This document shows, in pieces, positions 1-40,696 of a stretch of DNA of 40,696 bases. The notes beneath the pieces were generated by a model. That model did no database searches and was not told the origin of the DNA. It was given only the letters and a program-made list of their open reading frames with translations. The DNA is from Anaerolineae bacterium. Its GTDB lineage: Bacteria > Chloroflexota > Anaerolineae > Aggregatilineales > J027. The translations under genes and the position numbers were made by a program. Within the stretch, counting starts at the first letter, position 1. Each line of letters starts with the position of its first letter. The stretch is from assembly GCA_012031655.1 (NCBI GenBank), contig JAAUUD010000002.1, forward strand, positions 1 through 40,696, read 5' to 3'.

Positions 1-1252
1 CCGTCGGCCGACGCCGGATAACTGTGGTGCGGGCTACGGTGGTGCTCAACCCGGGGGTAAACCTGCAATGCCGGGAATACCCCAGCGTGAGTGCGCGCTC
101 GCTGGCCCTCATCCCCAACAATACGCAATTGCGCGTGGAGGGGCTTTTTGCCCCGCGCGATGAAACCGGCGATGCAGGTGGCTTTGCCCAGGCTATTGTC
201 ATCGAGACAGTGCCGGACTTCACGCCGTTGCTCACCCAGGATCAGGAAGGACTGCCCTTTGGCGTGGCTAACCTCCCGCCAGAGTTGCTGGAAGGGCTGG
301 CCGTGGGCGACCTGTGGCTTAGACGTGACCTGGCCCCACGGAAGATGGCACCGCTTTTGGCTGCTGGGTGAACGCGGGCTTCGTCCAGACCAACTACCGC
401 GCAGATCGCATCCAGGAAGTGGTGGATTACCTGAGCCTGGTGGACCAGGAATTCATCGGGTTGACGCCCTATAACGTCCCAGCGGGCCCGCGTGGCCCCG
501 GCACCACGACTAATCTGGTCCAGCCGCCGACGCCCGTGCGCGAGATCATCCAGGCAACGGTAACGCTCAACAGCGGGACCAGCCTGCAATTGCGCCGCAC
601 GCCTTCGGTCAATGGCGAGTCGCTGGCCCTCATCCCAAATGCCACCCAGCTCGAAGTGCTGGGGCAATTCACCGTAGAAGACCCAGCGGACCTGGGTACG
701 CTGACCATCCCACAATGGTTGTTTGTGACCGCCGAAGACCCCAGCACCGGGGCGGGTTTGCAGGGCTGGGTGGCGGCGCAGTTCGTGGTGCTGACCTTTC
801 GGGGTCGCCTGTTTAGCCTGAACGATGTGCCAGTCCTTGATGGGACGCAGGTTGGCGGCCCAGCCGTGGAAGGCGCAGCCAGCCCAGCCGGGGCAGTGGC
901 ACCTGGCGCGGCCTCTCCGGCGGCACCCGTTGCTCAACCGAGTGTTGACCCGAATCAGGTTCAGGGGCGGTTGCTCACTTCCCCCGGCAGCGAGCTGAAC
1001 CTGCGCGATACACCCACCACCGAGGGGGTCGTGCGGATTGGCTTACCGGCGGAGGCAGTGCTGGCCGTTACGGGGCGCAATGGCGCGGGCACCTGGCTCC
1101 AGGTCACTTACCTGAACCCAACCGGCAGCCCGGTTAATGGCTGGGTATCGGCAGAGTTCGTGAGCCTCTCGCGCAATGGCAACCCGGTTGAACTGGGCAG
1201 CCTGCCCATCACAACTGGCGAAGGTGACAGCTACGTGCCGCCTGTTCAATAG
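1..1252 (+). CDS. Tandem SH3b-repeat secreted/cell-wall-binding protein, 5' partial. The frame is broken twice, so ORFs 24..371 and 368..1252 are one gene.
   Basis: A repeated unit of the form ATV.LN.G..L..R..PS....SLALIPN.TQL.V.G ... GWV.A.FV recurs about four times. Frame 0 is open to the window edge. Skipping a321 and one C of the C4 run 334-337 gives ...GDLWLDVTWPTEDGTAFGCWVNAGFVQTNY..., which restores the SH3b C-terminal motif. Confidence 0.7.
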
Positions 1253-1272
1253 CAGGCCGGGCCGCCAACATC

Positions 1273-1303
1273 AAAAGCCCCTTCCAGGCCAGAAGGGGCT
1301 TTT
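1273..1303. terminator. Bidirectional intrinsic terminator between convergent genes
   Basis: AAAAGCCCCTTC (1273-1284) pairs with GAAGGGGCTTTT (1292-1303) around a 7-nt loop. The A4/T4 arms supply a U-tract for either strand. Confidence 0.75.
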
Positions 1304-1328
1304 GGCATCTTGTACAGCCCGGGCTAGC

Positions 1329-2180
1329 CTAGCCGCCGGTCTGCTGGTTGGCGCTGCGGATGATCTGCGCCAGGGTTTCGTAGGGGCGACCGCCACCCAG
1401 CGAGCCATCCTGATCCGGCAGGCCGTTCCAGCGTTCGGCAGTGTTCAGGCGGTAAAGGACCGTGGGGGTGGAATCGACGCCGTATTCACGCGCGATGCGG
1501 CGGGCCTGGATGATGGCTGGGTCCGAGATGTTGGTGCTCATGCATTCGCGCACCGCGCTCCCGTCCAGGCCAAGGTCGGTTGCAATATCCTCCACGCCCT
1601 CCGGCGTAAAGTCCGTGATGCTACCGGCACGGGTGATCCGCAGCAGTTCGTCGTGCATTTCCCAGTAGGCGCCTTGCTCGTCCGCGCAGACTGCCGCCCG
1701 TGCCGCGTTGGTGGAGTAGGGCGCGCGGTTATCTGCCGGGATCAGGTAGATTTCTACACGGGCTTCGCCAGTCCGCACGAAGTCGTTAATGATGCGTTCC
1801 ATCGTAGGGTGATAGGACGCGCAGAAGGGGCAGGTGAAGTCCATAAATTCTGCCAGGACCAGGGGGGCTTCTAAGCTGCCGATGTAGGGAATGCCATCTT
1901 CACTGATGCCGCGTTCGACGCCTTCGGCCACATCCGGCCCCTGTTCGACTGTGCGGGCGCTGGCGTTCTGGCCGCCAATGGGGATGCCTGCGTAGCCTTG
2001 ATTCTCCTCAATTGTGACGGTGTCTCCGGCGCCACCCTGGTTGATGGCAATCACCGCAACCACCGCGATCACCACGGCCACCACCACCGCACCCAGGATC
2101 AAGCCCTGTTGCTGACGCCGATTAGCCGGCGCGGCGGCAGCCGCTGGCGCTGCCGAGCTTGTCTTTACTCTCTTTGCCAT
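1329..2180 (-). CDS. Membrane-anchored DsbA-like thioredoxin-fold thiol:disulfide oxidoreductase
   Basis: Intact 283-aa ORF with an N-terminal hydrophobic anchor (LILGAVVVAVVIAVVAVIAI), a CPFC redox motif (FMDFTCPFCASYHP) and a DsbA-like C-terminal part (GVDSTPTVL). Confidence 0.85.
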   Translation of the reverse strand: MAKRVKTSSAAPAAAAAPANRRQQQGLILGAVVVAVVIAVVAVIAINQGGAGDTVTIEENQGYAGIPIGGQNASARTVEQGPDVAEGVERGISEDGIPYIGSLEAPLVLAEFMDFTCPFCASYHPTMERIINDFVRTGEARVEIYLIPADNRAPYSTNAARAAVCADEQGAYWEMHDELLRITRAGSITDFTPEGVEDIATDLGLDGSAVRECMSTNISDPAIIQARRIAREYGVDSTPTVLYRLNTAERWNGLPDQDGSLGGGRPYETLAQIIRSANQQTGG

Positions 2181-2374
2181 GATACCGTTTCTCCCTGCAA
2201 GGTAAGCTGTTAATGGGTCGAAAGTCCCATAGAATCTAGCAGAAAGCAGGATGCATTATCCAGGTATTTCTTACCTCGCGTTGCGAAAGAACGGGCAAAC
2301 CGTATTGTTGAAGGGCACTCTATCCCCACGCGCATTAATCCTATGTAAGAACCAGCGAGCTTAGATCAAAAGCC

Positions 2375-2383
2375 TGGTACAAT
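2375..2383 (+). promoter_or_regulatory. Putative extended -10 element (TGgTACAAT) for the Clp_N-M50 gene
   Basis: TGGTACAAT lies in the AT-richer divergent intergenic region, about 55 nt upstream of the TTG start at 2436, which is preceded by the RBS AAGAGAGGA. No good -35 element. Confidence 0.3.
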
Positions 2384-2435
2384 GGCGCCGATTTGATGGC
2401 ATTTGTTTTGAACGTGACTAAGAGAGGAATTTGGC

Positions 2436-3707
2436 TTGGCAGCCTTGCTATTTGCTGAAGATGCGCAACGCGCTTATGAGCAGGCCATTCAAGCTGCCCG
2501 CCAGCGCCACAGCCCCTATCTGGATGTCGAGCACCTGTTGCTGGGCTTGCTGGAGGTGCAAACGCACGAGCCCTTGCAGACTTTGCTGGCCTCGGTGGAC
2601 CGCCCTGCGATGATGCGGGTATTGACAGCGGATTTGGGTATGGTGCGGGATACCCCTCTCCCGGGCATCCAAGGGGTAACCAGCGCCGTCCAGAAGGTGT
2701 TTGGTGCTGCTGCCCACCAGGCCGAAGCAATGGGCCATAAAGTGGTCAATGGGGGGCACCTTTTGCTGGCCCTGGGCGAGACCCCCTCCGAAGCAGTGCA
2801 GGGAGCGCTGCGGGTCGCGGCGCTCGACCAGCAACATGTTGCACAGGTGACGCAGGAACGCAGCCCTCGCCAACGGGTGCCCGGGCGGGAGATCAAGCTC
2901 GAAACGGCCCAGGCCCGCCGCGAAGCACGCGCCAAACAAGCAGCCCGCCGCCAGGATCGCCAACAAGCCCAAAATGTCCCCTATACTCTGGTCATTAGCC
3001 TGGCGCTGGCGGTGCTGTCGGTTTATCTGGCTGTGGTGCAGCCAGAAATCTTCATTTCGTTCTGGATTGTGCTGGGGGGATGGATCCTTTCGGTGGCGGT
3101 GCACGAGTTTGCCCATGCCATCGTGGCCTATTGGGGCGGGGACCACACCGTGCGCGATAAAGGCTACCTCACGCTCAACCCGTTCAAATATACGCACCCC
3201 CTGTTGAGCATTGGCCTGCCCTTGCTCTTTCTGGCGCTGGGCGGGATCGGCCTGCCAGGGGGGGCTGTGTACATCGAGAAAAACCGCCTGCGTAATATCT
3301 GGTGGCGGAGCGCGGTTTCGGCGGCGGGTCCGCTGGGGACGGCCATTATGGCGGTGATTTTCTCTGCCCCTTTCTGGATGGGCTACATCAACCCCTTTGA
3401 ACCGCCCTCGCGCATCTGGGCTGCTCTGGCTTTTCTGACCTTTTTGCAGGTGGTGGCGATCTTCCTGAACCTGCTGCCGATCCCACCGCTGGATGGGTAT
3501 GGTATTATCGAGCCGTTTTTGCCGCCGAACATGGCCTATCAGTTCCGGTCCATTGGGTTGTTGGGCCTGTTTCTGGTGTTTTTTCTGTTTCGGGTGCCTG
3601 CTTTTGCAGAACCCTTCTTTAGCAACGTCCTGGCCGTGACTGATGCCCTGGAAGTCATCCGGGGGTACATTGGCGATGGCCTCAATTGGTTCAGATTCTG
3701 GAGTTAA
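2436..3707 (+). CDS. Clp_N (double Clp R repeat) domain fused to a site-2 protease family (peptidase M50) membrane metalloprotease
   Basis: Two Clp_N-type repeats are present (AQRAYEQAIQAARQRHSPYLDVEHLLLGLLE and VQKVFGAAAHQAEAMGHKVVNGGHLLLALGE). They are followed by a basic linker and multiple TM helices carrying HEFAHAIVA (HExxH) and the NLLPIPPLDGY motif. TTG start. Confidence 0.8.
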   Translation: MAALLFAEDAQRAYEQAIQAARQRHSPYLDVEHLLLGLLEVQTHEPLQTLLASVDRPAMMRVLTADLGMVRDTPLPGIQGVTSAVQKVFGAAAHQAEAMGHKVVNGGHLLLALGETPSEAVQGALRVAALDQQHVAQVTQERSPRQRVPGREIKLETAQARREARAKQAARRQDRQQAQNVPYTLVISLALAVLSVYLAVVQPEIFISFWIVLGGWILSVAVHEFAHAIVAYWGGDHTVRDKGYLTLNPFKYTHPLLSIGLPLLFLALGGIGLPGGAVYIEKNRLRNIWWRSAVSAAGPLGTAIMAVIFSAPFWMGYINPFEPPSRIWAALAFLTFLQVVAIFLNLLPIPPLDGYGIIEPFLPPNMAYQFRSIGLLGLFLVFFLFRVPAFAEPFFSNVLAVTDALEVIRGYIGDGLNWFRFWS

Positions 3708-3715
3708 ACCACAAC

Positions 3716-4033
3716 ATGGCTTTTGAAACCGTAGCCAGCACAGAAGAACTGGGGCCGGGGAACCGGATTATTGTGGAAGTTGGCGACCTGTGGGTGATTG
3801 TGTTTAACGTCGATGGCCGCTATTACGCCTTTGAAGACCGCTGCACGCATGATGATGGCAGCTTCGATAGCGGCTCGATTGATCAGCAGGCAATTGAATG
3901 CCCCCGGCATGGCGCCCGATTTTCGCTGGAAGATGGCAAGCCCACCATGCCCGCCACCAAGCCAGTGCCGCGTTTTGCCGTGCGCGTGGAAGGCCAAACG
4001 GTTCAGGTGGACATCACGCAACGCCTGAACTAA
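3716..4033 (+). CDS. Rieske [2Fe-2S] ferredoxin-type protein
   Basis: Shows the Rieske pattern CTHDDGSF...(17 aa)...CPRHGARF. The ATG at 3716 is preferred over the ORF-track start 3686, which overlaps the upstream gene. Confidence 0.85.
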   Translation: MAFETVASTEELGPGNRIIVEVGDLWVIVFNVDGRYYAFEDRCTHDDGSFDSGSIDQQAIECPRHGARFSLEDGKPTMPATKPVPRFAVRVEGQTVQVDITQRLN

Positions 4034-4419
4034 ACAACTAAAAAAGGCGGCGGCGGCGGCTCATCCTTGTGTAGGTAGGGCGCTGCAAACTTGAGCAGGT
4101 CGTCCAGCTCGATGGGTTTGGTCATCCACTTCTGGATGCCCAACAATTCGGCTTTGCCGCGCAAGGTGTCGTCTGCGGAAATGACGAAAACATGCAGCGC
4201 GTCGCCTTTGGGCATTTTGCGGATATGCTGCAAAACGACCATCCCAGACACTTCTGGCAGGTGCATATCCAGCAGAACAAGGTCAAAGGGGTCTTCTTTT
4301 TCCAACAGGGCGATTGCTTGCCAGGCCGTAGCAGCAATGTGCACCTGATGCCGATGGAAGAGCCGTTGATACAGAATGCCAAGTTCGGGTGTATCTTCGA
4401 CGACCAGCAGTTTGCTCAT
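4030..4419 (-). CDS. Stand-alone response-regulator receiver (CheY-like) protein
   Basis: MSKLLVVEDTPE..., DLVLLDMHLPEVSG, VFVISADD and TKPIEL are receiver motifs. The C-terminal PPPPP tail is encoded by (GGC)5 at 4046-4060. Its stop codon overlaps the stop of the convergent Rieske gene. Confidence 0.85.
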   Translation of the reverse strand: MSKLLVVEDTPELGILYQRLFHRHQVHIAATAWQAIALLEKEDPFDLVLLDMHLPEVSGMVVLQHIRKMPKGDALHVFVISADDTLRGKAELLGIQKWMTKPIELDDLLKFAAPYLHKDEPPPPPFLVV

Positions 4420-4497
4420 GTTCACCTCTCCATGCCAAAAGTACCCGCTTTCTTCGTCCCGTGTCAAGCTCTTTGTATAATGGTCGGTGGCGAAAAA

Positions 4498-4527
4498 TGC
4501 AAACCGGGAAAGTGCAAACCAGGAAGG
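4498..4527 (+). repeat. Tandem 15-nt direct repeat in the leader of the lipoprotein gene
   Basis: TGCAAACCGGGAAAG (4498-4512) is followed directly by TGCAAACCAGGAAGG (4513-4527), matching at 13 of 15 positions. The second copy contains the RBS for the ATG at 4536. A TATAAT lies at 4476-4481. Confidence 0.6.
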
Positions 4528-4535
4528 TGCTCTTG

Positions 4536-5262
4536 ATGAAGTGGATCAGCCTTTGGATGCTTAGCTTGGTGTTGGTGCTGGCCGCGTGCGAAGAAGACAC
4601 GGTCGAGGTGCCGGCGCCCCAACCCCGCGCGACCACGGCGCCAGCCCAGGACGCCGCCGTACAACAACCGCCCCCTGTGGTAACGCGTGTCATCACCCGA
4701 ACGCCTGTGCCCAGTGCGCCTGGCGCGGTGGGGGCTGCGACGATTGACCCTGCCCTGGCTGCTTATGCAGGCGCCTGGACCCTGATCTTGCGTCATGATG
4801 TATTCGATAGCGTCATGGGCGACCAGTTGACCTATAGTGCTTCAGCAACGGTTAATGTTGGGCTGGATGGCAGCGTCAGCGGGGCGGGCATATATTCTCA
4901 AAACCTGGTGGCTGGGAATTGCCCCACCGAGGTGCTCAACGAAGAAGCGCCGAGCTTTGCTGTGCTGGGCCAACTACGCGACCTACAGGGCCAGCCCACC
5001 ATTGACCTGACCCTGCAACCTATCAACCTGACCCTGAACGAGCGCTACCGCGTGCGCTGCTTTGAACCCGACACCGGGTTTCCGATTGATACGGATACTG
5101 AAACGCAGTTCCTGTGGAATGCGCTTATTGTAGCAAATCTGCTGAGCTACTCTTTTTCGCTGGATGGGGGGGGTAGCGGTTGACCAGGAGCATAACCTGC
5201 TGAACCTGACCGGCGGCACCCTGACGGGCACTATGGAAACTGAGGTGTCGTTCGGACGCTAG
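4536..5262 (+). CDS. Hypothetical lipoprotein (frame broken at a G8 run)
   Basis: MKWISLWMLSLVLVLAAC is a signal peptide with a lipobox. The ORF stops at 5183, just after the G8 run 5166-5173. A 1-nt correction there extends it as ...FSLDGGG-AVDQEHNLLNLTGGTLTGTMETEVSFGR to the TAG at 5260-5262. Confidence 0.6.
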
Positions 5263-5315
5263 CTAGGGTGGGGGCAGCGGAAAGCCGCCCCCGTGGGTTG
5301 CCTGAGGGGCCGGGA

Positions 5316-7675
5316 TTAGTTCCCGGCCTCGGTTGCTTCTGGCGTTGGCTCGGCGGTGGCTTCGGCCATAGGTTGTTCTGTGGCTTCTACCGTAGGGGCT
5401 TCGGTGGCGGAAGCGTCAGCGCTGGCCTCCACAGTCGCCTCGGCGGTCGGTTCGGGAGTGGCTTCCGCAGCGAGGGCGGCGCGTTCCTGCGCTTCTGCAA
5501 GCAGCCCATAGAGGGCTTCGCGCTGCTCCGTGAGAGCCTCGCGCGGGTAGACCGGCAGGTTCACAAAGCCGATGCGGTTCAGCGTTTCGTCGCTCAGCAG
5601 GCTCCACATCAACGCACCGCCGGGGCCTGTTCCATGGCTTGCTGCGAAAGCAGCAGATGGTAGTTAATGTGCAGCGGGTAGCTGCCATCTTCTATGGTTT
5701 CCAGGCTGGGCACAACGCAGCCTGCCCCGCCATCCACCTCCAGCAGGCGAACCCGGGTCAGCGTTTGCGGGATGGGTTCAGCTTCTGGTGTGGCTTCGGC
5801 AGTGGCTTCAGCGGTCGGTTGGGCGGTGGCTTCTAGGGTGGCTTCGGGTGTTGCCGTGGTTTCGGGTTCGGCAGTGGCGGTGTCAATTTGGGCTTGCAGG
5901 CGCTCTTCTTCGCGCAAGCGGCGCTGATATTCGTTCCAATAGAGCACGGTGATCCCGCCGCCTTCCAGGTTCGCGACGGCAGCAGCGCGATAGAGGGCTG
6001 GGTCCGAAACGCCAAAGGGGTTATAGAACACGTTGGCTTCTTCGTCCGTGCGCTGGAAGCGGTCTGTAGCGCCAGCCAGGGCAAAGAGGGCGTCAATCTC
6101 AAAGCTGCTGCGCCCAGGCAAAAAGGCGAAGAGCGGCAGGTCGGGGTAGCTGGGGTCGAGCGCTTGCCAGTTGGTGGGGCCTTCCGGCACGGTGCGTTCG
6201 GCGTCTGCCGGGCTGGCGGCGGGGTCCTCTGGCAGCGGAGCGGCGAAGGCTTGCACCAGGTTATCCAGCGTTACGCAACTGGGCAACTCGGGGTAGTCCT
6301 CGCTAACCACAAAGACCAACGCTTCGCTACCCAGGGGTGTGCCATAGGTTTCGATGCCTGCTTCGTCGCAAGCGGCCAGGTCTTCCGGCGAGGGGGTGCT
6401 ATCCGTGACGAGCACAGCAGCTTCGCCCGCGCAGAGTGCTGCATATCCGGCAGCGTCGCCCAGCAGCAAGGCGTCCACCACCACATTAGGAAATTCGCTC
6501 TCAAAGGCAGCCGTGAGGCTATCCAGCACGCGCACGCTCAGCGCGCCACCCTGGACAGTCACACTTCCGGCGGCCTCGCTGGTCAGCCCAACTGGGCTAT
6601 CGGCGCGGGAGAAGGTGCGCCCGGTCTCGTTGAGTGTGAGGTTATTCAGGTTCCGCGCATAGGTGACCTCGCTGGCGGGCGTCAGGCCGAGTTCCTGAGC
6701 GCTTAGGCGGGCACCATCTTCTGCGTTAATGGCCTCCAGAAAGCCGCTTACGCGGGCATCTTCAGTGGCCGCCTGGTTGATGTATAGCCCCACTGGGCGG
6801 AAAGCCGGGTAGTTGGCGGTTTCGAAGCTGCTGGGCACGGCCACTTCGCAGATTTCATCTTCGCCAACGCGCAACTGGAGCTGGCGCACCCCTTGGCGAT
6901 CAGTGATGGACTGGAAGTCTGCATAGGTCATAAAGCCCAGGCCGGGGGGGGCGCTGGCCACAACCGCCGCAATCATCTCCTCTGGCGCAGTGGGGGTTAA
7001 GTCGGTGCGCAGTTCGCCACCAGGCAGCAGAAAGGCCAGCAATTGCGCGGCGGTGCTCTCGGCTGGGGGCGCAAACAGGCTAATCTCTGCCGCTTCATCA
7101 TCCGGGCTTAGCGTCTGGATGTCCGGGGTAGTGCCTTCGGCGCCAATGCCATAATAACCAGCCAGGGTATCGAGCGTGGTGCAGCTGTTGCTGGTGGTCA
7201 GGTTGGGGCTAAAGAAGAACACCAACCCTTCGTAGGCCAGCTTGTTCTCGATGAACTCGACGCCATTGGCGCGGCAGGTCTCTAGCTCGGCCTCGGTGAT
7301 GTAGCGGGGCGTCATCACAAAGTCGATTTCCCCCGTGCAGAAGCGATCAAAGGCGCGGGAGGGGCCGCTGGTTTCCAGCGCAAAGGTGCCTGGTTCGCTA
7401 AAACGCTCCACCAGGTCGCCCAGCAGCGGCGCATCGAAGGTGGCGCCATCGATAATGTAGGCGGCATCCTGGTTTGCAGCCGGGGTGGCTGCGGGAGTCG
7501 CCTCGGCGGTGGCTTCTGGGGCAGGGGCTTCGGTTGCCAGCGCCGTTGCTTCAGCGGTGGGGGCTTCGGTTGGCTCAGCCGTCGGGTCCTGGGCAGAAAG
7601 CGTGCCAGAAAGGGTCAGCAAGAAAATTAAACCGAACAAAAGAAGCGGCGTCAGGCGCCGTAGGGTCCAGCTCAT
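5316..7675 (-). CDS. Secreted protein with two PstS-like (phosphate-binding PBP) domains and Thr/Ala/Glu/Pro-rich linkers; frame broken near 5612
   Basis: The ATG at 7675 follows an AGGAGA RBS and starts the signal peptide MSWTLRRLTPLLLFGLIFLLTLSGTLSAQ. PBP-like segments include SGPSRAFDRFCTGEIDFVMTPRYITEAELE...AYEGLVFFFSPN. ORFs 5609..7777 and 5316..5612 join as ...APAVR-LMWSLLSDETLNRIGFVNLP. (P)TAEAT-type low-complexity linkers sit at the N-terminus, middle and C-terminus. Confidence 0.7.
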
Positions 7676-7748
7676 CGTCGTTTGTCTCCTGAGAATACAG
7701 CACAACACGGAAAACCAGGGGGCTTCCGCGCGCGACAAAACGTCGATG

Positions 7749-7777
7749 ATTGTACTGCCTGCCCGCAGATTATCCAA
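7749..7777 (-). promoter_or_regulatory. Putative sigma-70-type promoter of the PstS-like gene
   Basis: On the minus strand the sequence reads TTGGAT, 17 nt, TACAAT, about 70 nt upstream of the ATG at 7675. Confidence 0.45.
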
Positions 7778-7795
7778 GCGCTTTTTCGGGAAGGC

Positions 7796-9479
7796 TCATA
7801 CCCCGGAACGCAGCACAGAGTAGAGCAGCCACAACCCCAGTCCGGTCGAGACGATAAACGCGGCCAGCATGATGGCCAGCACCCAGGTAGAACCGCCTGC
7901 CGCCACAATCGGAATCAGGAAGGATAAGCCAATAATGATCGCTGCGATGGTGATGCTCACTGATACCCGGCTGGCAATTTTATCTAACCGATTGAGCGCG
8001 TCGTCCAGGTTGGAATGATGTAGCTTGATTTCCAACTCGCTCTGGCGCAGTTGGCGCAGGATGTCTGTGCTTGCTTCTGGGGCGCGCAGCAGGAACTCGG
8101 CCCAGTCGCCAATCCCCTTATTGATGGGCTGGCTCCAGTACTCCGGCTTGAGGATATGCCAGCGCAGGCGGTTAATGTAGGGTTCGGAGACGGAAAAGAT
8201 ATCAAAACTAGGGTCCAGGCCCTGGCCCACCCCTTCGAGGATCACCAGCGTTTTGCTGAGCAACCATAAGTCGGTGGGCAGTTGCAAGTTATGGCGGAAG
8301 GCAATGGGCACCAGTTCGTTGATGATGCGGGTGGCGCGGATCTCGCGCAGGGGCATTCCATAGTAGCGGCGCAGCAGGCGCACCACATCTCGCCGCAGGG
8401 CATCGCGTTCGAACTCCCCGTGGGTGATGCCCATATTGATGAGCGTGTCCATCACGGCTTCATCCTGAAGCTTGATAACCCCCGCATAAAGCCGGAGCAG
8501 GTTCAGCCGGTCGCGCGGGCTCAGCCAGCCCACCATGCCGAAGTCGATCAGACCGATCACACCACCTTCCATGATCAGCAGGTTGCCGGGGTGCGGGTCC
8601 GCATGGAAGAAGCCATCCTCAAAAATTTCTTTGATGAGGAAGCGAGCGGCGTTAAGCGCGATCTGGTGGGGATCGTGACCTGCGGCCACCAGGGCCTCGC
8701 GCTGGTCAATTTTGATGCCCACGATGCGCTCCTGAACCATCATACGGTGTGTGCTGTATTCCCAATACACGCGAGGGATGTGCAGGTAAGGCTCGTTTGC
8801 AAAACTCTCGCGGAAGCGGTCTGCGTGGCCGCCTTCGTGGCGGTAGTCCAACTCCATCGAAAGGGGTGTAAGCGAAGTCTTCTGCGATGCCGGGCAGGTC
8901 GTAGAGCTTGCTGAGGTTGGTGTTGCTTTGCAACAGGCTGGCCAGGTCATGGATGATGGCTAGGTCCACATCAATGATGCGTTGAATGCCGGGGCGTTGG
9001 ACTTTGATCACCACCGGCGTGCCGTCCTTCAGTTGGGCGGCGTGCACCTGCGCCAGCGAAGCCGCCGCAATTGGCAAGGAATCCACGTTCTGGAATATTT
9101 CGTCCAGCGGGTGCCCCAGTTCGCGCTCAATAACCTGGTGAATCGTTGCCCAGGGTTCTGGCGGGACCTTGTCTTGCAGTTTGCTGAGTTCTTCCAGATA
9201 ACGGGTAGGCAGGACATCCGGGCGTGTGCTGAGCACCTGGCCCAGCTTGATAAAGGTGGGGCCCAGTTCTTCCAGCGCCATACGCACCCGTTCGGGGGTG
9301 GTCAGGCGTTGGGCCGAAAGGCCACGCCGCAGGCGCCGCCGCCGGAGCAAGGGAAGGTCCACCGGCAGGCCCAGGCGTTGCACCACATCTCCAAAACCGT
9401 ATTTAATGAGGACCTGGGCAATCTCGCGATAGCGCAGCAGGTTACGGGTGAGCTGGATCGGAAAAGGTTGGCGATTCAT
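7796..9479 (-). CDS. ABC1/UbiB (AarF) family atypical protein kinase with C-terminal TM segments; frame broken near 8872
   Basis: LGPTFIKLGQVLSTRPDVLP, AAASLAQVHAA and VVIKVQRPG lie in ORF 8706..9479. ELDYRHEGGHADRFRESF, MVQERIVGIKID, FFHADPHPGNL and IDFGMVG lie in ORF 7796..8950. The two fragments join at ...IAEDFA / TPLSMELDY. Confidence 0.85.
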
Positions 9480-9516
9480 AGCTTCATGATACCGCCAAAC
9501 TGGAGCCCCGATAGCC

Positions 9517-10453
9517 CTAATGGGTCGGATGGATTGACTCCAGCACCTTTCGGGCTAGCTCAGCTTCTTCTTCCAGGGCCAGTTCCTGCAGAAGGGTGTG
9601 GGCTTCGCGGGCCAGGCGTTCGGTTTCCGCCAGGTTGCCTTGCCCTTGCTGATAGCGCGCTTCGGCAACCAGGGTGCGGGCCATGTCCAGCGGGCTGCCA
9701 TACTCGCGCAGGGTCTCGCGCGCGCGTTGGTAGTGCTGCGAGGCTTCGGCTTGCTGGTCTGGGTCGCTTTCGGCAATATGTGCCTGCGTGATCAGGGTTT
9801 GGCTAAGCAAAAATGCAGCTTGCCGCCACGGGCCAGGGCTTCGCTGGTGCGGGCATATTGCCAGGCGGTGGGGAAGTCGCCCCGTGCACGGGCGATCTCC
9901 GCCAGCCCGTTGTTAACCTCCACCAGATTATCCACGTAATCCCATGGAGTGGCCTGGGACATTTCCAGCACTTCGCGGAAGCACAATTCGGCGTCTTCCA
10001 GATGGCCCAGCGCCAACCACGCCAGGCCCATGTTGGCTACCGAAAGCACCAGGCTGGTGGTGACCTGTTGCTCGTGGGCAACATCCAGTGCAATCTGGTA
10101 GGCGGCCAGCGCCTCGCGGAAGCGCCCCAGATGGCGATAAAGTTCCCCCAGGTTGTTCTGGATGCCACCGTAGATTTGGCGCAGGCTGTGCTGCTGGGCC
10201 AGGCTGGCCCTTGCTGGAGGTAAACTTCGGCATCTGCAAAGTGGCCCAGGCGGTCTTCGACCAGGCCCATCGCATTGAGGACCTGGACAGTCAGCAGAGG
10301 GTCGTTGAGGTCCTGGGCGATGCTTAGGTGATTCCTGAGCGTGGCCATATCGCGGGCGTAGTGCAGTTCGCCACGCTCCATGCGTTCGAAAATATCCATG
10401 CGCAGGCGGCGCATCATTTCTATGAGGGGGTTAGAAGGCGGGGAAGCGCTCAT
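9517..10453 (-). CDS. TPR-repeat protein; frame broken near 10214 and 9822
   Basis: Three minus-strand fragments read through as ...AEVYLQ-ARASLAQQHSLRQIYGGIQNNLGELYRHLGRFREALAAYQIALDVAHE...ALARGG-QAAFLLSQTLITQAHIAESD.... These are typical 34-aa TPR periodicity motifs. Confidence 0.7.
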
Positions 10454-10581
10454 CAGCTATTGTTCCGAGCCAAGCTTGACCAGGGTGCGCCAAAGCATAG
10501 CGCGTCTCGCCCCCGGTGGCAAGCTAAGCTACAATTCTGCTGAAGTCCGCAGGCAAAAAGTTGTAGAGAGGGCACAAAGCC

Positions 10582-11701
10582 ATGCGAATTGGGCTGGCCA
10601 TGAACGCGCTCAAGGGGAGTGTTGAAGCCCTGGCAGCGGTCGCGGCCCTGCAACGGGGCTTCGAGGCCTCACGCCTGGCGTGCACTTGCCTGCCCATGCC
10701 CCTGGCGGATGGTGGCGACGGCACCCTGGCGGTGGTCCTGGCACAGAGCGGCGGAACACCGCAGCAGGTGCCGGTCCAGAATGCGTTGGGAGAGCCGATC
10801 GAAGCCACTTATGCCCTTTTACCGGATGGCCAGACGGCCCTGGTTGAGATGGCCCGGGCTTCTGGATTGGCGCAGCTTGGCGGGCGGCAGGATGTGCTGC
10901 GCGCCAGCAGTGCCGGGACCGGCGAACTCATCCGCGATGCGTTGAACCTTGGGGTACGTCGGGTGGTGCTGGGGGTAGGCGGTAGCGCCACCGTAGATGG
11001 CGGGATGGGCTGCCTGCGCGCCTTGGGCGTCGGCTTTCTGGATGCTGAGGGGCACCCCTTGCCGGAAGGCGGCGGCAGCCTGGATCAACTGGCGCGCATT
11101 GAACCGGTTGCCTTGCCGCCGGGCGTGCAGTTGGAGGTGCTGTGCGACGTCACCAACCCCCCGATTGGGGAACAGGGGGCGGCACGTATCTACGCGCCCC
11201 AGAAAGGCGCCGGTCCTGCGGAAGTCGAACGGTTGGAACACAACCTGGCGCACTATTTTGCTTTGATTGCCCGCACGACCGGCCAGGATGTGCGGGAATT
11301 GCCGGGTGGTGGCGCTGCTGGAGCCATCGCGGGCGGGCTGGCGGCCTTGCTGGGGGCGCAACTGGTGCCGGGCGCGCCCACGCTGATCGAACTGTTGGGG
11401 TATGCGGCGGAGGTGCCCACCTGCGATCTGATCATCACGGGGGAGGGGGCCATTGATGCCCAGACGCAGTTCGGCAAGGCCCCGGCGGCGATTGCTAAGG
11501 TAGCAGAGGCGCACGGTGTTCCGGTGATTGCGCTGGGGGGGCTGTGCCGCCAGGCCGCACCGATGTTTCGCCCTTTGCCGCCGTTTTTCGATTGTGCCGG
11601 GTCCGGTGGCGCTGGCCGAAGCGCTGGCCAGGGGCGAGGAATGGCTAGAAGCCACCGCCTGCCACTTGGGCAATACGCTGGCACTGGCCCGGCAACACTA
11701 A
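10582..11701 (+). CDS. Glycerate kinase; frame broken at G7 (11535-11541) and T5 (11584-11588)
   Basis: MRIGLAMNALKGS, PLADGGDGTL, VVLGVGGSATVDGG and LIITGEGAIDAQTQFGKAP are glycerate kinase motifs. Two -1 corrections give ...ALGGAVPPGRTDVSPFAAVFSIVPGPVALAEALARGEEWLEATACHLGNTLALARQH, ending at the TAA at 11699-11701. Confidence 0.8.
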
Positions 11702-11734
11702 CTTTTCTTACCGCCCTGGAGGAGGGGATGCAGC

Positions 11735-12890
11735 ATGTATGACCTGGACCAGTTACGGCGCACAGAATTTCCGCTAAGCGCCCACGAACTTTACTTCAAC
11801 CATGCGGGGATTTCGCCCATTCCAGAGCGTAGCCGCCAGAAGATGCAGTGGTCGGTGGGGCGGTTGGCAGAAAACCCTTACGCCATTTTCAAGAGGATGG
11901 CATTCCGCTCTTTATGCGCTTTCAGGCAGACTTTGCCGCCTACCTGAACGCTGCCAGCCCAAGCGAGATTCTCCCCATCACCACCACCTCCGCCGGGCTG
12001 AACGCCATCGCCCAGGCGTTGCCGCTGGAGCCGGGCGACAACCTCTGCTTCTGCGAAACCGAATTCCCCTCGAACGCCTATCCCTGGATGAGCCGGGCGC
12101 AGGATGGAATTGAGGTGCGGCAGGTGCCCGCCGTGAACGGCGGGCTGGACCTGACCACTTTGCGCCCGTATGTGGATGAGCGGACCCGGTTGGTCGCTGT
12201 GAGTGCGGTGCAATTCTTCTCAGGGCATCGGGCGGACCTGGCTGCCCTGGGGGCGTTCTGTCGGGAGCGAACATCCTGTTGGCGGTGGATGCGATCCAGG
12301 CTATTGGGCACATGCGCTTGATGTGCAGGCCTGCAGATTGATGTGATGGCTTTGGCGGGCAGAAGTCGCTGCTGGCGCCGCCTGGCATTGGCGCGATGTA
12401 TGTGCGGGCAGCGGTGGCGGAGCGCCTTCTGCCGCGCATGATTGGCCCCAACGCCACGCGCGATTGGCTTTTTTGGCTGGATTATGACCTGACCCCGGCA
12501 GACGGAGCCGAACGCTTTGCCATGGGTACGCCCAATGTTGTGGGGATGTTTGGCGCAGTGGAAAGCCTGGCCTTGCTGCGCGAACTGGACCCCGACCTGA
12601 TCGACCAGCATGTGACCGGCCTGGCGGCGGAGGCTATCGAGGGGCTGGCCGGGCTGGGCTATCACGTCGTCACCCCGCGTGAGGAGCACAGCGGCATCGT
12701 CACCTTCCGCACCGAACGCAGCAAGGAAGACAGCGCGGCCTGGTTGGGGCAGCTCGCAGAGCGCCGGTCCTACCTGGCGCTGCACCTGGATAAAGCCGCC
12801 CTTCCGCACTTGCGTTTATCTTTTCACTGCTATAATACGAGGCAAGAGGTGCATCAATTCCTGAACATGCTCGAAAGGGTGCAATCATGA
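11735..12890 (+). CDS. Class V aminotransferase (cysteine desulfurase / selenocysteine lyase-like), five frame breaks
   Basis: The fragments join as MYDLDQLRRTEFPL..LYFNHAGISPIP..., ...HFQEDGIPLF..ITTTSAGLNAIAQAL..., NILLAVDAIQAIGHM, LDVQAC, IDVM and FGGQKSLLAPPGIGAMYVRA... (the putative PLP lysine is in GGQK). The breaks are near 11880, 12269, 12315, 12335 and 12349, and all are -1. Confidence 0.7.
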
Positions 12891-14210
12891 CCGATAGCCT
12901 CGAGCCAAAAAATGGGCGCCGCCCGCCATGCGCGCCCCGGAAGACACGGGTCTTAACCTGGGGTTGCTCAGCGATCTGGGCATAAAGACCATTTACTTTG
13001 CAGGCTATATCAATGGGCTGGATATTGCGCGGCGCATGGCGTTGCCCTTTACTGGCGTGGTGGATCGCATCATCGACTTCATGAAGCGCGAAAAGTGGAT
13101 TGAGGTGCGCGGGCAGAGCGGGGTGGGCGAGGCGGGTTACGAGTATGTCATCTCGCAGAAGGGTTCTGAAAAGGCGCGCGAAGTGCTGGAGCGCGGCCAG
13201 TACGCCGGGCCTTGTCCGGTCACCTTGCCGCAATACATCTTTGCGATGAAAGCCCAGGCCCGCCAGAAGCACTACGTCAACCGTGACACGATTCAGGAAG
13301 CCGTCGCGGGTTTTAACTTTGAGCAAGAGGTGCTGGACCGCATTGGCCCGGCAGTGAACTCTGGCAAGGCGGTGTTTATGCATGGCCCGCCAGGGAACGG
13401 TAAAACGACCCTGGCGAGCCGGGTCGGGCGCACAGTGCTGGGCCAGGACATCTGGATTCCCTATGCGATTGACGTCGATGGCCAGGTGATTCGCATCTTT
13501 GACAGTGTGAATCACGAGGTGATCGAGCATGGGCAGGACATTAACGAGCGTGCCGGGCAGACGGGGGTTCGGCGTGACCCGCGTTGGGTGCGCATCAAGC
13601 GCCCGATGATCATGGTCGGTGGCGAGTTAACGATGGAAGGGCTAGACCTGGTCTACGACCCCAGCAATAAGTTCTACGAAGCGCCCTTCCAGATGAAGGC
13701 CAACGGCGGCTTGTTCTTTATCGATGACTTTGGCCGCCAGATGATGCGCCCGCAAGACCTGCTGAACCGCTGGATTGTGCCGCTGGAAAGCCGGTTGGAC
13801 TTCCTGACCCTGAACACCGGGCGCAAGATCGAGATTCCGTTTAATGTGATGATCTTCTTTTCGACGAACCTAGACCCCAAACAACTGGTAGACGAAGCCT
13901 TTCTGCGCCGTATTCCCTACAAAATCCACATTGGCGACCCCACCTTCGAGCAGTTTCGCGATATCTTCAAGTTCGTTTGCGCGCAAAGAAGGTCCCCTAT
14001 GATGAGCAAGGGCTGGCCTACCTGTTGCAGGAGTGGTACATCAAGAAGAATCGGCCCCTGCGGGCGGTGCACCCGCGCGACATTCTGGACCAGTTGTTGG
14101 ATATGTCGCGCTATTTGAACAAACCGCCGCAGCTCACCAAAGAATTGCTGGATCATGCTGCCTCGGCCTACTTTGTGGACCTGGGTGCGTACACCGCCGT
14201 AACAAAGTGA
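12887..14210 (+). CDS. Uncharacterised AAA+/P-loop ATPase with a wHTH-like N-terminal domain; frame broken near 13976-13978 and possibly at A6 12907-12912
   Basis: Walker A GPPGNGKTT lies at 13384-13410. A Walker B-like LFFIDDFGRQ lies at about 13711, roughly 107 aa later. Sensor-1-like MIFFSTNLDP and DEAFLRRIPYKIHIGDP follow. The C-terminus continues in ORF 13977..14210 (IFKFV-LRAKKVPYDEQGLAYLL...). The start is either ATG 12887 (an ATGA overlap with the upstream stop, needing a 1-nt fix in the A6 run) or ATG 12928. Confidence 0.75.
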
Positions 14211-14213
14211 GGG

Positions 14214-15173
14214 ATGATGAGTAGCGAAGCCATTCCGCGACACCTGGTGTTTGTGCTGGAGGATGATACGGTCGTCATCCAGCGCGGCGCGGCGCTCGTG
14301 GAAGTGCTCGAAACCCGCGAAACCCGCAGCTTTGGCAGCTTCGATCATCACCATGACATCACCGACGAAGAACTGGCGCTTTTGCAGGGCGAAGGGTTGG
14401 TGCTGCGCTACGACGATGCCACCATCTGGCTACCGGCTAAGGCGCACCGCCTGGCCCAGGACATGGGCAAGGCGCGCTACTACTTTCTGGATACGCGCCT
14501 TTCGGCACCCTACCTGCGCATTGTGCAGAGTTTGCTCGATAGCACGGACCTGCACGCGCAGTACGAAGCGCGGCTATATGGCGATCGGGTGGCGATTATG
14601 GCGAGTGGGGGCGAGCCCTTCAGCAGCTTGCAGGATGCTGAAGCCGCGCAGACCCTCCTGGCGCAAGCCTTGGGTAAGCAATTGGTGGGGTTGGTGGTGG
14701 AGCGGGTCGAAATCGACACAACCCTGCATGATACGCAGCTCAACGCGCCCGCGCGGCGTGTGGACCTCATCTCTACCGGGCCGCTGGTTTCGCTGGCAGA
14801 CCGTACGGTGGTCCTGGTGGAAGACGATGAAGCGCTGGCTGAAGTGCTGGCGCTCACCCTGCGGCGGGCCCAACCGAATGTATTGGTGGCCCACACTGGG
14901 GAAATCGGGCTGGAAATCATCACTGATGAAGAGCCAGACCTGGTGCTGCTGGACCTCAATTTACCGGATATGCACGGCTATGAAGTGATTGCGCGGCTCA
15001 AGAAAGACCCATTGACCGCCCGCACGCCAATCATCGTGATGAGCGGAAATTCGAGTGAAACGGATATGGTGTTTGCGCTGTATGTGGCCAAGGTGGATGA
15101 TTATCTGGTCAAGCCTGTGGAGCCACGCGTAATCCGACGGCGCGTCCTCACTATACTGACACGGCAGACTTAG
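14214..15173 (+). CDS. Response-regulator receiver protein with an unrecognised N-terminal domain of about 190 aa
   Basis: Intact 319-aa ORF starting 3 nt after the ATPase stop. The C-terminal receiver shows VVLVEDDEALAEVL, DLVLLDLNLPDMHGYE, IIVMSGNS and DDYLVKPV. I recognise no output-domain motif in the N-terminal half. Confidence 0.8.
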   Translation: MMSSEAIPRHLVFVLEDDTVVIQRGAALVEVLETRETRSFGSFDHHHDITDEELALLQGEGLVLRYDDATIWLPAKAHRLAQDMGKARYYFLDTRLSAPYLRIVQSLLDSTDLHAQYEARLYGDRVAIMASGGEPFSSLQDAEAAQTLLAQALGKQLVGLVVERVEIDTTLHDTQLNAPARRVDLISTGPLVSLADRTVVLVEDDEALAEVLALTLRRAQPNVLVAHTGEIGLEIITDEEPDLVLLDLNLPDMHGYEVIARLKKDPLTARTPIIVMSGNSSETDMVFALYVAKVDDYLVKPVEPRVIRRRVLTILTRQT

Positions 15174-15199
15174 GACCTGGGGGCAGCAAGCAAGGCAGC

Positions 15200-15808
15200 A
15201 TGGGCATGGTGATGGTGCTTCTCAGTTTGGTAGGGGGCTTGGTGGCAGGGTGGGCGATTCGGCGCCTCTGGATGCGCTGGCAGGCGCAACGGGTCAGCTG
15301 TCGCCCGCAACTCGCCCCGGCCTGGAGCGCCCCGCCCGAAGTTGTGGAAGCCGTCGCGCGGGATTACCTGGCCTTCTACCGCTACGCGAGCCAGCGCTTG
15401 CCGAATGGATGGTTGCCTTATCTGCGCGACCTGCACCTGCACCTGTGTGATGAGATGCTGCGCAACCAGCGCAACCAGCTCGATGAACGCTTGCGGCACG
15501 ACCGAGGACGTGTGGTGGATATCTTGCGTGCGCATCATCGGGTGGAGGTGCGGCACTTTGGCGCCGACCGCCACAGCTGCATCGTGATTGATTATCAAAC
15601 TGACCGCCGTCTGGCCACCTACGATTATTGGAGCGGTGCGCGCTTGCACACCCAGGATATTGGCAACGCGGGCCTGGTGTTCGCAATGCGCTATGATGAC
15701 CACAGCGCCACCTGGAAGATCGCGCGCTACATCCAGACCCTACCCCAGGGTGTGACCCAGGTTAACGGGCTGGATATGCGCGTTTCGGAGCCACTGCGCC
15801 GCGATTAG
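15200..15808 (+). CDS. Hypothetical membrane-anchored protein (one N-terminal TM helix plus a soluble domain of about 170 aa)
   Basis: MGMVMVLLSLVGGLVAGWAI is followed by RRLWMRW. The soluble part has no catalytic motif. An NTF2/Tim44-like fold is only a guess. Confidence 0.55.
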   Translation: MGMVMVLLSLVGGLVAGWAIRRLWMRWQAQRVSCRPQLAPAWSAPPEVVEAVARDYLAFYRYASQRLPNGWLPYLRDLHLHLCDEMLRNQRNQLDERLRHDRGRVVDILRAHHRVEVRHFGADRHSCIVIDYQTDRRLATYDYWSGARLHTQDIGNAGLVFAMRYDDHSATWKIARYIQTLPQGVTQVNGLDMRVSEPLRRD

Positions 15809-15851
15809 CCCAGGCGGGCACTCATTTAATACCCCAGAAGGATAACGCAGG

Positions 15852-16190
15852 ATGTCCTTTGCCCGGCACGGTTCCTACACGTTTAGCTTTGAATGGGACG
15901 AAAACGACTACTACCAGGACAATGTTCAAACGCTCTCGCGGTTGCCCACACCAGATGTGGTGGCCGAAAAAAGCGAAAAAGCCTTCCAGGCCGCCCTTGA
16001 TGCTCTGCAAGCGATAGGCAGCCACCTTGCCCACTCTTTGAACCAACTGGACACACCGCCGCACCAGGCCGAACTGGAGTTTGGGATGCGCCTGGGGGCT
16101 GATGTGGGGGTTATCACCAAGGGCATGAACGAGGCACACTTTAAATTTCGCCTGGTGTGGCAGTTTGAGGACCAGAGCAACCCTCGATAG
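15852..16190 (+). CDS. Small trypco2-like (CU044_2847 family-like) protein
   Basis: 112-aa ORF with a GAAGGA RBS. Its C-terminal half, ...AFQAALDALQAIGSHLAHSLNQLDTPPHQAELEFGMRLGADVGVITKGMNEAHFKFRLVW, fits the remembered trypco2 signature (F..A...v.p.a..v...l..L...PdEv.VEFGLkLsaeaGa.Iak...eAnFKV.LtW). Confidence 0.6.
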   Translation: MSFARHGSYTFSFEWDENDYYQDNVQTLSRLPTPDVVAEKSEKAFQAALDALQAIGSHLAHSLNQLDTPPHQAELEFGMRLGADVGVITKGMNEAHFKFRLVWQFEDQSNPR

Positions 16191-16203
16191 GGGTGGCAGC
16201 AGC

Positions 16204-17592
16204 CTAGCGTTGAGGCGCCAGCGGCAGCGTGATGTAGAAGGTGGCTCCTTCGCCTGGCGCGCTGCTGACCTCAATCTGCCCACCGTGAATCTGGATTATC
16301 TTTTGCGTGATGGCCAACCCCAGCCCCGTGCCGCCACTAGCCATGGACCGCGCCTGGTCTACACGGAAGAAGCGCTCAAAGATGCGCGGTTGATCTTCCT
16401 GGGCGATGCCAATGCCCTCATCTTGAATGGTGATGCAGGCGTTGTTTCCCTGGATGACCAGGGAGAGGGTAACCGTGGTGTGGGGCAGAGAGTAGCGGCT
16501 GGCGTTGTGCAGGATGTTCAGGATGGCCCGCGCCAGATGGTTGGAATGCCCCAGGATGAGCGCCGGTGCCCCAGGCAGGCGAACCTGCAAACGCTGCTGG
16601 CGCTCCTGCAGGGTTAATGAGATATCCTCTGCCAGATTGCCGAGCAACTCGCTCAGTTGGAGTGGCTGGAGGGTGAGCGTTTGCGCCTGGTCCAGGGCAG
16701 ACATATCCAGCAGGCTTTCCACCAAAGTTTGCATGTGCTGCGCTAGCCCGTCCAGCTTGCTTAGGTAGCGCTCCCGTTCCGAGGCCGTTTTGGCATGGCG
16801 CAACAGGTAGAGGCTGGATTGTAAATTGGTAATCGGCGTGCGCAGGTCGTGCGAAGCATCGCCCACAAACTGCTCCAACATGGTCACGCGGGCGCGTTCC
16901 ACCCCCAGCGCAATTTGCCGGGCCTGGGCCTGCTGGAGCTGTTGATGCACCTGCTGAAGCTCATCCAGGCTGGTTCGCAGGTAGCCCTGAAGGCGCTCTT
17001 CGTAGGCCAGCAAGTCCGTGGTAAAGCGACTGATGAGGGCCGGATTGGGCGCGCTGGGCGGAAAGCGCCGCCGTGCAGCCTGGAATTGCGCCAGCGTCTC
17101 TGGGCGATACGCGGCAATCACGCCTTCCAGAATATCGAGCACGGGGAGAATTTGCTCTGGTTGAAAAGTGAGCAGGGTAGAAAACTGGCGGAGGCTTTCT
17201 TCTGGGGCGGGGGCCAGGTTATCTTGCCCGCACAGCAAAACCGAGAACTCACCGCACAGGATGATGACAAACCATTCCTGGCGTAGCGGGTCGCCTTCGG
17301 CCAGTGGGATAAAGAGCTGGCTGGCTGGTCCATCCTGGGGGAGGGGGCGGCCTGCAAACACACAAACCTGATGCGCGATTTCCGCCAGGGCGCGGTAGCG
17401 TTCGGTTTCTTTGCGCCAATGCGAGGACTCTTGAAAGCCTGTGAGCAGCAGGGCAGGCAGTTTTTGGCGCAGAACCAGGTCTTCCAGCGTGTGGGAGATA
17501 TGGACCAGGGTTGCTTTGCTACAGGTGATCAACGACAACTGATCAGCAAATCGCTGTTGTAGCAGGTGAAATAAAGAAGTCGTGAGTATCAT
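16204..17592 (-). CDS. Soluble sensor histidine kinase with an N-terminal DICT domain
   Basis: The DICT-like region reads SLFHLLQQRF..KATLVHISHTLEDLVLRQKLPALLLTGFQESSHWRKETERYRALAEIAHQVCVFAG. The H-box is SHDLRTPIT, the N-box HNASRYS, G1 DEGIGI and G2 GTGLGLAI. No TM segment. The ATG at 17592 is preferred; the TTG at 17649 is the alternative. Confidence 0.85.
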   Translation of the reverse strand: MILTTSLFHLLQQRFADQLSLITCSKATLVHISHTLEDLVLRQKLPALLLTGFQESSHWRKETERYRALAEIAHQVCVFAGRPLPQDGPASQLFIPLAEGDPLRQEWFVIILCGEFSVLLCGQDNLAPAPEESLRQFSTLLTFQPEQILPVLDILEGVIAAYRPETLAQFQAARRRFPPSAPNPALISRFTTDLLAYEERLQGYLRTSLDELQQVHQQLQQAQARQIALGVERARVTMLEQFVGDASHDLRTPITNLQSSLYLLRHAKTASERERYLSKLDGLAQHMQTLVESLLDMSALDQAQTLTLQPLQLSELLGNLAEDISLTLQERQQRLQVRLPGAPALILGHSNHLARAILNILHNASRYSLPHTTVTLSLVIQGNNACITIQDEGIGIAQEDQPRIFERFFRVDQARSMASGGTGLGLAITQKIIQIHGGQIEVSSAPGEGATFYITLPLAPQR

Positions 17593-17652
17593 TCCTAAAG
17601 CATCTTTCCTGATGAGTTCTCCCCAATTGATTATCCAGGGTATCTCCAACAG

Positions 17653-17695
17653 AAATCAACGCCTGGCCCGCGTGATACAACCTAGGCGTTGATTT
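17653..17695 (-). terminator. Hairpin between flotillin and the kinase gene (possible partial terminator or processing site)
   Basis: An 11-bp perfect stem pairs AAATCAACGCC (17653-17663) with GGCGTTGATTT (17685-17695) around a 21-nt loop. The U-tract is weak on the minus strand. Confidence 0.3.
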
Positions 17696-17725
17696 TCTTA
17701 TCGCAAATTAATCTTTCGAGGCGAT

Positions 17726-19099
17726 TTATGCCGTTTTAGCGGGTTCCTCGGGGCTGTGATTGACGGCAGGTTGGTTGAGGTTGCCTGGCAAATTCTGGAT
17801 GGCCTTCAGGATGTCCAACCCAGTGAGGGCCTCCAGAGTCGCGGGGACCTGCGCCACGATGTTGCTGACATCGGCGGCCACTTTCGAGGCCCCGGTGCCG
17901 GTGCCGTTCTCGCCGTTGGAAATCACCACGATGCGCTCGGTCTGGGCCAGCGGCTTGGCGATTTGCGCCACGATCTCCGGCAGCGCCACGATGAGTTGCT
18001 CGATGAGGGCGGCCTGGCTGTAGTTTTGCCAGGCTTCGGCTTTCTGTTGCATGGCGTCGGCGGTGGCCAAGCCCTGCGCCTTGATGACTTCCGCTTCTGC
18101 GAGGCCCTGAGCGCGTTCTGCTTCGGCCTGGCCCTGGGCTTCGGCTTCGATCTCATAGCGGCGGGCATCGGCAATGCGCTGGATGCGGAATTGTTCGGCT
18201 TCGGCGGGGCGGCGAACCGTGGCGTTGAGTTCCTGTTCCTTACGCAGGGTTTCTTGCTCCTGCACTTCGATCTGCTTGCGCTTTTCCACCACCTCGATTT
18301 CCACTTCCTGCTCGCGCACCTTTTGGCGGGTGATGGCTTCTTGCAGGCTATAGGCCAGGTCCGCATCGGCGCGCACGCGCTTCACTTCGGCGTCGTATCC
18401 CGCCTGCTTGATGCCAAAGTCGCGTCGGGCTTCTTCTTCGCGGGTCTGGGCTAGTTGCTCGGCAATCACCGCATCGCGCTTGACTTCCGCAATGCGTGGG
18501 CGGCCCAGGGCTTCCAGGTAGCCTTCTTTGTCCCGAATATCCTTGATCACGAAGCTATCGATGCCCAGGCCCATATTGGCCAGGTCCGTCGCAGAAACAT
18601 CCGCGACTTCCTGAGCGAACTTATCGCGCTCGCGGTAGATTTCTTCCACGGTGAGCGTGCCACAGATGGCGCGCAGGTGCCCGGCGAGGGTTTCGTGGGC
18701 GATATTGATGATCTCAGCGCGTTGCTTGCTCAGAAAGCGCTCGGCGGCGGTGCGAATGCTGACGTTATCGCTGGCGATTTTGATCTGAGCGACACCTTCC
18801 AGCGAGACAGGCACGCCCTGGATGGTGTACACATTGTCCACTGCGACCTCAATGGTCATGATCTCCAGCGAAAGCCAGTCCACGCGCTCCAGAAAGGGGT
18901 ACACAAAGGCGCGTCCGCCTTTGACGATGCGGTAGCTGAGCACCTCGCCGGTTTGTGGGTCTTTATGCTCGCGCCCAGAGATGACCATCACCTGGTTTGG
19001 CCCGACTTTGTATAGGCGGGACAGGTAGACGATGGTGCCCACCAGCATAACAAAAATCAACAACCCAAAGACCACAATAACGCCAAATGCGATGCCCAT
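17726..19099 (-). CDS. Flotillin-like SPFH/Band-7 family protein
   Basis: Intact 457-aa ORF with an N-terminal TM segment and an SPFH core (YKVGPNQVMVISGR...VYTIQGVPVSLEGVAQIKI). A long Ala/Glu-rich coiled-coil flotillin region follows (EAEAQGQAEAERAQGLAEAEVIKAQGLA). Confidence 0.85.
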   Translation of the reverse strand: MGIAFGVIVVFGLLIFVMLVGTIVYLSRLYKVGPNQVMVISGREHKDPQTGEVLSYRIVKGGRAFVYPFLERVDWLSLEIMTIEVAVDNVYTIQGVPVSLEGVAQIKIASDNVSIRTAAERFLSKQRAEIINIAHETLAGHLRAICGTLTVEEIYRERDKFAQEVADVSATDLANMGLGIDSFVIKDIRDKEGYLEALGRPRIAEVKRDAVIAEQLAQTREEEARRDFGIKQAGYDAEVKRVRADADLAYSLQEAITRQKVREQEVEIEVVEKRKQIEVQEQETLRKEQELNATVRRPAEAEQFRIQRIADARRYEIEAEAQGQAEAERAQGLAEAEVIKAQGLATADAMQQKAEAWQNYSQAALIEQLIVALPEIVAQIAKPLAQTERIVVISNGENGTGTGASKVAADVSNIVAQVPATLEALTGLDILKAIQNLPGNLNQPAVNHSPEEPAKTA

Positions 19100-19153
19100 C
19101 TTTTGTTGCTCCCCTTGCTCTTTTTAGATTGTTAGTTGCATAGGACCAGGCCC

Positions 19154-19704
19154 TTAGATTTCATCATCCCCAACCAGGGGCTCGACGTGGGCCACACTGC
19201 CAATAAACTTCACAATGCGGACGGATTGCCGCGCGGGATGCTCTCGCCGTGTTTGGCGGCGCGCGCGCTATAGGTCACACGGCTACCTTTGGTGACTAGC
19301 AAAACCTGCCCCACACCATTTGGCGGGATGGGCGTGCTGATCTCTGCGATCTTCCCGATGAGGCTTTCCTGGCGGACTTCCGATGAGTTGGTGCGCGAGA
19401 GGACGGTCACAAACAGGATTTGCCCCACCACGCCAATGATGATGCCTAGCACGCTGGCTGCGGCCAGGCTTTCAATAGCCTCGGCGCCACCTTGCTGGCT
19501 CATGAGGCCGCCCGCGCCAAAGGCGGCCACAAACCAGGAAAGCGCCAACATGCTCAGGCTGCTGTCGCCGCCAATATCAATCCCCAGATCAATATGGAAG
19601 ATATCCAGGGCGCCATCCACCCCCTGAGCAAATACCTGGAAGGCGGCGTACAAAAGCCCAACGCCCAGTGCCGCCCCATAGATGATGGTTAATAATCCCT
19701 CCAT
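19154..19704 (-). CDS. NfeD-family membrane protein (flotillin partner); frame broken near 19229
   Basis: TM helices are followed by an OB-like tail (GKIAEISTPIPPNGVGQVLLVTKGSRVTYSARA). A 1-nt fix gives ...ESIPRG-QSVRIVKFIGSVAHVEPLVGDDEI, ending at the stop at 19154-19156. Confidence 0.75.
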
Positions 19705-19848
19705 CCGTTTGTTCCTCGCTCAGTTGCCCTTATACTCAGCCTAATGGCATGCAGGTGCGCCGCCAAACCCCAAAAAACGGGGGCTACGCCCAGTGTACTC
19801 TAGCCTATCGAAAGCTACAATCACGGCAGGCTTTGTTATACTCAGGAA

Positions 19849-20817
19849 GTGCAACCAACAGAAAAAAAGGGAATGCCGGTGCTCATTGGGACGAACTTCC
19901 CGACCAGTGCGGAATATTCGGCCCGGGTTCGGGCCTGGTCCGAAGCTGAACCCGGGCCGATGGCAGCCTGGCGTGCGGCTGAACTGGATTATATTGAATT
20001 GGCAGTCAAGCAGCGTGCCTTCAACTGGCAAGTGCTGGAGCGCGATGTGGAAACCCTGCACGCTAACCAGCTCGGGGTGCGGTTACATCCTTACTTCAAC
20101 CCGGCTGGCTTTGGGACTTCTCTCGAATCCAGTGCACTCCGTAGCGATATCCTGCGCCTGCTGCAAATCGCCCGCGACATCGCCCAGCACGAAGGCCGCC
20201 CGGCGGTGATCAACTTTCACGCGGCTTCGGGCACCACCGCCACCGCCCGCCAAGACCTGCGCACCCAGAGCCACGATTTTTATGACTGGTTGCTCGGGGT
20301 GACGCCCACCTACAGCAGCGAGATTATCATCACGACAGAGTTTCAGTTGCCGCCCAAACCGGGCGAGAACATCCTGCGGATTGGCGATTCGTTCGAGGAG
20401 TTGCAGGTGATCAAGGCGGCTTTGGCCCACAAGCATTTCGGGTTTTGCTGGGATATGGGCCACGCCACCATGCGCCAGCTCTTTTACCAGGCCAACCCGC
20501 TCCCCGCCACCCCTTTTTTACGAGAGGTTAAGCACGTCCATATTCATGATGTGGACTTTGCCAGCCGCAACGATCATCGGCTGATTGGCACGGGGAGCGC
20601 GCCGCTCAAGCAGTGTGTGCAAGCGCTGGTGCGGGCAGGCTACGCCGGCGGCTATACGATGGAGTATCATGCCGAAGAAATGATTGCAGCGGACTATGGC
20701 GATAAACTGCGCCGCTCGCGGGCGGCGTTGCTGGTGCTGGCCGGGCGGGCTGGCAAAACGCAGCCTTTGCAGGCGCCCTCTGGCCTTCTGAAAGCGCAAG
20801 AAGAGGAACAAGGATAG
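19849..20817 (+). CDS. Sugar phosphate isomerase/epimerase (xylose isomerase-like TIM barrel) family protein
   Basis: Family motifs FGFCWDMGHA and HVHIHDV...DHRLIGTGSAP...GYAGGYTMEY are present. The start is uncertain: GTG 19849 or ATG 19873. Confidence 0.7.
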   Translation: MQPTEKKGMPVLIGTNFPTSAEYSARVRAWSEAEPGPMAAWRAAELDYIELAVKQRAFNWQVLERDVETLHANQLGVRLHPYFNPAGFGTSLESSALRSDILRLLQIARDIAQHEGRPAVINFHAASGTTATARQDLRTQSHDFYDWLLGVTPTYSSEIIITTEFQLPPKPGENILRIGDSFEELQVIKAALAHKHFGFCWDMGHATMRQLFYQANPLPATPFLREVKHVHIHDVDFASRNDHRLIGTGSAPLKQCVQALVRAGYAGGYTMEYHAEEMIAADYGDKLRRSRAALLVLAGRAGKTQPLQAPSGLLKAQEEEQG

Positions 20818-20824
20818 AGCAGTG

Positions 20825-21807
20825 ATGCGTAAGGTCTGGATTTTGGGGGGTTCTAGGGGGGCTCCTGACGAGCATTTTGCTCACGGGTGCTGGGGTGGCA
20901 TGGATGCAAAGCCCAACGCCCACCCCGTTGATCAGTTTTCCACAGGTAACGCAAACGCCGCAAGCAACGCTCCGCGCCAGCCTGACCCCAACCCCCGTTG
21001 CCCCCCGATCCGCCAGGCTGTTTGCGGCCACCAGAAGACTATACACGGGTTGAAGTTCGTGGGGTAGCCCTCAATACCCGCACGATTGCGATGCTACAGC
21101 ACGCGCAGACGCTGTATGGAGGCTCCATCGACATGACCAACCAGGGCATCACACAGGGGTCGTATAACGCGGGTGGGGTGGCGCTGAGCTTTGGCACGCA
21201 TGATGGCGGTGGCGCGGTAGATATTTCTGTGCGTGACCTGCCGCATAGCTGGGACATCCGCTGGGAGGACATCCCGCGCATGATTGATGCGCTACGGCGG
21301 GCAGGCTTTGCGGCCTACTATCGGGATGAGGCGGATGGAATGTCGCCCCATATCCACGCGATCGCGGTGGGCGATGCTGACCTTTCCCGTGCCGCTGCTT
21401 TGCAGCTCACCGGGCGCTATGGCTACTTTCGGGGTTTTGATGCCCTCCCTCAACCAGATGGCGTGCCCCAACCAGACGATAGCGGCGAGTTGATCCTCTG
21501 TAACTGGATGCGCGAACTGGGCTATGAAGACCTGCGCGAGGCCGTGACGCTCTATACGCCCCCCTACGAGTTCATCGTGGGGGAGCTGTATCAGATCAAC
21601 ATGACCTGGGGGCAGGAGCTGAACATGCGTAGCGGGCCAGGGCTGGCTTTTCCGGTGGTGCACCGCCTGCCGCACGAGATCGAAGTGACCATGGTGGATG
21701 GCCCGCGCCGCTCGGATGGCTTTACCTGGTGGTTGGTGCGCCTGACCGATGGCACGCTGGGCTGGTCTGTGGATGCGATTGATGGCGCGCTAACGATTGT
21801 GCGCTAG
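20825..21807 (+). CDS. M15/LAS-family zinc peptidase (cell-wall hydrolase-like) with an N-terminal anchor and a C-terminal SH3b domain; frame broken near 20834 and at C6 21001-21006
   Basis: The reconstructed N-terminus is MRK-SGFWGVLGGLLTSILLTGAGVAWM...TPTPVAP-DPPG.... The LAS signature is SFGTHDGGGAVD (H-x6-D) plus SPHIHAI (HxH). The SH3b tail reads GELYQINMTWGQELNMRSGPG...WWLVRLTDGTLGWSV. Confidence 0.7.
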
Positions 21808-22290
21808 CTGCCAGGTGTGGGCGTGGGGCAGGTCAGCAGGCTGGTTGCCAGGGCGTCCAGCGGCACCCAGCCATTGAGGAAAGGTTGGTCGATGACTTGC
21901 ACATGAACCCAGTAGCCATCGGCATCAAAGCCGACCAGCGCGCCGCCTTCGCCCTGCGGGACGGTGGTCACAGCAGTGCAACGTTCCAGCGCGAGTTCGG
22001 GATTTTCCAACGTAGCGCTGGCTGCCACCGAGAGGTTAAGCGCTCGGCGGGTGATGAAGCGGTCGCCAGGGGCCAGGTGTTCGCCGCTGCCCGCCAGCGT
22101 AGGCAGGGGAATGGCCGTGGGTTCGGCGAGCGTGGTATCTTCCTGGCCCCGTGTGGCCAGGGCAACCAGCAACGCAATCCCCAGCAACAAAGCCCCGACC
22201 AACGCCCCCCCCGACCAGAAAAGCCGGCGGAACGCCCATGCTGCTGCGCTGAGGCTTGATCTTGCGAGGGCCGGTTGGGACAGTGGACAT
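21804..22290 (-). CDS. Hypothetical membrane-anchored protein with an SH3b-like C-terminus; frame broken at C8 22205-22212
   Basis: The ATG at 22290 follows a GAGGAAA RBS. MSTVPTGPRKIKPQRSSMGVPPAFLVGGG joins ALVGALLLGIALLVALAT across the 8-nt homopolymer. The C-terminus reads ...DADGYWVHVQVIDQPFLNGWVPLDAL. Confidence 0.55.
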
Positions 22291-22324
22291 CGCGTGTTTC
22301 CTCATTATTTTAGTGTGGCGCCAG

Positions 22325-22353
22325 ATTATAGCGATCCCCCAGGACCTGATCAA
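22325..22353 (-). promoter_or_regulatory. Putative sigma-70-type promoter for the 21804..22290 gene
   Basis: On the minus strand the sequence reads TTGATC, 17 nt, TATAAT. The -10 element ends about 35 nt upstream of the ATG at 22290. Confidence 0.5.
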
Positions 22354-22384
22354 AAAAAAGCGAGTAAAAAAACTCGCTTTTTTT
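22352..22384. terminator. Bidirectional intrinsic terminator downstream of tRNA-Pro
   Basis: The structure is A8, GCGAGT, A6 loop, ACTCGC, T7. A perfect 6-bp stem is flanked by A and T tracts, immediately 3' of the minus-strand tRNA. Confidence 0.7.
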
Positions 22385-22387
22385 GAG

Positions 22388-22462
22388 TCGGGGCACCCGG
22401 ATTTGAACCGGGGACCTCTTGCACCCCATGCAAGCACGCTAGCCAAACTGCGCCATGCCCCG
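22388..22462 (-). tRNA. tRNA-Pro (anticodon GGG)
   Basis: The 75-nt reverse complement CGGGGCATGGCGCAGTTTGGCTAGCGTGCTTGCATGGGGTGCAAGAGGTCCCCGGTTCAAATCCGGGTGCCCCGA folds as a cloverleaf. The acceptor stem is CGGGGCA/TGCCCCG, the anticodon stem CTTGC/GCAAG with loop AT-GGG-GT, and the T-arm CCCGG-TTCAAAT-CCGGG. CCA is not encoded. Confidence 0.9.
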
Positions 22463-22514
22463 TTGGTTGTTAAAGGGCAGTATAGCAGCGGCCCGGCGGC
22501 TTGACAAGGTGCAT

Positions 22515-24549
22515 TTAGTCCCGTGGGATCACCACGAGTTCCAGGGTATCGCCATTGGCCGCCTCACGAACCAGCATTTCGTAGAAGCGCCCGCTGGCCA
22601 GGCTAAATGGGGCGTCAAACAGCGCTAGGTTCTGGCGTGATTCCAGCGCACGCAGCACAAAATCCCCCGCGAAAAGGTCCACGGTGATGCTCTCACCGTA
22701 GTCCAGCGCGCTCCCTAAACGTTCAAAGCTGGTGGGATCAACGTCATCTGTGCCGGGGTCTGGATAGTAGACATAGGCGATGGTGGGGATGCGCTGAACT
22801 GCGTTGATAAAGCGCACGCGAGCTCCGGCAGAGATTTCGACAAAGCCGGGATCATCCTGTCGGACGAAGGTCAGGTCTTCTGCGCTGCCCAGGGCCACAA
22901 AAGTCAGGCCGCGATCGTCCAGGGGAGTAACAACCGTTTCTGCAAGCACCTGCCGTTCGGCATTGCTGAGCGTAAGCGTGCTTTCGAAGTTGGCCGCAAT
23001 CGGAACCCCGCTGCTCAGGCTATCGGCGGGAACGCCGCGCAGCACCACCTCGCCATTGATAGCCAGGGTGAGTGGCGTGCCATCGCTCAGGGCGTTGAGC
23101 AAGCGGAGCTGGACCAGCGTATCTGGTTGGGGGGCGCTGGCCTGGATGCTCTGAACCTGAAGGTCGCTGGTGTAGCGCAAAAAGTCGTCCGGCTCGGGGC
23201 CGGTGGCGACGATGGTATAGGCCAGGCCTGCTTCGATGAGCAAGTTAGGCAGAACGGCGGCCAGGTTTTCGCTGGCTCCCAATTGGTTGATCAGGCGCAG
23301 TTCAACCAGGCCCGCTTCTACTTCCGTTCCCCCAAAAAGCGTGCCGTAGCGGAGCGTGGGGCGTTCCCCTTCTCGCAGGTTGCCAGGGGCGACCAGACCC
23401 GGGAGTTCCAGCATCAGTTGGTCTTCGTCTGCGATCACATGCACCAGGTTGAGCCGTGCCAGGTTGGGTTCAATCGGCGTGGTATTGATGGGCACCTGTG
23501 CGAGCTGCGGTGCGCTGGCCAGCCCAAAGAGTACCCCATCCAGGCGGCCATTTTCGGGTAGTGTGAGTTCGCGCTGACCAAGTTGTGTGCCGGCTTCGTC
23601 CTGAATGGTGAGGGTGGCGCGCCCTGCCGAGAGCACCACGACCTCGCTGGCTTCTCCGAAAGCCAATTGCCCGGCAAAGCGCGCGTTAATGGCCAGGCTT
23701 AGCGGGCCTGCATCCGGGATGGCATGGATCAAGCGCAGGCTGGTGACGGCTTCGGAGCGCTGGCTGAAGCTGATCAGCTCGTAGCGGTCGCTCGCCACGT
23801 CGCCCAGCAGCAGGGCGGTATAGACCCGGCCCGCCTGGAGCTCTAGCGGGGCCACCAGCAGATCGCGCACGCCGCTGTCAAAGCGCAGCTGCACCGTCCC
23901 GGCGGGGAGTTCATAAGGGCCCTGGCGTTGGCCGTAGCTCAGCGCTTCTGCGAGTGGGGCGTCATCCGCAAAGACATTGATCCCGGGGCCGCGTGGCACG
24001 GCATGGATGATGGAGAGGCGCGCCTGATTGGGCCGCAAGGGAGAGAGGTCCACTGGGTAGGGCTCAATGAGCAGATTTTCCGCATCCCCATATAAGTAAA
24101 GGATGATTTCTTCATCTGGGAGAAGGGTGATGTTTTCAGAAAAGAGGCGTGTTTCTGTTTCGTTGCGGCTGCCGCTGGGCACCACTTCCAGGCGCGATTG
24201 GCCGCCTGGAACTTCCACCGGCTGGCTGGAGTAGTTGCCAGGCTGAAAACGCGAAGCCACCACGCGGCCATTCAGATAAATATCCACGCGTTCAAGCGCA
24301 TTATTGGCCAACACCACCCGCACCTGCGATGGAGGTTGCAGGCTGAGCGGATCCATCGTGGCGACGACCTGCGTTGGAAAAGTGGTGGGGGCTGGGGCGC
24401 AGGGGTGGGGAACGGGGCGTGCTGGTCGGGAGCACCACGCCCACCTGCTCTGGCGTGAAGGTTGGTAGTGGGTCGTCCTCGGTGACGTCGCAACCCGCCA
24501 GCAGCAGGCCAAAAGCCAACAGGCCGAGGATCAGTAGGTTTCGCAGCAT
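22515..24549 (-). CDS. Lipoprotein with repeated DUF4397-like domains; frame broken near G4 24424-24427
   Basis: The signal peptide with lipobox MLRNLLILGLLAFGLLLAGC (ORF 24301..24549) joins the 665-aa ORF as ...VVLPTSTP-PVPHPCAPAPTTFPTQVVATMDP.... Repeated units follow, such as VRVVLANNALERVDIYLNG..., LRLIHAIPDAGPLSLAINA... and VRFINAVQRIPTIAYVY. Confidence 0.65.
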
Positions 24550-24642
24550 GCGCAGTCCTCCTCATGGGAACGGCTGCCAGGCAGGCAGCGTGGCACTTTC
24601 TATCATACTGCGTTCGGTGGATTGTTGAAAAAATTGCGGGCA

Positions 24643-25575
24643 TCACGGCGCGAGCAAGGCCGTGGTATAGAAGGCCACCAACCGCTGCTGGTATTCGTCC
24701 GGACGCGCATTCCAGGTGCTACCATGCCCAGCCTCCGGGATTTCCCACAGCGTTTTGGGCTGTCCAGCTTCGGCAAAGTAGACACGTTGGGAACGTCGTT
24801 CGTAGCCATCCTGTGTGCCGGAGATCAAAAGGAGGGGGCGGGGGCTGATGGCGGCGGCGCTGCTGCGGGTGCTCACTGGGATGGGGGTGTCGTTCCAGAC
24901 GGTAGAGAACAGGTCGATGATGAACATGTTTGGGTAAATCACCAGGTTATCGAGGCCACCCTGGGCGTAGATGTCCCGGCTATTGGTGGCGCTGGCGCCA
25001 TCCGCGACCACTGCCTGAATACGCTCATCCTGGGCAGCGGCCCGCAGGGCAATCTGCCCGCCAATCGAAAAACCATAAATGCCGAGGCGCCCGGCCTCGA
25101 TGTCTGGTTGGGCCAGCGCAAAATCCACGGCAGGCGGTACATCGCGCACATCCAGCCACCCCCAGGAGCGCTGGTCGCCTTCGCTTTGCCCGCTAGCGCG
25201 TTGGTCATAGGCCAACACCCCGAAACCCGCCTCGGTCAGCATCCGAAGCACGGGCGCTTGGCCTAAGCGGTTGCTCCCATAGCCGTGCAAGACAATCACC
25301 CCCGCGCCATTCTGCGAGGGGAGATACCACCCGCGCAGGGTGTGGCCGTCGCCCCCTTCAAAAGCAATTTCTTCGTAGGCAAAGCCCCAGTCGGCTGGGG
25401 TTTCGCAGCAAATTTCCGAGGGCGCAGGCCGCGAGAGGGTGTATAGGTAAAGGTTATTCAGGCCGCCGCAGGCCAGGAGGATGAAGCTGGCCAACGCAAA
25501 CACGCCCCGGCGCAGCCATCTTCGGCGCGGGCCAGGGCGTGGCTTTGAGGTGAGTTCGGATGGTGGACTGTCCAT
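24643..25575 (-). CDS. Alpha/beta hydrolase (dienelactone hydrolase / S9-like) with an N-terminal TM anchor
   Basis: Motifs include VIVLHGYGSN, the nucleophile elbow GFSIGG and a C-terminal HGS. The ATG at 25575 follows GAGGGG/AGGAG; the longer start at 25638 would overlap the upstream gene. Confidence 0.75.
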   Translation of the reverse strand: MDSPPSELTSKPRPGPRRRWLRRGVFALASFILLACGGLNNLYLYTLSRPAPSEICCETPADWGFAYEEIAFEGGDGHTLRGWYLPSQNGAGVIVLHGYGSNRLGQAPVLRMLTEAGFGVLAYDQRASGQSEGDQRSWGWLDVRDVPPAVDFALAQPDIEAGRLGIYGFSIGGQIALRAAAQDERIQAVVADGASATNSRDIYAQGGLDNLVIYPNMFIIDLFSTVWNDTPIPVSTRSSAAAISPRPLLLISGTQDGYERRSQRVYFAEAGQPKTLWEIPEAGHGSTWNARPDEYQQRLVAFYTTALLAP

Positions 25576-25606
25576 TGGCCCCTCACGGCTCCTGATCGGT
25601 GGTGGC

Positions 25607-25918
25607 TTAGAACAGGCCCCACTCCGCAGCAGCGCCATCTTCCATCATGCTGGGGTCCCACATTTCCATCCCCATCTCGATGGTAGTGGGGACACCTGCG
25701 GCTTCCTGCCCGGTACGGCGCATTTGCTCCATGAGCTGCGGCGCATAGGGGCAGAACGGCGTGGTCATAATGACGACCATGTGCAGGCTATCTTCGGCGA
25801 GGTCCAGCAGGCGCACCAGGCCCAGCTCCACCACATTCATGCCAATTTCCGGGTCCACCACATGGCGCAACGCGTTCATGATTTCGTCGTGCTTGCTGAG
25901 GGCGGGGGTATCCGTCAT
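25607..25918 (-). CDS. DUF59/MIP18-family Fe-S assembly protein (SufT-like)
   Basis: The 103-aa ORF carries IMNALRHVVDPEIGMNVVELGLV and TTPFCP motifs. It is transcribed divergently from sufC. Confidence 0.8.
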   Translation of the reverse strand: MTDTPALSKHDEIMNALRHVVDPEIGMNVVELGLVRLLDLAEDSLHMVVIMTTPFCPYAPQLMEQMRRTGQEAAGVPTTIEMGMEMWDPSMMEDGAAAEWGLF

Positions 25919-26035
25919 TGTTCATTAACTCCTCATCCCGGCGCGCAAAGGCGCGGGCTATAATCCGCTTACCTGCGATGCTACCACGCCGTGCGTAGGG
26001 CGTCAATCAGAATAAAAAAGATTTGTATCTGTTTT

Positions 26036-26064
26036 ATTGACGCAACCTGGCCTGCGTGCTACAA
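26036..26064 (+). promoter_or_regulatory. Putative sigma-70-type promoter of sufCBD
   Basis: TTGACG (26036-26041) is followed by 17 nt and then TACAAT (26059-26064), which is preceded by TGc (extended -10). The element sits about 80 nt upstream of the sufC ATG in an AT-richer spacer. Confidence 0.55.
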
Positions 26065-26143
26065 TCGCTAGGACTAAGAAAACATCGTAGCGCTGGTTTC
26101 AGCAATCTGTGATTAACCAAGTTCAGAAGGATCGCGCACAACC

Positions 26144-26930
26144 ATGAGTGCTGTACTCGAAATTCGCAATTTACATGTGGAGATCAACGGCAGCCCCATC
26201 CTGAAGGGCGTCAACTTGATCATGAAGCAGGGTGAAGTGCACGCCCTGATGGGGCCAAACGGCTCTGGCAAAAGCACCCTGCCTACGCGCTAACAGGCCA
26301 CCCCGCCTACGAAGTCACCGGTGGGGAAGTGATTCTGGATGGCGTGAACCTGCTGGAACTGGAGGCTGACGAACGGAGCCGCATGGGGTTGTTTCTGGCC
26401 TTCCAATATCCGGTGGCTGTGCCTGGGGTAACGGTGGCCAACTTCCTGCGGCACGCCATCAATGCCCGCCTGAAAGCCCAGAGTGAGGACCCCGATTTTG
26501 AGGGGATGAGCATCCCTGAGTTTAGCCGGATGCTGCGTGGCAAGATGGATACGCTGGGCATTGATCATAATTCGGTGGGCGCTACATCAATGATGGCTTT
26601 TCGGGTGGCGAGAAGAAGCGTAACGAGATTTTGCAGCTTGCTGTGCTGGAACCGCGCTTTGCCATCCTGGATGAAACGGATTCTGGCCTGGATATCGATG
26701 CGCTCCGCATCGTGGCAGAAGGCATTAACAAGCTCAAGGGGCCGGGCCTGGGGTCGTTAGTGATCACACATTACAAGCGGATGCTGGATTACCTGCAACC
26801 GGAGTTTGTACACCTGATCATGGATGGGTGCATCGTGGAAAGCGGTGGGCCGGAACTGGCCCAGAAGATCGAAGATGCCGGTTACCTCCCCTATTTTGAA
26901 AAGTACGGGCTGGAAGCAACCGAAGAATAG
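26144..26930 (+). CDS. sufC: Fe-S cluster assembly ATPase SufC; frame broken near 26280 and 26578
   Basis: [46 protein letters not shown] joins [21 protein letters not shown]...GIDHNSVG, which joins [42 protein letters not shown]...VITHY. Walker A, the ABC signature and Walker B are all present. Confidence 0.9.
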
Positions 26931-26987
26931 GGCGGGTGCCGTCCTATCCCAGAATATCAACCAAGATTGCGTTAAGGAGCGGCAGCC

Positions 26988-28451
26988 ATGACCGATATCA
27001 ACATTCCGAAGTCCAACAAGGAACTCACGCAGGAAGAAGCCTCTCTGCGGGGCCTGCGCACCCAGGAGAGCTACCTGGAGAAGTATGGCTTTCACTTTCC
27101 CGATGATCACTATGCCTTTCGCACCCGGCCCGGCCTGGATGCGGAAATTGTGGCGGAAATCAGCCACATCAAGCGCGAACCGGCCTGGATGACCGAGTTC
27201 CGCCTGCGGGCGTATGAATCCTTCCTCGAAAAGCCCATGCCCACCTGGGGTGGCGAGATGGAAGGCATCAAGTTTGATGAAATCTACTATTACGTCCGCG
27301 CCACGGATAAGGAAAACATTGCCAACTGGGACGAAGTGCCAGCAGATATCAAGGCGACCTTCGACCGCCTGGGCATTCCAGAAGCGGAACGGCAGTTCCT
27401 GGCTGGGGCTGGGGCACAGTACGAGTCCGAGGTGGTCTATCATAAGGTGCGCGAGGAGCTTGAAGCCCAGGGCGTGATCTTCCTTTCGATGGATGAGGGC
27501 CTGCGCCAGCACGAAGACCTGGTGCGCGAATACTTCGGCAGCGTGATCCCGTATAACGACAACAAATTCGCAGCGCTCAACAGCGCGGTCTGGAGCGGCG
27601 GCAGCTTTATTTACGTGCCCAAGGGCGTGCACGTAGACATGCCCCTTCAGGCTTACTTCCGCATCAACACCGAGAGCATGGGCCAGTTCGAGCGCACGCT
27701 GATCATCGTGGATGAAGGCGCCTCTGTGCATTACGTGGAAGGCTGCACTGCCCCGATTTACAGCAAAAACAGCCTGCACAGCGCTGTGGTGGAAATCGTG
27801 GTGAAGGCAGGTGGAAAATGCCGCTACACCACCATCCAGAACTGGTCAAACAACGTCTTTAACCTGGTAACCAAGCGCGCGATGGCCTATCGCAACGCAA
27901 CTATGGAATGGGTAGACGCCAACCTGGGTAGCCAGCTCACCATGAAGTACCCGGCAGTGTACATGATGGAAGAGGGCGCGCATGGCGAGATCCTCTCGAT
28001 TGCCTTTGCCGGGCGTGGCCAGCACCAGGACGCCGGGGGCAAGGTTGTTCATGTGGCGCCGCACACCACCAGCCGGATCATCAGCAAGTCGATCAGCAAG
28101 GATGGTGGGCGCGCCAGCTATCGCGGGCTGCTGAAGGTGGCCGAAGGAGCACACAACATCCGGAGTAACGTGGTGTGCGACGCCCTGCTGCTGGACGAGG
28201 ATAGCCGCTCGGACACCTACCCCTACATTGAGGTCGAAGAAAAAGACGTGACGATTGGCCACGAAGCCAGCGTCAGCAAGATCGGGGAAGAGCAGCTCTT
28301 CTACCTGATGAGCCGTGGCCTGAGCGAGGACGAAGCCAACGCGCTGATCGTCAACGGCTTCATTGAGCCGCTGGCCAAGGAGCTCCCAATGGAGTACAGC
28401 ATTGAGCTACGCAAGCTGATCGACATCCAGCTGGAAGGCTCGATCGGCTAA
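26988..28451 (+). CDS. sufB: Fe-S cluster assembly scaffold protein SufB
   Basis: Intact 487-aa ORF with an AAGGAG RBS and typical SufB sequence ([21 protein letters not shown]..., [27 protein letters not shown]). Confidence 0.92.
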
Positions 28452-28468
28452 GCTGACCTGATGTTGAC

Positions 28469-28509
28469 CATGGTAAGGCTGGGGGTCCCCGTGGCCCGGC
28501 CTTACCATG
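28469..28509 (+). other. Strong GC-rich hairpin in the sufB-sufD spacer
   Basis: CATGGTAAGGC (28469-28479) pairs perfectly with GCCTTACCATG (28499-28509). The stem is extended by t80.g98, g81-c97, g82-c96 and g83-c95, leaving an 11-nt loop. A T-rich tract begins only about 30 nt downstream. Confidence 0.6.
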
Positions 28510-28587
28510 CCCCGCTGGATAGGGAAGGGCGCCACGCTCTTTTCTTTTTGATACCTGAACTTTGATTAACCCGCAGGAGATGCACCC

Positions 28588-29940
28588 GTGACGACACGGA
28601 CACGCCGTACGAAAGCATTTAGCGCGCCGCCCTTCACCTGGGCAGAGGTCGAGGCGCGTTCTGTGGCGATGGGCGAGCTAGAATGGTTGCGTGCCATGCG
28701 CCAGCAAGCCTGGGCCACCTACGAAAGCCTGCCCATGCCCACCACCAACGATGAACCCTGGCGCCGCACGGACTACCGCCATATCCGTTGGGAGTCCGCC
28801 GGGCAGTTGACCGATGGCAGCGGCGCCAGCGTGGAAGCCATCCCCGCCGAAAACCGCGCTCCGCTGATCGGGGATGTGCAGGGGGGGCTGATTGCCTGGG
28901 TGGATGGCACCCTGGTGCATTATGAGGTTGACCCATCGCTGACCGCCCAGGGGGTAGTCTTTCAGGATTTGCGCCAGGCCGCGCTGGAGCACCCTGAGTT
29001 GGTGCAGAAGCACCTGTTTACCCATGCGGTGCTGCCAGACGAGGGCAAGTTTGCGGCGCTCAATGCCGCTGCCTGGACCTACGGCCTGTTTGTTTATGTG
29101 CCTAAGAATGTTCACGTCGAGTTGCCGCTGCACAGCATTTTTTACAACACGCAACTGGGCGCTTCGGTGGGGCATGTGCTCATTGTGCTGGACCGTGGCG
29201 CCAGCGCCACCGTGTTGCAAGAGTTCCTCTCGCCGGATGGCGACGACCACGCCAGCTACATCGGGGCTACTGAGTTGCTGGTGGGGCAGGCGGCCAACCT
29301 TAAGTACGTGGGCCTGCAAAATTGGGGCCACCACACCTTTGAGTTCAGCCACCAGCGCGGGCGCGTGGAGCGCGATGGCCAGCTGGATTGGGTGGTGGGG
29401 ACAATGGGCGGCAAGCTCACCAAAGCCTTTTTGGAAATTTACCTGGATGGCCCCGGCGCATGGAGCCGCATGAGCGGCATGTACTTTGCGGACGGCACCC
29501 AGATGATTGACCACGACACCCTGCAGGTGCACAATGCGCCAAACACCACCTCGGACCTGCTCTTTAAAGGGGCGCTGACGCAAGAAGCGCGGAGTGTCTG
29601 GCAGGGCATGATCCGTGTGGTGAAGGATGCGCAGAATTCCGACGGGTTCCAGGCCAACCGCAACCTGATGGTGCGGCCCACCGCCCGTGCGGATAGCATC
29701 CCGGGGCTGGAAATCGAAGCGGACGATGTGCGCTGCACCCATGCGGCTACCGTCGGCCAACTGGATGAAGAGCCGGTCTTTTACCTGGAATCGCGGGGTA
29801 TTCCACGTCAGGAGGCCGAACGGCTCATCGTGAATGGGTACTTCTGGGATGTGCTGGAGCGCATTCCATTTCAGGATGTGCAGAACCGCCTGCTGGCGGA
29901 TGTGGACTATAAGTTCCTGGTTGGTTGGCAACCGGACTAA
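28588..29940 (+). CDS. sufD: Fe-S cluster assembly protein SufD
   Basis: Intact 450-aa ORF with a GTG start after the RBS GCAGGAGA. It is a SufB paralogue-type sequence (FAALNAAAWTYGLFVYVPKNV..., THAATVGQLDEEPVFYLESRGIPRQEAERLIVNGY). Confidence 0.88.
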   Translation: MTTRTRRTKAFSAPPFTWAEVEARSVAMGELEWLRAMRQQAWATYESLPMPTTNDEPWRRTDYRHIRWESAGQLTDGSGASVEAIPAENRAPLIGDVQGGLIAWVDGTLVHYEVDPSLTAQGVVFQDLRQAALEHPELVQKHLFTHAVLPDEGKFAALNAAAWTYGLFVYVPKNVHVELPLHSIFYNTQLGASVGHVLIVLDRGASATVLQEFLSPDGDDHASYIGATELLVGQAANLKYVGLQNWGHHTFEFSHQRGRVERDGQLDWVVGTMGGKLTKAFLEIYLDGPGAWSRMSGMYFADGTQMIDHDTLQVHNAPNTTSDLLFKGALTQEARSVWQGMIRVVKDAQNSDGFQANRNLMVRPTARADSIPGLEIEADDVRCTHAATVGQLDEEPVFYLESRGIPRQEAERLIVNGYFWDVLERIPFQDVQNRLLADVDYKFLVGWQPD

Positions 29941-29956
29941 CTCAGGGTAGAGTAAG

Positions 29957-29983
29957 GGCGCTTCGTGAAGAAGCGTCTTTTTT
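29957..29983 (+). terminator. Intrinsic terminator after sufD
   Basis: GGCGCTTC, loop GTGAA, GAAGCGTC forms an 8-bp stem (with one G.U pair) followed by T6 (29978-29983). Confidence 0.65.
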
Positions 29984-30057
29984 CCTGGTTGGTGCCATAA
30001 GCGCTGGCTTATCAAGTCCATAAGTAAAGTCTAATGTCAGAAAGGGTAGCAAGGACG

Positions 30058-30909
30058 ATGACCAACAAGGGCTATGCCGTCCCCGAAGCACTGGTATCGA
30101 CGCAGTGGGTGGCGGAGAACCTGAATAACCCGAACGTGCGGTTGGTGGAAAGCAACGAAGACACGCTGCTCTACGCACAGGGGCACATCCCCAGTGCTGT
30201 GCATATCGACTGGGCCAAAGACCTCAACGACCAGGTCCGTCGCGACTACCTGAGCAAAGAGGCGTTCGAGCAACTGATGGCTGCTAACGGCATCAGCAAC
30301 GATACGACCGTGGTGTTCTATGGCGACAAGAACAACTGGTGGGCGGCTTATGCCTTCTGGGTGTTTAAGCTGTTTGGGCACAAGGATGTGCGCTTGATGG
30401 ACGGCGGGCGCCTGAAGTGGGGAGCAGAGAGCCGCGAGATGACCCGCGAGGTGCCCAGCTATCCCCAGGGGACCTACAAAGCGCAGGCACGCACTGATTA
30501 CAAGATTCGTGCCTTCCGTGACCAGGTGCTGGCCCATGTGAACCAGAGCGGCCCGCTGGTGGATGTGCGTAGCCCGGGCGAGTTCAGTGGCGAGTTGCTG
30601 CACATGCCCAACTACCCGCAGGAAGGCGCGCTACGCGGTGGGCACATCCCTGGGGCGCGGAACATCCCCTGGGCGCGGGCGGCCAATGAAGACGGGACCT
30701 TTAAGAGTGCCGATGACCTGCGCGTGATTTATGAGCAGGAGCAGGGTTTTAACTCTGATCAGGATGTTATCGCCTATTGCCGGATTGGGGAGCGGAGTTC
30801 GCATACCTGGTTTGTGCTGACCTACCTGTTGGGCTACCCCAGCGTCCGCAACTACGACGGCAGTTGGACGGAATGGGGCAACAGTGTCGGCGTGCCGATT
30901 GAGAAGTAA
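30058..30909 (+). CDS. Two-domain rhodanese (thiosulfate sulfurtransferase, CysA/SseA-like)
   Basis: The active-site loop [13 protein letters not shown] is followed by [10 protein letters not shown]. The tandem rhodanese architecture closely resembles actinobacterial CysA-type enzymes. The alternative start at ATG 30034 lacks an RBS. Confidence 0.85.
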
Positions 30910-30934
30910 GCGAGCGGGTATGCTAGTCTGGGTC

Positions 30935-30965
30935 AACAGAGCGCTTCGGCGCTCTGTTTGGTTTC
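30935..30965 (+). terminator. Intrinsic terminator after the rhodanese gene
   Basis: AACAGAGCGC, loop TTCG, GCGCTCTGTT forms a 10-bp stem followed by TGGTTTC. Confidence 0.7.
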
Positions 30966-31035
30966 ATTGATCACCTGTACGGCTAAGCATGTTCTCGTAA
31001 ACTGGAGGGAGCGCGGTTAACAAGGAGCATAACCC

Positions 31036-31935
31036 ATGAGTTTGCGTCGGTTGAGCAGCATTCTGGCTGGGCCAGCCGGGTTGGTGATTCTCTTATTCTT
31101 TTTCCTGCCCTGGGTCACGGTCTCCTGTGCGGGCACCGATTTTCTGGAAGGCAGCGGCTACGACCTGGCGCAGGGTTTTGATGAAGACAACATCGCGGTG
31201 GTGGACTTTAGCGAGCTTGGCCTGCCGCAGGATGCAAGTGCAGAGGGCGAAGCCAGCCTTACGCTAAGCCAGACAGACGATGGCAACGCCTTTGAGGCAG
31301 ATGCCTTTTTGTATCTCATCCCGGCATTCGGGGTGTTTGCGGCGCTGCTGGCCGGGTTAAGCATCTTTGAAGTGCGGATCATCAACACGGTGACCGCCCT
31401 GGGCTTGCTGGTGCTGCCGGGCTTGCTTGGGTTGGGGTTGATGGCGCTTAAGTACAGCGCGCTGGACTCTGACGTGGACCAGATGAACGAAGAAGCAATG
31501 GCCGCACAACAGGCAACCTCGCCAGAAGACGCGCAGAGTATGGAACAGTTCGAGCTGCTGACCGGGCAAGCCCTGAGTAGCACGCTGGGGGTGCAGCTGG
31601 AGCTGGAAATTGGCTGGTGGGCAACGGTGCTTGGGCTGGTTGGGCTGTTTGTGGCAGGGGTGATGGGCTTTCTGGCGCCGCCGGAGTCGGTGCTGCAGGC
31701 GCAGGCACCGCTGCAAACGCTCACCAACACCAGCAGCCCGGCAATGCCAGGCTTTGAGGGCGTCTCCTCTCCCTTTGCGCCGCCCTCTGAGCAGGAGGTC
31801 CGCGCTAAGCTGCTGGAGGCGCGTACTCTGGTGCAAAATCGCGATTACGGTGCAGCCCGCGCCATTCTGGTTGGCTTGGACCACCCTACAGCGCGCGAAT
31901 GGCTGACCAAACTGGATGAACGCCTGGGCCGCTAG
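31036..31935 (+). CDS. Hypothetical multi-pass membrane protein (about 4 TM) with a helical C-terminal tail
   Basis: Intact 299-aa ORF with an AAGGAG RBS. Hydrophobic segments include GLVILLFFFLPWV, LYLIPAFGVFAALLAGL, ALGLLVLPGLLGLGLMAL and WWATVLGLVGLFVAGVMGFL. An acidic loop and the tail ...ARAILVGLDHPTAREWLTKLDERL complete it. I recognise no family. Confidence 0.6.
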   Translation: MSLRRLSSILAGPAGLVILLFFFLPWVTVSCAGTDFLEGSGYDLAQGFDEDNIAVVDFSELGLPQDASAEGEASLTLSQTDDGNAFEADAFLYLIPAFGVFAALLAGLSIFEVRIINTVTALGLLVLPGLLGLGLMALKYSALDSDVDQMNEEAMAAQQATSPEDAQSMEQFELLTGQALSSTLGVQLELEIGWWATVLGLVGLFVAGVMGFLAPPESVLQAQAPLQTLTNTSSPAMPGFEGVSSPFAPPSEQEVRAKLLEARTLVQNRDYGAARAILVGLDHPTAREWLTKLDERLGR

Positions 31936-32011
31936 GCGCGGATTGGCACCTTGCCCCAGTTTGACTGGGCAAGGTACGATGGAAAGGCACGAAGGATAAG
32001 GAAGGTGCCAG

Positions 32012-32446
32012 ATGGCCGAGATGCCGCAGGAACTCAAAGACATCCTGCTGGACTTTGAAATGGTGGGCGCCAGTGACCGCCCCATGTATCTGATTGACTA
32101 CTCGGATCGCTTTCATGCGGTGCCAGAGCGCATCGTACAGCGGCCTTTTCCAGAAGAACACCACGTCAAAGAGTGCGAGTCTGATGCGTACGTGTTTTTT
32201 GAACCGCGCGAGGATGGCACCCTGAACTTCTACTTTGCCGTAGAGAACCCGCAAGGGGTCTCTGCACGGGCGTTTTCCAAAATCTTGCAGGATGCGCTTT
32301 CGGGCAAGTCCAGTGCCGAAATTGAAGCCGTGCCCGATAAAATCGTGATGGACCTCTTCGGGAGCGGTATTTCGATGGGCAAGGGGCTGGGTTTGCAGGG
32401 CATTCTGCGTATGGTGAAATATTTTGCACGTGAACATGGCCGTTAG
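32012..32446 (+). CDS. sufE: SufE-like sulfur acceptor protein
   Basis: The 144-aa ORF has the SufE/CsdE layout: ...[10 protein letters not shown]......[15 protein letters not shown]... (Cys in the G-C-x-S-like loop) and ...[17 protein letters not shown]. Confidence 0.7.
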
Positions 32447-32484
32447 CGGTCAGGGTTGTGCAACAAAGCACAGGAGGTACCCCC

Positions 32485-33712
32485 ATGCCCTTTGATATTG
32501 AACAAGTCCGGGCGGATTTTCCCGCGCTGCATCAGGAAGTGCATCCCGGCAAACCGCTGGTTTTTCTGGATAGCGCCGCCAGCAGTCAGAAGCCCGCCAG
32601 GTGATCGCCGCGCTGGACCACTACTACCAGAACGACCATGCTAACGTGCATCGTGGGGTGCATACCCTCAGCGAGCGCGCCACCGCTGCCTACGAAGCCG
32701 CGCGGACAAGGTGCAGGCGTTCATCAATGCGCGTTCGCGGCAAGAGGTGATCTTTACCCGCAATGCAACCGAGGCGCTTAACCTGGTGGCGGCCACCTGG
32801 GGCCGGACCAACCTGGGGCCAGGCGATACGGTGGTGCTGACGGAGTTAGAGCACCATAGCAACATTCGTCCCCTGGCAGATTTTGCAGGCAGAAAAAGGC
32901 TTTGCCCTGCGCTACATCCCGGTTTTGCCGAACTTTACCCTGGACCTGGACGCGCTGCGTGGCTGGCTGGCGGCGGAAAACGTAAAGCTGCTTGCCCTGG
33001 CGCATGTGAGCAACGTCCTGGGCACGGTCACGCCGCTGGCGGAGGTTGTGCAGATGGCCCATGCTGCCGGGGCGGTGGTGGTGGCGGATGGCGCACAGAG
33101 TGTGCCGCACCTGCCAGTCGATGTCCAGGCGTTGGACGTGGACTTTCTGGCCTTTAGCGGGCACAAGATGTGCGGCCCCACCGGCATTGGCATCCTCTAT
33201 GGCAAGCGCGCCTTGTTGGAGGCCATGCCCCCCTACATGGGTGGTGGCGATATGATCCGCCGGGTGACGCTGGATGGCTCCACCTGGAATGATTTGCCCT
33301 ACAAGTTCGAAGCCGGAACGCCCGCCATTGCCGAAGCCATTGGCCTGGGCGCGGCGGTGGACTATCTGCAAAGCGTGGGCATGGCCGAGCTTCAGCCTAC
33401 GAGCACACGCTGGTGGAATATGCCCACGAGCGCCTGTCAGAAATCCCTGGGTTGACGTTGTTGGCGCCGCCGGAAGGGCAGCGCAATGGCGTGGCTACCT
33501 TTACTTTGCACGATGCCCACCCGCACGACATCGCGCAGATTCTGGATTATGAAGGGATTGCCATTCGTGCTGGGCACCACTGCGCGATGCCACTGCACCA
33601 GAAGCTCCAGCTTCCGGCCACCTCGCGCGCCAGCTTTTACCTGTACAACACGCGGGCCGAAGTCGATCAACTGGCGGCGGGCTTGCTCAAAGCCGCCGCG
33701 GTTTTCGCCTGA
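32485..33712 (+). CDS. sufS: Cysteine desulfurase SufS (type II); four frame breaks near 32595, 32703, 32867 and 33395
   Basis: The reconstructed sequence is [82 protein letters not shown]...[17 protein letters not shown]...[20 protein letters not shown]...[19 protein letters not shown]...[11 protein letters not shown].... It contains the PLP lysine (SGHK) and the catalytic Cys (GHHCA). Confidence 0.9.
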
Positions 33713-33738
33713 AAGACCCGCAGGAGGGCCAGTGTCTT

Positions 33739-34133
33739 ATGTTCGATATGTATCAGGAAAACATCCTGGAGCATGCCCGGCATCGCCGTAACTGGGGGCT
33801 GCTCCATGAGTACGATTATCACGCCCCACGACGATAATCCGCTGTGTGGGGGATGAGCTGGAAATCACGCTGAAGGTCGATGCGGACGAGCGCGTGGTGG
33901 GCGTGGGCTGGCAGGGGCAGGGTTGTGCCATCAGCCAGGCAGCGGCCAGCATGCTGGGGGAAGAATTGCTGGGCAAGACGCTTGCAGAGGTCAAAGCCCT
34001 GGATAAAGAGATGCTGCTGGAGATGATCGGCATCCCCCTGAGCATGAACCGCCTGAAGTGTGCCTTGCTCTCTCTGAAGGTGGTCAAGGCGGCGGCTTAT
34101 GGCTTGGACCGCTGGGAGGACCCCGGCGCGTAG
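33739..34133 (+). CDS. sufU: SufU-type (IscU/NifU N-terminal-like) sulfur acceptor/scaffold; frame broken at C4 33824-33827 and G5 33848-33852
   Basis: MFDMYQENILEHARHRRNWGLLHEYDYHAP joins HDDNPLCG, which joins DELEITLKVDADERVVGVGWQGQGCAISQAAASML...MNRLKCALLSLKVV. The three conserved Cys and the GCAIS insertion are typical of SufU. Confidence 0.8.
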
Positions 34134-34186
34134 GTGCAACCGGACAATTGACCCTTGCTAAAATCCGCAAAAAAGGTTAAATTTAA

Positions 34187-34214
34187 TTTACCTGATTTAA
34201 CCTGGAATTTACCA
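34187..34214 (+). repeat. Three phased TTTA(A)CC direct repeats in the most AT-rich spacer of the window
   Basis: TTTACCTG (34187-34194), TTTAACCTG (34196-34204) and TTTACCA (34208-34214) are spaced about 9-12 nt apart. They are preceded by the palindromic TTAAATTTAA and lie 20-50 nt upstream of the HTH-CHAD start. Confidence 0.5.
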
Positions 34215-34234
34215 TAGAGCTGGGAGAGCAAGGT

Positions 34235-35639
34235 ATGGAGCCTCAAGGAGCGCCGGAAACCGCGCTGCAACGTCTTCTTGACCACCCGCAGGTCTACGTT
34301 CGCAATCGTGCCGCCATCGTCGTGCTCACGGAGCAAGGATGGACGGTTGAACAGATTGCCGCTGAAGTGGGCGTTAGCCCCAAAACCGTTGAAAAGTGGC
34401 AGGCAGCCTGGTCAGAAGATGGGATGAACATCTTCCCTGGCGGCGATGACACCGAGGATAACCGTGCCAAGGAACCTGGAGACGCGCCAAAGGATGAACC
34501 TGAGGCTGAAGTGCCTGCTGTGACCCTGGACGATAATCTGGAGGAGGCGCCGGTCATTGGCCTGGCCTTAACGCCGGATGTTTTCTATATCCCGGTTGGC
34601 CTGGCCGAAGACGCCTATGGCTCGGACACGCTGATGGATGTGGCAGAAGCGATGGAAGCTGCTCCTCAAGAAGTGCCAGAGCCACCGCGCGATTGGTTGG
34701 CGGTGCTCAGTTTCCCGCGCAGCGTACCTCTAGCGCCCACCGATGCGATGGGCGAGGCTGGCCGACGCATTCTGCTGGGTCAACTGGCAGACATGCTGCG
34801 CCAGGAGCCCGTTGCACGCCTGGGGGAAGATAGCGAAGGGGTGCACAAGATGCGGTGGCCACCGCCGAATGCGGAGTGTCTATGGCACCTTTGGCGGTTA
34901 TTTCGATAGCGCTTACTCCCGCAAAATCAAGGCGCCGCTGCGCTACACTGCCCAAACGCTGGGGGCAGTGCGTGATCTGGATGTGTTTCAAGCCAAGACC
35001 TGGCGCTACATCGACGCTGAACTGGGGGGCAATCCGACCTCGCTGAAGCCGCTGCTGCGCGGCATCGCCCGACGGCAGGAGGTGGCACGGTTGGCATTGG
35101 TTGAGTGGTTCGATAGCCGTAAGTATACGCGCTTTGTCGAGCGTTTTCATGCTGTGCTCAGCCAACCCCACGCGCTGCCGGTTGCTTCGATTGATGGCAA
35201 CGGTCCACGCAGCACCCGCGTTGACCATGTGCTGCCGACCCTGCTTTACGAACGCTGGGAAGCGGTACGCCGCTACGAAGATTTCATTGCAACTGCCAGC
35301 GTGCCCACCCTGCACGAGCTGCGCATCGAGTTCAAGCGCCTGCGCTATAGCCTGGAGTTCTTTGAGGATGTGTTAGGCCAAAGCGCGGGTATGCTCATCC
35401 GGAGGGTGAAGGAAGCCCAGGACCATCTGGGTGATATGAATGACGCGCAGGTGGCTGTTAGCTTTTTGCGCGTGGTGGGCAAGGCTCTGCCCAAGGACGA
35501 ACGGAGCGGTATCCGCGCCTACCGGGACTACCGCCAGGCCGAAATGGACACGCTGGTGGCGACTTTCCCGCAGATGTGGGAGCGCTTCAACGCGCCCAAG
35601 AACCGCGAAGCTCTGGGGCTGGCGGTCGCGGCCATTTAG
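34235..35639 (+). CDS. CHAD-domain protein with an N-terminal IS630-type HTH and an acidic linker; frame broken near 34853-34865
   Basis: The HTH reads VYVRNRAAIVVLTEQGWTVEQIAAEVGVSPKTVEKWQAAWSEDGMNIF. The CHAD motifs read EGVHKMR / RRMRSVYGTFGGYF...LGAVRDLDVF...LHELRIEFKRLRYSLEFF...AQDHLGDMNDAQV. ORFs 34235..34909 and 34743..35639 join at the HKMR-RRMR helix. Confidence 0.75.
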
Positions 35640-35698
35640 GGGTGTTGCGCGTTTGCGCAAGGGCCGGGCGGGCGGGCAGATGCCCGCCCGGTTTGGCC

Positions 35699-36568
35699 CT
35701 ATTCCTCTGTCTCGGGGCGGTAGTGTTCACCATCCCAGCGGTAAAGCTGGTTTTCGATCTGGATTTCTGCCAGGCCATCCTGCTCTACATCCACGAGTTG
35801 CAGGGCGCTGGGGTCAGTTGCCGTGACGGTGGTATAGACCCGGTAGGCGTTCTCTGGCACCGGGGGGAATAGCGGGGTCAGGGTGCTGGCTGCCGGATCA
35901 AATTCGCTCAGGTAGTATTCCACGTAGCGGCCATATTCCAGAAAGTCCCAGCTTACGGCCACGAGCAGGTCTGGTAAGCCATTGGCGTTGAAGTCTCCCC
36001 AGGCGGCCAGGCGCGCCCCGCCGCCAGCGTATAGCCCCTCGGAACGGCTCCCAGCCCCGGTTCTCAGAAACAACAGGTGTGCTTGGTAGGGATCTTCTCC
36101 AGGAACACACCGGAACAGCGCCATAAAGGTATCCCCAAAATCCCCGGCACCGTATCCGGCAAAGGTGGGCAATGTGATGCTGACCAGAAATTCCGGCTGG
36201 CCATCGCCCTCCAGATCCAGCGTTTCCCACTGGCTGAGGATTGGCCCCAGCGAGGTGTGGTAATCCGCCAGGGCGGCGGCCAGCACCGCGGGAGAGCCAC
36301 CCGTGTTCAAATAATCGAGCACGCCATCCAGGGCGTAGCGTTCCAGGTCTGGTAAGGGTGGGTTGGGGCGTGCCTGGGGGATGCACCCCGCGCTTGAGGC
36401 GGGCGGTGCTGCGGCCCCAGGCGGCAGGATGGGCGTTGGAGTGGAGCTTAGGGTGGGGCGAGGGGATGCGCTGGGCGACTGAGCCAGGCTAAGGCCCACT
36501 TCGTTCCAGCCCAGGCTTAGCAAAGTAACCAACACCAGCCGCGCTGCCACCGAGAGTAGAGTTCGCAT
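35699..36568 (-). CDS. Secreted FG-GAP/VCBS-repeat protein
   Basis: The ATG at 36568 follows an AAGGAGGG RBS and starts the signal peptide MRTLLSVAARLVLVTLLSLG. FG-GAP-like motifs are DLEGDGQPEFLV and GDFNANGLPDLLV. Confidence 0.65.
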   Translation of the reverse strand: MRTLLSVAARLVLVTLLSLGWNEVGLSLAQSPSASPRPTLSSTPTPILPPGAAAPPASSAGCIPQARPNPPLPDLERYALDGVLDYLNTGGSPAVLAAALADYHTSLGPILSQWETLDLEGDGQPEFLVSITLPTFAGYGAGDFGDTFMALFRCVPGEDPYQAHLLFLRTGAGSRSEGLYAGGGARLAAWGDFNANGLPDLLVAVSWDFLEYGRYVEYYLSEFDPAASTLTPLFPPVPENAYRVYTTVTATDPSALQLVDVEQDGLAEIQIENQLYRWDGEHYRPETEE

Positions 36569-37592
36569 GGATGGACCCTCCTTTTCCGAAAACAGCAAAC
36601 AACGATGATCTCAGATCGGGTTCCGGCGCGCCAAGGTCGCCAGGCTCAGCGAGCAAGCTGCCGCAGATCATCAGCGGCACCCAACGCCAGGGCAAATCAA
36701 ACGGGGGAGACCACTCGACTTGCTCCACAAAGCTGCCACGTGCTGAAGAATATAACAGCTCAGGTTGGCCGCCGCTTGCGGGTACACGGAGCAAATGCCC
36801 TGGTGGGCGGCTAAAGAGCACCCAGTGACCATCCGCAGACCAACTCGGCAGGTATTCCACGCTCAGGTCCTGGGTGATGGGCGCCAGGTCCGAGCCATTG
36901 GGTCGGATACGGAATAGATCGCTGTGACCGTGGCGGTAGGAAGTAAACATCAACCAAGCCCCATCCGGCGACCAGAGAGGCTCGTGGTCGCGCTCTGGGT
37001 GATGGGTCAGGCGCAAGGGTTGGCCGCTACCGTCTGCCTTCCAGAGGTAAAGCTCGCTGTTGTCTGGGTCTTTCAGGCTGGCCAGGCTATAGGCGATGTG
37101 CTGGCCATCTGGCGAGAGCACACCGCTGGTGATGATGGCATTTTGAACGCCCGTGGCCTGGCCTGGTGGTGCAGGTGGTAGGATGCGATGTGTATTTTCG
37201 TCGCGATAGCGGTAGATCGTGAGATAGTTCTGGCTGGGGCGGGGTTGCAGGGCTTCCTCAGTGCCCAGGGCACCCAGTTCCCCATGCAGCGGCGCTTTCC
37301 AGGCCAGTCCGCTAAAGCGGTCTCGAATTGTCACGGCTCGGCCTTCCGGCTCCCAGCGCAATTCATGAGAGAAAAGCCGCTCAGTTTGCAGGGTGCCCAG
37401 GGTTCGCATGGGCTGCCCGGTTGTGGTGATGATGTGCAGGCTAAAGTGGCTGGCCCCAGCCGAACGCGGGTGTTGCTCCAAAACGGCAATATAGGGGCTG
37501 GGCAGGGAGGTCACTGGACGGGCCAGGCTCAGCAGCAGAACCAGCCCCAGCATCCACCCACCCAGCACCCCCAGCACCACGCGAAAAAACAT
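36489..37592 (-). CDS. TolB-like PD40 beta-propeller protein with an N-terminal anchor; C-terminus uncertain
   Basis: PD40 motifs are LSPDGQHIAYS, WSPDGAWLMFTSYRHGHSDLFRIRPNGS, PSWSADGHWVLFS and VEWSP. The ATG at 37592 overlaps the rocD stop (TGATG). The last 35 or so codons overlap the next gene's RBS and start, which suggests an unresolved frame break around 36620-36700. Confidence 0.6.
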   Translation of the reverse strand: MFFRVVLGVLGGWMLGLVLLLSLARPVTSLPSPYIAVLEQHPRSAGASHFSLHIITTTGQPMRTLGTLQTERLFSHELRWEPEGRAVTIRDRFSGLAWKAPLHGELGALGTEEALQPRPSQNYLTIYRYRDENTHRILPPAPPGQATGVQNAIITSGVLSPDGQHIAYSLASLKDPDNSELYLWKADGSGQPLRLTHHPERDHEPLWSPDGAWLMFTSYRHGHSDLFRIRPNGSDLAPITQDLSVEYLPSWSADGHWVLFSRPPGHLLRVPASGGQPELLYSSARGSFVEQVEWSPPFDLPWRWVPLMICGSLLAEPGDLGAPEPDLRSSLFAVFGKGGSIHANSTLGGSAAGVGYFAKPGLERSGP

Positions 37593-38833
37593 CAAGCCAT
37601 TTTCAGGACTGGGTCAATGCGTTCCATCGCCCAGTCGATTTCCTGACGGGAAATGACCAGCGGCGGGGCAAAGCGGATGATGTGCTGGTGCGTCTCTTTG
37701 CAGAGGATGCCCGCGCTTTGCAGGGCCTCGCAGAAGCGCCGCGCACCGCCCGCGCTGGGCTTCAGTTCCACGCCAATCAGCAGGCCGCGCCCGCGCACCT
37801 CCAGAATGTGCGGGCTGTTGACTTCTTCCAGGCGCTCCATGAAGTAGGCGCCCATTTCTGCCGCATTCTGGGCCAGGTTTTCTTCCTGAAGCACCTGGAG
37901 CGCGGCCCGCGCCACCGCGCAGCCCAGCGGATTGCCGCCAAAGGTGCTGCCGTGGTCGCCAGGGTGGAACACGCCCAGGATTTCATCGCTGGCCACCACT
38001 GCCGATACCGGATAGAAGCCGCCAGACAGCGCCTTCCCCAGCGTGACCATATCTGCACGCACCCCTTCATGATCGCTGGCAAAGAGCTTGCCTGTCCGGC
38101 CTAGGCCCGTCTGGATTTCATCTGCGATCATCAGGATGTTGTGGCGGTTGCAAATCTCGCGCACCTGCTTCAGGTAGCCATCTGGGGCCAGGATGATGCC
38201 GCCTTCGCCCTGGATAGGCTCAAAAAAGAAGGCGACGGTGTGGGGCGTGATGGCGGCTTCCAGCGCGGCGGCGTCGCCAAAGGGCACGATCTTAAAACCC
38301 GGCGTAAAAGGGCCAAACCCCGCGCGATATTGTGGCTCGGTGCTGAAGCTGATGATGGAAATGGTCCGCCCGGCGAAGTTGTTATCGCAGACAATGATTT
38401 CTGCCTGGCCCTCTGGCACGCCCTTAACGGTGTAGCCCCACTTGCGGGCGGCCTTGAGGGCTGTTTCGACCGCTTCTGCACCGCTGTTCATGGGTAAAGC
38501 ACGGGCGTAGCCGGTGAGCTCGCAGAGTTCGCGGTAGAAGGGGCCAAGCTGGTCGTTGCGGAAGGCGCGGCTGGTCAGCGTGACGCGCTGGGCCTGGTCG
38601 ATGAGCGCCTGCTGAAGCCGAGGGTGGGCGTGCCCCTGGTTAACCGCGCTATAGGCGCTCAGGCAATCCAGGTAGCGCTTCCCTTCCACATCCGTGACCC
38701 ACACGCCGCTGGCCTCACGGACCACGACATCCAGCGGATGATAGTTGTGGGCGCCGTATTGCTCCTCAAGAGCGATGAAATATTCTGCCTGTGATTCGTT
38801 CAGATGAAGGGCCAAGAGAGGACTCCTATTCAT
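37592..38833 (-). CDS. rocD: Ornithine aminotransferase (class III aminotransferase)
   Basis: [71 protein letters not shown] and TLGKALSGG (PLP lysine) are present. The start ATG at 38833 gives MNRSPLL.... Confidence 0.85.
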
Positions 38834-38882
38834 GCTCGGTGGCGCACCAGAAGGCGCCGGGTTCAACAAATCTTTCTTTCCA

Positions 38883-40430
38883 TTATGCCTGGGCTGCCTG
38901 GGCGGCGCCAGGCCGATTCCGTCGCAGCCAGGTGTCCACACGGCAGGCGTAGAGCAGCAAGGCCAGCAGCGTTGCGCCGCTCACAAGCAAGCCATAGCGC
39001 AACAAGGGCGGGCGATAAACAAAATTCAACCTGGTAGGTGGCCTCGCCGGGTGGCAACACCACGCCCACCAGCCCGCCTGCCGACTCCAGCGGGGCGCGG
39101 CGGTTATTGACGCGCACCAGCCAACCGGGGTAGGCCAACTCCTGCACCACCACCAGCACCGGATAATCTGGGTGGCCCTGCGCCTGGAGAGTAACCCGGC
39201 CTGCCTGGCGTTGCTGGACCATGAGGGGCATCACCCAGCGCGCCTGGAGCGGCTGGGCAAAGGTTGAGGCGAAGGGTTGCGGCAGTTGATAGGCATAGGG
39301 TGGGGCGCCAGGGTGATGCCACAGGCAAGGAATGCCACGCACAATTTGTGGGCTATTGACGACCAGGCGATAGCCGTTTTCGCGCAGCCAGGGGTGTTGA
39401 TCTTCAGTAAACGTGATGGCATAGGGCGCGGGCGTTTGCATCAGGTCCGGTGTGCTGATGGTGCTGGCCATTGAGAGGGGGTCGTAGGCTGCGCCGATGA
39501 AGGCCAGCCGCACCCGGTTTTCCAGAAAGACCCGCACCGCCCGATAGCTGAGGATATACACGCTGAGTTCCTCGTTGGGCTGGCTGTCGCGCAGCCATTC
39601 GATGCAGGTTGCTTCGTGAACATAGGGGTCGCTTTTGAGCGGTCTGGCCCAGACTCCCAGGTTTCGAGCACTTGCCAGGCAGACCAGGCGCTCGCCAGGC
39701 AAAAGACCGCCGCCACAACGCCCTGGAGCGTGCGAATCATAAAGCGGGGCGGGGCAGTCACTATGCGGGGCCAGGGATTGTGCAGGATGGCGCGCCAGAT
39801 GGCATCGGCTCGCATGGCCACCAGCACCGCCACCCAGAAGCTCGCCATCCCCAGCGCGCGCCCCGGAAAGCGCCAATGCCCCAGGCCCGGCACATTCTGG
39901 TAGAGCCAGGCAATCAACGGATTGCCGCCCGTCCCCCAGATGAAATGCACCGCGATGATCAGCACCCCGGCCAGCCACCAGCGCCAGGCGCCATCCAGTG
40001 CGCTCCGCTGCGCGAAAAACGGCACCGGCAGGATGATCAGCCCGATGAGCAGGGCAAATTCCGGCGGCAGGATAAAGCTGTAGTAGAGTTCTGGCAAGCC
40101 CGGCGCCACGCGGTCCGCATAGAGCGCAGCATCGCCATTGATAAATTGTTGGAGCACGCGGCCCGCATCGACCGCTTCCCCAGCGCCATCATCCTGAGGG
40201 TGGGCCACATATTCGCTGTTAAGGGCCAGCGGCACCAGGACCGCCGCGCTCAAGCCCACGGTCAAGGCGCCAGCCAGGTAGAGCGCCGTCACCTGCCGCC
40301 AGCGCTGCCCTGGCGAACTCAGCACATACACCAGCGCCAGCAGGGCGAGCGCCAGCTGCACGCGGGGTGTCAATTCCTGGGGCGCCAGGCCAAATCTTGT
40401 GCTCAAGGCGGCCGCTTCGCGTGTCGGCAT
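38883..40430 (-). CDS. Large polytopic membrane protein with an extracytoplasmic C-terminal domain (glycosyltransferase-39/YfhO-like architecture; family not recognised); frame broken near 39645 and at A4 39021-39024
   Basis: Many TM helices lie in ORF 39441..40430. This joins ORF 38863..39978 as ...[28 protein letters not shown].... The C-terminus is restored as ...[36 protein letters not shown]... (a terminal TM helix), ending at the TAA at 38883-38885. Confidence 0.55.
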
Positions 40431-40553
40431 GGGCGATCCTTTGCGGGGGACTATGCGCCTTGGCGGTTAACGTCCCCCTAAGCTCCCCCGAGGCCGACCT
40501 TGCTTGCCGGGCGGCCGCCGGCGCCTATAGTCGCGGCTTTGGGAGTAGCCTTC

Positions 40554-40696
40554 TTGTCCAGCCTTCCCCGCATCGGCCTGATCATGGGCAGCCGCTCCGA
40601 CTGGGAGACCGATGGCGCTGCGGCCGGAGACGCTGCGCGCGCTGGACGCGCCCTTCGAGGCGCGGGTGATCTCCGCTCATCGCACGCCGGAGCGGC
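40554..40696 (+). CDS. purE: N5-carboxyaminoimidazole ribonucleotide mutase PurE, 3' partial; frame broken near 40611
   Basis: ...PRIGLIMGSRSDWET joins MALRPETLRALDAPFEARVISAHRTPER, showing the PurE signatures IMGS.SDW..M and SAHRTP. The start codon is uncertain (TTG 40554). Confidence 0.7.
   Translation, partial: MSSLPRIGLIMGSRSDWETDGAAAGDAARAGRALRGAGDLRSSHAGA

Follow-up and report, generated by a model that had tools for sequence, protein, structure and literature searches.

The locus lies in a 40,696-nt stretch of Anaerolineae DNA (hereafter the window) and consists of four genes on the same strand, hereafter labelled G1–G4 (Table 1). G1 and G2 are separated by 3 nt (14211-14213), G2 and G3 by 26 nt, and G3 and G4 by 43 nt, as a first-pass annotation of the window had described. 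At its 5′ end, G1 overlaps the stop codon of the preceding class-V aminotransferase gene within an ATGA at 12887-12890, again as described, and the same 4-nt overlap is present in most tabulated relatives. At the other end, the cassette does converge on a DICT histidine kinase gene, with the stop codon of G4 13 nt from that of the minus-strand kinase. The ORFs and spacings of the first-pass annotation stand; its intact G1 reading frame and its Trypco2 assignment of G4 do not, and its wHTH-like domain in G1 could not be confirmed.

Table 1 Features of the G1–G4 locus, in window coordinates
Feature	Position	Strand	Description
Class-V aminotransferase (cysteine-desulfurase-like)	11732..12890	+	Aminotran_5, tblastn
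G1	12887..14210	+	Divergent AAA+ ATPase, ~441 aa after repair
Probable 1-nt indel in G1	12890..12912	+	After ATG 12887, before the conserved codons for KKWAPPAMR
Definite 1-nt frame break in G1	13976..13989	+	One base fewer than in all seven close relatives
G2	14214-15173	+	N-domain and receiver
G2 N-terminal domain (aa 1-170)	14214..14723	+	AlphaFold2 model
G2 receiver (REC) domain	14805..15164	+	Response_reg
G3	15200..15808	+	Predicted TM helix and NTF2/Tim44-like domain
G4	15852..16190	+	Trypco1 / CU044_2847 (‘Pepco’) family, 112 aa
DICT-HisKA-HATPase_c histidine kinase	16204..17649	−	Pfam domains; convergent to G4

G1 had been taken for a single ORF, which it is not in the given sequence, where its coding region is spread over three frames. 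From the ATG at 12887, translation ends after 32 codons; the AAA+ body lies in a second frame (ORF 12928-14118) and the last 76 conserved residues lie in a third (ORF 13977-14210). With tblastn, G1 is matched in two parts, in frames 1 and 3. DNA alignments show the relatives to be uninterrupted at both break sites. The downstream break is definite: the frame switches between IFKFVCA.. and ..KKVPYDEQGLAYL, the alignment with the relatives contains a single-column gap, and the absent base is most likely an A in cAAAg. The upstream break is probable, with 26 nt, not a multiple of three, from the ATG at 12887 to the TGG at 12913, and an aligned gap of 13 nt in the window against 3, 6, 9 or 12 nt in the relatives. 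Alternatively, G1 may start at the ATG at 12928, and an internal Met is the annotated start in some homologues (425–428 aa, for example P0016). Both breaks are most likely assembly indels, as suggested by the splitting of neighbouring genes: the aminotransferase is itself spread over three frames (tblastn with the L001 orthologue gives frames 2, 1 and 3, and Aminotran_5 matches its last piece), and an ABC1 kinase gene and a SufS-like gene are also split.

Once repaired, G1 carries an unplaced N-terminal domain of ~135 residues and an ATPase motif set comprising Walker A (GPPGNGKT, residues 167–174 in its own numbering), Walker B (FFIDDFG), sensor-1 (STN) and RR, in a layout resembling that of the NtrC/MoxR/YifB group. 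A profile search of the PDB gives weak AAA matches (Vps4, E = 4e-6), and the top Pfam match is Sigma54_activat at 21.1 bits. The wHTH-like character claimed for the N-terminal domain could not be confirmed, with no Pfam match at E ≤ 10 and non-significant PDB sequence matches (best E 0.14); the domain is possibly a winged helix. More than 8,000 homologues were found, of which the best 120 share 63–83% identity, and relatives occur in at least 572 GTDB species genomes. The best 80 of these share 53–82% identity and all except one are titled as Chloroflexota lineages; across the class Anaerolineae, the homologues are 425–448 aa long and 53–83% identical. G1 behaves as a slowly evolving, vertically inherited core gene of Anaerolineae, not as a mobile defence gene. 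Pfam, NCBIfam and PADLOC hold no model specific to the families of G1, G2 or G3. PADLOC models match the window at the level of the P-loop only and, as the proposal of an undescribed module implied, no catalogued system fits.

G2 consists, as first described, of a domain that could not be placed (there given as ~190 aa) and a receiver. The AlphaFold2 model has a mean pLDDT of 87, mostly above 90 in the N-domain, which is built from a beta-rich subdomain and a beta-alpha-beta-beta-alpha-beta (ferredoxin-like) subdomain. No match to this domain was found in Pfam, or in the PDB by sequence or profile search, and as judged by these comparisons it is outside every known family. In iterated HMM searches, it occurs solely right behind G1, with the exception of one stand-alone paralogue in L033. 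The receiver matches Response_reg (Pfam E 9.2e-24), and its leading Foldseek matches in the PDB are receiver domains with an rmsd of ~1 Å. In the window, it retains the full canonical residue set (the EDD pair, D247, S and K). Among 31 orthologues, the acceptor position is D in 20, N in 5, E in 3, S in 2 and H in 1, and because the Asp is thus replaced in 11 of the 31, the suggested phosphorylation gating is ruled out as a general mechanism.

G3 is modelled as crossing the membrane once, through an N-terminal TM helix that precedes an NTF2/Tim44-like domain, in agreement with the TM helix and soluble domain first proposed. The AlphaFold2 model (pLDDT 88, pTM 0.80) comprises a helix spanning residues 2–27, then three more helices and a five-stranded curved sheet, in a folded domain of ~150 aa. 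Foldseek matches in the PDB include the IMS domain of PARC6 (6jzn_B, E = 4e-4), the Tim44 C-domain, mL45 and VirB8. Positive charges come after the TM helix, so the folded domain is predicted, from the positive-inside rule alone, to be cytoplasmic. This small family has 87 representatives among 1.84 billion proteins.

Gene context was counted over 90 non-redundant loci, the window among them; 80 were the top-scoring loci from a GTDB set of at least 572, and the counts are thus no unbiased census. The G2 N-domain lies behind G1 in 30 of the 90 loci and G3 is downstream of G2 in 23. The other genes near G1 are GDPD (33 loci), clpX (27), the aminotransferase, directly upstream (27), tig (26), clpP (25), an epimerase (19), obg (18), yjeF (11) and Trypco1 (7). 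The G1–G2–G3 order is seen in more than 20 species, its genes overlapping or separated by short gaps (G1/G2 and G2/G3; examples are L087 11329/11329, L093 11347/11344 and L091 12274/12271), and its recurrence is clearly non-random. By contrast with this order, which is conserved across many Anaerolineae, the synteny expected of all four genes extends to G4 in the closest relatives only: the adjacency of G4 is recurrent within one shallow clade. The DICT kinase is a neighbour and no conserved member of the cassette. Its DICT region has no match in the 86 other loci searched, and the only kinase match among the seven close relatives is an unrelated CHASE4 kinase in L088, ~30% identical over the catalytic region.

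G4 was first assigned to trypco2 / CU044_2847. The second part of this assignment holds (NCBIfam NF041216, E = 3.3e-13, 50.1 bits, cut-off 23), as does the length of the protein; Trypco2 gives no match at E ≤ 0.1, and the Pfam family is instead Trypco1 (PF19493, E = 1.1e-14, 55.2 bits, cut-off 24.6). Over its full length, G4 can be aligned with a canonical Trypco1 encoded on a Nostoc plasmid, where the gene order is Trypco1, trypsin-like peptidase, AAA, FGE. Whereas the Nostoc gene adjoins its peptidase gene, G4 has no protease gene in the window, which is free throughout of trypsin-like protease, STAND and vWA-MoxR genes, as first reported. [quoted passage not shown] Among the 90 loci, Trypco1 is restricted to a shallow clade in which G1 identity is 79% or more and seven of eight members carry it; it is found in none of the 82 loci with G1 at most 74% identical, even with a broadened HMM. 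In these seven carriers, the gene is downstream on the strand of the operon, directly adjacent in four (11–45 nt from the preceding gene) and separated from G3 by one to three opposite-strand genes in three (L001, L007 and L090); in L089, G3 has been lost and Trypco1 comes after G2. Such retention would fit co-transcription and a functional link of some kind within the close clade. Synteny at this depth also spans ~25 kb of unrelated genes, with flotillin/NfeD, glycerate kinase and Suf genes equally syntenic.

These observations are best explained, with a probability somewhat better than even, by a conserved Anaerolineae AAA+ operon, G1–G2–G3, and a lineage-specific neighbour, G4, inherited through local gene order. 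The evidence does not support a new four-gene defence system, because Trypco1 is a recent neighbour confined to the closest relatives. The undescribed NTPase-centred module first proposed survives as the tight, conserved three-gene operon, without a Trypco protein teamed with the ATPase and receiver in a conflict architecture. It is highly improbable that all four genes act as one conflict or stress module, in which a pore-forming Trypco1 effector would be controlled by G1 and the phospho-receiver G2 in place of a protease, perhaps at the membrane through G3. Such a module would account for the tight same-strand spacing, the downstream position of Trypco1 in close relatives, the AAA ATPase gene in canonical Trypco1 systems, the apparently intact G4 despite only 37–56% identity among relatives, and the lack of a match to a catalogued system. 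Against it, the 82 loci that lack Trypco1 include many with G1–G2–G3, opposite-strand genes intervene in three carriers, and unrelated genes are just as syntenic. G1 is a slow-evolving core gene with housekeeping neighbours, and its similarity to the MoxR-type ATPase found in canonical systems is confined to the P-loop region (hhalign probability 80%, 124 columns). Four Trypco1 carriers (L001, L007, L090 and L091) also lack the receiver Asp. Unlikely, though less so, is a G4 left over from a decayed protease–Pepco defence island near the operon and now inert or serving a protease encoded elsewhere. The family has been described beside serine or cysteine proteases (Kaur et al. 2020, PMC7159879; Evans et al. 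2025, bioRxiv 10.1101/2025.11.14.688446), genes have often been gained and lost between G3 and Trypco1 in relatives (DUF2254, BBE, Na/H-Usp and kinase clusters), and TIR-domain genes lie nearby in L088 and L090. However, gene tables and Pfam searches reveal no protease pseudogene or fragment in the window or the eight close loci, and the G4 ORF is intact in all seven carriers with the core EFGxRLGA...HF..L.W kept, which argues for continued selection.

The operon itself could be a proteostasis module, in which G1 would serve ClpP/ClpX-type machinery as an unfoldase or chaperone and G2 would be an RssB/CpdR-like receiver adaptor; we consider this reading less probable than a remnant G4. In about 26 of the 90 loci, tig-clpP-clpX lie 0.8–5 kb upstream on the same strand, and lon sits at this position in many bacteria; RssB is among the fold matches of the G2 receiver, and many homologues of G1 carry the JGI name ‘predicted ATPase with chaperone activity’. 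The link is nevertheless one of position, a match to RssB is unspecific among receivers, no protease-docking motif was identified in G1, its best 60 PDB matches include neither Lon nor Clp, and in many loci G1 is next to GDPD or follows a PLP enzyme gene whose stop codon overlaps the G1 start. Lower again in probability, yet above a four-gene module, is decay of the locus in this genome, with real mutations rendering the cassette non-functional whatever its ancestral role. One definite and one probable break in G1, two in the aminotransferase and the fragmented ABC1 kinase and SufS-like genes would fit decay. But the three frame segments of G1 contain no internal stops and are 77–87% identical to orthologues on either side of the break, G2, G3 and G4 are intact, and the breakage of essential-type genes (the Suf system) is typical of indel-prone assemblies. 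Each G1 break, its position only bracketed, fits a single missing base, and at one of them an A run is a candidate site.

Under the favoured reading of a conserved operon with an inherited neighbour, G1–G2–G3, preceded in some loci by the aminotransferase, form a vertically inherited, housekeeping-like operon of the class Anaerolineae. G1 is a core gene of the class, usually beside the proteostasis- and ribosome-associated genes tig-clpP-clpX, obg and yjeF, and probably translationally coupled to G2 and G3 in about one third of the examined species. G4 is a bona fide Trypco1/Pepco gene without a partner protease in the window. It came to lie at the 3′ side of the operon in the window's own shallow clade alone, and its adjacency probably reflects inherited local gene order and not module membership. 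By fold analogy and gene order, G3 may hold the machine at the cytoplasmic face of the membrane, as Tim44 does for its ATPase motor, and G2, a putatively family-specific N-domain fused to an often degenerate receiver, may act through that N-domain to regulate the G1 ATPase or to serve it as an adaptor. In lineages that retain the acceptor Asp, the window included, a kinase could feed phosphoryl groups into the G2 receiver.

We read the four genes G1 (an AAA+ ATPase), G2 (an N-terminal domain followed by a receiver), G3 (a transmembrane helix followed by an NTF2/Tim44-like domain) and G4 (a Trypco1-family protein) as a conserved G1–G2–G3 operon with G4 as a lineage-specific orphan neighbour. 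The first-pass annotation had proposed them as a candidate four-gene trypco2/AAA+/receiver signalling or conflict module; its intergenic gaps of 3, 26 and 43 nt are reproduced by the ORF listing.

Positions of the four genes and of neighbouring features in the window
Feature	Position	Strand	Remark
ABC1 kinase	7799-9479		Split, two overlapping ORFs
Class-V aminotransferase	11732-12890		Spread over three frames; upstream of G1
G1	12887-14210	+	
G2	14214-15173	+	Intact ORF, 319 aa (ORF listing)
G3	15200-15808	+	Intact ORF, 202 aa (ORF listing)
G4	15852-16190	+	Intact ORF, 112 aa (ORF listing)
DICT + HisKA + HATPase_c kinase	16204-17649	-	Pfam; soluble; stop 13 nt from G4 stop
Flotillin (Band_7 + Flot)	17726-19099	-	Just downstream of the kinase region
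Likely NfeD-type partner of flotillin	19210-19704	-	L090 orthologue has weak NfeD matches
Suf iron-sulfur cluster region	26988-33452		SufB, SufD, rhodanese, SufS-like gene
SufB	26988-28451		PT-HINT match absent
SufS-like piece	32883-33452		Spans only HMM positions 110-280

G1 has more than 8,000 homologues in the database, the best 120 being 63–83% identical, and at least 572 relatives came from a GTDB scan with one genome per species. Of these, the best 80, top scorers and not a random sample, are titled Chloroflexota/Anaerolineae, except one MAG labelled Oceanobacillus sp. Thirteen further loci were fetched through exact-protein look-up, ORFs were called in all, and iterated HMMs of the G2 N-domain, G3 and Trypco1 were run against the loci, together with neighbour queries, which gave 90 non-redundant loci. 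Three layouts recur among them: tig–clpP–clpX–G1–G2–G3–epimerase–obg; tig–clpP–clpX–…–aminotransferase–G1–(G2–(G3))–(epimerase)–yjeF; and G1–GDPD. The neighbours are GDPD at 33 of the 90 loci, the aminotransferase at 27, tig, clpP and clpX at 26, 25 and 27, and obg at 18. As for the synteny of the proposed four genes, the first three hold together (G2 N-domain at 30/90 loci, G3 at 23/90) and the fourth drops out, Trypco1 being present at only 7/90. G1 and G2, and likewise G2 and G3, frequently overlap or abut in relatives, which marks the triad as a real operon.

At loci L017–L036, L092 and L093, G1 lies 0.8–5 kb downstream of tig–clpP–clpX on the same strand, and the 3′ side of G1 in tig–clpP–clpX loci is occupied by an epimerase gene and obg, or by yjeF. 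The slot after tig–clpP–clpX is held by lon in many other bacteria. G1 is a slowly evolving core gene, inherited vertically and set among housekeeping genes, a profile unlike that of a conflict system.

G1 had been listed as a single ORF; three-frame translation splits its reading over three frames. The ATG at 12887, within an ATGA that overlaps the upstream stop, runs into a stop codon after 32 codons. The AAA+ body occupies a second frame, between ATG 12928 and 14118, the final ~45 codons of which are nonsense, and the conserved C-terminal 76 residues (…KKVPYDEQGLAYL…AVTK) are in a third, at 13977–14210. The breaks were mapped with full-length homologues (425–448 aa) and by aligning the DNA to that of seven close relatives, which places one missing base at ~13976–13989, an A in cAAAg being the likeliest; a second 1-nt loss probably falls somewhere in 12890–12912. 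The conserved KKWAPPAMR is encoded 5′ of Met 12928, in a different frame from ATG 12887. Met 12928 could still be an alternative start, because some homologues are annotated from an internal Met. We read the breaks as assembly indels, because other genes of the window are broken up similarly. Breaks in unrelated genes point to an assembly prone to indels or to widespread pseudogenes, and we keep real decay of G1 as a rival to assembly error. Programmed frameshifting is rejected, as neither site is interrupted in any of the seven close relatives and several unrelated genes of the window are split too.

G1 is an AAA+ protein: Walker A (GPPGNGKT), Walker B (FFIDDFG), sensor-1 (STN) and an RR pair, read from the sequence, follow the AAA+ order, and its profile is similar to those of solved AAA+ proteins. 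In the PDB profile search, the P-loop and sensor/Arg-finger regions match Vps4/CdvC (best E 4e-6). No specific family model in Pfam, NCBIfam or PADLOC fits. The top Pfam match is Sigma54_activat (residues 257–333, 21.1 bits against a cut-off of 20.2), and Pfam AAA scores 19.2 bits, just under its gathering threshold of 21.2. With the NtrC/MoxR/ChlI/YifB–ComM group, G1 shares the Walker A, a ‘G-l-e-A-x-gG-lF-iD-D/E’ Walker B, ‘Q..LL..’, a sensor-1 ‘aTN’ and the Arg pair, but an insertion of ~50 aa, specific to its family, lies between the two Walker motifs. G1 is not a sigma-54 activator (bacterial enhancer-binding protein), since the GAFTGA-like loop motif is absent from both G1 and the family consensus and the putative DNA-binding domain is at the N-terminus instead of the C-terminus. 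This ~135-aa N-domain looks wHTH-like by eye; it has no Pfam match at E ≤ 10 and gives non-significant matches only in the PDB profile search (best E 0.14; Stn1 winged-helix region, E 0.34). One JGI record labels a G1 homologue PadR-family.

The receiver called in G2 is borne out by Pfam (Response_reg, E 9e-24). Its fold is canonical CheY-like, with a Foldseek rmsd of ~1 Å to many receivers, and sequence and alignment place every canonical residue in the window copy: EDD, D247 (14952–14954), S and K. The 170-aa domain ahead of it found nothing in Pfam or PDB by sequence and profile searches. In the AlphaFold2 model (pLDDT 87), this domain consists of a beta-rich subdomain and a beta-alpha-beta-beta-alpha-beta unit; Foldseek searches of PDB and BFVD with the G2 model gave lists swamped by receiver matches. 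Locus L033 has a receiver-less, stand-alone paralogue of the N-domain (3989–4591, ~200 aa), 5.3 kb upstream of G1, and also keeps a normal G2.

Over 31 species-level G2 orthologues, the acceptor position is D in 20, N in 5, E in 3, S in 2 and H in 1, a replacement of the Asp in 11/31 (35%); it is N in four Trypco1-carrying relatives. With the Asp often replaced, and with an acidic pair that is likewise weakly conserved, many members of the family are pseudo-receivers. The DICT kinase was considered as a conserved partner of G2 and rejected, as the DICT region has no counterpart at the other loci examined. At L088, the sole relative with a kinase adjoining G2, the acceptor is Ser. Phosphorylation gating had been offered earlier as a possibility for the module; with the Asp varying over orthologues and the DICT kinase unique to the window, phospho-control would be a lineage-specific input at most and not a conserved logic. 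G2 is like RssB/CpdR-type adaptor regulators in its CheY-like receiver, in the acceptor Asp of the window copy and in its coupling to an AAA+ gene; unlike those response regulators, it has an N-terminal output domain from no known family, and a cognate kinase is not conserved nearby. At the site of the DICT kinase, relatives have DUF2254, Na/H-exchanger–Usp or Na/Ca-exchanger genes instead.

G3 is modelled confidently by AlphaFold2 (pLDDT 88, pTM 0.80) as a single N-terminal TM helix followed by an NTF2-like domain of three helices on a curved five-stranded sheet. It has no Pfam match. The best Foldseek match is the PARC6 intermembrane-space domain (6jzn_B, E 4e-4, TM-score 0.66 normalised to the target), and others include the Tim44 C-domain (3qk9), mL45 and VirB8. 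The predicted fold thus resembles those of the NTF2-like membrane tethers Tim44 (C-terminal domain), mL45, ARC6/PARC6 and VirB8, but sequence identity is ~10%, and the putative partners are AAA+ and receiver proteins rather than Hsp70, the ribosome or PDV proteins. Positive charges come after the TM helix, which suggests that the domain is cytoplasmic. It is a tiny family: among 1.84 billion proteins it has 87 representatives. G1, G3 and the N-domain of G2 represent undescribed families made of known kinds of parts.

G4 was first assigned to Trypco2; the sole Pfam family at E ≤ 0.1 is Trypco1 (PF19493, 55.2 bits, cut-off 24.6), and NCBIfam CU044_2847 (NF041216) scores 50.1 bits against a cut-off of 23. 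Trypco1 and Trypco2 were defined as neighbours, one or the other but never both, of the trypsin-like peptidases in vWA–MoxR systems (Kaur et al. 2020, PMC7159879) and have been renamed Pepco (Evans et al. 2025, bioRxiv 10.1101/2025.11.14.688446). Pepco–protease effector modules occur in vWA–MoxR (VMAP) ternary systems and Avs4-type STAND systems (PMC7159879; bioRxiv 10.1101/2025.11.14.688446), and an oligomeric beta-barrel made toxic by C-terminal cleavage is described for SsPepco only (Evans et al., bioRxiv 10.1101/2025.11.14.688446). A tblastn search against plasmids found the canonical order on a Nostoc plasmid (L094), CU044_2847 → trypsin-like peptidase → AAA ATPase → FGE, and G4 aligns end to end with this Trypco1, short C-terminus included. 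The short tail does not make G4 a non-canonical Pepco, as the protease-adjoining Nostoc protein ends as abruptly. G4 is an ordinary Trypco1 member in an atypical, protease-less setting.

Several known systems were weighed as homes for the gene set. Pepco–protease modules have in common with the G1–G4 string an AAA-type ATPase gene alongside Trypco1. They differ in that canonical Trypco1 is immediately upstream of the protease, whereas G4 is the final gene of the string, and in that the neighbours of G4 are core-type, vertically inherited genes. The scanned large ORFs of the whole 40.7-kb window hold no trypsin-like protease, STAND or vWA gene, as had been noted before, and no caspase-like protease, FGE or VMAP; the gene tables of relatives likewise have no trypsin-like or caspase-like protease. 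The VMAP trio of MoxR-type ATPase, vWA and VMAP effector is absent, and G1, unlike the ATPase of those systems, is not MoxR-like outside the P-loop (bpMoxR, E 0.015, P-loop only; hhalign against the ATPase of a canonical system covers just 124 columns, at a probability of 80%). The STAND models nSTAND3, NB-ARC and NACHT reach 13–16 bits on G1 against cut-offs of 23–27, none above threshold and all over the P-loop only. IetAS (IetA ATPase + IetS protease) is the top PADLOC/NCBIfam match of G1 (IetA 1.9e-7; IteA 6.6e-6), but only 26–62 residues around the P-loop match, scoring 25 bits where the NCBIfam cut-off is 510, and an IetS-like protease gene is missing here. With its match confined to the P-loop, G1 was rejected as an IetA. 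PADLOC-DB v2 gave no significant full-length match to any catalogued anti-phage system; G2 has short partial matches inside its receiver region (best SduA, E 1e-4), and G3 and G4 have none. Because the defining features of the Pepco–protease, VMAP, STAND and IetAS systems were sought and are lacking, the gene set lies outside all four.

Across the 90 loci, Trypco1 is confined to the clade in which G1 is ≥ 79% identical to that of the window, and 7 of the 8 clade members have it downstream, on the same strand. It directly follows G3 in the window, L087 and L091, and it directly follows G2 at L089, where G3 has been lost. At L007, L090 and L001, one to three opposite-strand genes separate it from G3, insertions which show that Trypco1 need not be co-transcribed with G3. 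L088 lacks Trypco1 and has a CHASE4 kinase and two receivers after G2. A Trypco1 HMM broadened with cyanobacterial and Streptomyces sequences found no further Trypco1 in the loci examined, and metagenome contig scans from the G4 and G3 sides returned no confirmed relatives. Unrelated genes are equally syntenic in the clade (glycerate kinase, flotillin–NfeD–AP_endonuc_2–SH3, SufBD–rhodanese–SufS), so the retention of G4 near the operon is no stronger than background gene-order conservation at that depth. Trypco/AAA+/receiver as a new conflict architecture is not supported by this distribution and synteny. The 43-nt G3–G4 gap contains no terminator or promoter consensus site, and in the region scanned such sites are no more numerous than expected from shuffled sequence. 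Composition (GC3 0.67 in G4, 0.72–0.76 in G1–G3) was rejected as proof of a foreign G4, being similar to that of the DICT kinase (0.70) and not decisive. We consider it highly improbable that Trypco1/Pepco was recruited in the window's clade as an operon output licensed by G1 remodelling, G2 phospho-control and G3 at the membrane rather than by proteolysis; if true, it would amount to protease-independent gating of a Pepco toxin.

Under the reading of a conserved operon with G4 as neighbour, and arguing from folds and gene order throughout, G1 would be the motor of a core Anaerolineae process. G2, present in a third of lineages, would be its partner, serving as adaptor or regulator by means of a private N-domain, and using the receiver or pseudo-receiver as switch; G3 would be a Tim44-like anchor placing the complex on the membrane's cytoplasmic face, and G4 an orphan Pepco-family gene. 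The stop/start overlap with a PLP-dependent aminotransferase (27 loci) and the nearness of tig–clpP–clpX and obg are a hint, and no proof, of a proteostasis or ribosome-linked role. If this reading is right, the claim of a new conflict architecture falls and two modest leads are left, neither surprising to a specialist at present. One is a strongly conserved, functionally undescribed AAA+ family (53–83% identity across the class), Anaerolineae-specific as far as sampled, with two partner families that have no Pfam model: a new N-domain joined to a receiver that is often degenerate, and a membrane anchor resembling Tim44. Adjoining proteostasis and ribosome-associated genes, these proteins are candidates for a core cellular machine in a phylum of filamentous bacteria that has been little studied. 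The other is an intact Pepco/Trypco1 gene without a nearby protease, which bears on the control of newly characterised pore-forming effectors.

Downstream of the operon, the flotillin/NfeD-type pair is followed by an AP_endonuc_2 gene and an SH3_3 gene, a block syntenic with L007 and L090. Less than 10 kb from the operon, the close relatives L088 (1–1508) and L090 (3583–4608) have TIR_2-domain genes, one of them fused to WD40 repeats; conflict-type genes therefore do occur in the neighbourhood. At L089 (1–1624), SufB has a PT-HINT (intein-like) match inside its SUFBD core. In the window, the Suf region lies 11–17 kb downstream of a second cysteine-desulfurase-like gene coupled to G1.
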